Shown here: piece by piece, positions 1-64,000 of the stretch
Layout: every line of letters begins with the position of its first letter
How positions within the stretch are numbered: the stretch's first letter is position 1
DNA from: Macrostomum lignano
Taxonomy: Eukaryota
DNA: 64,000 nt
Direction of reading: 5' to 3'
Assembly: GCA_002269645.1 (NCBI GenBank)
Contig: NIVC01001462.1
Location: forward strand, 62,001 to 126,000
The notes under the pieces: model-generated
The model's database searches: none
The model's input: only the letters and a program-made list of their open reading frames with translations
What the model was told of the DNA's origin: nothing
Translations under genes and position numbers: made by a program

Positions 1-411
1 TTGCATGATGAACGCAGAAAATTAAAACAAAAAATTTAATTGCTCTCCTGTTTTGAGTGCATTGTACATTATCGATATAATTTTCTATTTTCAACGGATT
101 AAAGCCGTCGCTTAAGTATCGCTTGCGATTGTGACTGAATTTCCTTATTTAAAATAGCAATGAAGATTCACCGGAGCTACTTATAGTAAGTAAGTTGTAG
201 TTTTGGCCAGTATTTCACACTTACTTCACACCAATGCAAGGTTAATTAGGGCGGACAGAACATAGGAAAGCAGCCAAGTGATTAAAAATTTGCGCATAGG
301 GTACTCGTAGATGTACATTGGGGAGCAGTCGTGGAGTAATATTAGTTAAAAACAATTTGGCCAATCATTGTTACTAGCGGAATTTATTGATATAGATAAT
401 ATTAACTGCAG

Positions 412-614
412 GGGCTGTGAGCACCCTGACGCTATACGCCTTTGGAGACATCGTCTCAAAACCCTTCGAGGCGGTGAAATGTGAGATCGTTTTGCCCATT
501 CTACTGACTCCTGGGCACAAACAGGCTGTCATTTTAGCGCCGCAGGCACTCATGTTGGTGCTGCATGCAGACGCTGTTTTGTTGCAACAACAACAACAAA
601 ATACGCTGTCATGA
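412..614 (+). other. Possible terminal coding exon of a gene starting left of the window, C-terminus altered by the LINE insertion
   Basis: Acceptor-like TTAACTGCAG ends at 411 and is followed by an open frame (AVSTLTLYAF...HADAVLL). No recognisable homology. Confidence 0.25.
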
Positions 615-1500
615 TGGTAAAAGTCAGCGTCACAGGGCGCGCTTCATGGCTTGGGCGCGAACAAAGGCCGCGCCACCGGCAGTGTCCGGGGCGCCGGCGT
701 CAGCCAGCAGACAGTCGACGTAACGCCGAGTTCGCGCTTGACCTCGCCGGTAGGGTGCCTGCAGCGTGAGCAGCAGCACCTCCTGCACCGGCTGTGGGCA
801 GTACGACTCGGCGCGGATGAGATGGCCTGCGAGCTGGAGTCGCCGACGGCGCAGTAGATCACTTGGACGTGGCAGGCCAGCGCGGCGATAGAGTGCCGCG
901 TTGGTGACTCGCTCGACGCCGATGTTGAAGGCGGCGCGCAGCAGACCAGCGTGCGCCGCATCGACTTGCTGTTCGAGTGAGTCCGTCAGCGTCCAGGTCT
1001 CGGCGTTGTACAGCAGGACGGTCTCGATTACCGCCTGGAACAGCGCCGCCCTCTGGCGGTCCGGTAGGGCCTCGGACTGCAGGACTGCCCTCACAGAACG
1101 AAAGGCAGCCCAGGCAAGCCCGCGGCGGCGTCGCAGGTCCTCGCGAGCGTCTGGAACCAGACCGCCGAGGTAGACGAACTGCTGACATCGCGGGAGTTCG
1201 GTCGCCTGCCCGTCAGCGCCTCGGCAAAATATTGCAGCCTCGATGTCGTCCGGCACGCAGAGCACAACGGTCTTCTGCGTGTTGACCACCTGGCCGACAC
1301 TCGCCGCAACGGCAACCAGCCTGTCCAGCTGCCGTTGGGCGCCCTCGACGGTCGAGGACAGCAGGGCGAGGTCGTCGGCGTAGTCAAGCACGCTGAGCCG
1401 CTTCTCCGGTTGACGTCGACCCACGCGTCGCTGCAGCAGAAAACCGTCGTCGTCGGTAGGAAGAGCAGTCCGCAGCACCCAGTCAAGCACCAGGACGAAC
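586..1500 (-). mobile_element. 5'-truncated non-LTR retrotransposon (RT C-terminal half, RTE-like)
   Basis: ORF 630-1490 has FVLVLDWVL...YADDLALL...VYLG...LLYNAETWTLT, typical of a non-LTR RT. It has a (TTG)n 3' tail and an 8-bp TSD TTTGTTGC at 578-585 and 1501-1508. Confidence 0.9.
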
Positions 1501-2420
1501 TTTGTTGCCCTGAAGCATAATTATTTATTTCCATAACGGGTAAACAAGGTATAGGGAAACAAAGCATTGGCATGTCCCCCATAGGTTTTACTGGTGGACA
1601 TGTCCCCCTGTCCCCCCCCCCGGTGGCGACGCCTGAGTCTGGCCATAGACAAATTCAATTCGAGAAACCTTCGGTCTATAAAAAAACCTAAATAATAGTG
1701 TAAAACGGTGTCTTTGATAGTCTACATCAGCTACTACTATAAAGTCTACTAAAAAGGGGAATAATTTTACCATCCAGCCAATGGATATATGATCAGCGGT
1801 GGTTCGGGCTACCGGCGCTCGGCTACCGGCGCTCGCCAGACAATCGTTGTCACGCACTGCGACCGCTGATTATTTGCATTGTTTTTCTGTTTGACGATCC
1901 TACAGACAATGCATTGTTTGTAGCAATGGATTGTTCTGCATTAAAAATGTGAATAATGATCGTCAAATTGCTAAGCAATGCAAATTGTCTAATAGTCAAC
2001 CTATAAGCGTCTTAGAAATTGAAGAAATCGATGCATTAGCCACCATTACGAGTGAAAAAACTACAAGCGACGCCAATTTCGTGGCAATGGACACTATAGT
2101 TCCGCATTGTTTTACAGCTGCAATTGTCTTTCTTGATAGAATGGAAGAAAGCCGTCACAGAACCACGCCCAGGAAACTCAGCTTCCTATTCAGCTGAGTT
2201 GAAATAAAACAAAAAAACGGACACGAGTTCGGAAGCGTGCTTCCGTGCAACGGTCCTGCCGAGCGGCTCTGTAGCTTAAGGTTGGTGTTGGCAAGAAAAC
2301 TGCATAAATTAAGAAGCTAAAAGAAACTGTAATAGACCAGAAAAAATTGAAGAGATTCTAAATCACTTGATTGCAAATAAACTTGTTTTAATTCTGCAAT
2401 TTCACAACGTTTTTACTGAG

Positions 2421-3575
2421 ATGTCAGGCTTTCTTCTCTTGCTGTGCTGCCTGAGCTCCGCAACCGCAGCCCCGGTTGCCAGACTGCTGTCATTCAGCAA
2501 ATTTAATGGGTGCCCAACTCTGTCTGCCGCTCTGCTGTCGAACCGACTCACCAACGAGCTGCTGTGCGCCTCCTCCTGCTCCCGACTGCTCACCTGCAAC
2601 GCATTCCACTTCGACATCAGCACCGGCCAGTGTTACCATGGAGACGCGTGTTCCCGGCTCGAGCAATGGACTGACGGCGACTGCGACTCTTACAAGTACA
2701 CCGATATGCTGTGCGGAGATTGCGGTGCGCGGCTCATATATTAGTGACTCCTAGTAACCAGACTGTCTATCACTCAAATCTAACAATTCAGATCATAATC
2801 GCATTTACAGATGTGCAAAAGCCAGAACTCACTGAGTTAGGAATGAAGCTGTTCTACAAGTTCTCAAGGAGCGGTCTGCAGAATGAGGCCAATCCGAGGC
2901 TGTTCTGTCTGACTGCTCACAATGTATCAGTCGATGCAGAAGGTGCTCACTTTGAGGGTTACCTTCACTCATACCTGAGTGCTGAGACTCCCGGATTTGA
3001 CAAGCTGTTGGCGTATGGATCAGAGTTTTCAGCCTTTGTCCAAGTGAGGCACATCTTTGATGGAAGGTGAGGTCGGATTGTATAATTTTGCGCCTAATGA
3101 ATTCAAAATTATATACTTGTAAAAGTGGTCCGTCTTTAACTGATTTCATTTCAGATGGAAATTCTATCTGCGATTTTTAAATTCATCCGGTGCGTATGGC
3201 AACTATTTATATTCTCTAGGCAACAGGATACGCAACATGAATGTCTCAATGAGAAGCGGTGACAGAAATTTTCGTATCGGTTCTGTATCAGCCCCCGCCT
3301 TGCCCATTGATGGTCTGCACCGAGTGAACTCAATTGGGATTTCATTCAACGGCAGCTATACTCAGCATTTTGTGAACGGATCCATCGTTGGTTCCTGGAC
3401 TAGCGCAAAATTTCCAGCCCCTAATTATTTTTCGAGCTCGTTCGAGCGACTGCATCTGGGCCAGGGTCTCTCTGATTACTATAGCTGGAACGGAAGCATG
3501 ATCTGCTTCGGACTCGGCCAGAAAGTGCTCAGTCAGTACGAATTTCAGCAGCTTCAACAACTATGCGAAGACTAA
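2421..3575 (+). CDS. Secreted PAN/apple-like Cys domain protein, paralog 1; exons 2421-2724, 2811-3066, 3155-3575
   Basis: Signal-peptide-like MSGFLLLLCCLSSATA; PAN-like CASSCSRLLTCNAFHFDISTGQC; GT-AG introns with consistent phases (1, 2) join ORFs 2367, 2711 and 3237. Confidence 0.75.
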
Positions 3576-4404
3576 TGACACCGATGACTAACGCTAATAT
3601 ATCGGCATAAAATGAAACTGGTTATGAGTCATGTGATTGGAATTTGAAAAAATAAGTTAGTTAAGCGTTTTGTTATTTTATCATTATTCTTTTGTTTTTT
3701 TTAAACTAACGTGTGAATTTTACTGTGAATTAAAAACCTATAGCTACTGAATCTATTTATTAGATTAAACCTAATATGTTTGACTTTGTTTGCTTGCTTT
3801 TTTGCTTTGTTTTTTATTTACAAAACATTGATTAGTTGGAAATTTCGGGTTTATATTGTCATAAGCATAAATCATACATTTATGACTTGCAATCACGTAA
3901 ATGTACCAGCTAGTATGCAGCTACCAGCCATGCAGTTACCATATCAATTAAAAGAGCTGACTAACCAACTGTCTTTCATCAGTGGTTATAGGCTGACTTA
4001 GACAAAAATTTATCCACCTTGAGAAAACAAAACTCTTGCCCATATTTTGACAGAAAATTCAAACATTTTCTCATTATTTAAATGAAAATATATAATTTTA
4101 CATGCGAACTGATAACCCTGTCAACGGGAAGGGTGCGGCCTACAAGGTTATCAGTCATTTATGAAGTCCGATTTTCAAAGGCTGATTAAAATCAGTGGTA
4201 GCTGGTGGCTCCATTTCACTAATGCAATTCGACTCAAAATTTTGATTCACTTTGATAAATAAGTATTGTAAATATGAGTTTATTCGTTTACAGACTGGAG
4301 TACTTGCAAAAACCCTTACCAACCTTACTTACCCTACCAACAGCCAACAAAAAACCCTTACAGACAACTTTTTTATCAAACTATTCTTGTTTACAGATAA
4401 GACA

Positions 4405-4756
4405 TTTTTTATTAGAGGCAGGGTCCTGTGTGCACCTCTGCGTATAAGCGACATTGTCGCACAACCGGTGAGAGGCATAACTGCCCATTCCGCCGACTCG
4501 CCTGAGCAGGCACACAAGCGCACCAATGCGTACGCAGTCATACGCACAGGCACCACTCACACAGGAGTGTACAGCGGCCCTAACTTTATTTTATCGTTAG
4601 GCATGTACACTTCACTGTGCCTTGGGGGTTGGCCCTCAAGGCCGTTAACTGCACGAGCAGAGCTGCAGCCGAGATTCCAATTTAGCCCCAAATTAATGTG
4701 ACTGCACTTGGTATCGAGCCTGGGCCGCTAGCACACCAGAGCGCCGCTCCAGACCA
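4405..4756 (-). mobile_element. tRNA-derived SINE family A
   Basis: On the minus strand: tRNA-like head with B-box-like GGCTCGATACC and an AATAAAAA tail. Homologous copies at 33910, 34137 and 60612, plus a fragment near 8320-8375. Confidence 0.75.
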
Positions 4757-5468
4757 AATAAATAACTATTAAGGACTTACTCTAAGATCAATAACTGCAT
4801 CAAAATGACCCAGTGAGTAACAATCATAAAAATGATGAGTTTATGCTTCAGGTGCTGTTTGGTAGGTGGCGCTCGTTGCGTTAAACCCTTGCCAGCTGAA
4901 TCGATGCCGTAGTCTCTAGATTCTTAAACTGAAGTCTAAAGACAGTAAGTCTACAAGCTCCTCGTTTCAACATATCCCACTGTAATTTTCACTGCAGAAA
5001 CATCAGCTAAACAATAGCTTACAATGTACCTCAATGCAGAAAACTTGCAATGTAAAACAAAGTTTGGCAAATGCAAAACAACCCGTCAATCAAACCAGAG
5101 GCTTTATAGATATGGCTCAGAGACCCAGGCATTGTTGAAAACATCGAGCCTGACAAAAGCTTTTTCCAAGCTAACAGCTAAACCAGCAATGCTAGGTAGG
5201 CATTTCAACGCAAGAATGAGTCGAACGCAGTGGGAAACAAAACCCTGAAAAAAATAAACGCTGCACGCTCCGGAAAACGGTTCAGTTTCACACAACCGTA
5301 GCTGGCATTGAATCCGGACCGACTGCAATACATTCAACAACATAGAGTTCTCTATTGGCACCACTGAAGCGCATAGATAATCCAACTTGACACAAAGGCT
5401 ATAAAGATGTGTCGCATAGCCAGCAAAGAGTCGGGGATATTGACATAATCTACTACTACCGGTAAATC

Positions 5469-6637
5469 ATGCTCATCTGGCTGCTCTGTCTGAGTTCGGC
5501 AGCCGCCGCAGCCTCCAGCTCGTCGCAGTGCCCCTCCCTAGTTGCCAGGCTGTCATTCCGCAAGTTCCGCCAGTGCCCGACGCAACACGCCGCTCCGCTG
5601 CCGCACCGCCTGACCAGCGAGCTGCAGTGCGTTGCCATCTGCTCCCGACTGCGCACCTGCAACGCATTCCACTTCGACATCAGCACCGGCCAGTGTTACC
5701 ATGGAGACGCGTGTTCCCGACTCGGGCAATGGACTGACGGCGACTGCAACTCTTACAAGTACGCCGATGTGCTGTGCGGAGACTGCGGTGAGTGCGGCGT
5801 TATTCAAATTTACCTGCGTGTTGCCTTACACCTAGAATTATCGAATTAATTGCATTTCAGATGTGGCGGAGTCAGTGTTCACTAAGTTAGAGATGAAGCT
5901 GTTCTACAAGTTCTCAAGAAGCGGTCTCCAAAATGAGGTCAATCCGAGACGGTTCTGCCTCAAGACTCAAAATGTGACGGTGGATGCAAGAGGTGCTCAC
6001 TTCGAGGGCCATAATGACTCGTACCTGAGTACTGAGACTCCCGAGTTCCACAAGCTGATCGCATATGGCTCGGAATACTCGGCATTTCTTAGAGTTCGAC
6101 ATGTTTTCGACGATGGGTGAGCGAAATGCTTCATGCAGAGTAACTTAAAATAAATTTTTAATAACCATCGCGGGAAATTTCCATCTGAATTTCAGCCAAA
6201 CAACCTATTTTTCCTTTCTGAATCGTGACGACCCGTCATCTGTGGGGAGCATGCTCCAAAAAAGGGTTGACAACATCTTCAGCGTTACCATTTTCAAACA
6301 ACTGACGAACTCAGGAACTGAGGAGTTTGGACTGCTGTTCAATTCGACGCAGGCCCTGCCAGTGGACAATGCGCGGCACGAATTGTCGTTTGGAATCGCT
6401 TTCAATGGGACAACGTCTCTGCGTTTTTACACGAACGGCTCCACCGTAGAGGTTGGTGCAAATAGCAAAACAGCAAGCCTGTCATATTCCAAGAGCCTGT
6501 TTGACTCTTTGCGACTCGGCTATGGTCCGATAAATGCCAAGAGCTTGAACGGCACCCTGCTGTGCTACGGATTCAGCAGCAAGGCGCTGAGCCCGACCGA
6601 GTTTCAAAGGCTGGAGCTGCTGTGCAATGAAGATTGA
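5469..6637 (+). CDS. Secreted PAN/apple-like protein, paralog 2; exons 5469-5787, 5861-6116, 6196-6637
   Basis: Same exon structure and phases as paralog 1; near-identical CSRLRTCNAFHFDISTGQCYHGDACSRL and MKLFYKFSRSGLQNE segments. Confidence 0.75.
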
Positions 6638-7449
6638 GTTTTGGAGCAACCAAACAAAATGGCAAAATGGCGAAACTGACAATAAAAACACTAACAATAA
6701 CCACAAAATTAACAATAACAATGACAACAGGTTACGCTGAAAAAACAGCTGCATTACAGGGCCCCGCTAAATTATTGTCAGAAAATTCGTTTCCACCCGT
6801 TAATCAGTTTTTTCATCAGTCTACAAACATTAATCAATTGCAAGTATTGCATGGGTCATCTTGGGAGCCTGGTGTACAACTAAACCAAACGTTTTGAGGC
6901 AATTATATTCAGTGACAGAAAACGTTAAAAGAGTTTTTAAAATAGATTTAAGAGTTTCTGGGGCGTTACAAGCGTAGAAGCTTGCAGTGCAGAACCTGCA
7001 ATCGATTTTTACAAGCCTTTTACAAGAAAAACAAGCTACGATACACATGTAGAGTAACCCACATCCATGTAATGATGAGGCAATCGGCCCCATGGTCCTG
7101 TGGCGTACGCGAATGGAACAGGGGGTCCGCGGCCCCCAATCGCTTCTAACAAAAGCTGCCCTACTGGAAAAACTAAATAAATTAAAGAGATAACCAAATT
7201 CGACGAACGACGTCACGGGTGCTCATTTTTGTCATCTCTTGGACGTAGCATCCACCGGTTTAAAAGACGGCGCCGACCATGAGAGTCGTGAGACAGGGAC
7301 GCCCGAAAAGAGACAAGGGCGTCTACCAAAGGGTTTGCGGCCCTGTGTACACGGAAGCTATAATTGGTCTAAATTGTATTTCTGAGCAGAGCACTGAGCA
7401 TTAACGATCCTCAGTTTTCATACATGTAGTTCAGTGACAGCTAATTTGT

Positions 7450-8172
7450 TTGCGGCGTGACTTTCAATTGCTTATTGCTTTAGCCCGAGGGTATTTATGG
7501 GGGTGTCCAATATTAATTTCCGGATACATAGAAATGTATAGGCCGGCGCGTTATCCTGGTGGAGTACATGTAGTTAGGAGCCCGCGATGTCGCATCTTTG
7601 GACGCCTGTCAGCAAGAGCTTGTAGCACTGGAGGACACACGGTCACATACCGCAGTTGGTAGTCACTGTTCGCCGTGTTTCCAGCGGAATAACTGCCGCT
7701 GGACCGCAGCTATGAGCCACGAAAACAACCACCATCTTGAATGGCGAGGCTTCGTGATGAAATCCCGACGGTAGTGGCTAACTGTTGCACGGTTGATCGT
7801 GGATCTTCGTCGATTAGAGCCTGCTCTGCAAAGTTTGCGTCAGTTGTCGAACTTAATTAGCTCGATTTTCATCTTCTGCAAACGATCCGCTCGGCCTCGA
7901 GGAAATTCCGCAAACAAGTCGAAAATGGTTCTTCTTGAAGGTGCTATCCCCAAAGGCTAAGCGAAGCTGCTCTAGGCATTCCGACTGGTTTAGACCAGGT
8001 TTGTAATCCTAATAGGTCTCCAGTGGCATGGATTTTGATTTGGGTGGGTAGGTGGCTTTGAAGCCTTTATATTTTTTTGTATAAGCTAACATGTACAGTG
8101 TTCCGATCTACTCATCACATCACCCAGAGTGCAATGTGTACTGTGGTCCTAAAATTTATTGAACGACCCTCA
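7450..8172 (-). mobile_element. Degenerate, internally deleted mariner element
   Basis: Minus-strand TIR-like TA-TGAGGGTCGTTCAATAAATTTT near 8172. Frameshifted ECLEQLRLAFGDS/APSRRTIFDLFAEF..RGR, IDEDPRSTVQQLATTVGIS and LHQDNAPAY motifs. Confidence 0.7.
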
Positions 8173-8940
8173 TATTCAGCCCAGAATTGCTGCGAAAAAT
8201 TATGTGCGATAGGTAGCAAGGAGCTCCTTGTTGCCCATGCATGTAGAGATTCATATTTGCATCACGGCACTTGGCACCCTGGCACTACGCTTTCAGAGGA
8301 ATCATCCCACACACAGCGGTGAGGCTACATACGCGGCCCTGACTTTCTACTCTCTGGGGGTTGGCCCTCGGGTGTTAAAGTACAAAAACCACTGGCAAAT
8401 TATCGGGCACACAAGCGAATGTTCACTTGGACTATTCTAAAATAAAAGATACGGGCAGCTTTAATACGTCCAACCCTCGCACACCGCTCCCCCACTTCAT
8501 TCCTCAACTCAAAGTCTGCCGCGTCGTTGCTAAGTTGAGTCACTCGCAAAGATTGAGAGACTTTACCTGCGCTCTCAAAAGTGGCGACCACCGACAGAAT
8601 CTTCTGCGATGTTGCTGAGTATAATCAAGGTTTAACACAAAGGAGCGTTCCAAACTTCATCAACAAAGCGTCAAGACAAATATGTCAAAAATTGAATTTG
8701 TCGAATGTTAATTACAGGTGTAAATAACAATTAAACACGAATTTTATTTTTATTTGATAGTTAACGCTTTTAATTATACTTTTACTTACGCAGAAAAAAT
8801 AGTCGGTTCCGTTAATACCGGATCCATAAATATTATATTGAAATGCTTGTTTACCAAATAGAAGAAAAATAGAGCAGCAACATACAAAATGCCAGTTGAA
8901 ATGATAAGCTACTTACAGTAGCTCGTACTTGAATTGAGCT

Positions 8941-11900
8941 TCAGTCAGTATCCATTGCAACCTCGGCATCAGCTCGTCCACCTGCACCGTGGAATCCTTC
9001 AGCCGACAGTAGCAGCCGTCGAACCCGCCGACTGCGCAGCCCGACGAGGGCGCACTCGCCAGTGTCAGCGAAGGCCGGCACAGATACCAGCAGAGTCTCC
9101 TGGCCAGCCGCATCCTTGACCAGCCGATGCCCAAAGCTAGCCTGATTGCCGGCAATGTACAGGTGGGGGCTGAAGTCCAGCAGCAGCGGATCCGACTCGT
9201 AGAATGGAAAACAGCCCAGAGTGTCCGGCGCTGTTGGAGCCAGATGGCGCCAGCGCAGCGTGCCCTCCATCAGGTCCAGTGGATCCCGGATGTTGCTAAA
9301 TTTCTTAACATCTTTCACTGTCTGGCCGCTAGTGGCCAGGATGTGCCAGTCGGCCAGCCGGAACCGATACGGATTAGTGACGAGATTCAGGCTGGAGTAG
9401 CGGCCAGACTGCGGCAGCATGCAGTGATGCAGCGGCTGCTGGGGCAAGAAATAACCGCTGGGATCGAATTCGCCCGGCATCAGATCGACTGGAATCGAGG
9501 CCGCCAGCTCGGACACCAGCGAGTCCAACCGGCTGACGCCTGCGGCGCTGGTCACGGCTGCCTTCTTAGACAGGTACAGAGCTCTGGAGTGCGACTCTTG
9601 GTCCTGAGTACTCTTGGCAAGGCTGTTGCCTGAGTTGGAGGGGCAATTAGTAACAATCATTAGTAATTCTGATAGATTTCATCTAAATATCTGTCAGGTT
9701 GACTTCTTTCCAATGGGTCGCGCAAGCACAATGTGATCTTGGCTGCGACTCAGGAAATGGGTATTGCAACCTGCGCTATCAGAAAATATCCTTTGATGTT
9801 TGCCGCTAATAGCAGTCTCTTCTGGAAGCAGAAATTTGCATTGTTTACTGCAACCATAGGAGCGGCAGGTGAGAGAGAAAATTGCTCAGTGCTCCAGTGC
9901 TCAGCCCAGCAACTGAGGATCTGGGAGGCTGGCCCAGCAACTGAGGATCTGGGAGACTGGCTCAGCAACTGCGGATCTGGGAGGCTGGCCCAGCAACTGA
10001 CACTCTGGGAGGCTGGCCCAGCAGCTGAGGATCTGGGAGGCTGGCTCAGCAACTGAGGATCTGGGAGGCTGGCCCAGCAACTGAGGATCTTGGAGGCTGG
10101 CCCAGAAACTGAGAATATTGGAGGCTGGCTCAGCAACTGACGATCTTGGAGGCTGGCCCAGCAACTGAGGATCTGGGAGGCTGGCCCAGCAACTGACACT
10201 CTGGGAGGCTGGCCCAGCAACTGAGGATCTGGGAGGCTGGCCTAGCAACTGAGGATATGGGAGGCTGACCCAGCAACTAAGGATCTGGGAGGCTGACTCA
10301 ACAACTGAGGATCTGGGAGGCTGACTTAACAACTGAAGATCTGGGAGGCTGGCCTAGCAACTGAGGATCTGGGAGGCTGGCCCAGCAACTGAGGATCTGG
10401 GAGGCTGGCCTAGAAACTGAGGATCTGGGAGGCTGGCCCAGCAACTGAGGATCTTGGAGGCTGGCCTAGCAACTGAGGATCTGGGAGGCTGGCCCAGCAA
10501 CTGAGCATCTGGGAGGCTGGCTCTAGCAACTGACACTCTGGGAGGCTGGCCCAGCAACTGAGCATCTGGGAGGCTGGCTCTAGCAACTGACACTCTGGGA
10601 GGCTGGCCCAGCAACTGAGCATCTGGGAGGCTGGCTCTAGCAACTGACACTCTGGGAGGCTGGCGGAGCTCCAGTCTGGCGGTCCACACAATTATTCTAT
10701 CCTACTATAAGTAGCAAACGCACAGCAAATCACCTGCAATCAGCAGCCGAACAACACTGGCAGCCGACTGTCGCATGCTGTCAGACGGAATCAGACTACA
10801 GGTGAGCCGCTGCACCAGCAGGCGCAGTCTGAGCACATCCTCCGCTGGATCACCCAGGTGCAAACCCGACACAACCGCTAGCCAGATGTCCTGCTCGGGC
10901 TCCGGTTCCAGCGGCGGCCACTGCGGCTGCGGGGCCGGCTGGGCGAACAGGTGCTCCTCTACCTGGGTGTTGATGACCGGGTCGGGACTAGCAACAGAGT
11001 GCACTGAGTACTTTACTGTGACACATTATGCACATGAAATTACGAACTTCAACAACATTCGTTCCCAACGAGCTTTTACGATTGCTTACCTCTTATCTTT
11101 ATATAAGATACCCAATCTGACACTCTCATCTTCATTCACCCCAATCTGACACTCTCATCTTCATTCACCCCAATCTGACACTCTCATCTTCATTCACCCC
11201 AATCTGACACTCTCATCTTCATTCACCCCAATCTGACACTCTCATCTTCATTCACCCCAATCTGACACTCCCATCTTCATTCACCCCAATCTGACACTCT
11301 CATCTTCATTCACCCCAATCTGACACTCTCATCTTCATTCACCCCAATCCCACACTCCCATCTTCATTCACCCCAATCTGACACTCCCATCTTCATTCAC
11401 CCCAATCTGACACTCTCATATTCATTCACCCCAATCCCACACTCCCATCTTCACCCAATCCCACACCCCCATCTTTATTCACCCCAATTCCACACTCCCA
11501 TCTTCATTCACCCCAATCCCACACCCCCATCTTCATTCACCCCAATCCCACACCCCCATCTTCATTCACCCCAATCCCACACTCCCATCTTCATTCACCC
11601 CAATCTGACACTCTCATCTTCATTCACCCCAATCCCACACCCCCATCTTCATTCACCTCAATCCCACACTCCCATCTTCATTCACCCCCAATCCCACACT
11701 CTCATCTTCATTCACCCCAATCCCACACCCCCATCTTCATTCACCCCAATCCCACACTCCCATCTTCATTCACCCAAATCCCACACCCCCATCTTCAAGA
11801 CCGCACACGCACCTGGAAGCGGCCTCTAGCCTCATCCGGCTCTTTGCCCAGCACAGCCAGCACAATGCCAGTCACCAATCGCTCTTTGGCGATGTCGCCA

Positions 11901-12280
11901 ACCAGTTGAATTCGTTGCAGATCGTCCTCCAGGATTAGGCGGTCTTTATCGCTGACACAGCACTCTGGCACAGGTGGTGGCTCTACCTGTTGATCTTCGC
12001 CAATCTCGCTAAGTATGCTGGGCTTCAATGGCATGTCCTTGAACAGGGTGCCAACTACGATGCACCGTTCCCCGGTGACAATTTCTGAGATGCGCCGCAA
12101 CGGCAGGGAAGGCCAACGCTGCCGAGCCAGAGCCTCCAACTGGGCTCGCATCGAGTGCAACCGCTGGGAGTAGACATGGGAATATTGCAGTCGGTAGTTA
12201 CGGTTGCCGGCAGGTATTACGTAATCTGAGCTCAGATTTTCGTAAGGAGCAATCAGGCGTTGAAGCAGTTCAGCTGGCAT
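8941..12280 (-). CDS. POLD2: DNA polymerase delta subunit 2; exons 12280-11813, 10962-10734, 9629-8941 (461 aa)
   Basis: YSHVYSQRL, VGTLFKDMPLKPSIL, LILEDDLQRIQL, VDLMPGEFDPSGYFLPQQPLH, HLAPTAPDTLGCFPFYESDP; in-phase GT-AG junctions. Confidence 0.95.
9691..10665. repeat. ~210-bp unique head plus 28-bp minisatellite (CTGAGGATCTGGGAGGCTGGCCCAGCAA) in POLD2 intron 2
   Basis: Period 28 read directly; head almost identical to 24521-24706. Confidence 0.9.
11111..11795. repeat. 29-bp minisatellite (CCAATCTGACACTCTCATCTTCATTCACC) in POLD2 intron 1
   Basis: Tandem period 29. Confidence 0.95.
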
Positions 12281-12329
12281 GGCTGATGTGTAGCAGAAAT
12301 AATGCAAAACAAGTTGATTATCAGTATAT

Positions 12330-12830
12330 AATGCTTATATACTACTTAATGCTTATATACTACTTAATGCTTGTATACTACTTAATGCTTATATACTACT
12401 TAATGCTTACATACTACTCAATGCTTATATACTACTTAATGCTTATATACTACTTAATGCTTGTATACTACTTAATGCTTATATACTACTTAATGCTTAC
12501 ATACTACTCAATGCTTATATACTACTTAATGCTTATATACTACTTAATGCTTATATACTACTCAATACTTATATACTACTTAATGCTTATATACTACTTA
12601 ATGCTTATATACTACTTAATGCTTATATACTACTTAATGCTTATATACTACTTAATGCTTATATACTACTTAATGCTTATATACTACTTAATGCTTATAT
12701 ACTACTTAATGCTTATATACTACTTAATGCTTATATACTACTTAATGCTTATATACTACTCAATGCTTATATACTACTTAATGCTTATATACTACTTAAT
12801 GCTTACATAATAACTTAATGCTTGTATACT
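12330..12830. repeat. 18-bp minisatellite (ATGCTTATATACTACTTA) upstream of POLD2
   Basis: Tandem period 18; explains the spurious MLIYYL ORF. Confidence 0.95.
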
Positions 12831-12837
12831 ACCTGCC

Positions 12838-13120
12838 CCAATCGGGCAAGATGTGCCGACCGACCGACAGCTCAGCCTCAGCTATTGCGCGGCGCGTACG
12901 GCTGTCCAAGGACTGGGGGAAGGGGGGGGTTGACACGCACACCCTCAATTGCCCCAGCTAATGCTGGCACCCATTTTACAGCTGGGTGAACTGAAGAAAT
13001 ACGGGTACAGAGTTAAGCGTCATGCTCAAGGACACAGATTTTTTTCCAAGTGGGATCGGGAATCGAACCCCCAATCTTCAAGTCGTGAGTCGGACGCTCT
13101 AACCACTAGGCTACAACCCC
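12838..13120 (-). mobile_element. tRNA-derived SINE family B with CORE/MIR-like central domain
   Basis: Minus strand: GGGGTTGTAGCCTAGTGGTTAG (A box)...GGTTCGATTCCC (B box), then GTGTCCTTGAGCATGACGCTTAAC...CAGTTCACCCAGCTGTAAAATGGG. Second copy at 15250. Confidence 0.75.
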
Positions 13121-13735
13121 CTGACTGTTGGATAGAAATAATCGTTGAGCCCATGACAACTGGACATAAGAATAATATCGTTTGCTATCGGAATTATTGG
13201 GGATAAGATCATTGGGCATTAGGGGGGGGGCATTGTCACCACCGTGGTAAATCAACACTCGGAAACGTTTAAAACAATCAAGTCAAGACAAGCAAAGAAT
13301 TCGGCAGAAGCAATGTTTTATTTTTGTTTTTATGTTAGAAAAAATAGAATCTGATTTTTTTGGCTGCTAAACTTGTGCGGTATTTACTCGAGAGTAACAA
13401 TAAGTGATGATGAAGAAAATTAGAACACATCGCAATAACTGGAAGGTTTCATTGATTGAACGCGAATGAACTCTCGAATCGGGATATAGGTTGTACGATG
13501 CGTATCAAACTCTAGGAATGTTTTTTTATTTATACCATAGGCAAAGCTTCGGACTGGAGTAAGCAAGAAAATAACAAGTACTTTTTAAGCTACTAACAGT
13601 AGTTAGTCAGTTGACGATTTAAGAGAGCTTTTTAACAAACTTCAATTATGAATTTTAGTTGTGCAATATTTGCAACACGACAGTCTCAATAGTCTCGTAT
13701 GCTTAATAAGGCATACTCGGTTACAACAGTTTTAT

Positions 13736-16700
13736 TTATTCCATAGAGTCATAACTCGGAACAAAGATTTGAAGCGATTTTTCGACTGGCCTAGCGCGAC
13801 TGGCACTGCCTTCTCCGCCGACATCGGTAAAATCGTCTTCGTCTGGGCCGGCCTGACCGCGCCTGCGCTCTCTAGCTTGGCGCCGTTGTTCCAGCACTAG
13901 CAAGTCCTGCGGTCCCTTGAAATATTCTGGCATAACCTGACTGAACGCAGACTCTCCGCGGTCCGACTGTGCGCCGACAATTGTCCAAGCTATTACGTCA
14001 CCATCTCGGAGCAAGTAGGGCGAAGTTGTTGACAATTTGGTTAGCGGAGCTGCAGCGCCAAGTTTATCAGCCTGTTGCTGCTGACTGTATAAAGCTTCCT
14101 TCACGCGCGGTATGATCAACCAATCGCAGCGTTCGTGACAGCGCTTAGCTAGCAACAGTTGCTTTTGTTTTGCTGCCAGTCTAACTTGATAATATACAGC
14201 TGAGTACAGAGACGCTGCACTGTCCTCAGTGTCAGAATTGTTGGGCCACCACAGAGGCTCTGGTGCTGAATAGTGCTCATTGAGACTGTCAGATTTCTTG
14301 CTGGTCAACCACAATAGCATCGGGTCAACTTGCTGCTTAGGCCTGCTGGCCAACTCTGGCGGGACACCGCAGTGACGGTCGAAGCACAAGGCTACGCCAC
14401 TCTGATTCAAGTGACACGACGACACCTGCCTTGACGGTGCCAAAGCCGATAGTTGCAATTTTTTGTCTTTCCGACGAAACATTGCAGCGGCTTGACCTTC
14501 TTTAATATGTCCATCTTTAATTAGCAAATCAGTGAGGTCGTCAACTCTCATATTTGGATCGATAACCAGATCATTGTGCTGTTTAAACAGCGAATTTGGC
14601 GATTGGCTAAGCCGAACCAACCAATCAGACGGGTCGAACGCTAGATGCTCGAACAGACGAACTCGAGCCTGACCAGTTAGCAAGGGCTGGCCAGTGACAA
14701 TGCGCAGCTCAGTGGCGTGCTTAATACCTGCGCTGTCAAGAGTCCGATCGTCGCGTACCTCGGACGTCGCATCACCAGTAGTTGGACTGACAAAGCACAG
14801 GTGATAGAAATCTGGACGCCGGACATTCAGCATGTCAGCTGCTTTTCGACGAAATTTGTCAACACGATCAGTCAGCCTGGCAACTATACCAACAGGATCT
14901 TGGTTGGCAATCTTTGAATCTAATGTCACTTTGATGTAAACTTCTTGAATATCGTCGCGAAGCGGCCGATTATTGACAAGTTGCATTCTGGGCGCTGACA
15001 GTTCACCAACAACAAAAGAATCTGGCACTGAAAGGTTGGTTGACAGAGTTTGAAAAACAGGATTACTTATATGCTGAAAAAGTAGCAGAATAAAACTACC
15101 CACCAGGATAGAAGCAATTCAAGTCCTCGCTGTAAACTTCAACACTCCAGGCGCTTGGATCAAATGCCAGGGAATCTTTATGAACTTTGTCGAACATGCT
15201 CTGCTTGATTTGGTAGGCTTTCTGAAATTAAATGATACATTTGCTTAAAATGGGCCAGATGTGCAACCGACAGCTCAGCCGCAGCTATTGCGCGGCGCAT
15301 CTGAAGGCTGCGTACGGCTGATCAGTCTAAGGACTTGGGGGGGGGGGGGTCGCCACACACACACACACACACACACACACAATTTACAGCTGGGTGAACT
15401 GAAGCAATGCAGAGTTAAGGTCTCCTGCTTAATAGGGACACAAATTGTTCTGAGTGGGTTGAGATCCGAACCCCCGGACCTTTCAATCATGAGACCGACA
15501 CTCTTAGCCACTAGGCTACAATCCCTTGTGACAAAGTAAAAAAAAACGTCGAATAGCTTACGTGACCAGGCTTGAGACGAAGAGTTTTCACCGACTTTTC
15601 GTTTGAGTTTGAGTTCTAAAACAATAAAGAATCGTATAGTTGGTTGCGCGTGAAACTTTTGCTACAGGGTTGATGAAACTGCAATCTATTGTATACATTA
15701 CTAACCAGAATCATGGTAACATCAACTTGCTGACAAGTGGCTTCAATAGAGACACTGTCCTCCTTGGACACCGACACGTACAATCGGTCCCCAGTCTTGA
15801 AGCCTAGATCGCCAATACTAGTTGAAAGACTCGATGCTGGCACAACTAGACGAATCTTCTTAATATCATTTGCGCATTCCCGTTGCACGTAGCATTGTTT
15901 AGATTCAATAGCGGTCTCTAGATCAGTGCCTAGTGTATGCGATAGCATAGGCAGGACGCCACTAATGCAGTCAATCAGCGGTTTAGAGGCTGGCAGGGTG
16001 ACCTCTTGGGATTCACCGCCGCGAAAGTGAAAACGTAGCTTGATTGGACGATTGCTCTCGCCTGAGATGAAGCTCTCAGTTTCCTGACGGTGTCAATTCG
16101 ATAATAAAATAAAAAACTGCAGTGTAATGCACTTTACAGACTTCAGGTTGTCAGGGTGTTGATACAGACTGAACAGGGTGTCAGAGTGTTGACACAGACT
16201 GAACAGGGTGTTGACACAGACTGAACAGGGTGTCAGAGTGTTGACACAGACTGAACAGGGTGTCAGAGTGTTGACACAGACTGAACAGGGTGTTGACACA
16301 GACTGAACAGGGTGTTGACACAGACTGAACAGGGTGTTGACACAGACTGAACAGGGTGTTGACACAGACTGAACAGGGTGTTGACACAGACTGAACAGGG
16401 TGTTGACACAGACTGAACAGGGTGTTGACACAGACTGAACAGGGTGTTGACACAGACTGAACAGGGTGTTGACACAGACTGAACAGGGTGTTGACACAGA
16501 CTGAACAGGGTGTTGACACAGACTGAACAGGGTGTTGACACAGACTGAACAGGGTGTTGACACAGACTGAACAGGGTGTTGACACAGACTGAACAGGGTG
16601 TTGACACAGACTGAACATTGTGTTGACACATACTGAACAGGGTGTTGACACAGACTGAACAGAGTGTCAGAGTGTTGACACAGACTGAACAGGGTTTCAG

Positions 16701-19700
16701 AGTGTTGACACAGACTGAACAGGGTGTCAGAGTGTTGACACAGACTGAACAGGGTGTCAGAGTGTTGACACAGACTGAACAGGGTGTCAGAGTGTTGACA
16801 CAGACTGAACAGGGTGTCAGAGTGTTGACACAGACTGAACAGGGTTTCAGAGTGTTGACACAGACTGAACAGGGTGTCAGAGTGTTGACACAGACTGAAC
16901 AGGGTGTCAGAGTGTTGACACAGACTGAACAGGGTGTCAGAGTGTTGACACAGACTGAACAGGGTGTTGACACAGAATGAACAGGGTGATACCAGAAATT
17001 TCAGGGTGTCAGCGTACCATAAATTACATGGTATTATAACCCACTGTTAATTACCTAGCCTGCAGCTTACCTTACGCGAGAAGCTGACGAACACATACGG
17101 ATTAGACGCACTGCACTGCCACATAAATGGGGCCGATTTTACTGTGGAATCGCCGAGCACAATTTTTGGATCCGTTAGGCGGCACAGAGCGTAATAGCCG
17201 CAATCGGTGCGTTCCAGGCAGACAACGCAACCGACTTCTGGCATCAGGTCGGACTGAAAGGTATGGAGATCTTCAAGTTTAATTATTCAAAACAAGTCAC
17301 TATTTAGCTAGTGTTTAAGCAGCTGTTTAGCTAGTGTTTAAGCGTCTGTTTAGCTAGTGTTTAAGCGTCTGTTTAGCCAGTGTTTAAGCGTCTGTTTAGC
17401 CAGTGTTTAAGCGTCAATTCAGCTAGTGTTTAAGCGTCAATTCAGCTAGTGTTTAATGGCCAATCCAGCCAGTTTTTATACAAGCGAAATTAGAACAAGA
17501 AAAACAATTTTACCCACCATCTCGGTGTCAATTTTGCAAAGCAAATCATTAATTGTCTTGTTACAGCTGATAACAACAGTAGAATGGGGCTGCAACGCAT
17601 CACCGGCAGGTTCAGGATCCCAGATCAGTCTGTCCGACCGCAACTTGAACTGGCTCTCGTGGTACAGAGCGTAATTAACTCGATTAACTTCTTCGTCGTG
17701 CTTTTTCCGTTGAGATCTTAATTCTTTATTCTCTTTCTTAATCGCTCGATAGAGCCAGTCTGGCATCTCCTCTTTGATCTCGTCTGGAGACAGAGGGAAG
17801 ATGGCTTCGTTACGGCTGCACTGCCTATAGAACAGCATGTAGGCGGATGTACGGCCGGAGAACTGGCGCTCAATGTCCGATGGACGAATCGGAGAAATTC
17901 GACTGTCATTTAGGTCGAACCAGTGCCTGCGTTTAAAGTACAACAGTGGAAGGTCATCTTGGGGAGTCGAGTCGATGTAATTGAGTACATTTGAAGGTTG
18001 TTTAGGAGAATCGATGATGATCTAATAATCTTGAGTACACTTGAAGGTCGTTTTAGAGAAATCGGGATCATAAGATAGTCTTAAGAACAGTTGAAGGTCA
18101 TTAGGTAGAATCTATGATGATATGATAATCTTGAGTACATTTGAAGGTCGCCTAGAAGAATCGAGGATGATATTATAATCTTGAGTACATTTGAAGGTCG
18201 CCTAGAAGAATCGAGGATGATATTATAATCTTGAGTATATTTGAAGGTCGTCTAGATGAATCGAGGATGATCTGATAATATTGAGTACATTTGAAGGTCA
18301 TTAAGAATCGATAGCTTGTATGATAATTTTGAGCACAGTATAAAGGTCATTCAGGGTATTAAAAGATTATCCAAGTACTGAAACTCAGTTTAAATTTGAA
18401 CGTAACAACATAAATTAAACCAACGAGAAAAAACTCACTGTTCAGAAGCAGCATCCAATCCATTTCCGTGGACTTTTCCACTATTAGCAGCTGGCTCCTC
18501 ATCCCTAACTGCAGCTTCATCATCGGCATCCAACGCAGCCTCCAGGGCATTAACTTTAAGCCTAACTAAAATCCTATCGCCATTCTCTTCCACTTGGAAA
18601 ACGTCATCATTAGATTTGACGTACTGCAAGATGGGACCCCATCGATTTTTGCAAGCGGTAGACCAGGCCTGCCCAGTGACAAATTTAAACCTAGTAGCCA
18701 ATTCGTTCAGAGGCAAGCACTGATCAGGATCGTCTAGTAATAACTGTTTGAGCACAGACGGAGAAGGCCTAGCCGATTGAGCATTATCACCGGAGTTGCG
18801 TTTGTCTGATTTGTCCACCTGCCACCAGTGTCCGCGCTGCTCCAAATCTCTCACATAGGCGTAATAGTGACCGCCCATGGCGGAGCCGCCGTGGATCACT
18901 ACAGCAAACAGCTCGTAGAGAGCCCCACCCTGCGAGGCGGCATCGCAATGCTCGGCCAGGTGCTTGCCAAGGTCCAAACAGTCGGCGTAGGGAAAAGTGA
19001 AACGGCCGTCGTGCTTCACTCGGGTCATTCTGGCGAAGTCGAAGTCGAAACGCATCAGCGAGAGGGTCAGGATTGGCGGCAGGTGGGTCAGGCGGCTGGT
19101 CTGTGGAGAGAGCAATAGATGATTGCTTAGGACTTCGAAAGGATGATAGCAGGTATAGCTTAGGACTTTAATCCGGGTTTAAGTCTCGCTATTTGATGCT
19201 ATCCAGCTAAGATTATGCGCATGCATAGTGTATACAGTGGCGTACGCAGGATTTTTACTTGGAGGGAGCCGCAACCCTATTTAGTGTCTTAGTGGACGCC
19301 TCTGTCTTTTGGGTCGGCGCTCCTGTCTCTTAGTAGGCACCCCTCTCTTAGTAGGCACCCCTCTCTTAGTAGGCACCCCTGTCTCTTAGTAGGCACCCCT
19401 GTCTCTTAGTAGGCACCCCTGTCTCTTAGTAGGCACCCCTGTCTCTTAGTAGGCACTTCTGTCTCTTAGTAGGCACCTCTGTCTCTTAGTAGGCACCTCT
19501 GTCTCTTAGTAGGCACCTCTGTCTCTTAGTAGACACCCCTGTCTCTTAGTAGGCACCCCTGTCTCTTAGTAGGCGCCCCTGTTTCTTAGTAGGCACCTCT
19601 GTCTCTTAGTAGGCACCCCTGTCTCTTAGTAGGCACCCCTGTCTCTTAGTAGGCACCTCTGTCTCTTAGTAGGCACCCCTGTCTCTTAGTAGGCACCTCT

Positions 19701-21821
19701 GTCTCTTAGTAGCACATCTGTCTCTTAGTAGGCACATCTGTCTCTTAGTAGGCACCTCTGTCTCTTAGTAGGCACCCCTGTCTCTTAGTAGGCACCCCTG
19801 TCTCTTAGTAGGCACCTCTGTCTCTTAGTAGGCACCCCTGTCTCTTAGTAGGCACATCTGTCTCTTAGTAGGCACCCCTGTCTCTTAGTAGGCACCCCTG
19901 TCTCTTAGTAGGCACCTCTGTCTCTTAGTAGGCACCCCTGTCTCTTAGTAGGCACCTCTGTCTCTTAGTAGGCACATCAGTCTCTTAGTAGGCACCTCTG
20001 TCTCTTAGTAGGCACCCCTGTATCTTAGTAGGCACCCCTGTATCTTAGTAGGCACCTCTGTCTCTTAGTGCGCGCCCCTGTCGCTTAGTAGGCACCCCTG
20101 TCGCTTAGTAGGCACCCCTGTCTCTTAGTAGACACCCCTGTCTCTTAGTAGGCACCTCTGTCTCTTAGTAGGCGCTCCTGTCTCTTAGTAGGCACCCCTG
20201 TCTCTTAGTAGGCACCCCTGTCTCTTAGTAGGCACCCCTGTCTCTTAGTAGGCACCTCTGTCTCTTAGTAGGCACCCCTGTCTCTTAGTAGGCACCTCTG
20301 TCTCTTAGTAGGCACATCTGTCTCTTAGTAGGCACATCTGTCTCTTAGTAGGCACCTCTGTCTCTTAGTAGGCACCCCTGTCTCTTAGTAGGCACCTCTG
20401 TCTCTTAGTAGGCACATCTGTCTCTTAGTAGGCACCTCTGTCTCTTAGTAGGCACCCCTGTATCTTAGTAGGCACCCCTGTATCTTAGTGGGCGCCCCTG
20501 TCTCATGGTTGGCGCCCCTGTCTCTTAGTGGGCGCCCCTGCCTCATGGTTGGCGCCCCTGTCTCTTAGTGGGCGCCCCTGCCTCATGGTTGGCGCCCCTG
20601 TCTCTTAGTGGGCGCCCCTGTCTCTTGGTGGGGCGCCCCTGCCTCATGGTTGGCGCCCCTGTCTCTTAGTGGGCGCCCCTGTCTCTTGGTGGGGCGCCCC
20701 TGTCTCATGGTTGGCGCCCCTGTCTCTTAGTGGGCGCCCCTGCCTCATGGTTGGCGCCCCTGTCTCTTAGTGGGCGCCCCTGCCTCATGGTTGGCGCCCC
20801 TGTTTCTTAGTGGGCGCCCCTGCCTCATGGTTGGCGCCCCTTTTCATTTGTTAAGCATAACTAGCTCTTTTTTTTGTTTTTAGAGAAGTGGAATTTTTGT
20901 TGAGGGGGGTGCCTGGCGTTCAGTGTTGGCAATTCTCGCCCAAGAAAGCCAACCTCTAATGCACAGAGTAGACACATGAGTAGACCGTGTGAGCGAGCAG
21001 CTGCGACACCCCCCCCCCCCTACAAAACTAACGAACTAAGTAGGTCAAGAACTTGTGGCGACGCGCACCTTCTCAGCGTCCACCAGCCGGTTGCAGCCGT
21101 CGCAGCGGTATTTATTGTCGCCCTGAAGCCACTCGGAGCCGAACAAATCGTTCAAGCTGTCTTCCAATCTCTGATAGCCTACTGTGGTCACGCAGAGATC
21201 CAGAAAGTCCTCCGACCGGTTGGAGGCGTGGCCGCATTCGCTGCACCGGATCGAGGTGCGAAACGAGCCTCGAATCTGTTTGGCGATGCCTTCATAAGGA
21301 GCGCCTTTGACGCCGGCAAGGGAGTCCTCTAACGCTGAGAACAGGAGCCGGTTCAATTCTTGCACATCGTGCTGATCAGCGTGCTCCATCTGGTCCCAGC
21401 CGAAGCTGCGAGTCAGCTCGCGAGTGCTCAACGCCTCCCGGTTGCTTAGCAACAGTCTGCCTAATAATCGTTGCAATTCAAACGGAATCCGACGCAGCCT
21501 AGCCGATGCGCTAACATTCGGATCGGCTTCGATGTCTTTCAACTCGAATTTGTCAGCATCAGCTTCTGAGTACAGACCGATCTGCTCCCCCCTGATTGAC
21601 ATGACAGCTCTGCGCAGCTCTGGCGCCGCCAAGATCACCTGAATTAACGAATTCAAATAGCAGGTGGCGCCTTGGTTCTCTAAGCCGGCCAATTTTGTTG
21701 GCCCACGCGGCTGCAATGGCAGGGCGGCGGCGTTGCCAGCGTCGAACGCCATCCGACGAGGCGCCGAGGTTGACGAAGGTCCAGCGGCGCTGTCTTCTTC
21801 ATTGAATAAATTATGAAACAT
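13736..21821 (-). CDS. USP40: Ubiquitin-specific protease, USP40-like; exons approx. 21821-21069, 19100-18439, 17926-17514/8, 17270/53-17071, 16083-15706, 15221-15104, 15027-13736 (~1270 aa)
   Basis: MFHNLFNEED N-terminus, Cys box GLENQGATCYLNSLIQ, QHDVQELNRLLFSALEDSL, His box VVIHGGSAMGGHYYAY, HWFDLNDS...SAYMLFYR. The exon 3/4 junction is ambiguous. Confidence 0.88.
15250..15526 (-). mobile_element. SINE family B copy with internal (CA)n, in a USP40 intron
   Basis: GGGATTGTAGCCTAGTGGCTAAG head on the minus strand; shares CAGCTCAGCC.CAGCTATTGCGCGGCGC and TTTACAGCTGGGTGAACTGAAG with 12838-13120. Confidence 0.75.
16150..16990. repeat. 22-bp/30-bp minisatellite (GTGTTGACACAGACTGAACAGG +/- GTGTCAGA) in USP40 intron 4
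   Basis: Two blocks: 22-bp units, then 30-bp units. Confidence 0.95.
17305..17455. repeat. 23-bp minisatellite in USP40 intron 3
   Basis: TTTAGCTAGTGTTTAAGCGTCTG tandem. Confidence 0.85.
17980..18350. repeat. Degenerate 50-bp tandem repeat in USP40 intron 2
   Basis: TCTTGAGTACATTTGAAGGTCG recurs about every 50 bp. Confidence 0.8.
19320..20840. repeat. 20-bp minisatellite (TGTCTCTTAGTAGGCACCCC) in USP40 intron 1
   Basis: Period 20; switches to GGGCGCCCC variants after ~20490. Confidence 0.95.
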
Positions 21822-22099
21822 TGCCTTACTAGCAAAACCAATCTGCTGCTTTTCCTCTTGCTGCCCTCTTTGAAGGCGACGCCTCTTTGGACTGGATGGC
21901 GGATGCAGATCAGATGCTGCTGGATTCTGTCGGCTTCTTCAAGGATTTAGCGTGAAACAAATATTAACATTGATTTTTATGACACATTGTGACCTTGAAC
22001 TGGGTGTAAAATTCATTTTTGTGTTGTTTAAGGACACATCACTCTTTAAATAACACCTTATCTAATAGTACATTAAAAACCATTTAAGTACAATTGAAA

Positions 22100-22380
22100 A
22101 GAGTCCATCTAAGGACACATTAAAAGATCCTATCTAAAAACGTATCACACATTAAAAGACCCCATCTAAAGACACATCACACATTAAAAGACCCCATCTA
22201 AAGACACATCACACATTAAAAGACCCCATCTAAAGACACATCACACATTAAAAGAACCCATCTAAAGACACATCACACATAAAACGACCCTAACTCAAGA
22301 CATCTCAGACATTAAAAGAACCCGTCGAAAGACACGCAAAAAATCTATTTAAAGACACATCAAAAGAAAACATCTGAAAA
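22100..22380. repeat. 32-bp tandem repeat between USP40 and GOLGA7
   Basis: ACACATTAAAAGACCCCATCTAAAGACACATC, period 32. Confidence 0.85.
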
Positions 22381-23005
22381 CATACTAAACCCCTGTTAAC
22401 TGATATTCCTACATAGTAAACAAAATGCAAAAATGCATTGAAAAACTATTATTAAGTAAAGTCTGCTACAAGTAATTCAGTAAATACACACAGAATCCCA
22501 TGTAATATTTATTAGAATCCGTTTCAAGCGCCAGCTTTTGTTCTGCAACTTCATCAAACAATATTAGTTAAAGTATTGTTTTGCAATGTAAATAAATGAA
22601 ATTATATATGTAATATAAGAAGCCTACATTAAATAAAAGGAATGAGTAATGCAGACAATGTTTTATTGTTGTAACTTTGTAATATAACTTATACAAACAA
22701 TATGTTAAACATATGGTAGTAACATAAATAGCAGATATAAGACCAATGAAGAAATTCAGCCTATTATAATTATATATAGTGCATAAAGTAAATTACAGGT
22801 GTGTACAAGACTTGTTAAATATAAAAATTATCCAATAAAAAGTGTAGTTAGCGCAATCACAGGACAGGTAGACAGCGACACGTTGTTTGTCCAACTTGTC
22901 GATAAAACTATAAATGAGAGCATCCATATGAACAAAAAAAACCCCTACTTACAGTACTCATTTATATTTATATAGAAATAAAAGAATCACAATTAGTTAC
23001 AGAAA

Positions 23006-24393
23006 TTAATCGTTTAGCACAACAATTTCCAGAACGCGAAGTCCTCGATCGCTGGGATCGACAAGCATCAGCCGATTGGGCTCAAATGTTGTGCGATTGT
23101 ACTCGGCAACCAGGCGCGACACCTGCTTCAGGCTCTGCGGAGATGGAGTGCGGTGCTTTGCTTAGACTGGCTGGGAAACAGCTGAGCTGACCAATCAGGG
23201 ATAGACTGGCTGCTGACCAATCAGAGACAAACTAGCTCCTGACCAATCAGAGACAAACTAGCTACTGAACAATCAGGGACAAACTAGCTCCTGATCAATC
23301 AGGGACAAGCTAGCTCTTGACCAAGTAGAGACAAGCTAGCTCCTGACCAATCAGAGACAAACTAGCTCCTGACCAATCAGAGACAAACTAGCTCCTGACC
23401 AATCAGGGACAAACTAGCTCCTGACCAATCAGGGACAAACTAGCTCCTGATCAATCAGGGACAAGCTAGCTCTTGACCAATCAGAGACAAACTAGCTCCT
23501 GACCAATCAGAGACAAACTAGCTCCTGACCAATCAGAGACAAACTAGCTCCTGACCAATAAGAGACAAACTAGCTCCTGACCAATCAGAGACAAACTAGC
23601 TCCTGATCAATCAGGGACAAGCTAGCTCTTGACCAAGTAGAGACAAGCTAGCTCCTGACCAATCAGAGACAAACTAGCTCCTGATCAATCAGGGACAAGC
23701 TAGCTCTTGACCAATAAGAGACAAACTAGCTCCTGACTAATCAGGGACAAGCCAGCTCTTGACCAAGCAGAGACAAACTAGCTCCTGATCAATCAGGGAC
23801 AAGCTAGCTCTTGACCAAGCAGAGACAAACTAGCTCCTGATCAATCAGGGACAAACTAGCTCTTGACCAAGCAGAGACAAACTAGCTCTTGACCAAGCAG
23901 AGACAAACTAGCTCCTGACCAATCAGGGACAAGCTAGCTCTTGACCAAGCAGAGACAAGCTAGCTCTTGACTTATCAGGGACACTGCACCCGTTCAGATT
24001 AAAGCTCACCTTTTCGTAATGAGTATCGATGCACAGGTAGAGCAGGTAGCCAGTCAGACAGGCAAAGATGCTCTCCATATAAACTGCGGGCGATCCGCGT
24101 TCTGCGGCAGTTAAAATCTCATTAATATTGGTTACCACGGCAACAAAAGTCTCTTCAGGAATTCGGCCTTGCAGTTGAACTGGGAAAGCAGTTGAGAATC
24201 GCAATTCAAGTCCGTTAGTGAAGTCGCGAGGTATGAATACTTTGCGAGTGCCAGTAGCTCCGACTGTGGTTGTGCCAGCTGTGAATGGATTTTTATCCAG
24301 TGACGCACTGCTAGACATGTTGCTGCTGCTGTTGATGATGCGATTACTGCTGTTGTTGCCTGCCGCTAACTTTGCGGCTGTTGGAGGTGGCAT
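23006..24393 (-). CDS. GOLGA7: Golgin subfamily A member 7 (Erf4 family); exons 24393-24010, 23134-23006
   Basis: KVFIPRDFTNG...FSTAFP..L.GRI...MESIFACLTGYLLYLCIDTHYEK | SLKQVSRLV.EYN...DPSDRGLRVLEI; phase-0 GT-AG intron. Confidence 0.92.
23210..23975. repeat. 26-bp minisatellite (CTCCTGACCAATCAGAGACAAACTAG) in the GOLGA7 intron
   Basis: Period 26. Confidence 0.95.
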
Positions 24394-24520
24394 GAATTAT
24401 TGATTATAGACTTTTATATAGATCTATGATGAAGGAATTGTTCCTCTGTAGATTGATAGATGCCTATCTATAGTTCAATCTATACACAGATATTAAAACT
24501 TGCTATTGAATTAAATAAAT

Positions 24521-25040
24521 TGTCAGGTTGACTTCTTTCCAATAGGTCGCGCAAGCACAATGTGATCTTGGCTGCGACTCAGGAAATGGGTATTGCAACC
24601 TGCGCTATCAGAAAATAGCCTTTGATGTTTGCCGCTAATAGCAGTCTCTTCTGGAAGCAGAAATTTGCATTGTTTACTGCAACCATAGGAGCGGCAGGTG
24701 AGAGACAAGATTTTGACGATCCAGTGCTCAGCCCAGTAACTGAGGATCTGGGAGGCTGGCCCAGCAACTGAGGATCTGGGAGGCTAGCCCAGCAACTGAG
24801 GATCTGGGAGGCTGGTGGCTCAGCAACTGAGGATCTGGGAGGCTGGCCCTGCAACTGAGGATCTGGGAGGCTGGCCCAGCAACTGGGGATCTGGGAGGCT
24901 GGTGGCTCAGCAACTGAGGATCTGGGAGGCTGGTGGCCCAGCAACTGACACTCTGGGAGACTGGCCCGTCAAATGAGAATCTGGATGGCTGACCCAGTAA
25001 CTGAGGCTCTGGGTGGCTGGCCCAGCATCTGCGGATCTGG
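24521..25040. repeat. Second copy of head plus 28-bp minisatellite
   Basis: Homology with 9691 starts at TGTCAGGTTGAC; followed by the same 28-bp units. Confidence 0.9.
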
Positions 25041-26267
25041 ATTTTAAATGGCGGCCCAGAAACTTAAAATTTTGATTATTAAACTCTAGAGATACAGAGC
25101 TAATCCTTATTAAACCTAAAGAATCGAAAGAGTAAAAATTTAAGTTAATTTTCATCATATAAAAAACAAACTGCTGATGAATGTTTGAAATATACTTTTT
25201 GCAGTACGCTAGCAATTTACCATGCAAGCGACGAATTACGCGATTTAGAGTCCAGTTCGTACATAAAAGTGACAGAATTTGGTTCAATATAGCAATATTA
25301 ATTAGCTGCAACGCACGGCCACTTGTGTGCAGGTAGATAAAGCCAATCCAAACCATACCAGAGAGTGAATCATTGTTAAAAGCAAATTCAGGCAATACAG
25401 CTTCAAGCACGATGTATACACTTCGCCACTACTCATTTTAATTGAACTAGAAGTAGTATATGTACAGTACGCACTGTACTACCAAAAATTTAGAAAAGCA
25501 GCATACCGTTTAGTATAGGAATCATACAGTTAGTGACAAGTTAACATTTAATATTAACAGACATTAAAATTTAAAGAAGTAAACAAATAACAAAAAAATA
25601 CAAAATCTATTACATGTGTATGCAAACTGCCACAATAACTACTCATGCTAGCAGTAGTACCGAGAACAATTAAGCCTACGCTAAGTTAATGCTAATTTCA
25701 CGGTGGTTATTTTCTGCGTCCAAGATCTTGCAGCATCATAAAGAAATTTCTTTAATTTGGTGGGCTGTAGGGGCAAAGGCGGCACTATACCATAGAGAAA
25801 TATTATTTTAATAAACTAATACGAAACGTTACGAACAATCATCTTTGATATGAAGGAGAAAGGCAACAAAGTTGATAATTCGGCCATAGACATCGGAACA
25901 AAGGAGGCTGTCAGCAGCAACCTCTCACCCCCCTCTCTCTCTCTCTCTCCACCAAACGCCACCAAAATTCTCGTTCTGATGTGCCTGCCCAAACAAAGCG
26001 AAAACTTTAATCGAAGGCACTAAAGTCTCGTTATTCGTTTTCAATGGTGCAATGAGACTGTTTGTTTAAAGCTTATTACAAATGGGATTCTCGAAAAAAG
26101 TTAAACTTTGTCTTCTCATTTTCTTAAATCCAGGCCTCATGGCGGTACCAAACTTATTTGACTCATTCAAAATCAACATTTGCTGTTATGCTTTAACATA
26201 TTTGCTTTGCACTTGGGCGCAGAAACAACTACTGCTTAGTCTGTATTCCTTAATTAAGCTAATAAGT

Positions 26268-28094
26268 TTAGTCCTTTGTAGATGAACCCTGACATTCGGT
26301 GTCGCACTCTTTATCGCAAGCTAATACGCTGGTAGCACTTGAAGCACCAGTAAGCATCATTAGAGCTTGAATGACTTCAACCTCTTTGTCAGATGATGTC
26401 GACGAATGAAGACGTTTCCGACCGCGCAATGTTGGCTGCGATTGATGAAGATTGGATTCTTGAGCTGAGATAGAGTCAGCACCATCCGCTATGACATTCG
26501 TCTGTTCATTGTATACAGACTCTTGAGATTTTGCTGGTTCCTTGCACTCTACTTTGTCAGCTGTTTGTTCCGTTACAATAGAACAGATCTCCATAGGCTC
26601 GTGATGATTAGTGAATGGCGTCATCTCCGCCTTTTTAATTGCTGTCGCTGCCTCTTTGACGCAGAATACTTGGCTACCTTCTGTACTAGCTTTCCCCGTG
26701 TGCTCAACAGAGTCTTCCGAGTAAATAGGTTTCTGCTTTGTGGAACGATTTTCTAAATTATCAGGTATCTCGTGTTGATTAGTTGAACTGTCATGCTGAT
26801 TGTACGGACTCTTATCCTGATTAACTGGTTCTTCATCGTGATTCGCCGATTTCTCATCCTGAGTAGTTTGTTTCTCATCGTGATTAGTCGGTTTCTCATC
26901 CCGATCAGTCGGTTTCTCATCCCGATCAGTCGGTTTCTCATCGTGATTAGTCGGTTTCTCATCCCGATCATTCGGTTTCTCATCCCGATCAGTCGGTTTC
27001 TTATCCTGATCGGTCGGTTTATCATCCTGATCGGTCGGTTTCTCATCCCGATCAGTTGGTTTCTCATCCTGATCAGTCGGTTTCTCATCCTGATCAGTCG
27101 GTTTCTCATCCTGATCAGTCGGTTTCTCATCCTGATCGGTCGGTTTCTCATCCTGATCAGTCGGTTTCTCATCCTGATCAGTCGGTTTCTTATCCTGATC
27201 GGTCGGTTTATCATCCTGATCGGTCGGTTTCTCATCCTGATCGGTCGGTTTCTCATCCTGATCAGTCGGTTTCTTATCCTGATCGGTCGGTTTATCATCC
27301 TGATCGGTCGGTTTCTCATCCCGATCAGTTGGTTTCTCATCCTGATCAGTCGGTTTCTCATCCTGATCGGTCGGTTTCTCATCCTGATTAACTTCATCGT
27401 CGTCTCCAGTTCGGAGTAGAGCATTCAGATGAGTAGGGCTAAATATGTCGATGTTAAAGGCTCCATCTCGCATAATGGTGGCAACTTCGCTGGATGAGAG
27501 CATCATGCCTACGCTGGGCAGTACGGAGACGTCGTCCAGATCGAGGTCGGCAGCGGCTGCTGCTGCTGCTGCAGATGCCGACTCTGCCGATGAAGATTGC
27601 GACGGAGGAGGCAAATTAGACTGATGAGACTGAGCTTGAGCCGACGCTGACGATGAAGCTGGTTGGTGTTTATGTTGCTGCTGATGCTGAGGCTGCTTTT
27701 GCGATTGATGGTGTGGCTTCAGATGCTTGGAAGGTGTGGTACACGGCGATTGTAGGAAGACCTGATGTAGAAGAGATGGATTTGATATGAATGAATAGGG
27801 TGGCTGCCTGTCTGTCTGTCTCTTTGCCTGTCTGTTTGTTTCTCTGTATGTATGTCTGCCTGTCTGTCTGTCTGTCTGCCTGTCTGTCTGCTTGTCTGTC
27901 TGTCTATCTGCTTGTCTGTCTGTCTGCCTGCCTGCCTGTCTGTCTATCTGCTTGTCAGTCTGTCTGCCTGTCTGTCTGTCTGTCTGCCTGTCTATCTGTC
28001 TGCTTGTCTGTCTGTCTGTCTGCTTGTCTGTCTGTCTATCTGTCTGCTTGTCTGTGTGTCTGTGCGTCTGCCTGCCTGTCTCTATGTCTGTCTG

Positions 28095-28141
<47 letters not shown>

Positions 28142-28226
28142 GCCTGCCTGTCTGTCTGTCTGCTTGTCTGTCTGTCTGTCTGCTTGTCTGTCTGTCTGCC
28201 TGTCTGTCTGTCTGCCTGTCTGTCTG

Positions 28227-28267
<41 letters not shown>

Positions 28268-31043
28268 AAGCAAGCCCTGCACCCACCTGCGGCTTAGCCA
28301 CTTTGTTCGCACTGTCCAATGCCGACTGCAGCAGATCATCAGGCAATTCATAGTGCTCCGCTCCCCTATGCAGATCGCATCGGCCCGAACTTTCAAATCG
28401 AATCACAGGTTTAGTGCAGCCAGCCTGAGTGCAGGCCCTGAATAAGCACTGATTAGGCTCAGACAGCACGTGATTCAAACAGTAAGATGACAAAGGCAGA
28501 GCCCGTTCGTAGCACTTGGATGGCGGGCCGCTATAAGAGCAGCGCCTAGTTGACGGCGGTTTCATCTGCTCAATGTAGGCGGCATAGTAGCGCCGCTCGG
28601 TGGCGCGGTGGCGCAGCCATTTGTCTGTGCCGGTTAGCACCTGGGTGGAGGGATGTGATCATTATATATTGTTTCTACTTAATATAATACATGTATATAG
28701 TGTAGATCAACCAATATGAAGATCTAGTCCGTGCGCTACTTCTCTACTTGATGCTAGTCAGCTCAATCGGACGTCAGGGCCGTCCAACAGGATGACAAAA
28801 GGCGCTAAAATAGAAGCCATAAATGGCGCCAAATTGTATGTCACAGATGGCGCCAAATCAGATGTCACAGATAGCGCCAAATTGTATGCCATAAATGGCG
28901 CCAAATGGTATGCCACAGATGGCGCCAAATTGTGTGTCACAGATGACGCCAAATTGTATGTCACAGATGGCGCCACATCAGATGTCACAGATGGCGCCAA
29001 ATCAGCTGCCACAGATGGTGCCAAATTGTATGTCATAGATTGCGCCAAATAATATGCCATAAATGGCGCCAAATAATATGCCATTAATGGCGCCAAATAA
29101 TATGCCATAAATGGCGCCAAATCAGATGTCAAAGATGGCGCCAAATCGGATTCATAAATGGCGCCAAATCGTATGTAAATAGTGCGGCAAACAAAAACAA
29201 TAAAAAGCAAAATAATTTTTGCTACATATCGGCAGCCCTTTACCTGACACTGCTCGTAGGCGCTTCTTCTCGAAGACGAAGAAGCAGTCGAAGAAGCGAC
29301 GCCGCCAGGAGCCGACGAAGACGCGGAACTGCCGCCAACAGCGCTGGCCCCGCCGCTGGACACGAACTTCTCGTAGCCCTGGCGCAGCTCCCTCTGCAAT
29401 CGGAGCACCTCATCTTCGTAAGCAGTTTTCAATGCTTGCAATTTGCACCTGGCTGCTCTGACCACCTCTGTGCGGGTGAACACTTCCGCAGTGCTGGGGA
29501 ATGTCGATTCTTCCGAGTCGGACGGATCGTCGGACAGTGACGAGTCGGTGTCGCTGGCGCATTCGGACATTCGATCTCGGACACGGTGAGGATTCGGCTC
29601 GGACACTTTGGCCCGGACAAATTTGCTGATCTGGGAATGACAACAGTAGTATATTTTGGCGCTAATTAGTCAGCTAAAAAAGGGCTGGAGGCAGAAATCT
29701 GACGCCAAACTGGTGGGCTAACTTGGCGCTTTTTTTTGCTAAATGTGGCGCAAAAAACTGCTGGGTATTCGAAGAAAATGCTGAAAAATGGCGCTAAACT
29801 GAGCTCAGAATTTGACTCTGAGCTATTTTTAAGATATGGCGCCAAATCAGGGTTTAATATGGCGCCAAACTGGATGCTTAATCTGGTGCCAAGAAGGACG
29901 CTAAAGATGGCGCCAAACTGGATGCTAAATATGACGCCAAATCAGGGTTTAATATGGCGCCAAACTGGATGCTACATATGGCGCCTAACAGGATGCTAAA
30001 TATGACGCCAAATCAGGGTTTAATATGGCGCCAAACTGGATGCTACATTTGGCGCCAAACAGGATGCTAAATATGACGCCAAATCAGGGTTTAATATGGC
30101 GCCAAACTGGATGCTACATATGGCGCCAAACAGGATGCTAAATATGGCGCCAAACTGGATGCTAAATATGGCGCCAAACAGGATGCTAAATATGGCGCCA
30201 AACAGGATACTAAATATGGCGCCAAACAGGATGCTAAATATGGCGCCAAACAGGATGCTAAATATGGCGTCAAACTGGATGCTAAATTTGGCGCCAAACT
30301 GGATGCTAAATATGGTGCCAAACTAAATGCTAAATATGGTGCCAAATTAAATACTAAATATTGCACTAAATAGGATGCTAAATATGGCGCCAAATCAGGG
30401 TTTAATATGGCGCCAAACAGGATGCTAAATATGACGCCAAATTAGGGTTTAATATGGCGCCAAACAGGATGGTAAATATGGCGCCAAACAGGATGCTACA
30501 CATGGCGCTAATCAGATGACAAAGATGGCACCAATTCAAACACAACAGACACGCACGCACCTGGAACGCGTCGGCAAAGCAATATTTTTCTGGCGGTTTG
30601 TTCTGCAATGAGCTGACAGAATTTAGCAGCTCCTGCAGTGCCGCATCGGGGCCCAGCTGAGCTGGCAATCCAAGCGACGGCTCAGGCAGAGGGTCGGGCT
30701 CGTGCTGATGACAAAATCGTTTTGGTCGTTCAACAACTTCGCCGCAACGAATCGATTGCGCATTGGAATTAGTCTGGTATTGGCAGAATTGCAAGGGAGT
30801 CTGATTGAGACTGGCTTGGTCGGACTGGGTGTAAGGCGCCGTGGTAGCCAGGTGCCTGGCGCACACGGTGTGGCCTGGATAGCGCAAATTGGTGCACTGA
30901 CCCAGCGAGTGCTGGCACAGCGGCTCCGGCGGCGGCTGCGGACCGGCGCCAACTTGCCTGTGCGTCGTTTGAGTTCGCGCTGCCGCCGCCGCCGCCGCTG
31001 ACGCCGACGAAATTGAAGTTTTTGTTGGCGAGTCTTGCTGCAT
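26268..31043 (-). CDS. KANSL2: KANSL2 (NSL complex subunit 2)/INO80D-family protein with long acidic C-terminal extension; exons 31043-30561, 29630-29244, 28640-28287, 27761-26268
   Basis: C3H zinc-finger-like LCQHSLGQC...VCARH and FCQYQ...RC...FCHQH; AEVFTRTEVVRAARCKLQALKTAYEDEVLRLQ; RC...C..RALPLSSYCLNHVLSEPNQCLFRAC; all introns phase 0. KANSL2 is favoured over INO80D but not certain. Confidence 0.78.
26810..27390 (-). repeat. Coding 21-bp tandem repeat (DEKPTDQ x ~26) in the last KANSL2 exon
   Basis: In frame, no splice sites seen, grades into unique sequence at both ends. Confidence 0.85.
27805..28266. repeat. (GACA/TGTC)n compound microsatellite in KANSL2 intron 3
   Basis: Direct reading. 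Confidence 0.95.
28790..29170. repeat. 24-bp GGCGCC minisatellite, KANSL2 intron 2
   Basis: ATGGCGCCAAATTGTATGTCACAG, period 24. Confidence 0.9.
29830..30510. repeat. 24-bp GGCGCC minisatellite, KANSL2 intron 1
   Basis: ATGGCGCCAAACAGGATGCTAAAT, period 24. Confidence 0.9.
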
Positions 31044-31109
31044 GCGAGAGCATTCACTGCGGGATTGGGGGGATTAGTGCTACAGTGGCTTTATGGCGAT
31101 TCAATTAAT

Positions 31110-31875
31110 GACACTTCCGGTGACCTAGGGAGACACTTCCGGTGACCTAGGGAGACATTTCCAGTGACCTAGGGAGACACTTCCGGTGACCTAGGAGACA
31201 CTTCCCGTGACCTAGGGAGACACTTCCGGTGACCTAGGGAGACACTTCCGGTAATCTAAGGAGACACTTTGGTGACCTAGGGAGACACTTCTAGTGACCT
31301 AGGGAGACACTTCCGGTGACCTAGGGAGACACTTCCGGTGACCTAGGGAGACACTTCCGGTAATCTAAGGAGACACTTTGGTGACCTAGGGAGACACTTC
31401 CAGTGACCTAGGGAGACACTTCCGGTAATCTAAGGAGACACTTCCGGTGACCTAGGGAGACACTTCCGGTGAGTTAGGGAGACACTTCCGGTGACCTAGA
31501 GAGACACTTTCTGGTGACTTAGGGAGACACTCCCGGTGAACTAGGGAGACACTTCCGGCGACTTAGGGATACACTTCCCTTAGGGAGACACTGAGTGACC
31601 TTAGGACAGATACTGAGTGACCTGAGGAGACACTGAGTGACCTGAGGACAGACACTAAGTGACCTGAGGACAGAAACTGAGTGACCTGAGGACAGACACT
31701 GAGTGACCTGAGGACAGACATTGAGTGACCTGAGGACAGATACTGAGTGACCTGAGGACAGACACTGAGCTGACCTGAGGACAGACATTAAGTGACTTGA
31801 GGACAGACACTAAGTGACCTGAGGACAGACACTAAGTGACCTGAGGACAGACACTGAGTGACCTGAGGACAGACT
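31110..31875. repeat. Two adjacent 22-bp minisatellites (GTGACCTAGGGAGACACTTCCG; GTGACCTGAGGACAGACACTGA)
   Basis: Period 22; both share GTGACCT. Confidence 0.9.
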
Positions 31876-32759
31876 TAGGTTTCAAAAGTGCCTATAAAAA
31901 GCCATTGACTTCTTTGACATATGAAACTGCTTCCTTGCATACAAACAGAAATAAATTTAAAAAGAAAAACTTTATAGAAACAACATAAATATTAAAATAT
32001 GCCGAAGAGCATTGCTTGCTTATATAAATAGATTTTCTAACAAATAAAAAATAATAAATCGAATCAGTGAATAACAAAAAAAACTTTGTTTATAATAAAA
32101 GTATTGAACATTTTCAAAAGATCCAAAAAATTATAAATATTGCTTGACAGAACAGCTGTTTTCAAAAAATTGCAAGTATTTCGGACTTTCATACCACAGA
32201 AAAAATTTGCTAAGTGTACTGTTTCAACATGCAATTATATTGATAGTTAACCGTGTGGAAACGCTAATATGTTAAATATTTAGACAACACAGACATAAGC
32301 TGTTAAAGACTTAACAAACTCATTCTAAACAGTTGGTACAAAACTAAGTAGGTCTAACATTTAAATTACGTTATTAAACACGAAAAAACAGTAAAACGGC
32401 ATTTATAGAAAACTGTCATAATTTTTTATACATTTAAATTCAAATCGGCAACATTGAAAACCTGTTTAGTGACAATAATTTTTTTCCTTCGTAAATTTTG
32501 AAGCAGAACAAAAGCTAAAAAGCAGCGGTCACAAAAACTACGCGAAAAGCTCTGGAACTACTCATTGCTACTAACAGTAGTTCAGCAAAATAAAAGACAA
32601 CTTTAGACTAGAACAGGTTCACAACTATGTTTATGTGAAAATACAGAAAAAAATTGACTGAATTGTTCTCAGGTCGCACATTGCAATGACTAAAATCTTG
32701 GCAAAAATACACTGGCTAAAAATCTTCTCCATTGTGGCGCATTGTATGATGACCAAACC

Positions 32760-33470
32760 GGATAGTAAATATGGCGCCAAACTGGATGCTAAATATGGCG
32801 CCAAACTGGATGCTAAATGTGGCGCCAAACTGGATGATAAATGTGGCGCCAAACTGAATGCTAAATATGGCGCCAAACAGGATGCTAAATATGGCGCCAA
32901 TCTGAATGCTAAATATGGCGCCAATCTGAATGCTAAATATGGCGCCAAAACTGGATGCTAAATATGGCGCCAAACAGGATGCTAAATATGGCGCCAAACT
33001 GAATGCTAAATATGGCGCCAATCTGAATGCTAAATATGGCGCCAAAACTGGATGCTAAATATGGCGCCAAACAGGATGCTAAATATGGCGCCAATCTGAA
33101 TGCTAAATATGGCACCAAACCGGATGCTAAATATGGCGCCAAACCAGATGCTAAATATGGCCCCAAACAGGCTGCTAAATATGGCGCCACTAAATATGGT
33201 GCGCCAAACTGGATGCTAAATATGGTGCCAAATATTAGCTAAATATGGCGCCAAACCGGATGCTAAATATGGTGCCAAATATTATGCTAAATATGGCGCC
33301 AAAACAAGATGCTAAATATGGTGCCAAATATTATGCTGAATATGGCGCCAAAACAAGATGCTAAATATGGTGCCAAATATTATGCTGAATATGGCGCCAA
33401 ACTGGATGCTAAATATGGTGCCAAATATTATGCTGAATATGGCGCCAAACCGGATGCTAAATATGGCAGA
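32760..33470. repeat. 24-bp GGCGCC minisatellite, intergenic
   Basis: Same unit as 29830-30510. Confidence 0.9.
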
Positions 33471-33578
33471 AAGTCTAAAAAAAGTTTTTTAACAAAAAGT
33501 ACACATAAAAACTAACAAAACAGATCTACTCTCAGCCTCTGTTCCAATCAATTTCGAATTTTCCATCTTCAGCCTAGA

Positions 33579-36424
33579 TCAATTGCTACTACCCAGCGGC
33601 AGCAGGTAGATAAAGATGTAGACAACATCCAAGTACAGCTGCATCGCTCCGGACACGTATTCCTCGGGGCTCAGCTCGTATTTGCGGCCGCCAACCACCT
33701 GCTGGGTGTCGTAGACAAGAAAAATGGAGAACACCAGGGCGCCAACGCCCCCGTAGACGCAGTCAAGTAGGCGACTGGCTCCAACCACGGCGTAGGAGAT
33801 TGAGCAGGCCAGGGCGAACAGGATGAAGACTAGCGAGATTACTAGGATTAGGCCGGAGCACATGGTGAAATCGATCTGTGTTGGGGTGCGGGCCGATTTT
33901 AATTATTTGTTTTATTAAAGGCAGGGGTTTGGCCCATTCCGCCGACTCCCCTGAGCAGTCATACGCAGCGGCCCTAACTTTATTTATCGTTAGACATGTA
34001 CACTTCACTGTGCTTTGGGGGGGGGGGGTTGGCCTTCAAGGCCGTTAATTGCACGAGCAGAGCAAAGCTGAGATTCCAATTTAGCCCCAAATTAATGCGA
34101 TTTCATTTGGAATCGAGCAATGACAGGTAATAATTAGGGGGGCCGTTGCCCAGCGGTAGCGCAGCTGCTCTGGTGTGCCAGCGACCCAGGCTCGATTCCA
34201 AGTGCAGTCACATTAAATTGGGGCTGAATTGGAATATCGGCTTGGCTCTGCTCGTGCAATTAACGGCCTTGAGAGCCAACCCCCCAAGGCGCAGTGAAGT
34301 GTACATGCCTAACGATAATATAAAATTAGGGCCGCTGTACACTCCTGTGTGAGTGTGTGCCTGCGTACGTATCCGCGCGCTTTTGTGCCTGCTCAGGGGA
34401 GTCGGCGGAATGGGCAGTAATGCCTCTCGCCGGTTGTGTGCCCATGTCGCTTAAAGTGCGCCAGGGTGCACACAACCCCCCTGCCTCTAATAAAAAAAAT
34501 GACAGGTAATTACAGGTGACCTAGAACAGGCATCACAGATGACCTATGACAGGTATCACAGATGATTTAGGACAGGTATTAAAGGTGACTTAGGACAGGT
34601 ATTAAAGGTGACTTAGGACAGGTATCACAGATGATTTAGGACAGGTATTAAAAGTGACTTAGGACAGGTATCACAAGTGACTTAGGACAGGTATCACAGG
34701 TGACTTAGGACAGGTATCACAGGTGACTTAGGACAGGTATCACAGGTGACTTAGGACAGGTATCACAGGTGACCTAGGACAGTATCACATGTGACTTAGG
34801 ACATGTATTAATTACAGGTGACCTAGGACAGGTATTAAAGGTGACTTAGGGCAGGTATCAAAAGTGACTTAGGACAGGTATCACAGGTGACTTAGGACAG
34901 GTATCACAAGTGACTTAGGACAGGTATTACAAGTGACTTAGGACAGGTATTAAAGGTGACCTAGGACAGGTAATAAAGGTGACTTAGGACAGGTATTAAA
35001 GGTGACTTAGGACAGGTATCACAGGTGACCTAGGACAGTATCACAAGTGACTTAGGACATGTATTAATTACAGGTGACCTAGGACAGGTATCACAAGTGA
35101 CTTAGGACAGGTATCACAGATGACCCAACACATGCAACAAATATACGCCAAATTTCAAACAATTAAAGAATTTTATTCACCTTAGTCTGCACGGCAAAGA
35201 TGCTAATAGCGATGCAGATGATGGAGCATATTCCCATGGCAATCAGAACGCCTTGGGTATTGTAGAACGAAGCGATGCAGCCAGTCATGTAGGAGAAAGC
35301 CAGAGTGAAAATCGACAGACAGATCATATTGCAGGGGAACCGGCGCCGCACAGACTTGCAGCACATTATCACCAGGTACACTACTATGAACACGCCGAAT
35401 GAAATGTAGTATAATAGAAGGTTCGTGTGCACCCATTTCTTCACCGACTCGCTGGAGTGTGGATTGGTAATGGGCTGTGTATAGTTAGATAAATCATACA
35501 CTGTATATCTTAGTTAGATTTTAGCAGGCATTTTTGTAGACGAAAAGGTGTAGTTTTGAGCATCAGGACTGTAGATTTTGAGCATTAAGACTGCAGATTT
35601 TGAGCATCAAGACTGCAGATTTTGAGCATCAAGACTGTAGATTTTGAGCATTAAGACTGCAGATTTTGAGCATCAAGACTGCAGATTTTGAGCATCAAGA
35701 CTGCAGATTTTGAGCATCAAGACTGCAGATTTTGAGCATCAAGACTGCAGATTTTGAGCATCAAGACTGCAGATTTTGAGCATCAAGACTGCAGATTTTG
35801 AGCATCAAGACTGCAGATTTTGAGCATCAAGACTGCAGATTTTGAGCATCAAGACTGCAGATTTTGAGCATCAAGACTGCAGATTTTGAGCATCAAGACT
35901 GCAGATTTTGAGCATCAAGACTGTAGATTTTGAGCATCAAGACTGCAGATTTTGATTAGCAAGACTGCAGATTTTGAGCATCTGTGGTAGATTTTGAAAT
36001 CACGAATCTATATATATATATATATATCGATTGGATCTAATCAGACTCAAAATGAAGACGCTGAACTCAAAACTCACCTAAAGGTGAACACGGACACTAC
36101 AATACCGGTAACCAGCAGCTGCAGCATCAGCACAGCGTACACCCTGGTGATGAAGCCACGTCGCATGGCGGGATCAGAGAAGCTGGGCCCAGCCTCAAAA
36201 CCGCCGCCGACACCTCCGCCACCTTCAATGATGGCCACGGCGTCGTGACCTTCAGGACGAGAGTGGGCGTAGCCCCCGCCAGCGGTGGCAGGCGGCTGAC
36301 CCGAGTCGCCAGTGGCCACAGGTGCGTACTGCACCGACGGGTAGGCCGGCTTCACCGCATCTGTGTAGCTGGGCAGCTGCGGCTGCTGCCCTGCCTGCTG
36401 CTCCGCTGTTTGGTCTCGCTTCTC
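33579..36424 (-). CDS. Lifeguard/TMBIM (GRINA/FAIM2-like) paralog 1; exons 36424-36078, 35451-35181, 33875-33579; start codon not in these exons
   Basis: MRRGFITRVYAVLMLQL, RRRFPCNMICLSIFT, QTK|IDFT, YDTQQVVGGRKYELSPEEYVSGAMQLYLDVVYIF. Confidence 0.9.
33910..34118 (-). mobile_element. SINE family A, deleted copy
   Basis: Homologous to 4405-4756 with internal deletions and a truncated head. Confidence 0.75.
34137..34498 (+). mobile_element. SINE family A, full-length copy
   Basis: A-box-like TTGCCCAGCGG, B-box-like GGCTCGATTCC, AATAAAAAAA tail. AATGACAGGTAAT at 34119-34131 and 34498-34510 may be a TSD. Confidence 0.8.
34500..35125. repeat. 23-bp minisatellite (GTGACTTAGGACAGGTATCACAG)
   Basis: Period 23, intronic. 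Confidence 0.95.
35555..35985. repeat. 22-bp minisatellite (GATTTTGAGCATCAAGACTGCA)
   Basis: Period 22, intronic. Confidence 0.95.
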
Positions 36425-36489
36425 CTGGAAGATAGATTTTTTTCTCTGGAGGACTTAAAATTCAAACAATATTGTCCACACAGCAAGGC

Positions 36490-37505
36490 TAGGGATCTGG
36501 GAGGCTGGCCCAGCAGATGAGGATCTGGGAGGCTGGCCCAGCAACTGAGGATCTGGGAGGCTGGCCCAGTAGATGAGGATCTGGGAGGCTGACCCAGCAA
36601 CTGAGAATATCGGAGGCTGGACCAGCAACTGAGAATATTGGAGGCTATATAGATATAGATATCTATATAGATGAGGATCTGGGAGGCTGGCCCAGCAGAT
36701 GAGGATCTGGGAGGCTGGCCCAGCAACTGAGGATCTAAGAGGCTGGCCCAGCAACTGAGGATCTGGGAGGCTGGCCCAGTAGATGAGGATCTGGGAGGCT
36801 GGTGGCCCAGCAACTGAGGATCTGGGAGGCTGGCCCAGCAACTGAGGATCTGGGAGGCTGGTGGCCCAGCAACTGAGGATCTGGGAGGCTGGCCCAGCAA
36901 CTGAGGATCTGGGAGGCTGGCTCAGCAACTGAGGATCTGGGAGGCTGGCCCAGCAACTGAGGATCTGGGAGGCTGGCCCAGCAACTGAGGATCTGGGAGG
37001 CTGGCCCAGCAACTGAGGATCTGGGAGGCTGGCCCAGTAGATGAGGATCTGGGAGGCTGGCCCAGCAACTGAGGATCTGGGAGGCTGGCCCAGTAGATGA
37101 GGATCTGGGAGGCTGGCCCAGTAGATGAGGATCTGGGAGGCTGGCCCAGCAACTGAGGATCTGGGAGGCTGGCCCAGCAACTGAGGATCTGGGAGGCTGG
37201 CCCAGTAGATGAGGATCTGGGAGGCTGGCCCAGCAACTGAGGATCTGGGAGGCTGGCTCAGCAACTGAGGATCTGGGAGGCTGGCCCAGCAACTGAGGAT
37301 CTGGGAGGCTGGCCCAGCAACTGAGGATCTGGGAGGCTGGCCCAGCAACTGAGGATCTGGGAGGCTGGCCCAGTAGATGAGGATCTGGGAGGCTGGCCCA
37401 GCAACTGAGGATCTGGGAGGCTGGCCCAGTAGATGAGGATCTGGGAGGCTGGCCCAGCAACTGAGGATCTGGGAGGCTGGTGGCCCCAGCAACTGAGGAT
37501 CTGGG
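36490..37505. repeat. Third array of the 28-bp CTGAGGATCTGGGAGGCTGG minisatellite (no head)
   Basis: Same unit and orientation as the 9.9 kb and 24.7 kb arrays. Confidence 0.95.
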
Positions 37506-38288
37506 AAGGTGAAACAAAAGCCCGAAGACAATGTGGTAAGTACAGCCGAATGACACTATAAAATAGACAATTTTGGCAGAGCAAGTAAACAGAAACGTCA
37601 ACCAATGACTTTTTGGATGCAACAATAATTACGAAGGGTAAAGCGACTATTTATATTGTTTATTGACAGTAGGGCGGTGTCTGTTTTTAACAAAAAAACA
37701 CGCACAGAGGTCTCAAACACAAAAGACAGGAGCCTGACAAAAAACAACAAAAAATATAGAGCTGTGTATTAAGCGTTTGAATATTCCAGAAAAAAACTGC
37801 GTTTCTGTTAACAATTTATAACATGGACAGTTAACTAACTGGATAAGCGAATCAATCGATAGGTTTGGATAAAAAAATTCACTCATAAAAGTGTGCTGCA
37901 ATAGGCGCAAAAATTACATATACAATATCTAAAGCTGAGTAGTTTTTTTTATAAAAAAACGAAATTGATAAAACAAAGATACTGGGATGAATTTGTTAAA
38001 CAAAGACCTGCTAAACAGGAACACGTTCAAAGCACTTTTTCTGCTCAAATTGCATGACGGTCGGTTAATATGGCTTCTAGAAAGATTCTATAATCAAGCG
38101 TGCTTACAATATATTACCCCTGTACTTTTAGGGATCATTGACGCTAGTATTGATGACTACAACGGCATTGGTACGATAGAGAGGCTAATATTTAGAATCC
38201 GAGAAGACTTTAAAAACGCGAACTGATCAGACACAAATAACACCTAATAAAAAATGTTAGTAAAATTTAATGCTTAATCAGCTACATA

Positions 38289-39605
38289 CTGGGTGAACAC
38301 TTAAAATCTGGATTTTCCGAGTTTAGGCCATAGACAGCGGCTGCTAGCTGCTATGAAGCCAGAAACTTACTGAGATGCTCTCACACTCACTAGCTATCAG
38401 TTCTGCAGCAGCAAAACTAGCAGCTCAAACCCTAACGAGCCATGCTGTCACTTAACGAAGAGCAGCGCAGACGCCTGGTCGTACAGTACAAAACTGAGCA
38501 CCCCGGACAGAGCAACCATGCCATTGCTAAGTACTTCGCTGAGGTTGGGGTGGCACGCTCCACAGTCTACGCCATTCTGAATCGTTACGAAGAAGGCGGC
38601 AAAGAATCTGTGCTGCGCAGTGCTGGTTCAGGCTGCCACAGGACGGAGCTCAAGGTCACGAACGCGGAAGTGAAGAACATCGTGAAGGACCCGCAACGAG
38701 GACTGTCGCAGCGGGAGATCGCGCGCAAGTTTGACATCAGCCAAGCTTATGTGGGGAAAATTCTTCAGGAAAATGGCCTGAAAGCTTATAAGAAGGAGAA
38801 AGTACCGGAGAGAGCGAGAGAGACAGCAGGTGCGTGTTGGCAGACTGTACCGAACCATCTTGGACGGACGCGGAGGCGACTTGGATTTCGTTATCGATGA
38901 TGAGTCGTACTTCCACATGTCCAGCCAAACGATTCCTGGCAACAGCTTCTACTATGCCACTGCACGCGGCGACGCTCCTGTTGAGAAGCGCGTTTCACCT
39001 CAAAAGAAGTTCGGCGACAAGATCCTGGTGTGGCTGGCCATCAGCAGGCATGGGGCTTCGCGAGTGTACATGTGTCACTCCAAGACGATGAACAAGGAGC
39101 TGTACGCAAACGAGTGCATTCGCAAGCGGCTGGTGCCATTTCTCAATGAGCAGCACAGCGATGGAAATTACCTGTTCTGGCCAGATCTGGCCTCCTGCCA
39201 TTACGCCAAGGACGTGATCGAGGTGTTCCAGCAGCTGGACATCAACTTTGTCTCGAAGGAGCAGAATCCTCCCTGCGTGCCTCACCTTCGTCCAATCGAG
39301 CACTTTTGGGGCATTTTGAAGCAGCAGGTGTACTATCATAGTTGGCAGGCTCAGACACTTCAGCAGCTGGAGAACAGAATCAAGAAATGCCTGAGGGAGA
39401 TGGACTGGTCCGTTGTACATCACATGATGGGACAGGTCAAGTCGCAGATTCGCAGGGCGCGCGCTGATGGCTTTTAATCGGCTTATTGTTAACTCTATGA
39501 TGATTCCTGTTTCTTGTTGAATACTTCCCCGTTAAAAAGTTTGGTTATCCTGTTTATAACGCCACGAAATATAAAAATTTAGAGACGTCCAGATTTTAAG
39601 TGTTA
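38289..39605 (+). mobile_element. IS630-Tc1-mariner element, DD37E type, transposase 38442-39477 with one frameshift near 38810-38830
   Basis: TA|CTGGGTGAACACTTAAAATCTGGA left TIR; TCCAGATTTTAAGTGTT right TIR lacking the last 7 bp; VIDDESYF, FWPDLASCH, RPIEHFWG with 37 residues between the 2nd D and E. Confidence 0.92.
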
Positions 39606-39861
39606 GGCTTAAAAGTGTTAAGTGTTATACGATAGGCTATTATAGGACCAAACAGCTTAGACAACTAATAATAAAATACGTTTTTAACAAGATCAATTCA
39701 CAGTCTCTAGAACGATGCGGGACTGTATATTATAATGATACAACATTAAGACGTTTATGTTTTTTGTTTGTTTCTCTTTCTCTAATCATTTTTAAGTCCA
39801 TCATCTATTGGGCGCAATCTCGTCGCTAAAAATGTTAACTTTATCGAACATGCACAATCTC

Positions 39862-40779
39862 CTACTGACGACTGAAGCCAAGTAGTATGAGAAAGATGTA
39901 GACAACATCCACGTAGATCTGCATAGCTCCGTAGACGTACTCCTCCTCGGATAGATCGTGCCTACGACCGCCGACAACGCGCTGGGTGTCGAAGATGAGG
40001 AACAGCACGAACAGCAGCGCCAGCAGGCCGCCATAGACGCAGTCAAGAATCTTGGCGGTCATTGAGAAATTCGGATCGCCCCTGTACACAAAGAAGGTGA
40101 CCAAGCAGGACAGTCCGAACAGGAACACCACCAGGCTAAAACCGAACAGCAAGCCGCTGCACATGGTGAAGTCGTAGCGAGTCTGCACAGCGAATAGGGT
40201 GACGCCAAGGCACACGGCGGCGGTGACGCCAAGGCACACGGCCACCGTGTTAGTCTGATAGCACGAAGCAATAACTCCAGTCATGAAGGACAAGCTAGCC
40301 GTGAAGATGGCCAAAGAAATAAAATTGCCAGGAAATTTACGACGCAGCGGTGTAATGCAGACCAGAGCAAAGTACATGATAATAAAGATTCCATAGGACA
40401 CGTGGAACAGCCACAGATTGGATCTGGCAAATTGTTTCACAGGTTTCACAGCCGAGAAAATGATCACAACAGTGAAGGTGACCAACAGTTGCGCAAACAG
40501 TATCAGATAGACTTTGCGGATGAAGCCACGCCGGATCTCTTTATTGTCGAGGCCGCGGATAGCGAATTCGCCAACTTCATTGGTGGCGCCAGATTCCACA
40601 TCACCAGTAGATCCAGGCTGGTTACTAAAGCCTTCATTTTTTATGCCCCCTGTACCCGAGCCCTGAGCCTGAGCAGCGCCAGCCTTTTGCGGACAGTCAG
40701 TGTAAGCTTCTGCCGGATATGGAGGCGGCTGCACCTCAACTTCATTGGAATAATTTTTCAAAGGCTGATCAGCAGACAT
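39862..40779 (-). CDS. Lifeguard/TMBIM paralog 2, intronless CDS (305 aa)
   Basis: IRRGFIRKVYLILFAQL, RRKFPGNFISLAIFT, QTRYDFT, FDTQRVVGGRRHDLSEEEYVYGAMQIYVDVV. Confidence 0.93.
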   Translation of the reverse strand: MSADQPLKNYSNEVEVQPPPYPAEAYTDCPQKAGAAQAQGSGTGGIKNEGFSNQPGSTGDVESGATNEVGEFAIRGLDNKEIRRGFIRKVYLILFAQLLVTFTVVIIFSAVKPVKQFARSNLWLFHVSYGIFIIMYFALVCITPLRRKFPGNFISLAIFTASLSFMTGVIASCYQTNTVAVCLGVTAAVCLGVTLFAVQTRYDFTMCSGLLFGFSLVVFLFGLSCLVTFFVYRGDPNFSMTAKILDCVYGGLLALLFVLFLIFDTQRVVGGRRHDLSEEEYVYGAMQIYVDVVYIFLILLGFSRQ

Positions 40780-43110
40780 GGTTACAATTGGTTTCAGTGT
40801 TTTTGTTATAACTTTAATCTGTTAGCAATAAGCTGAAGGATAGAATTGGTAAAAATTGGCATGTTAGGTTAGCATGATTAGCAATGTTACTTACTATAAT
40901 TCCTTTTTTTAAGTAGCCTAGCAAAATTGACACAGAGCAACCTCAAAAAAGGATTATTGTTGCCACAGTTTAGCAAAAAGTCAAAAATCCTTTATAACAG
41001 GTTGCTTGATTGCCTGACTAGGGTGGGGGGGGCTGGCTTGACTAAGTATTTTTCTGGTCTCTTGTGTGTGGCCCCTACTCCCATTGCATTGTCGCCCCTC
41101 AGATTAACCAGTAGGTGACACAGGGAGAAGGTGGCTAATGCCCCAACTGATAGCAATCCTAGGCAGTTGTCCCCTATCCATTATTTGCCTGTCACAGCAC
41201 TATACTTGGACTCAACCACAAGGATATCAGGATGGTAGCCATGACCCTCTTAGGCATTTCTACCACTAAGAAAAATACCCATTCTTTTAGTGATGACCTG
41301 TCTTTACTTACCTAGATTACCTAGATGTTTGCTTTAAAGAATTCTACCAGTTAAAGGCTACTAGACAAGCAACTATTTACCTCTACAACTCTTGCATAGG
41401 GGACCAAGTAGCAGACACTAATACTGTCAGATGTCCCTGGAGAAAAAAGCAATAACTACATATGGTTGCCTAGGCTTAATAGAATAGGTGCAACATTTTC
41501 CTATTATATCCAGATGCCTAGAGTATATTGTATCTAAGCCAATGCAAAAGAAAATTAAATTATTTAAATTTATTTTCTTATTTGGTCTTCAACTAGACTA
41601 ATTGCAATGTTAGTGAAAAAGCTGGTTTACCATTATAGAAATTAGAAATCTGTTTCATTATATATCATATAATATATTATCATTTATTTTAAATTTTATA
41701 TTTACATGTATCTATAAAAATAATAACTGTTTCTGTATTTCTTTGCTATATATAGACTCCCAAACAACTTTATTTTTTTACAACAAATTTTGTATCCACC
41801 CTAAACTTACTACAAAAATGTCTTAGGTTACCTTAGAATTTCCTAAGTTTAAGACTTCCATATACTAAAAATTGTCTTCTTACCTAAAAGTGCAAAAAAA
41901 CTGACAAAAAGTGCTATTTTTCACTAAATCCTTCATAGTGCTATTTCACTAACACCAATTATCTTTAAATTTGACACAAATAGTCTTCAACTAGTTAGAC
42001 ACAATTTTGTAAAATTCAAGTCTAAAAGTTAATCCTGATTGATGTTATGTACTTTTGAAGCTAGTTTGCTTTTTGTCATAAAAGCCAACTTAAACTTTGC
42101 TCACATTTACCTTCCTAATCTTGGCCTAGATGTGTAGGAGGTTTTAAAATTGGCTTAAATTTAGCTGCCATAAGTTTGCTCCACATAAAGACTTCAAACT
42201 TGATATAAAATGGGAGAAAAAAGAGGAAAAGGAAAGAGAAAGGAGGAAAGGGTCTAGGATTCTAAGAGATTTTTTGCCTAGCTTACTTTGTTATTATTGA
42301 TCAATAACTCTTCTTTAATCATGGCTAGACACCCTGCTGCAACCACTACCACTACTTTAATCCCTATTGCAGATGCAACTTTAAGCTAACAATGTGCAAT
42401 TTGATTATAATAATAGCCACCAACAAAGTGATAATTTATTAGTTGGCTATGTACCACCTACTGGCCAACCAACAATGCTGTGCCACCTATCCTAGGCAGC
42501 GCACTTGTACTTTTGCCATTGATGCACAAGTTGGCATGTTGGAATCCCACTGTCAATTGACTATTAAGTTGTATTATAAATTTGAATGAGTGCTCAGAGA
42601 GGGGTCAAGGGGCAGAGCCCCCATATACTAACATTAAGAAGTTTTATCAAAATGCTGCACTTATCAAAATAATTGACTATATAAAAGGGCTCCCTCTCTC
42701 TCTGGTATGAATCTGACCAGAGCTGCAGCAGTCAATTGGATAAGGTCTAGGTAGACAAATTAACTTATTTTTTAGGGCTAGCTGTGCACGGAAAGGGGTG
42801 TCAGACAGAGAGGTGCAGCTAAAGGTAGAAAATATTTTATGGCAGATGCAGTAAGGGTCTAGGTGGGTCTAGGGAATGATTGATAATTGATGGCTATAAA
42901 ATGTACCATAAGTGAGACAGCCTGAAAAAGTTTATTAAATTCCACGATAGTATACTGTCTAATTTATCTATCAGTCTTCAGTTCTTATCTCACAATCAGT
43001 TCTCTTATCTCCACAATGCAATGCCAGTTTTATGAGTGTAAAAGGAGCCCCCACCTCTCTAACTTGGAAATTTAAATATACTGCACATTGTTGTTGAGCT
43101 TCTATTTTTA

Positions 43111-43735
43111 CGAGGGGTGCACAAAAAGTCTTGGCAACTGGCTCATAACTTTTTAAATAAACGTTTAAACGTAACCATTTTTTAATCTCATAAATATAAC
43201 CATATTTTGCGTTTGTTCATAAATTTTCAGCTCATTGCATTGATTTTTTTGCTTCCTAGAGCATTTTGATTAATGTACAGTCTCGTTTTCAGCCTTCAAA
43301 TGGAAAATATCACTGCTGATCAGTGGAGATTTTATGTTTTCATGCAATCGCAGCTCGGAGAAAACGCCACCAAAATTCATGCCGAGCTAGTCCAAGTTGT
43401 AGCAGATCAAGCCCCTTTGTACCGCACTGTTGCCCATTGGATTGAACAGGTCAGTGCTGGTTGACGCTTCATGACCGACAGCCCTCATTTTGGGAGGCCA
43501 ATGACATCCGTGACCGAGCAGAACATTGTTGCTGTGCGACAGCTGGTGGATGAAGATTGCAATATCACTGTTGCACTACTTAGCCAGACAATCGGCATTT
43601 CTGATGGCAGTGTCCGAACCATCTTGCATGACCATCTTGGCCTCCGCAAGGTCACGGCCCGTTGGGTACCTCATGCACTGACAGCAGAGCAGAAGCAGGA
43701 GAGGGTTCGATGCAGCCAAGAATTTCTGCGATGCT
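43111..43735 (+). mobile_element. 5' half of a mariner element (pseudogenised)
   Basis: TA|CGAGGGGTGCACAAAAAGT TIR; HTH region and LRKVTARWVPHALTAEQK; stop at 43462 (likely CGA>TGA); catalytic domain missing. Confidence 0.88.
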
Positions 43736-44183
43736 TGAAACTACATGAAGCTAGCGTTGCTGTCGAGACAATTGCAAAGGCAACGGGGCACAAGGTAAGT
43801 CAAACTAAATAAAATGAGTTTATGCATATTTTTTGTAAATTAAAATCATATGCAATATATGAGTGTACATGTGTATTGTGTACACTACTTCACTATTTCT
43901 TTATAAAAATGCTTCCTTCTGCAGGTCAGCACTTCAGTTGAGCGCCACATCCATTAGGGGAAAAAGAGAGAGAGCAAAATGGCATAGATCAGCACCTGCC
44001 TAATGGAGTCACTTGCCAGTCAAATGGCTGGCTTCTCAAGCCCTTTATCTATGCCATTGGTGGCCACCAGAGAAGCTGGTGACACGGAAAAGATTCAAAA
44101 CCAAGCTGATGGTCACAAGACAATGAAAATAGTTGCTCATGAGTCATGGGGACACCAATGTAGTTGAGATTCACTTTAACTAG
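43736..44183 (+). pseudogene. Possible spliced Crypton-type tyrosine recombinase C-terminus, decayed
   Basis: KLHEASVAVETIAKATGHK|gtaagt...ttctgcag|VSTSVERHIH*GKKRESKMA*IS resembles the YR box-II TGH(K/R)S..S...YI motif; weak. Confidence 0.35.
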
Positions 44184-44560
44184 CAGGACTGCATTTATAT
44201 TTTCTTATGAAATCCATTTGTTAATTTTCAGTTTCAATGCTGGGAAAACCTGGAAAATGAAATTTAACTTAGCATAGACACCCTGTAATGGCATTTGTTT
44301 ATTTTTTAATTTGGTTTTATAAAACATTTAAATAAACTGTTTCTGAAAAGCTTTTGACATGTTACTACTGAACATCTTGAATAAATTGCATGAATAAAGC
44401 TTGTGCAGGAATGATATCCTGCATGCATAAGTGTGCAAGAATGAAATCTTGCATGCATGGTCAACCGACAATGTAGCTACCAAAATAGGAAAATGGTCAT
44501 TTCACTGATAGCTGCTACTAGGCATGCTTTCAATGCTAGACATAAGCATTAATCCAAAAG

Positions 44561-45100
44561 GGATCCTTCTTTGAGGCCAGTCATTTGCCTATGACCTAGC
44601 TAATCAACCTTATTTACTAGTGGGCTATGTATGCCAAGTAGGAAAATACTTGGCAGCGTTGCAAAAACATTGCTATTTAGACAATTGTGGACTAGCAAAA
44701 CTTCATCCAGGATATCTGCAGTTAGTACAAGACTACAATACTATCTACTACAGCTAAAAGAGCCTACTGTTGATATTAGAATTAATAAAAGCTATTTCTT
44801 TCACTACAGGAACTACCAAGACTAGTATTTACCATGTTAATAGGTTTCAGGGATAATTGAAAGGGGCTCTAACCATTGTATATATGATGATGGCTATATT
44901 GGATCATAGTGCAACCAATATCCTGCCACTTGTGCAATAGTATATTTTATCTAGGTTGCACATCATCACAGACAAGTGGTAGGCTTATAACTAGCTACCC
45001 AACCACTTGACTATAAATCATTGACTAAACTTCAAATTGATCTTACCAACCTAGATGTCATACAAACAACATAGAGAGCAAATAGGCCCATACTAAGGCT
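44561..45100 (+). pseudogene. Decayed Merlin/IS1595-family DDE transposase
   Basis: GSFFEASHLPMT*LINLIY*WA; INKS for IDES; *VSGIIERG for WVFGIIERG; DHSATNILPLVQ*YI...IITDKW*AYN*L; NH*LNF; HTNNIESK*. Confidence 0.85.
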
Positions 45101-46599
45101 TGCTTCAAGGCCATGCATGGAACTTCAAGGCCCTTTTCAATATGGATGCTGACCAATTTGGCAACAAATAAATTTGGTAACAGAAATTCAAAATGGACCA
45201 ATTCAGTCAAAGCAAATTTGGCAAAAATCTAGGCAAATTTAGTGATAATTAATGAAAGAAAAAATGGTATATAATTTGGATAATTCCTTTAATACAATTG
45301 TATTCTTAAATACATATTAGCTTTCCCTTGTCATTAAGTTTTTTATAGATTATTTATCCTTGTGAGTTTTAAAAGTCCTTTCCAAAAATGTTTGCTAATT
45401 TAAGGTTGGATGACATTGTAAGCAAAAATGTTTGGGACTTGAAAAACAATTTTCTTGTATGCCTAATAAGGTCTTTCTATTGGTTACAATGTTGGAAAAA
45501 GGGATTTGCAAAAATATGCCATGCAGAGAAAAATGACAAAATTAAAAAATGTCAAATGTCTCTTATTGTATGTACCACTATATTCTTGATGTGAAATGTC
45601 CAATTTAACAATACTTTTTTTGGTTAAACTTTATAAACTTTCATGAGCATTTTAAGAAAGCCTTTATTTCATATAATTTGTTTTAACTTGTCTTTAACTA
45701 TTGTAAAAGGCCCTTCTTGTTTTATGTACAAAATCATCTATCTATACTTATTTCAAACTTGCATAAAACAAAAAAAAATTTTGTTTTAATATTTGTATTT
45801 TTAGAAATATTTTTCCATTTTTTTGTTTTAAACAACAATGAAAGCTAATATAAATAGACAAGTTTTGGAGCCAGAAGAGGCAACTTGGTTTGCAGACTCA
45901 AGTCTCAAAGCAAGCATTAATAATAGTGAACATATAACAGTGAGTTTTCAAGAAATATTTAAGAAGTGTTTTTCAAGTTAATTATTTGCAGAGTAGAGTA
46001 AAATAGACCAAAGCATCTATAGTATATACTACTGAGAGGTAAAGTAGTAGAAGGAAACAAAGTAGATCTTAAATCAATATAGATAAAAATAACTAGAGGC
46101 TATGACCCTCTGATCTCAATAATGCCTAGGATTAGAAATACATGCAATACATATACCAATAGACCAATATACCACACAGGCCAAATTACTAGTAGAATGC
46201 TACCAGAATAATAGTAATTGCTACCAGAATAATAAAGAAAAATACTTGAAAGGGCTATATAGTATTCTAAGAATAATTTATAAACCAAATACTCACACTA
46301 ATACTTAGATAAATACCTAGACAAATACTTAGAGATATACTTAGACTAATTCTAAGAAAAATTTCTTAGACTTATTCTAAGATTGATAAACTTATCATTT
46401 ATTCATAGAATAGTCTTGGTGATTGGTGAAAGCTTGGTGAAAGCTACCAACATTAAGACATTTTATATAGAACAAAGTATAGCCTTAGTACAACTCAGTA
46501 ATAGCTTTAGGACAATTCATAAAGACAAAGGAATAACCCCTAGCATGTGTGGGTTCCCCAACAGATATTTTTTCTTTGAATTAATAATTCAAACAAAAA

Positions 46600-46830
46600 A
46601 TGAATTCATGTTACGGGATACATTCCTTACTCTGACGCCATATTCAGCTTTAAAAATTTGTAAGCAGAAGTTTTATGTCCCAAAGGAAAAAACATTGGCA
46701 CAAATGCAAAGTATGTCAAAAGACAAATTTATTTGGCATCCCTTACAAACACATTTTTGAAGCAAATATCTTAGGAAATACAATATGAAAGGCAATGTGT
46801 CTAAGATGTCATTGCAAAGCTGAGATATGC
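46600..46830 (+). pseudogene. Decayed MULE/Mutator-type SWIM zinc-finger region
   Basis: LTLTPYSALKICKQ, then frameshifted HKCKVCQKTNLFGIPYKHIF (CxC...GIPCxH with TGC>TAC). Confidence 0.55.
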
Positions 46831-47100
46831 ATCAAGAATTGATAAAAGTTTTAGAGCAAATGATTGAACCATTGTGATGCAGCAATAAATCAAAGTTTTG
46901 GTTGATCTTGGTTGAAGATCCTTGATCAACAAAAAGTAAATTATACTAATAATAGTAATATTATGTGGTAACTTAAGTTAGACTTGGTTTTACTCTGCTT
47001 TAGGCCTATACCTAGACTAGGGCATAGACCTAGACTTAAACCTTTTTATTTTGGTCAAAGTAGGCCTAGGCCCTACTGATCCCTATTGCAGCCAAGGTCT

Positions 47101-47325
47101 GAACCGCGCCGGACGCCCCCCTTTCCCGCGCCAGACATCTACCCGTACTGCGCCAGGGCCAGTCCCCAGGATCAGTGATTTGGTTCAATTAGTCAGTCAA
47201 TGGCTCGCCGCGCGCTGCGCGCCGCCGCCACACACCACGCCACCGCGCGCCGCCGCCACGCGCCGCGCCGCCGCCGCGCGCCGCGCCGCCACCAGTCCAA
47301 TCCGCGCCGGACGCCGTCCACGAAA
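47101..47325. promoter_or_regulatory. Isolated CpG island with CCAAT/ATTGG boxes; candidate promoter
   Basis: About 40 CpG in ~220 bp inside a CpG-free block; CCAAT at ~47297 and ATTGG at ~47333 and ~47374. Confidence 0.5.
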
Positions 47326-47430
47326 ATGGCCATTGGCTGCAATAGGGCTACTGATTGCTTAGGCCCTATGCTTATTGGCTTGCCTAAATTCATAAATTGC
47401 TATAAACTAATGTAATATAACTCTTAAGAC

Positions 47431-47548
47431 GGCTATCCTGTAGTTTCGCACATTAAATTATTACCCCCACCCCCCACCACCCTTGAAGTTGAATAGAGGG
47501 CGAAATAATTCCGTAAAATAATTTAACGTGCGAAACTACAGGATAGCC
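47431..47548. mobile_element. 118-bp MITE, ~30-bp TIRs, 8-bp TSD (Merlin- or hAT-like)
   Basis: GGCTATCCTGTAGTTTCGCACATTAAATTA ... TAATTTAACGTGCGAAACTACAGGATAGCC; CTTAAGAC at 47423-47430 and 47549-47556. Confidence 0.88.
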
Positions 47549-48285
47549 CTTAAGACTAAGTATATTGTAAGTGTAGCCTTGGCCTACTTCTTGGCCTTGC
47601 CAAACAAAGTCTAAACAGTCAAATAGGGCCTAGGCCTAGACCTATGCCAATAGACCTAGACTTAGCCTAGCTATAGGCTAGGCAGTTGTCAGTTGATCAT
47701 TAGTTAGATCAAATTGTACTTTGTAGGCCTAGGACTTATAAGAAGTAGCTAGCCTGACTAGACTTAAATAAGAGTTTTTCTTAGTTAAGGCCTACCATAC
47801 CAGTCTATCAATAATAAAACGGTGTGTCCTAGCCAAGGTCCAAGTCCAACATTGCCTAGGCAGCCTAGTATTACCTACAAATACGATGTCTGATGATACA
47901 CACTACACAGAATTAGAACTATAATTTTGCATAGGAGTTGTATAACTAACAACGTTATAGGCATAAACGTTAAAATTTAGGTCCTTTAAACATGTGAGTT
48001 ATTTTGTCACTCAAGTATTCTTCAAATATTTACAGATCCTGGTCGGCCTGGCTTGGGTCAATTATTAACTTTGGATAATTATTTTTACCTAAATTAAATT
48101 GAGCTTCAAGCTGCATTTTTTGTTCTTTGAAAGCTCCATATTTTATTTCTATTTTTAAGTTGTCGTTCATGAATATAAAACATTATAACGTCTGTTTTTT
48201 TTAATTTTTGCAGTTTCTGTTATAATTTGTATACTTTCTTAGAAAGTTTGAAATTCTTTCTTAGAAAGAAACCTTAAAAATTGGC

Positions 48286-49256
48286 CACCGGATCCGATGT
48301 TGACTTTCGTCACCTCTCTCACCTCATTATAGTAAGGGTAGGGGCCTAGGGTAGACACAAATATTTTAATCTGTAAAATGTTGGAAAGATTAACTTTTGC
48401 TGACACAGTTCGACTAGTGTTTTTGACTCAAATTGTCTGAAAGGGTATATTTTTTCAAACAGATGACCATGTGTATAATAATTTGTCCATTTTTGCAAAT
48501 TAATAGACATGATTGCTTAGACTAGGCAAGAGACAGAGACTGAGACTACTTGCAATTGCAGTGTGTCAGTGTATAGGCGAGTAGCTACAGTTGTGTTGCA
48601 CATCGTTTGCTTTAATTGATATTGATGTTAGCTGGCATTTTGTTTTGTCTAATCATGCCCTAGTCTTTGATTTTATATTGATTTGTCTAGGCCTACCATA
48701 AGCCTAGTTTGAAGGGAAAATGTATGCCTGGATTTCCCAGCATACGATACAACAAGGGTCTTACCATTTTCAATATATATCAGGGTATATCCCGATGTAC
48801 ATGACAGCGGACACATTGTGTCAAAGACAAATGACACATTTTTGTATTGGCATATCAACCTGGTATAGGCCTACAAATCAAATGAGGTTTTGTTATGTTT
48901 TCCAGCATTAAACCCAGTTTCATTCTATATTCAATTCAAAGTGACAAAATGAAAGAACATACAAAAGCAATAAATATAATCTAATAGCTAAAGCATAGGC
49001 AGGAATCTAATTTATTATACTTTTAGGACTTAATATAATTTTACTTCATTTGAAGTCTATAGCAGTTTTTTTAGGTGTTTTGTAGTCCATTGTGGTCCAT
49101 TGCATCCATTGCAGTGTTTACATGGACTATAAGACAATGGCTAGCCAGATTTCTAGTATTGAAACCTATTTTCTAATGCTAATAGCTATGGATCTAGCAC
49201 TAGAAATGGTAGGCCTATTCTAGCAGTGCAATTTATATATAATAAAGTAAAAACTT
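48286..49256. repeat. Long direct repeat copy 1 (971 bp)
   Basis: Nearly identical to 52548-53512 (two substitutions and one 6-bp indel seen). Confidence 0.95.
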
Positions 49257-49271
49257 GTCAAGCTAGGAACA

Positions 49272-52200
49272 CTCGCGTGCGTCAAGAGAAAAATAAAGTT
49301 TCGTAGCTCTGCGTTGAGTAGAAGTGTCTGTCAGCGAATGTCAAGCTGGACCCCCAAAATACACTACGGAGATAGGAACACAGTTTGCAGGTGAATAACT
49401 CGTACAGGCTTTAAGCTAGGGTGCTGATTTTTTACTTGCCAACGCATCTCGCGTGCGTCAAAAGAAAAATAAAGTTTTGTAGCTCTGCGTTGAGTAGAAG
49501 TGTCTGTCAGCGAATGTCAAGCTGGACCCCTAAAATACACTATGGAGATAGGAACACAGTTTGCAGGTGAATAACTCGTACAGGCTTTAAGCTAGGGTGC
49601 CGATTTTTGACTTGCCAACGCATCTCGTGTGCGTCAAGAGAAAAATAAAGTTTTGTAGCTCTGCGTTGAGTAGAAGTGTCTGTCAGCGAATGTCAAGCTG
49701 GACCCCCAAAATACACTACGGAGATAGGAACACAGTTTGCAGGTGAATAACTCGTACAGGCTTTAAGCTAGGGTGCTGATTTTTGACTTGCCAACGCATC
49801 TCGCGTGCGTCAAGAGAAAAAAAAAGTTTCGTAGCTCTGCGTTGAGTAGAAGTGTCTGTCAGCGAATGTCAAGCTGGACCCCCAAAATACACTACGGAGA
49901 TAGGAACACAGTTTGCAGGTGAATAACTCGTACAGGCTTTAAGCTAGGGTGCTGATTTTTGACTTGCCAACGCATTTCGCGTGCGTCAAGATAAAAATAA
50001 AGTTTCGTAGCTCTGCGTTGAGTAGAAGTGTCTGTCAGCGAATGTCAAGCTGGACCCTCAAAATACACTACGGAGATAGGAACACAGTTTGCAGGTGAAT
50101 AACTCGTACAGGCTTTAAGCTAGGGTGCTGATTTTTGACTTGCCAACGCATCTCGCGTGCGTCAAGAGAAAAATAAAGTTTCGTAGCTCTGCGTTGAGTA
50201 GAAGTGTCTGTCAGCGAATGTCAAGCTGGACCCCCAAAATACACTACGGAGATAGGAACACAGTTTGCAGGTGAATAACTCATACAGGCTTTAAGCTAGG
50301 GTGCTGATTTTTGACTTGCCAACGCATCTCGCGTGCGTCAAGAGAAAAATAAAGTTTCGTAGCTCTGCGTTGAGTAGAAGTGTCTGTCAGCGAATGTCAA
50401 GCTGGACCCCCAAAATACACTACGGAGATAGGAACACAGTTTGCAGGTGAATAACTCGTACAGGCTTTAAGCTAGGGTGCTGATTTTTGACTTACCAATG
50501 CATTTCGCGTGCGTCAAGATAAAAATAAAGTTTCGTAGCTCTGCGTTGAGTAGAAGTGTCTGTCAGCGAATGTCAAGCTGGACCCCCAAAATACACTACG
50601 GAGATAGGAACACAGTTTGCAGGTGAATAACTCGTACAGGCTTTAAGCTAGGGTGCTGATTTTTGACTTGCCAACGCATCTCGCGTGCGTCAAGAGAAAA
50701 ATAAAGTTTCGTAGCTCTGCGTTGAGTAGAAGTGTCTGTCAGCGAATGTCAAGCTGGACCCCCAAAATACACTACGGAGATAGGAACACAGTTTGCAGGT
50801 GAATAACTCATACAGGCTTTAAGCTAGGGTGCTGATTTTTGACTTGCCAACGCATCTCGCGTGCGTCAAGAGAAAAATAAAGTTTCGTAGCTCTGCGTTG
50901 AGTAGAAGTGTCTGTCAGCGAATGTCAAGCTGGACCCCCAAAATACACTACGGAGATAGGAACACAGTTTGCAGGTGAATAACTCGTACAGGCTTTAAGC
51001 TAGGGTGCTGATTTTTGACTTACCAACGCATCTCGCGTGCGTCAAGAGAAAAATAAAGTTTCATAGCTCTGCGTTGAGTAGAAGTGTCTGTCAGCGAATG
51101 TCAAGCTGGACCCCCAAAATATACTACGGAGATAGGAACACAGTTTGCAGGTGAATAACTCGTACAGGCTTTAAGCTAGGGTGCTGATTTTTGACTTGCC
51201 AACGCATCTCGCGTGCGTCAAGAGAAAAATAAAGTTTCGTAGCTCTGCGTTGAGTAGAAGTGTCTGTCAGCGAATGTCAAGCTGGACCCCCAAAATACAC
51301 TACGGAGATAGGAACACAGTTTGCAGGTGAATAACTCGTACAGGCTTTAAGCTAGGGTGCTGATTTTTGACTTGCCAACGCATTTCGCGTGCGTCAAGAT
51401 AAAAATAAAGTTTCGTAGCTCTGCGTTGAGTAGAAGTGTCTATCAGCGAATGTCAAGCTGGACCCCCAAAATACACTACGGAGATAGGAACACAGTTTGC
51501 AGGTGAATAACTCGTACAGGCTTTAAGCTAGGGTGCTGATTTTTGACTTGCCAACGCATCTTGCGTGCGTCAAGAGAAAAATAAAGTTTCGTAGCTCTGC
51601 GTTGAGTAGAAGTGTCTGTCAGCGAATGTCAAGCTGGACCCCCAAAATACACTACGGAGATAGGAACACAGTTTGCAGGTGAATAACTCGTACAGGCTTT
51701 AAGCTAGGGTGCTGATTTTTGACTTGCCAACGCATCTCGCGTGCGTCAAGAGAAAAATAAAGTTTCGTAGCTCTGCGTTGAGTAGAAGTGTCTGTCAGCG
51801 AATGTCAAGCTGGACCCCCAAAATACACTACGGAGATAGGAACACAGTTTGCAGGTGAATAACTCGTACAGGCTTTAAGCTAGGGTGCTGATTTTTGACT
51901 TGCTAATGCATCTCACGTGCGTCAAGAGAAAAATAAAGTTTCGTAGCTCTGCGTTGAGTAGAAGTGTCTGTCAGCGAATGTCAAGCTGGACCCCCAAAAT
52001 ACACTACGGAGATAGGAACACAGTTTGCAGGTGAATAACTCGTACAGGCTTTAAGCTAGGGTGCTGATTTTTGACTTACCAACGCATCTCGCGTGCGTCA
52101 AGAGAAAAATAAAGTTTCATAGCTCTGCGTTGAGTAGAAGTGTCTGTCAGCGAATGTCAAGCTGGACCCCCAAAATACACTACGGAGATAGGAACACAGT

Positions 52201-52306
52201 TTGCAGGTGAATAACTCGTACAGGCTTTAAGCTAGGGTGCTGATTTTTTACTTGCCAACGCATCTCGTGTGCGTCAAGAGAAAAATAAAGTTTCGTAGCT
52301 CTGCGT
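49272..52306. repeat. 176-bp satellite, 17 full units plus a partial, followed by a diverged monomer to ~52400
   Basis: Unit starts at 49272, 49448, 49624 ... 52264. Confidence 0.97.
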
Positions 52307-52547
52307 GTATTTTAAGCCGTTTTGTTGAGTTGCATAATAATACACTAAGGAGATAGGAACAAACTTTATATGTGAATAATTTGTACAGTCTATTTTTTAA
52401 TGCCGAGATATTTTACGTAGTTTTTTTTCTTGATTGCGTCAAAGTTTTTGTAAAATTTTAAAGCGTTTCGTTCAAGTAAAGAAAAGTTACAGCGGCTTTG
52501 TTAAAATTTGAATGTGAATCTGAATGTCAATCGGGAAATGAATACGT

Positions 52548-53512
52548 CACCGGATCCAATGTTGACTTTCGTCACCTCTCTCACCTCATTATAGTAAGGG
52601 CAGGGGCCTAGGGTAGACACAAATATTTTAATCTGTAAAATGTTGGAAAGATTAACTTTTGCTGACACAGTTCGACTAGTGTTTTTGACTCAAATTGTCT
52701 GAAAGGGTATATTTTTTCAAACAGATGACCATGTGTATAATAATTTGTCCATTTTTGCAAATTAATAGACATGATTGCTTAGACTAGGCAAGAGACAGAG
52801 ACTGAGACTACTTGCAATTGCAGTGTGTCAGTGTATAGGCGAGTAGCTACAGTTGTGTTGCACATCGTTTGCTTTAATTGATATTGATGTTAGCTGGCAT
52901 TTTGTTTTGTCTAATCATGCCCTAGTCTTTGATTTTATATTGATTTGTCTAGGCCTACCATAAGCCTAGTTTGAAGGGAAAATGTATGCCTGGATTTCCC
53001 AGCATACGATACAACAAGGGTCTTACCATTTTCAATATATATCAGGGTATATCCCGATGTACATGACAGCGGACACATTGTGTCAAATGACACATTTTTG
53101 TATTGGCATATCAACCTGGTATAGGCCTACAAATCAAATGAGGTTTTGTTATGTTTTCCAGCATTAAACCCAGTTTCATTCTATATTCAATTCAAAGTGA
53201 CAAAATGAAAGAACATACAAAAGCAATAAATATAATCTAATAGCTAAAGCATAGGCAGGAATCTAATTTATTATACTTTTAGGACTTAATATAATTTTAC
53301 TTCATTTGAAGTCTATAGCAGTTTTTTTAGGTGTTTTGTAGTCCATTGTGGTCCATTGCATCCATTGCAGTGTTTACATGGACTATAAGACAATGGCTAG
53401 CCAGATTTCTAGTATTGAAACCTATTTTCTAATGCTAATAGCTATGGATCTAGCACTAGAAATGGTAGGCCTATTCTAGCAGTGCAATTTATATATAATA
53501 AAGTAAAAACTT
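52548..53512. repeat. Long direct repeat copy 2 (965 bp)
   Basis: See copy 1; offset 4262 bp. Confidence 0.95.
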
Positions 53513-56467
53513 AATAATGGCTAATAGATATTAAACCCAAGATTTTTAGGGGTTGCAAAATATTGAGATAGAGCAGGGGCCAAGAAAATAAATTTTTGGC
53601 AAATAAAAGTCAGTTGGTTGGTTGCTGTTGCTGTCACCAATAAAGTGGGACGGTTTTAAACTTTGAATTTCTACCAACATTGAGATTGAGTTTGCACAAA
53701 TAATTCTAAATAATTGTTTAGACAAATCATAGGCCTAACAAAATTTTCTCCTGTTTACTCTAGCTACCAGGGTTTTCAATTCTGGGAAGAAGGTAGTCAT
53801 AATCACAATTGAGTAATCATCAATGGGCACAGTTGTTTAGATAGTAGACACCAAGGTCTTGATATCATAAGTTAATGTATGTCAATTTGCTTCGTCTATT
53901 TCTTTTAGTAGAGTAGTACTGCTACCAAAATTTTATATTATAAAATGTTGAAATCTTTTAGCTCACTTGGAGTTGAGATTAATTTGGTTGTTTAATACCC
54001 TATTGACAAATGACTTAAGATAAGCTATAATGCTTTGACTAACTAATGAAAATAAATATTGGTTATTGCTGATTATTAATGGCTAAATAAGAATTGCTCA
54101 TATAGCAGTTTAATAAAAAGGCTATTAGTTGTTGTTAAAACTGACAAAAGATAGATTTCAGGCAATGCCAAGGGTGCAAATTAATGAGCTATCAAACTAT
54201 TAAAACAAAACTAGAAACATAAAAAATGAGGGACAAGGAAAATGAGCATAGAAAAAAAACATGACAGATAAGTTTGGTTAATAAATATGGTACGCAGAAT
54301 AAAATAATAGAATGGGGCAGGAGATGGCTCAGCTAGTAGGGCAGGCAATGGGGCAACTAAAAGGAAAACAAGGCCAATGGAACCAGCAAGAAAAGCAAGG
54401 GCCAAACAAAGGCAAGGAGGGGCCAAAAGAGGGAACATAAGAGGTCAATAGAGGGGGAAACAAATGGTTATGACAGATTTGAGTCCAGAAGCCAGAAACT
54501 TTCCCAAATGGTAGTCCTCGCTACCACAACATCATATTTTTGAAATAATATCTATGCTTTTAAGATAATAGATAAAATTGAGAATCAAAATTAAGTCTAG
54601 TTAAGATCTAAAAGTGCTTATTTCATAATTTTTTAATGTGTAAAATGATAATAAGTTTCTAATAAAAGGAAAAACAAATATTATATTTTATAGGCCCTAA
54701 TATTAAACTTGTTAGGCCTTAGTCACTTGTTTTGATGTTTATCTAATGTAGATATAATAATATTATAGTAAACAATAGTCACAGTTACTAATCTTGACTT
54801 TTTAGATCTAAAACTAAGATCAGCATAGAAAAAGTGCCAAGACTCTATTAAAAGCCATAGTTTGGAAGGCAACTTATTTGCTAGGATTTTTCAGCAAATA
54901 ACAACTAACAAGGCAGGGTAGAGGGCCTACTTGCCTTTTTCAATGTATGTTATGTAAGTATATCTTAGCATATAGATACATGACACAGCAGAAACATTGT
55001 GTTAATAATATATTTTTTAGTTCTAGTATACAAACAAGGTCTTATAATTTTTGCCATTAGACCCAGTATATAATAATATATAATCCAAACTATAAAGTAG
55101 ATTCTATTACATGGAAGATAACTAACTGCCTTCAGTAGGAAGCATTGCCAAATCTATAGCCATCTAGAACTTTAGCTATTACTCCTTAATAGAGCTAATG
55201 CAACATTTTAATAGGCCTAGCTATTGTTAAGTTAAGTATCCTGCATTTTTTAATTTTTGTTTTATTTAGAAAATAGTTTATTTAAACTTAACAACTTTTT
55301 TACTTTTATTTTGTACTTTAGAGTAGATTAGGCTATTTCAAAGTATTAAAGTAGATTTAAGTTAAAATTTAAGGGTATTACCTGGCATTTTTTGGGACCA
55401 AAAGTTTTTTGTCTTAAATATATTTTGGGATATGCATGCCATGATCTTAATTTATAGGCCTAATAAAAAAATTTAAAGTTGAACTTCAAATGTAGTTAAA
55501 CTGAATATATAATAGTGCATCATAAAAAATAAGAAAAAAATCTTATAATTTTTATTACCTACCCAATCTTAAAAAAATTATTTTTATAGACAAGTAAGAT
55601 TATCAAGTAAAATAACAAATTTACTAAAATGTCTTTCAAAATCTTTTTAGAGTCCTAAAATATAGTATATGGCATCATATTTATTTATAATTATTTTACA
55701 TTTTTGTTTCTTTTAAAGTATGTATTTCAACAGTCTACTAAATAACTAAAAGTTAATAAACAAGTTTTTAAAGGAGCAAACTAATTTGCATAAAGAATTA
55801 AGGGAAAGTTAATTTGCATTGGTCAAAACTAGGTTGCATAGACAATATTATTTAACATGCTTGGGCGCAACCTAGGGTTCACATGTAAGTTGCTATTATA
55901 CAGAATAGTAGTCACATGACTGCTCTCAGCCAATAGCGACTTACATATGTGTGTTGCCAATAGAAATGGCTGGGTGAATCCCAAGGTTGTGCATGTATGT
56001 TATTTAAGTAAATTGTTACTCATATTAACACTGAAATTGAGGCTAAATTTAATGTAAAGTATTAAAACTGTCGTATTTTTCTTAGAACTTCTTATCAAAG
56101 AATAGCTCTAGGTTTCTGCCATTTGTGGCATTGTGGATGTATTCATTTTTCCATAAAATGACAAATCCTTCTAATAACCTTACATATTAACATTAACTTG
56201 CATTTCTGTTCCTTAACCTTAAAATAATATGATCTATGATGTACAAAACATTTCCCTTGCTCATTTTGTGTCTTGTCCTAAATATTAGACTCCTAGACTA
56301 GATATATAAAACAACAATAAAAGAAGTTCTTTGTAGCACCAATCTATACTTTTTTATTTAATTTATTCAGGTGTTAGACCAATTCAAGGACTTGGTTTAA
56401 ATTTTCTATCTGCTTGTTTCATTCATGCACATTTGAAGAAAAGATTTTTGACAAGACTTTAATCATC

Positions 56468-58647
56468 ATGTCTTTACTGGAGACTTATGAGCAGCAGTTT
56501 GGCATAACTATTGCCGAAATTACTAGTAAAATTAATCAGATATCTCGAATTTCCGATCCAGGTATATGTTTCCTATTGGCTAATCTATTGTATAAAAACT
56601 AATTGACCCTAAAGTCCCTGATTTGCACTTGACAGTACACCTTAGAGATTAGATGACATATTAGAATATATCAGCATAACACCTGGCATCACCCCTGGAT
56701 GATATCAAATAGCCCTGACATCACCCCTAGATAACATCAAAAGCACGTGACATCACCCCTAGATAGCATCAAAAGCACGTGACATCACCCCTAGATAACA
56801 TTAGAAGCACCTGACATCACCCCTAGATAACATTAGAAGCACCTGACATCACCCCTAGATAACATTAGAAGCACCTGACATCACCCCTAGATAGCATCAA
56901 AAGCACGTGACATCACCCCTAGATAATATTAGAAGCACCTGACATCACCCCTAGATAGCATCAAAAGCACGTGACATCACCCCTAGATAACATCAGAAGC
57001 ACCTGACATCACCCCTAGATAGCATCAAAAGCACGTGACATCACCCCTAGATAACATTAGAAGCACCTGACATCACCCCTAGATAACATTAGAAGCACCT
57101 GACATCACCCCTAGATAACATTAGAAGCACCTGACATCACCCCTAGATAGCATCAAAAGCACGTGACATCACCCCTAGATAATATTAGAAGCACCTGACA
57201 TCACCCCTAGATAGCATCAAAAGCACGTGACATCACCCCTAGATAACATTAGAAGCACCTGACATCACCCCTAGATAATATTAGAAGCACCTGACATCAC
57301 CCCTAGATAGCATTAGAAGCACCTGACATCACCCCTAGATAACATCAGAAGCACCTGACACCCCGCAGACGAACGCCAGTCAGCGGAGTCCCAAGCCGAG
57401 CGCCTGTTTGCAGAAGCTCGCGAAACTCTGGAACAATTGGAATTGGAGACTCGCTCGCAGCCGCCCTCAATCAGGCAGAAGTACTCCACTAGATTGCAGA
57501 GTTACACCGCTGAGCAGAAAAAGTTGGAGAATGATTTCAAACAGGCTAAAGACTTCGCGCAGAGGCAGCAGCAACGAGATGAATTATTCTCTTCAGGTAA
57601 GGTTTTAATATCAGTTTTTTGTGTCTCATATCCCTCATGTCCTTCACGGCTTCACGAAAGGTAATGCACTGGGTTCCTTCAGGGAGGGTGACACCCAGAT
57701 CCTCAGGGATTGTGATTTCCTCAGATCCTTCAGGGAGTGTGATGCCCTCAGATCCTTTAGGGAGTGTGATGCCCTCAGATCCTTCAGGGAGTGTGATGCC
57801 CTCAGATCCTTCAGGGAGTGTGATGCCCTCAGATCCTTCAGGGAGTGTGATGCCCTCAGATCCTTTAGGGAGTGTGATGCCCTCAGATCCTTCAGGGAGT
57901 GTGATGCCCTCAGATCCTTTAGGGAGTGTGATGCCCTCAGATCCTTCAGGGAGTGTGATGCCCTCAGATCCTTTAGGGAGTGTGATGCCCTCAGATCCTT
58001 CAGGGAGTGTGATGCCCTCAGATCCTTTAGGGAGTGTGATGCCCTCAGATCCTTCAGGGAGTGTGATGCCCTCAGATCCTTTAGGGAGTGTGATGCCCTC
58101 AGATCCTTCAGGGAGTGTGATGCCCTCAGTTGTTACTGATTAAGTAGCAGAAGACTTGTGTTATTGTTGCAACCACTCACACTGACAACAAAGTTAAATA
58201 AACTCATCAATAAAAACCGCAGGCGCCGACGATAACAATTATCACGCGGCCTCTGAGTACCGGGCGCGCCTGCTTGACAACACGGAACGGTTAGAACGAA
58301 CCGGCCGGCGCATGGAAGAAGGCCTCGGCAGTGTGTATGAGACCGAGCGAGTTGGCAGGGACATTCTGGCTGACTTGGCTAGCCAACGAGAGACCCTGAC
58401 CCGCAGTAGGGACAAGCTTAAATCCACTAATCAAGACCTGGGCTCAAGCAGTCGCATACTGGGCGGTATGATGCGCCGAGTGGTGCAGAATCGAGCTCTG
58501 CTGCTGCTCATTCTCGGCGTCATGCTGCTGGTGATCGGGGCCGTGCTGTACGTGGCATTGAAGCCGCGCACTCTTCATATTGGCGCCGATTCGGCAACTT
58601 CGACAACTCCGACTAAACTGCCAGTGGCTCCGGCGCCTGTGCCGTGA
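56468..58647 (+). CDS. VTI1A: Qb-SNARE VTI1A; exons 56468-56561, 57369-57596, 58223-58647
   Basis: ETYEQQFGITIAEITSKI, LEQLELETR, RARLLDNTERLERTGRR, ETERVGRDILADL..QRETL.R.R..L, LG.SSRILGGMMRRVVQNR plus TM helix; phase-1 introns. Confidence 0.92.
56680..57360. repeat. 32-bp minisatellite, VTI1A intron 1
   Basis: GACATCACCCCTAGATAACATTAGAAGCACCT, period 32. Confidence 0.95.
57700..58128. repeat. 27-bp minisatellite, VTI1A intron 2
   Basis: CCTT(C/T)AGGGAGTGTGATGCCCTCAGAT, period 27. Confidence 0.95.
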
Positions 58648-58849
58648 TTAGCGGTTGAATAACCTACCGTATTTATTATCAGTCACTTAAATCGCTTGCG
58701 CACTGCAGGAGGTATGGATTATTGATTTTTGTCTGTCTGCAAACTTTTATTGAAGTCGAGATTTTTTAATTCATTGTCAAATCTTTTCATTTATGTGTCC
58801 GATAGAAGTTATCATCTGCTGCTTAAAATAACAATCTAAACCCACCAAT

Positions 58850-59465
58850 GAGAATCGCCCCTTATCTACTATATGATCATCGCCCCTTATCTACTATATG
58901 AGCATCGCCCCTTATCTACTATATGAGAATCGCCCCTTATCTACTATATGAGAATCGCCCCTTATCTACTATATGAGAATCGCCCCTTATCTACTATATG
59001 AGCATCGCCCCTTATCTACTATATGAGAATCGCCCCTTATCTACTATATGAGAATCGCCCCTTATCTACTATATGAGCATCGCCCCTTATCTACTATATG
59101 AGAATCGCCCCTTATCTACTATATGAGAATCGCCCCTTATCTACTATATGAGAATCGCCCCTTATCTACTATATGAGAATTGCCCCTTATCTACTATATG
59201 AGAATCGCCCCTTATCTACTATATGAGAATCGCCCCTTATCTACTATGTGAGAATCGCCCCTTATCTACTATGTGAGAATCGCCCCTTATCTACTATATG
59301 AGAATCGCCCCTTATCTACTGTGAGAATCGCCCCTTATCTACTATGTGAGAATCGCCCCTTATCTACTATATGAGAATCGCCCCTTATCTACTATATGAG
59401 AATCGCCCCTTATCTACTGTGAGAATCGCTCTTATCTACCATATGAGAATCGCCCCTTATCTACC
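58850..59465. repeat. 25-bp minisatellite downstream of VTI1A
   Basis: GAGAATCGCCCCTTATCTACTATAT, period 25. Confidence 0.95.
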
Positions 59466-60611
59466 ACAAAAACTGCTGTTTTAACCATCGAATCTCATTT
59501 CGGTGTCAGATAAAACTGTTTGCGTCTTTTGCTGACTTCTTCATAATCCCAACTATGAAGTGACACTAAATTTTAAGTAAATTATTGATCTTGATTCTTC
59601 GCTTACTAGAAGTAGTAATGTGAGCTTATTTTTGTGTCGGTTTTAATTAGTTCAGTGTCTTTAGTCTGCAAAGCTCTATAGTATGTGTACATAGGTAACA
59701 GTATATGTAAATCAAATTTGTTTTAATATAAAATTGCACTTTACCTTATCTACACTTACAGTCTGTTTATTTTATACATATAGATAGTTCTCTGTGTTGT
59801 GCGAGACACTCTACTCAAGTGCACAAATATCTTATTGGCGTAATGATAACTATTCTATTATGCTTGTTTGCCTCAGTTAATTCTACCTGTATCTGTATCT
59901 GTAACAAGTTTCCACACCGAATCCAAGTCTAGCCATAGCGCTACTCCACTCCCTCCTCACCAGCCTAAGTTGGGGCCTCCTTGTGACGCAAATTGCATCC
60001 TTCACAGTTTAAGACGAGAACCGCTAGCGTATAGTGTGAATTGCGTCACTTGCGTCATTTGAGATCTGAGAAGGCACTAGTTTCGGTGTGGAAACTTTAC
60101 TCATATTGCTGAGTGTACTTTTGTGTCACGTGTCTGTCTGTACCCTGTGTTTGCCATTTTGTCTACACATGCATTAGAAATATAATTGAGCATATAAAGT
60201 GATCGAAAACCAAAATAATTGGTTGAATTCTCTGTGTACTTGCAATTGCAATAAATCAATGCGATACTACTGAGACAGTGGTTTGTGCTTTATTTGTCAT
60301 CACTATTATTCATTCGTAGTCGCTAAAGAGAACGAAAATCTGCTCTTGCGCTATTGTTAGTAGTTTTATAGGTTTGTTAAAGCTTTACGGGGTTTCCTAT
60401 AATTACCCAGAGCAGTTGAGTTCTCAAGGAAGCATAATTGTGTTTGTTAATTTCATCTGCGTTATTCAGGATGTTCGTGTTTAACTTAGAAACTTAGGTA
60501 GGTTAAGGAGAAATTAATTAGTGTAATGATTATTTTGGTTGCTCAAGAGGCGAGGAGGTCTGCCTTAACAACGGGGAGTCAAGCCCAAGCACATCATAAG
60601 AAATAGTAGCG

Positions 60612-60850
60612 ACAGGGGCCATTCTGCCGCGCCGACTCCCCTGAGCAGGCACACAATATACGTACACAGTCTTCGCAAACAGGCACACACAGGAGTGTAC
60701 AGCTGCCCTAACTTTATTTATCGTTAGGCATGTGCACATTAATGTATGTGCCTTGGGGGTTGATGAGATTTCAATGTAGCCCCAAATTAATGTGACTGCA
60801 AATTGGAATCGAGCCTGGGCCGCTGGCACAGCAGAGCACCGCGCCAGACC
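60612..60850 (-). mobile_element. SINE family A, deleted copy
   Basis: Shares GCCGACTCCCCTGAGCAGGCACAC...CCCCAAATTAATGTGACTGCA...ATCGAGCCTGGGCCGCT with other copies. Confidence 0.75.
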
Positions 60851-62114
60851 ATCACTAGACCCTGTTAAACTATCTTTTTTACAATGAATAAAACCACTAC
60901 TGTTATTGTACAAAAAAGTTTTTGCGTATTGAGAGGCATAGCTTATTTTTAAAGCTATAGCTGTCAGAATGAAGGTTGCGCCACATACAGTTTCATATAT
61001 AAAAAGTTAATAGGTTAGGTTCAATTTTACGTCTTTGGAAAATCATTTTCTTTCTGCTTGGCATTGGTTTTCGCATTGTAACTTAGCTTACAAGCAACGT
61101 ACCAATCTCAGCCAACCCATAGCGAGTAATGTTAGCCATAGCTGGGTTTTGACCATAGACAGTAGGACCTAGTGGCTAACTTCGGGCTACCATATAGGCT
61201 CTTACAAGCTCCGATCTGACCAAGAAAAAACTTGTCTATGGCCTCAAGCAACCGAAATTTCTCGTCTTTTTAGCGTTGAACAATCAGATTCGCTTTATCG
61301 TTGAACAATTATGGATTGTTCAACGCCGATCAAAAGCGTACATCTATGAGACAATGTTGATGCGTATGTGGTTTGATCATAGACAATGATTAAGTTTCAC
61401 GAGTGGCGAAGCAAACATGATGCGAAGCATCCCTCAAACCACATACGCAACTATGTCCATACTCCCTGGACCTCATGATTTTTCCATAATAAATACGATC
61501 ATAGGCCCTATCTATAATACACAGTGACTAATCTATCATGGCCAAAATGTCCTAACATGGTTAACGGCTACCCTCGTACACGCACGCCGTCATGACGAAG
61601 CCTGTACTCTAACTTTTGTACACACAAGACGGTTAAAAATCAGAGCGTCACTTTCTAAAATTAGCAACGGCCCAAGCAGGGACAAGGGGGAGAATTTTTG
61701 AGTACTTATTTGAGCGTGCTCAAGCGGACCAAAAGGAGAGTCGATGGGTAGAGGGTAGCAAAGGGCAAGGGACGGCGAACAAATACTCGTACATATACAC
61801 ATGTAGATTGGACTGGTCTGAGAGGGGAAGGGCTGTGTGGGGAGACGGGTAGGGAGTTGACAACGGGCGGGCTCTTCACTCTTCCCCCTCTCTACCCCGC
61901 CCCGGCGAGGGAGGAGCGGAGGGTTGCTGGGGACTTGACTCGCATTTGGTATATTAATACACTGCTCTATATTAGACTGTGTAGACACTCAGCGAGATAG
62001 AAGTCTATCATAATAAACTGTCTTTACTTTAACAGGCCTGAGAGGCCACAAGAGAAACTGTAAGACATTCAACTTAAAAAAAATATTAATAACAAACTAT
62101 TTTATTGTTCACCA

Positions 62115-62292
62115 ATGCAGTCAATCAAGTGCGTGGTAGTTGGCGACGGAGCCGTGGGCAAGACCTGCCTGTTAATCTCGTACGCTACAAACCAGTTCCC
62201 CGAAGAGTACATACCCACAGTGTTCGACACCTACAGTGCCAACGTGATGGTGCAGCAAAAGTCCATCAACCTGTGTCTGTGGGATACTGCCG
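62115..62292 (+). CDS. Rac-like Rho GTPase, first coding exon (rest not found in window)
   Basis: [23 protein letters not shown]...YIPTVFD.YSANV...LWDTAG|gtaaga. Confidence 0.9.
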
Positions 62293-62354
62293 GTAAGATA
62301 GTCGTATATTTTTATGCATTAGTTACTCCCTAACTCAAATTATGAGGGCACCCT

Positions 62355-63260
62355 CTCTCTTGATGACACATCTCTGTCTCAATTGAGGTCACATCTTTGT
62401 CCGAGCTGAGGACACATCTCTGTCTAAGCTGAGGACACATCTCTGTCTAAGCTGAGGACACATCTCTGTCTGAGCTGAGGACACATCTCTGTCTGAGCTG
62501 AGGACACATCTCTGTCTGATCTGAGGACACATCCCTGTCTAAGCTGAGGACACATCTCTGTCTCAATTGAGGTCACATCTTTGTCCGAGCTGAGGACACA
62601 TCTCTGTCTAAGCTGAGAACACATCCCTGTCTAATTTGAGGACACATCTCTGTCTGAGCTGAGGACACATCTCTGTCTGAGCTGAGGACACATCTCTGTC
62701 TGAGCTGAGGACACATCTCTGTCTGATCTGAGGACACATCCCTGTCTAAGCTGAGGACACATCTCTGTCTGAGCTGAGGACACATCTCTGTCTGAGCTGA
62801 GGACACATCTCTGTCTGATCTGAGGATACATCCCTGTCTAAGCTGAGGACACATCTCTGTCTGAGCTGAGGACACATCTCTGTCTGAGCTGAGGACACAT
62901 CTCTGTCTGATCTGAGGATACATCCCTGTCTAAGCTGAGGACACATCTCTGTCTGATCTGAGGACACATCTCTGTCTGAGCTGAGGACACATCTCTGTCT
63001 GATCTGAGGACACATCCCTGTCTAAGCTGAGGACACATCTCTGTCTGAGCTGAGGACACATCTCTGTCTGAGCTGAGGACACATCTCTGTCTGATATGAG
63101 AACACATCTCTGTCTGATCTGAGGATACATCCCTGTCTAAGCTGAGGACACATCTCTGTCTGATCTGAGGACACATCTCTGTCTGATCTGAGGACACATC
63201 TCTGTCTGAGCTGAAGACACTGTCTCCACTGAGGACACACTTTTGTCTTATCTGAGGACA
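62355..63260. repeat. 23-bp minisatellite (CTGAGGACACATCTCTGTCTGAG) in the Rac intron
   Basis: Period 23. Confidence 0.95.
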
Positions 63261-64000
63261 CCCGTATCTCATTCATGCTCTCCATTTGAATCTTTAGAGG
63301 AAAATCACCTGTAATTATCTAGCCAACTTACTTTTTTATTCATCTCTTCCAGCCAGCCCAGCAAAAGTCTACCACCACAGCCTATAGCTAAAGCTCTGAG
63401 CAAATATGGCCAAAACACACAAAACAAACTGATGCTGTACTCCCAGTTGCTTCCAGGGGGAAAGCAGTTCCCTCCCCTCCTCTTTCATTCTTAATCCTAT
63501 GTCCATCTGTAAAGCCCCTCCCCCAGCTCTTGTTTCACATCCCTTCTTTATTTCTGGCAGCATGCCAAGCCATTTGCCATTGGCTGTCAGACCGAACTAT
63601 AGCAGCTCAGGCAAGGGAATTCCCTCAAGGCGATGAGGTTCGCTTCTTCTCAAATGTGTGCTTTGCCTCCGGCGTTTCAACCTGAACTTTGCATACCACC
63701 TCCCCGCCTCTGCATTGGCCCAGATGATATCGATGGCTTGCAGTGTTGGCAAGGTGCCAAAAACTGAACTGACCACTGAATAGCTGTCACAATATGGCCC
63801 GGTTTTTTCGATTTTTCTACTTTTAATCTCAGCCAAAACCGCTTCCAACCCTATCCCCAGCTGTATGAAATCCCACTATATATTATTATCCCTTGAGAAT
63901 AATCCGCTCCCATCTCACTACGTCTCTGAGTTAGTAGGGATAATCTGCTTATGAAGCATTCACTCAGGATATTGATAGCATCTGTGTAGCTTGAATTGAA

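What the first reader, a model, noticed from the sequence alone, without database searches (positions are those of the whole stretch)
44561..45100. RIP-like CpA>TpA hypermutation of a dead Merlin transposase in an animal genome
Seen: in the frame starting at 44561 there are six stops in 55 codons, all TAG (44597, 44618, 44639, 44678, 44693, 44723). More TAGs fall at conserved W/Q/R positions (44841 WVxG, 44938, 44980, 44992, 45083 NIES.W); the only other stop noted is one TGA in NH*LNF. Trp is hit as TGG>TAG (TpG>TpA), not TGA, at the positions I could place. Catalytic IDES reads INKS (ATT GAT GAA > ATT AAT AAA, both TpG>TpA). W-R-A-Y has TAG at R, implying CG>TA double hits. Hand count for 44581-44880: 1 CpG, ~38 TpA vs ~26 ApT. 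Established: ordinary CpG-methyl decay stops at TpG/CpA, whereas systematic CpA>TpA is the signature of fungal RIP. Inference: a repeat-targeted CpA-directed C>T mutator, or very heavy non-CpG methylation, acts in this lineage. Caveats: ancestral codons are inferred from family motifs, and CpA/TpG remain abundant, so the RIP substrate index is not classically low.
Basis: partly seen in the sequence, partly recalled or inferred. Interest (0 to 1): 0.88.

Follow-up and report, generated by a model that had tools for sequence, protein, structure and literature searches.

The report
Decayed Merlin transposon fossil, not RIP
This is an old, dead Merlin-type DNA transposon in the flatworm Macrostomum lignano whose many TAG stops come from heavy ordinary C-to-T decay of Trp, Gln and Arg codons, not from a fungal-style RIP defence, although a weaker CAG/CTG-specific decay signal around it deserves a genome-wide test.

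Summary
The sequence facts are right. Window 44450-45190 (+) is a fossil IS1595/Merlin transposase in Macrostomum lignano (contig NIVC01001462.1). It has three +1 frame changes, and its in-frame stops are 16 TAG, 2 TAA and 1 TGA. That TAG count was never reached in 5000 dinucleotide-preserving shuffles.

The TAGs sit at Trp, Gln and Arg columns of the closest homologues, so TGG, CAG and CGG decayed by transitions.

The RIP reading fails:
- RIP indices are 1.16, 1.23 and -0.07, against thresholds of >1.15, <=0.75 and >0.
- Context-normalised C>T is 17/43 at CpA, 6/26 at CpC, 4/17 at CpT and 6/6 at CpG (CpA against CpC+CpT, p=0.16).
- Cys TGY, most His CAY and the CAA codons are largely intact.
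- 24 tandem arrays and the dispersed repeat pairs of the window show no CpA bias, and 96-99% identical duplicates are barely mutated.

One signal remains. Within CpA only the CAG context is hot (7/11 to 12/16, against 10/32 to 14/44 elsewhere). CpG-free DNA outside the fossil also shows CAG/CTG depletion (odds ratio 1.6-2.2, against 0.67-0.89 in DNA that keeps its CpG). This could be a footprint of non-CpG methylation, but it is unproven.

Simple decay simulations still under-predict the TAG count.

The parts
44450..44728 (+). Fossil transposase segment A, covering residues about 61-151 of the closest homologues (N-terminal Cys-rich and helix region). In-frame stops: 10 TAG (44474, 44486, 44519, 44537, 44597, 44618, 44639, 44678, 44693, 44723) and 1 TAA (44543).
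   Evidence: tblastn of P0001 and P0002; stop list
44729..44747 (+). First junction where the reading frame shifts by +1 between homology segments.
   Evidence: Frames of the tblastn segments
44748..44882 (+). Fossil segment B, holding the first catalytic Asp motif. (V)EIDES now reads (D)IRINKS: D>N at 44784 (AAT) and E>K at 44787 (AAA). Stops: TAG 44823, TAA 44838, TAG 44841.
44884..45033 (+). Fossil segment C, best conserved (50% identity to P0001). The second catalytic Asp is retained (GAC at 44971). Stops: TAG 44938, 44980 and 44992; TGA 45022. A second +1 frame change lies at 44883.
45050..45190 (+). Fossil segment D. The HTNNIES motif keeps the catalytic Glu (GAG at 45074), and the invariant Trp reads TAG at 45083. 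Homology to P0017 runs to 45190. A third frame change lies in 45034-45049.
44001..47000 (.). CpG-free, AT-rich block that holds the fossil: the 500-nt tiles starting 44001 to 46501 have GC below 0.42 and CpG o/e below 0.3. Similar blocks are the tiles covering 41501-43000 and 53001-56500. Outside the fossil these tiles show CAG/CTG depletion with TAG/CTA and CAA/TTG gain.

Best explanation
Window 44450-45190 (+) is an ancient, immobile remnant of a Merlin (IS1595/ISXO2-like DDE) DNA transposon in the Macrostomum lignano genome. It sits in a CpG-free, AT-rich block of old non-coding DNA.

After it lost function it decayed neutrally under a strongly GC-to-AT-biased transition spectrum:
- Every inferable CpG has mutated, as expected from methyl-CpG deamination in a lineage that keeps DNMT1 and DNMT3.
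- About a quarter to a third of other G/C sites have changed by transition.
- Only about 13% of A/T sites have changed.

The stops are almost all TAG because transitions alone turn TGG, CAG and (in two steps) CGG into TAG. Its remaining G then sits in the slowest context (ApG).

CG>TA double hits are simply second hits in a very old sequence.

The decay is neither repeat-induced nor a general CpA>TpA process, so it is not RIP-like.

Shown here: the identity of the element, the origin of the stops, the loss of CpG and the context-normalised rates. Inferred: that the cause is methylation. Within CpA, the CAG context is mutated more than the rest. Whether that is real, and why, is open.
For: **Identity.**
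- PF12762 E=5e-5 and NF033547 E=3e-6.
- tblastn of P0001 gives four collinear segments, E=5e-28, and this is the only such locus in the window.

**Host.** An exact ORF match lies on GCA_002269645.1 contig NIVC01001462.1. The WGS accession NIVC00000000 is M. lignano, and a neighbouring transposase relative is named M. lignano by NCBI.

**Stop origins.** The TAGs lie at Trp (4-5), Gln (4), Arg (3) and Lys/Glu (1) columns of the 8 closest homologues.

**Rates.**

| Context | Sites changed by transition |
|---|---|
| CpG | 6/6 |
| CpA | 17/43 |
| CpC | 6/26 |
| CpT | 4/17 |
| A/T sites (any change) | 13/98 |

**CpG loss.** Two CpG remain in 678 nt, against 21 in the matching part of an intact relative's coding sequence.

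**Against RIP.**
- TpA/ApT is 1.16, (CpA+TpG)/(ApC+GpT) is 1.23 and the composite is -0.07 (counts). The published thresholds are >1.15, <=0.75 and >0.
- In 24 tandem arrays C>T is 3.9% at CpA, 4.7% at CpC, 6.2% at CpG and 2.7% at CpT.
- Dispersed repeat pairs: C/T mismatches followed by A 2.4%, by C 4.3%.
- A 1.3-kb Tc1-like element has a 96% identical copy on another contig with only 16 transition differences, 4 of the 14 that could be placed being of the CpA/TpA type.
- A 971-bp direct repeat is 99.2% identical.

**Enzymes.** M. lignano retains DNMT1 and DNMT3 and has low-level 5mC (PMC11292947, PMC9246332).
Against: - Forward simulations of decay from back-translated ancestors give only 3.4-8.5 in-frame TAGs under flat, CpA-biased or CWG-biased rates. 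The chance of reaching the observed 13 (aligned codons) is at most 0.06. Codon geometry plus simple rates does not fully explain the TAG excess.
- Trp codons went to TAG in 4-5 cases and never to TGA, whereas Cys TGY kept its G in 4 of 5 (the fifth changed by transversion, so G>A is 0/5).
- Ancestral states come from homologues that are only 40-50% identical in protein and 52% in DNA. Synonymous sites and codon-junction neighbours are therefore unknown.
- No other copy of this family could be retrieved.
- No terminal inverted repeats were found.
Confidence: 0.72

Rival explanations
1. Non-CpG methylation footprint. In densely methylated, silenced DNA of M. lignano, cytosines in CAG/CTG (CWG) are also methylated in the germ line, at a lower level than CpG. 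Their deamination converts CAG/CTG to TAG/CTA and CAA/TTG. The Merlin fossil, being rich in CAG and CTGG, therefore became TAG-rich.
For: - In the fossil, C>T at CAG is 7/11 (homologue agreement >=75%) or 12/16 (>=50%), against 10/32 or 14/44 at other CpA, 6/26 at CpC and 2/12 at CTH.
- Trp TGG>TAG occurred where the preceding base is C (CTGG). The two retained TGG are preceded by G.
- In independent sequence, the CpG-free tiles outside the fossil, the odds ratio TAG*CAA/(CAG*TAA) is 1.84 (z=3.3). That is the highest of 8 comparable classes; the others lie between 0.58 and 1.05.
- The ratio is 1.64 and 2.19 in tiles with CpG o/e below 0.4, and 0.88, 0.89 and 0.67 in tiles that keep CpG. The control classes show no such reversal (0.5-1.2 in every bin).
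- DNMT3 is retained in this species.
- A contested, locus-specific report describes CpA-context methylation in Schistosoma mansoni (PMC3710501).
Against: - The hypothesis was formed after seeing the data.
- Only about 8 kb of independent CpG-free DNA was available.
- Part of the contrast may come from coding constraint in the CpG-normal tiles.
- Tandem arrays show no CAG preference: CAG 4.7%, CAA 4.7%, CAT 4.1%.
- A CWG-rate simulation still yields only about 5 in-frame TAGs.
- No methylation data were available.
Confidence: 0.2
2. RIP-like defence. A repeat-targeted cytosine deaminase or methyltransferase converts CpA to TpA on both strands of duplicated DNA.
For: - TGG>TAG rather than TGA at 4-5 of 6-7 Trp columns, and CAG>TAG at Gln columns.
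- TpA exceeds ApT: 64 against 55 in 44561-45100.
- CpA has the highest non-CpG rate, 17/43.
Against: - The substrate index (1.23) and composite index (-0.07) fail the RIP thresholds.
- CpA against CpC+CpT is not significant (p=0.16), and not at all where the neighbouring base is known (p=1.0).
- Cys TGY shows 0/5 G>A, His CAY 3/10 C>T, and CAA/TTG is enriched.
- In the CpG-free DNA CpA o/e is 1.12 and TpA o/e is 0.93.
- Tandem and dispersed repeats lack a CpA bias, and young duplicates are nearly unmutated.
- RIP is described as fungus-specific (PMC7882544, PMC2621366).
- No second copy of this Merlin family was found that could have triggered a repeat-induced process.
Confidence: 0.03
3. APOBEC-type editing of single-stranded DNA. 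This would give strand-biased G>A changes in a GG context, which is known to turn TGG into TAG in retroviruses.
For: - Plus-strand G>A is 28/68 against C>T 5/24.
- Of 8 inferred CGN Arg codons, all changed at G2 and none remains as TGN.
- The CCA context shows 7/12 changed.
Against: - The strand bias is weak (about p=0.09).
- A 5' C neighbour gives 12/30 against 15/56 for other neighbours, which is not significant.
- CAG>TAG needs C>T on the other strand.
- A cut-and-paste DNA transposon has no obligatory single-stranded cDNA stage.
- G>A is seen before G, A, T and C alike.
Confidence: 0.03
4. TAG was a sense codon in the element's source organism, so the in-frame TAGs are original coding and not damage.
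For: In the coding frame TAG is the commonest codon (16 of 214), while TAA and TGA are rarer than in the other two frames: 2 against 6 and 5, and 1 against 4 and 4.
Against: - The TAGs fall on columns that are invariant Trp, and also on Gln and Arg columns. No single reassignment fits.
- Two Trp columns still read TGG.
- The reading frame has three shifts, and the first catalytic Asp is Asn.
- The precursor-plus-product pool (TAG+CAG+TGG) is itself largest in frame 0 (22 against 6 and 11), which explains the frame bias.
Confidence: 0.01

Closest known systems
Merlin superfamily of eukaryotic DNA transposons (IS1595/ISXO2-like DDE transposases, Pfam PF12762)
   Same: The protein is collinear with PF12762 transposases from sponges, octopus, scorpion, crinoid and rotifers. 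The conserved motifs are recognisable: GSFFE, VEIDES, GGIER, (S/T)DxWxAY, VNH, HTNxIE..W. The second catalytic Asp and the Glu are still in place.
   Different: It is dead: three frame changes, 19 in-frame stops and the first catalytic Asp changed to Asn. No terminal inverted repeats or target-site duplication are recognisable. No close relative from the same genome was found.
Fungal repeat-induced point mutation (RIP)
   Same: G:C to A:T transitions dominate. Trp and Gln codons became TAG. TpA slightly exceeds ApT.
   Different: - CpA and TpG are not depleted.
- The substrate and composite indices fail.
- There is no significant CpA preference once normalised.
- There is no dependence on duplication: young duplicates and tandem arrays are unaffected.
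- GC is 37-38%, against about 21-23% in the example RIP-affected regions tabulated in PMC7882544.
Methyl-CpG deamination decay of silenced transposons in animals
   Same: CpG is almost eliminated (o/e 0.05-0.08). All inferable CpG sites have mutated. The surrounding block has CpG o/e of about 0.09, while gene-like parts of the window are near 1. DNMT1 and DNMT3 are present in the species.
   Different: CpG decay alone ends at TpG/CpA. Here second hits and a CAG/CTG-specific loss come on top of it.
CHG (CWG) methylation decay in plant transposons, and mCAG/mCAC non-CpG methylation by mammalian DNMT3 (both from general knowledge)
   Same: CAG/CTG is depleted and TAG/CTA and CAA/TTG gained, and this is confined to the CpG-depleted compartment.
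   Different: No methylation data exist here and no chromomethylase is known in animals. The effect is modest (odds ratio about 1.6-2.2) and rests on about 8 kb plus one fossil.

Membership tests
Merlin / IS1595-type DDE transposon | Transposase homologous to the ISXO2-like DDE domain (PF12762) | tested here: met
   Pfam E=5.4e-5, 23.7 bits, below the gathering score of 27 because of decay. NCBIfam IS1595 E=3.3e-6. tblastn of PF12762 proteins E=5e-28 over four collinear segments.
Merlin / IS1595-type DDE transposon | D, D, E catalytic residues at the conserved positions | tested here: inconclusive
   All three columns align. The first Asp reads Asn (44784 AAT). The second Asp (44971 GAC) and the Glu (45074 GAG) are retained. 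This fits a dead member of the family.
Merlin / IS1595-type DDE transposon | Terminal inverted repeats flanked by a target-site duplication | tested here: inconclusive
   Only AT-rich, chance-level inverted matches were found in 43700-46300. Decay may have erased the ends.
RIP (repeat-induced point mutation) | Dinucleotide indices: TpA/ApT >1.15, (CpA+TpG)/(ApC+GpT) <=0.75, composite >0 | tested here: not met
   The values are 1.16, 1.23 and -0.07, from the counts. Thresholds are from PMC7882544.
RIP (repeat-induced point mutation) | C>T strongly preferring CpA after normalising for context | tested here: not met
   CpA 17/43, CpC 6/26, CpT 4/17 (p=0.16). With the neighbouring base fixed by the ancestral amino acid, 7/24 against 5/19. 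Outside CAG, CpA is 10/32.
RIP (repeat-induced point mutation) | Acts on duplicated DNA | tested here: not met
   The 24 tandem arrays and the dispersed repeat pairs show no CpA bias. Duplicates 96% and 99% identical are nearly unmutated. No second Merlin copy was found.
RIP (repeat-induced point mutation) | RID-type cytosine methyltransferase in the genome | not testable with these tools
   The M. lignano proteome cannot be searched here. The literature mentions only DNMT1, DNMT2 and DNMT3.
Methyl-CpG deamination decay | Severe CpG depletion and mutated ancestral CpG sites | tested here: met
   CpG o/e is 0.05-0.08. Inferred CpG sites changed in 6/6, or 11/11 at the laxer threshold. Two CpG remain, against 21 in an intact relative.
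Non-CpG (CWG/CAG) methylation decay | CAG/CTG lost to TAG/CTA and CAA/TTG, specifically in the methylated compartment | tested here: inconclusive
   Fossil: CAG 7/11 to 12/16 against other CpA 10/32 to 14/44 (p=0.08 and 0.004, post hoc). CpG-free tiles: odds ratio 1.64-2.19, against 0.67-0.89 in CpG-normal tiles. Tandem arrays show no effect.
Non-CpG (CWG/CAG) methylation decay | 5-methylcytosine actually present at CAG/CTG | not testable with these tools
   No methylome data were available. The published M. lignano paper (PMC4603488) is not held.
Stop-codon reassignment (TAG as a sense codon) | In-frame TAG at columns of one amino acid in an otherwise open frame | tested here: not met
   TAG falls on Trp, Gln, Arg and Lys/Glu columns. 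The frame also has three shifts plus TAA and TGA stops.

The most novel reading that the evidence does not exclude
Silenced, CpG-methylated DNA in the flatworm Macrostomum lignano also carries germ-line cytosine methylation, or another cytosine-deaminating activity, at CAG/CTG. This would leave a plant-like CWG depletion footprint (CAG/CTG to TAG/CTA and CAA/TTG) in old transposons, of which this TAG-riddled Merlin fossil is an extreme example.
Probability: 0.2. Interest if true: 0.65.

Novelty: new member of a known kind. Interest (0 to 1): 0.33.

Why it matters
As it stands this is an ordinary transposon fossil, and the claim of a RIP-like genome defence in an animal does not hold.

Two side results could matter if they hold across the genome:
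- In this window CpG loss is concentrated in AT-rich junk (o/e about 0.09), while gene-like sequence keeps CpG (about 0.95). That is the reverse of the usual invertebrate gene-body pattern and would point to transposon-directed methylation in a flatworm that retains DNMT1 and DNMT3.
- CAG/CTG depletion tracks CpG depletion. If real, that would be a mutational footprint of non-CpG methylation in an invertebrate germ line. It is directly testable with existing M. lignano assemblies and a methylome.

Tried and rejected
- **Searching with the raw translation.** A protein search with the stop-masked translation found nothing. A query repaired towards the family motifs was used only to fish out homologues, and all later alignments used the real window sequence.
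- **DNA-level ancestor.** The DNA of the closest homologue is only 52% identical to the fossil, so this was abandoned in favour of inferring ancestral bases from conserved amino acids.
- **Other copies.** The window holds only one Merlin locus, and 21 kb of another M. lignano contig holds none. A multi-copy consensus from the Tc1-like family failed because only one M. lignano relative is on record. The LINE ORF at 630-1490 is not on record.
- **Terminal inverted repeats.** None is convincing.
- **TAG as a sense codon, or an antisense ORF.** Rejected. The TAGs fall on Trp, Gln and Arg columns. The codon-aligned reverse frame would carry 11 stops, from the in-frame CTA, TTA and TCA codons.
- **APOBEC-like GG>AG signature.** Not significant.
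- **Other frames rich in TAG but poor in TAA and TGA.** The scan returned mostly tandem arrays and antisense strands of genes; no second coding fossil was recognised among them, and only one candidate was read.
- **Forward simulations.** Flat, strand-asymmetric, CpA-biased and CWG-biased models were run with host or homologue codon usage. None reproduces 13-16 in-frame TAGs.

Full report
**Where the window comes from.** A 305-residue single-exon ORF of the window (39862-40779, minus strand) is encoded exactly on contig NIVC01001462.1 of assembly GCA_002269645.1. Four papers tie the WGS accession NIVC00000000 to the Mlig_3_7 genome of the free-living flatworm Macrostomum lignano. A relative of the neighbouring Tc1-like transposase is named M. 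lignano by NCBI.

**The observation.**
- The frame starting at 44561 has six stops in its first 55 codons, all TAG, at the stated coordinates.
- Translating the three frames and aligning them to homologues shows a transposase read through four collinear segments: 44450-44728, 44748-44882, 44884-45033 and 45050-45127. One homologue extends the last segment to 45190. Each segment is shifted by +1 from the one before.
- By frame, TAG counts are 16, 1 and 5; TAA 2, 6 and 5; TGA 1, 4 and 4.
- In 5000 dinucleotide-preserving shuffles, in-frame TAG averaged 4.6 (maximum 12) and TAG+CTA averaged 33.7, against 52 observed.
- The pattern is real and not a by-product of dinucleotide composition. Because the region was selected for this very feature, the significance is inflated.

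**What it is.**
- The stitched translation matches Pfam PF12762 (ISXO2-like/IS1595 DDE transposase, E=5e-5) and NCBIfam IS1595 (E=3e-6).
- A query repaired towards the family motifs retrieved 1350 PF12762 proteins, the named ones among them from sponges, octopus, a scorpion, a crinoid and rotifers. This is the eukaryotic Merlin group.
- The best of them, P0001, aligns to the real window DNA at E=5e-28. This is the only such locus in the 64 kb.
- The first catalytic Asp is Asn (IDES reads INKS, 44781-44792). The second Asp (44971) and the Glu (45074) survive.
- No terminal inverted repeats could be recognised, and no closer relative from the same genome exists in the protein collection.
- It is an old, isolated fossil. 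It lies in a block with GC of about 0.30-0.38 and almost no CpG.

**Where the stops come from.**
- Against the eight closest homologues, the TAGs lie on Trp columns (44519, 44693, 44841, 45083, probably 44618), Gln columns (44597, 44723, 44938, 44992), Arg columns (44537, 44823, 44980) and one Lys/Glu column (44678).
- All but the last can be reached from TGG, CAG or CGG by transitions alone.
- Trp columns read TAG at 4-5, TGG at 2 and never TGA.
- Of 8 inferred CGN Arg codons, all changed at G2, four also at C1, and none remains as TGN.

I inferred ancestral bases at non-degenerate codon positions where at least 75% of the eight closest homologues agree.

| Context | Transitions / sites |
|---|---|
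| CpA | 17/43 |
| CpC | 6/26 |
| CpT | 4/17 |
| CpG | 6/6 |
| A/T sites (any change) | 13/98 |

- CpA against CpC+CpT gives p=0.16.
- Where the neighbouring base is itself fixed by the ancestral amino acid, the rates are 7/24 against 5/19 (p=1.0).
- The apparent TpG>TpA excess comes mainly from first-position G preceded by a present-day T at a synonymous site (10/19). That T may be a decayed C, which would make these hidden CpG sites.
- Other CpA sites are largely intact: Cys TGY shows 0/5 G>A, His CAY 3/10 C>T, and the five NCA codons are unchanged.
- CAA/TTG is enriched (o/e 1.66), TAA/TTA is not (0.65), and CpA and TpG stay above expectation.

**RIP criteria.**
- From the counts, TpA/ApT is 1.16, (CpA+TpG)/(ApC+GpT) is 1.23 and the composite is -0.07. 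The thresholds used for fungal genomes are >1.15, <=0.75 and >0 (PMC7882544). Two of the three fail clearly.
- RIP is repeat-induced, so I tested the repeats of the same window.
- In 24 tandem arrays, C>T relative to the array consensus is 3.9% at CpA, 4.7% at CpC, 6.2% at CpG and 2.7% at CpT. CAG and CAA are equal at 4.7%.
- Dispersed repeat pairs show C/T mismatches at 2.4% before A, 4.3% before C, 5.1% before G and 1.9% before T.
- The 1.3-kb Tc1-like element at 38293-39604 has a 96.2% identical copy on another contig. The two differ by only 16 transitions, and 4 of the 14 that could be placed in context are of the CpA/TpA type.
- A 971-bp direct repeat is 99.2% identical.
- Nothing in this locus behaves like a repeat-directed CpA mutator.

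**What remains unexplained.**
- I simulated decay from back-translated ancestors, drawing residues from the eight homologues and using either host codon usage or the homologue's own codons.
- Flat, strand-asymmetric, CpA-biased and CWG-biased rates give 3.4-8.5 in-frame TAGs. These models mostly over-predict TAA. The observed 13 TAGs in the 196 aligned codons were reached in at most 6% of runs.
- The concentration of TAG in the coding frame is mostly explained by codon structure. The pool TAG+CAG+TGG is 22 in frame 0, against 6 and 11 in the other frames.
- Conversion of that pool is nevertheless higher than at other CpA sites.

**A narrower signal.**
- Splitting CpA by the next base gives C>T of 7/11 at CAG against 10/32 at CAA/CAC/CAT (p=0.08).
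- With a 50% agreement threshold it is 12/16 against 14/44 (p=0.004).
- The Trp codons that became TAG are preceded by C (CTGG). The two retained TGG are preceded by G.
- This hypothesis was formed post hoc, so I tested it on sequence outside the fossil.
- In thirteen 500-nt CpG-free tiles, the odds ratio TAG*CAA/(CAG*TAA) is 1.84 (z=3.3). It is the largest of eight comparable classes; the others lie between 0.58 and 1.05. It exceeds 1.2 in 11 of the 13 tiles.
- A second tiling binned all non-tandem tiles of the window and of the second contig by CpG o/e:

| CpG o/e of tiles | CAG-class odds ratio |
|---|---|
| below 0.15 | 1.64 |
| 0.15-0.4 | 2.19 |
| 0.4-0.7 | 0.88 |
| 0.7-1.0 | 0.89 |
| above 1.0 | 0.67 |

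- The control classes stay between 0.5 and 1.2 in every bin and show no such reversal.
- CAG/CTG loss therefore accompanies CpG loss.
- This fits deamination of cytosines methylated in a CAG/CTG context in a silenced compartment. M. lignano retains DNMT1 and DNMT3 (PMC11292947, PMC9246332). A contested report describes CpA-context methylation in Schistosoma (PMC3710501).
- The sample is small, coding constraint contributes to the contrast with gene-like tiles, tandem arrays do not show the effect, and there are no methylation data. I rate this reading at about 0.2.

**Other readings considered.**
- TAG as a sense codon fails because the TAGs sit on Trp, Gln and Arg columns and the frame is broken in other ways.
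- An APOBEC-like GG>AG signature is not significant. Plus-strand G>A is 28/68 against C>T 5/24, and a 5'-C neighbour gives 12/30 against 15/56.

**Verdict.**
- The element is an ordinary, very old Merlin fossil.
- The RIP-like interpretation is not supported.
- Interest is modest unless a genome-wide analysis confirms that lead.

Noticed in passing
window 41501-43000, 44001-47000, 53001-56500, compared with gene-like tiles: CpG o/e is about 0.09 in AT-rich non-coding blocks and about 0.95 in gene-like tiles. This is the reverse of the usual invertebrate gene-body methylation footprint and suggests methylation directed at junk or transposon DNA in this flatworm.
   Followed up: partly
window 49272-52306, flanked by 48286-49256 and 52548-53512: A 176-bp satellite array (17 copies, 97% matches) is bracketed by two 971-bp direct repeats that are 99.2% identical. 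The arrangement looks like a recent duplication or an LTR-like structure.
   Followed up: no
window 38293-39604 (+); L004 9852-11187: A nearly intact Tc1-like (DDE_3) transposon has ORFs at 38442-38900 and 38830-39477 in different frames. A 96.2% identical copy lies on contig NIVC01000689.1 with unrelated flanks, so the family was recently mobile.
   Followed up: partly
window 9904-10664, 24731-25040, 36493-37506: The same 28-bp minisatellite unit (GCCCAGCAACTGAGGATCTGGGAGGCTG) forms three separate arrays. At least 24 minisatellite arrays with 18-50-bp units cover a large share of the window.
   Followed up: no
window 43471-43812 (+): A 113-residue open frame resembles, by eye only, the N-terminal helix-turn-helix part of a mariner-type transposase. 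It lies 0.6 kb upstream of the Merlin fossil, which suggests a cluster of transposon remnants. It was not checked against Pfam.
   Followed up: no
window 44404-44458 (+): Inside the N-terminal part of the fossil there is an imperfect tandem duplication of about 25-27 nt (TGCAGGAATGATATCCTGCATGCAT / TGCAAGAATGAAATCTTGCATGCAT). It reads as a repeated CxxMxSCMH peptide.
   Followed up: no
window 13051-13120 (-): A borderline Rfam tRNA match (30.5 bits, gathering score 29) that ARAGORN does not call. It is possibly a tRNA-derived repeat or pseudogene.
   Followed up: no
window 2475-3037 and 5541-6087 (+): Two exon sets 77% identical to each other encode Cys-rich, secreted-looking proteins. This is a local tandem gene duplication.
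   Followed up: no

Follow-up and report, generated by a model that had tools for sequence, protein, structure and literature searches.

The described systems closest to the locus reported here are the CpG decay of methylated repeats (vertebrate Alu and satellite sequences), RIP in Neurospora and other fungi, non-CpG methylation at CpA (vertebrate DNMT3-type mCH and a disputed case in Schistosoma mansoni), and the satellite library model with its unequal exchange and higher-order repeats. Vertebrate genomes are methylated globally and the usual invertebrate pattern is gene-body methylation, both of which would be unlike the Macrostomum lignano locus. As in decaying methylated repeats, transitions at this locus cluster at CpG among copies that were amplified recently, the old surrounding DNA is strongly depleted of CpG with a surplus of TpG and CpA, and DNMT1 and DNMT3 have been reported; unlike in that system, the putative methylated compartment appears to be confined to intergenic and repeat DNA, and gene bodies show no CpG hypermutability. 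The likeness to RIP lies in C>T and G>A changes on duplicated DNA, with CpA named as a preferred context, whereas the host is an animal, CpG is the dominant context and CpA shows no significant enrichment, the density of changes is about 1% of positions as against the heavy mutation typical of RIP, and the diverged relic copies differ mostly by transversions without a build-up of TpA. A fungal RIP-like process was rejected on account of the animal host, the dominance of CpG and the missing TpA build-up.

The stretch of DNA analysed (hereafter the window, 64,000 nucleotides) is identical to the contig NIVC01001462.1 of assembly GCA_002269645.1, which is called M. lignano Mlig_3_7 in the papers citing it. 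TRF returns the satellite as one array (period 176, 17.2 copies, 97% matches, 0% indels), and cutting it every 176 bp yields 17 complete units and a 43-bp remainder with no change of length, that is, 17.24 indel-free units (Table 1). The two direct repeats around it align by blastn over 971 columns with 2 mismatches and one 6-bp indel (48822-48827). The mismatches are at 48296 versus 52558 (G/A, in CG/CA) and 48339 versus 52601 (T/C, in TA/CA), just as an earlier note on this DNA had read them. The local alignment score between the linker and the monomer was reached by 72 of 500 shuffles, so their resemblance is no more than suggestive; microhomology at the repeat/array junctions was rejected as a sign of template switching, the alignment scores being no better than those of shuffles. 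Units 5-7 and 8-10 share one order of variants (1T and 17T, then 131A, then 167A). Since repeated variants have spread by duplication of this 528-bp block, each was counted once in the tests below. The strongly diverged copies next to the array were recognised by alignment to the consensus and by blastn (84% identity over 50 bp).

Table 1. Features of the satellite locus and its surroundings (positions in the window; o/e, observed over expected)
Feature	Position	Strand	Remarks
Left intergenic flank, CpG-depleted	40950..47072	.	CpG o/e 0.26, falling to 0.10
Left direct repeat R5 (~970 bp)	48286..49256	+	GC 0.35; CpG o/e 0.31 (AT-rich, CpG-poor)
Linker GTCAAGCTAGGAACA, 15 bp, from R5 to first monomer	49257..49271	+	Resembles monomer positions 67-79
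176-bp satellite array	49272..52306	+	17.24 units; GC 0.45; CpG o/e 0.96; 32 departures = 20 distinct events
Higher-order duplication, units 5-6-7 and 8-9-10	49976..51031	+	Identical ordered variants, listed per unit
About 1.4 strongly diverged monomer copies, adjoining the array	52307..52547	+	GC 0.29 (AT-rich); CpG o/e 1.89
Right direct repeat R3	52548..53512	+	Carries both derived substitutions (52558, 52601)
Right intergenic flank, CpG-depleted	53513..56400	.	CpG o/e 0.11; extends to VTI1-like gene

The arrangement repeat-array-repeat (R-X-R, 4.26 kb) is found in two of the three subgenome copies. The sister copy, on contig NIVC01000739.1, has an array of 8.24 units of 176 bp as against 17.24 here; the adjacent flanks of the two sister contigs differ by about 0.3%, and in unique DNA this locus differs from its sister copy by 1.74%. 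The third paralogue has a single R and no array, both outer junctions are conserved, and the R-X-R arrangement is derived relative to it. One distant relative (L004 6288-6762) was seen in a fourth paralogue, as an array of 2.8 copies of 172 bp in the opposite orientation. It is evident that the monomers behave as a satellite: they are arranged head to tail at constant length, their copy number changes between homologous loci, and blocks of them have been duplicated together. The constant 176-bp unit, the 3-unit higher-order duplication, the two-fold copy-number difference of the sister loci, and the diverged monomer relatives adjoining the array and at another paralogue all resemble the satellite library model. 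Unlike in that model, the array is small (3 kb) and interstitial, lying within ~970-bp direct repeats rather than in a large heterochromatic block, and there is no locus-specific homogenisation, the diversity within arrays being equal to that between them (1.96%, 1.68% and 1.81%).

Two direct repeats, 99.8% identical, around a 3.3-kb interior could also be the termini of a mobile element, LTR-like or of another type with terminal direct repeats, whose interior is a satellite. The third paralogue, with exactly one repeat between conserved outer junctions, would then be a solo repeat left after recombination, and the presence of the satellite family elsewhere (the fourth paralogue) would fit as well. 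However, R starts with CACCGG and ends with AAACTT, without TG..CA termini, there is no target-site duplication (the flanks read TTGGC and AATAA), and the interior contains no ORF of at least 60 aa and no tRNA or Rfam match. The single repeat of the third paralogue shows a divergence of 9-12% at aligned sites of its adjoining flanks (17-19% by BLAST identity with gaps included) as against 0.2% between R5 and R3, so that an old element would need continuous gene conversion. Furthermore, blastn finds no second occurrence of either the satellite or the ~970-bp repeat in the rest of the 64-kb window. An LTR element with a satellite interior was rejected for its missing TG..CA ends, target-site duplication and ORFs, and we hold a mobile origin of any such kind to be most improbable. 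Descent of the satellite from a tRNA, 5S or other RNA gene was likewise rejected, with no result from ARAGORN and no real match in Rfam, whose sole signal was a sub-threshold chance match to a CRISPR repeat model at 48252-48288. A metagenome scan with a monomer 31-mer gave no match.

Scored against the majority consensus of the 176-bp units, the departures in the array comprise 25 C>T or G>A changes, 1 T>C change and 6 transversions at 3 unit positions. The earlier note had described them as mostly C>T/G>A with few transversions, and the counts (25 and 6 of 32) bear this out. The departures that it had placed at CpG (49543, 50282, 51063, 51562, 51907 and 51915) and at CpA/TpG (49531, 50494, 51022, 51122, 51442, 51904 and 52078) are right in both position and context, and three of the latter (50494, 51022 and 52078) indeed occupy one unit position, 167; seven more departures at CpG can be added. 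Transitions are found at 8 of the 63 non-CpG C/G sites versus 1 of the 95 A/T sites (P = 0.003), and the ratio of transitions to transversions is 17:3 in the array versus 150:95 in nearby unique DNA (P = 0.05). The excess of transitions and of GC-to-AT changes in the array is thus beyond chance. Set against the intergenic baseline (per-site ratio 2.04), the array's surplus of C>T relative to T>C outside CpG is not significant (P = 0.05-0.09). The array had also been called young, which needs qualifying in that its monomers differ by 1.96% on average, about as much as the locus differs from its sister copy in unique DNA.

The CpG part of the claimed mutation process stands. With events counted once, transitions have occurred at 8 of the 18 CpG sites in the array but at 8 of the 63 other C/G sites (OR 5.5, P = 0.006), a rate about 3.5 times as high, and adding the sister array leaves this little changed (8/18 versus 9/63, P = 0.01). 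In the two intergenic flanks together, polarised transitions are found at 7 of 22 CpG sites versus 18 of 1764 (1.0%) non-CpG cytosines (OR 45, P = 6×10−9). In contrast, 8 of the 770 CpG sites in genic DNA of the window have changed versus 1.3% of non-CpG cytosines, showing no CpG hypermutability. Both flanks and R have a CpG o/e of 0.10-0.31, with a surplus of CpA+TpG (o/e 1.07-1.28). According to published reports, M. lignano retains both DNMT1 and DNMT3, and its 5mC is at a low level (PMC11292947; PMC9246332); a 2022 review stated that the genomic methylation pattern was not known for any free-living flatworm. The CpG enrichment in the array fits deamination of 5mC, and methylation is its putative cause. 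In the surrounding intergenic and repeat DNA CpG is about 30-45 times as mutable as other cytosines, as against no extra mutability in adjacent genes. As judged from sequence comparison, this contrast points to a germline methylation targeted to repeats or intergenic DNA in a free-living flatworm.

All these counts depend on the assembly. Mlig_3_7 was assembled by Canu from PacBio CLR reads and polished by Pilon with Illumina reads mapped by Bowtie2 (PMC5730564); the M. lignano line has three subgenome copies that are about 2% diverged, more than one mapping locus is found for 93% of read pairs, and chimeric scaffolds make up 36% of the assembly length (PMC10733133). Short-read polishing of near-identical monomers and paralogous arrays might therefore have placed, copied or erased variants, in which case neither their counts nor their sharing could be trusted; this would agree with the presence of 6 of the 9 sister-array variant types in the array here and with private changes on the window lineage that number 2-5 times those on the sister contig. 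Yet all 25 monomers of the two arrays are exactly 176 bp long with intact A5, T5 and C5 runs, an unusual outcome if the CLR consensus were poorly resolved. Moreover, polishing errors stem from real read variants and have no cause to favour C>T or CpG, and the shared variants lie in a common register (sister units 3-5 versus window units 10-12), as by descent and unlike random cross-mapping. We consider it quite improbable that such distortion explains the pattern.

The earlier note had further claimed an excess at CpA, a context that its author picked post hoc out of three possible non-CpG contexts. Under the check that the note itself had set for refuting this, in which repeated variants are counted once, changes are found at 5 of 24 CpA/TpG sites versus 3 of 39 CpC and CpT sites in the array (OR 3.2, one-sided P = 0.13) and, with the sister array, at 5/24 versus 4/39 (P = 0.21), giving array ORs of 2.3-3.2 and no significant enrichment. 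The five CpA events (CAA 3, CAG 1 and CAC 1, with 8 CAA, 8 CAG, 6 CAC and 2 CAT sites available) show no preference for CAC or CAG, in very small numbers; animal DNMT3-type non-CpG methylation prefers CAC or CAG. Such methylation would predict extra C>T at CpA in methylated DNA, and the trend has the same direction, but the array lends it no statistical support, neither a CAC/CAG preference nor a long-term depletion of CpA accompanies it, and in unique DNA as a whole the reverse flux is equally large. The two substitutions between the direct repeats, which were said to fit the same process, were polarised in a four-copy alignment with the sister locus, with the third paralogue as outgroup for 52558. 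The one at 52558 does fit, being a derived CpG transition (G>A), whereas that at 52601 is a T>C change that creates a CpA, since T is found in 3 of the 4 repeat copies and C is the derived base. Nor did the notion of an ongoing bias find support: 6 of the 9 variant types of the sister array are found here too, three of them in the common register, so that at least these three predate the split of the sister loci. The idea that the diverged copies at 52307-52547 preserve an ancient trace of decay at CpA was rejected (4/28 versus 6/40, with mostly transversions).

The controls for CpA disagree among themselves. There is no CpA excess in 24 minisatellites (OR 1.1; transition events per site 0.31 at CpA, 0.42 at CpC and 0.19 at CpT) or in genic DNA (OR 1.2). 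In the CpG-hypermutable intergenic flank (40950-47072 served as the control for a methylated compartment), CpA has changed at 11 of 686 sites versus 7 of 1078 others (OR 2.5, P = 0.086). Pooling this flank with the array gives an OR of 2.4 at a nominal P = 0.04, for a context and a compartment both chosen post hoc, and pooling all strata gives 1.34 (P = 0.12). Unique DNA contains 30 CpA>TpA versus 29 TpA>CpA events, a balanced flux, and TpA sites show an elevated rate of T>C, by a factor of 4.2 in minisatellites (P = 0.0003) and of 2.1 in genic DNA (P = 0.011); in the intergenic flank alone the numbers are 11 CpA>TpA versus 6 TpA>CpA (6/1135), with no raised reverse change. No long-term depletion of CpA is seen in the old flanks, where, by our own estimate, CpG decay would by itself bring the CpA+TpG o/e to about the observed 1.07-1.28. 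The fourth paralogue contradicts the three-taxon polarisation of 14 of 43 private changes on the window lineage, which makes that polarisation unreliable for this lineage, and we therefore also give unpolarised and four-way counts. Compared without polarisation, the sister loci show 1.64-fold as many transitions at YpA as at YpC and YpT (P = 0.003). In the four-way polarised intergenic subset CpA has changed at 6/163 versus 5/291 (OR 2.2), and all four flank CpA>TpA events that can be checked against the fourth paralogue were correctly polarised.

A second C-to-T process that favours CpA beside CpG in the putatively methylated repeat and intergenic compartment, and which the array would record, is not without support. 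Its cause would be either DNMT3, which the species retains, methylating cytosines outside CpG, or a deaminase with a context bias. The ORs in the array, the flank, the pooled data and the four-way subset (2.3-3.2, 2.5, 2.4 and 2.2), the YpA ratio between the sister loci and the unraised reverse flux in the intergenic flank would all agree with such a process, as would disputed flatworm reports of CpA-context methylation in S. mansoni (PMC3710501) and of methylation predominantly outside CpG in Taenia solium (PMC10658182). Against it, the array alone is not significant and the nominal pooled value depends on a context and a compartment that were picked post hoc; the 11 flank events all fall on the one lineage of whose changes about a third are mis-polarised in the three-way comparison; the minisatellites and genic DNA show no excess; the old neighbouring DNA is not CpA-depleted; a CAC/CAG preference is missing; and the substitution at 52601 runs in the opposite direction. 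We regard the process as unlikely. The fuller proposition, that M. lignano methylates intergenic and repeat DNA but not gene bodies, with CpA and CpG both modified and decaying to T, appears decidedly unlikely; if true, young repeats would record a CpG+CpA signature and lend sequence-based support to the disputed CpA-context methylation of flatworms. The proposed CpA hotspot is no more than a weak trend, for which this array is no proof. An array of 3 kb that yields 20 independent events is too small to establish a new mutational context; the claim for CpA should not be passed on as a finding, and its correction is the main value of the present result. The question is directly testable in M. 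lignano, where young LTR pairs and tandem arrays number in the thousands, polarisation can draw on three subgenome copies, and long reads already exist.

With some reserve, we think it probable that the array is an ordinary satellite of non-coding 176-bp units, lying in an intergenic domain with CpG methylation and shaped by CpG decay and a modest neighbour effect. One monomer variant from an older dispersed family of 172-176 bp would have been amplified within R-X-R, possibly by unequal exchange or replication slippage. After the amplification mainly C-to-T changes would have accumulated, several times more often at CpG through deamination of 5-methylcytosine, and the other, non-CpG C-to-T changes may reflect a general pressure from GC to AT in this AT-rich intergenic region, to which the newly amplified array brought a higher GC content. 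Pyrimidine-A steps may contribute a modest effect of the neighbouring base as well; elsewhere in the window this effect would act both ways (C>T at CpA and T>C at TpA). Several observations count against this explanation: the CpA OR is above 1 in every data set, the transition-to-transversion ratio of the array exceeds that of unique DNA, TpA>CpA is not raised in the flank, and the polarisation of the checkable CpA>TpA events is correct in four of four cases.

The 176-bp satellite array can be sliced into 17 complete units and a 43-bp remainder with the register kept throughout. It is separated by 15 bp from the left, and by 241 bp from the right, of the two direct repeats that bracket it. The 241-bp spacer consists of ~1.4 AT-rich, strongly diverged copies of the monomer; in these relic monomers, transversions dominate the differences from the consensus and no CpA signature was seen. 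No ORF of at least 60 aa, tRNA or Rfam family was found in the array or interior. The coordinates and contexts of the variants from which an earlier note had read a CpG and CpA mutation process in progress are all correct relative to the majority consensus, and the observation is real. Of the 32 differences from this consensus, 25 are C>T or G>A; there is a single T>C, and the six transversions are confined to three unit positions, in agreement with the note's description of mostly C>T/G>A changes and few transversions.

Features of the window and their coordinates
Feature	Coordinates	Details
Tc1/mariner-like transposase and reverse-transcriptase fragment	38442-39477 and 630-1490	
790-aa ORF, KANSL2-type zf-C3Hc3H domain	26268-28640	- strand
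Lifeguard/TMBIM gene	39862-40779	
Genic compartment	29862-40949, 56400-63993	
Intergenic compartment	40950-48285, 53513-56400	
Direct repeats	left 48286-49256, right 52548-53512	alignment of 971 columns, 2 mismatches, one 6-bp indel
176-bp satellite array	49272-52306	TRF: one array, period 176, 17.2 copies, 97% matches, 0 indels

Units 5-6-7 and 8-9-10 carry variants in identical order (1T and 17T, then 131A, then 167A), so that repeated variants in the array have clearly spread by duplication. We therefore counted each distinct pair of unit position and base as one event, which leaves 20 events: eight transitions at the 18 consensus CpG sites, five at the 24 CpA/TpG sites, three at the 39 CpC and CpT sites, one at the 95 A/T sites, and three transversions. 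CpG sites changed more often than other C/G sites (OR 5.5, one-sided p = 0.006). For CpA over CpC and CpT, the OR is 3.2 (one-sided p = 0.13, two-sided p = 0.24); thus, in the statistical sense, the proposed CpA enrichment does not outlast the single counting of homogenised variants, and only a trend stays. Raw occurrences give a similar picture (7/411 versus 5/670, p = 0.12). By trinucleotide, the CpA events fall on CAA (3), CAG (1) and CAC (1), for which 8, 8 and 6 sites are available. Outside CpG, C>T outnumbers T>C by 8:1 (9:2 when the sister array described below is added), which is significant against the genic baseline but not against the intergenic one (per-site ratio 2.04, p = 0.05-0.09).

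The window lies on contig NIVC01001462.1 of assembly GCA_002269645.1, which papers refer to as M. lignano Mlig_3_7; it was located there through the lifeguard/TMBIM gene, and the contig sequence is identical to the window over 29862-50779. With lifeguard and VTI1-like proteins as anchors, three paralogous loci of this assembly were recovered. The sister contig NIVC01000739.1 has the same repeat-array-relic-repeat layout as the window but 8.24 units, and NIVC01000621.1, a third paralogue, has a single ~970-bp repeat with both outer junctions conserved and no array. Relative to the third paralogue, the duplication is therefore a derived state, unless that paralogue has lost it. Six of the nine variant types in the sister array also occur in the window array: one transversion (162T), one change at TpG (167A) and four at CpG (3T, 31T, 32A and 172T). 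When the two arrays are set in their best register, window units 10-11-12 and sister units 3-4-5 share the order 167A, then 32A, then a unit without variants, and 172T is common to window unit 15 and sister unit 8, indicating that these variants are older than the divergence of the two loci. Monomers of the window array differ pairwise by 1.96% on average, those of the sister array by 1.68%, and monomers of different arrays by 1.81%; locus-specific homogenisation is absent and much of the array variation is inherited. When the two arrays are taken together, the CpA comparison weakens to 5/24 versus 4/39 (p = 0.21). A distant homologue of the monomer, a 172-bp tandem repeat of 2.8 copies (alignment score ~4.9 SD over shuffles), was found in a fourth paralogue, at 6288-6762 of the locus from contig NIVC01000036.1, 3.2 kb from the lifeguard paralogue and in opposite orientation, which makes the satellite family older and dispersed.

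We aligned the four repeat copies of the window and the sister contig, with the third paralogue as outgroup where alignable. Both substitutions between the window repeats had been taken to fit the proposed process; one of them does, since A at 52558 is derived by G>A at a CpG. The other runs in the opposite direction: T is found in the other three copies, so C at 52601 is derived, and this T>C change created a CpA. Position 48449/52711 is A in both window copies and C in both sister copies and in the third paralogue, suggesting that paired repeats at a single locus have undergone gene conversion. The best-supported reading is an ordinary satellite array that was amplified inside the duplicated ~970-bp repeat, in two subgenome copies out of three. 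The repeat-array-repeat structure may have arisen when a circular molecule of repeat plus array integrated by homologous recombination, or by template switching; alternatively, it may be an older structure that gene conversion has kept uniform and that the third paralogue has lost.

The sharpest result is the split of unique DNA by compartment. The comparison covers 15,997 sites aligned among the window, the sister contig and the third paralogue (pairwise distances 1.74%, 3.35% and 2.65%). In the intergenic compartment, 7 of 22 CpGs have changed versus 1.0% of non-CpG C (OR 45, p = 6e-9), and in the genic compartment 8 of 770 versus 1.3% (OR ~0.8). CpG o/e is 0.10-0.31 in intergenic DNA, ~0.9 in the lifeguard (TMBIM) CDS and the Tc1-like ORFs, and 0.54 in the VTI1 gene region. 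Judged by CpG mutability and o/e, these results suggest germline methylation that targets intergenic or repeat DNA and spares gene bodies, a predicted pattern that is the reverse of the usual one in invertebrates. According to published reports, M. lignano has kept DNMT1 and DNMT3 and has low-level 5mC; as of 2022, the genomic methylation pattern was stated to be unknown in all free-living flatworms (PMC11292947; PMC9246332). The array lies in a domain of strongly hypermutable CpGs, presumably hypermutable because they are germline-methylated, and on the best-supported reading its decay combines CpG transitions with the domain's general GC-to-AT pressure. The relic monomers (52307-52547) hold nine CpGs in 241 bp (o/e 1.89; surrounding DNA 0.1-0.3), which is odd for old sequence inside a CpG-hypermutable domain. 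Also amid the CpG-poor intergenic DNA is a 275-bp block (47073-47347; GC 69.5%, CpG o/e 1.28) that the sister contig, 98.5% identical elsewhere, lacks.

Within the methylated compartment, a genuine process directed at CpA could also be considered; for parasitic flatworms there are disputed reports of CpA-context methylation in Schistosoma mansoni (PMC3710501) and of dominant non-CpG methylation in Taenia solium (PMC10658182). Intergenic CpA>TpA changes (11/686) exceed those at CpC and CpT (7/1078; OR 2.5, p = 0.086), TpA>CpA is not raised (6/1135), and pooling array and intergenic compartment gives an OR of 2.4 (p = 0.04), with both context and compartment picked post hoc, after the data had been seen. 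All strata pooled give an OR of 1.34 (p = 0.12). Among 24 minisatellite arrays of the window, with each event counted once per array, CpA shows no excess (OR 1.1; transitions per site 0.55 at CpG, 0.31 at CpA, 0.42 at CpC and 0.19 at CpT). T>C there is 0.30 per site at TpA and 0.07-0.12 at TpC, TpG and TpT, 4.2-fold higher at TpA than at TpC and TpT (p = 0.0003), and in genic unique DNA it is raised 2.1-fold at TpA (p = 0.011). Unique DNA as a whole shows C>T at 1.52% of CpA versus 1.03% of CpC and CpT (OR 1.48, p = 0.15) and T>C at 1.26% of TpA, with 30 CpA>TpA versus 29 TpA>CpA events. Unpolarised transitions between window and sister contig are 1.64-fold higher at YpA than at YpC and YpT (p = 0.003); a pyrimidine-A neighbour effect therefore exists that is bidirectional overall, and transitions at pyrimidine-A steps appear raised both ways. 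No CpA depletion was found in the old flanks, where CpA+TpG o/e is 1.07-1.28, about the surplus that we estimate from base composition for complete CpG decay alone. At CpA there is thus a trend that is consistent but weak, beyond the power of the array to establish, and part of it is this bidirectional effect; we consider a CpA-directed process unlikely.

Polarisation is affected by a genealogy that varies along the locus. In the vicinity of the array the sister contig is ~0.3% from the window and the third paralogue 9-12% away, at 56.4-58.8 kb (56400-58847) the sister contig and the third paralogue are identical, and the window lineage has 2-5 times more private changes than the sister (29862-63993). 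This pattern points to exchange among subgenome copies, by recombination or gene conversion, or to a chimeric assembly. By a fourth paralogue, the three-way scheme gives the wrong direction for 14 of 43 window-private changes. The window lineage carries all 11 intergenic CpA events, and the four that could be checked with the fourth paralogue are correctly polarised; the four-way polarised subset gives 6/163 at CpA versus 5/291 at CpC and CpT (OR 2.2, p = 0.21). The assembly, Mlig_3_7, was made by Canu from PacBio CLR reads with Pilon short-read polishing (PMC5730564). The sequenced line carries three subgenome copies with ~2% SNP divergence, 93% of read pairs are multi-locus, and chimeric scaffolds account for 36% of the assembly length (PMC10733133). 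It is possible that array variants are assembly artefacts, but artefacts by themselves would give no CpG-focused transition bias.

Tandem and simple repeats are reported to account for 15% of the M. lignano genome (PMC5730564). Nearly all genes of the window have minisatellites between their exons, at least 24 arrays in all with units of 18-32 bp (9904-37506, 56680-63220); a 28-bp family, GCCCAGCAACTGAGGATCTGGGAGGCTG, is present three times, at 9904-10664, 24731-25040 and 36493-37506. The KANSL2-type ORF stays in frame across a 21-bp minisatellite, read as (DEKPTDQ)n, and a (CTGT)n tract, read as (TDRQ)n; the annotated products of its paralogues are of unequal length (909 versus 832 residues). 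The Tc1/mariner-like transposase is split across two overlapping ORFs, with HTH domains followed by DDE_3, and both it and the reverse-transcriptase fragment have near-normal CpG content.
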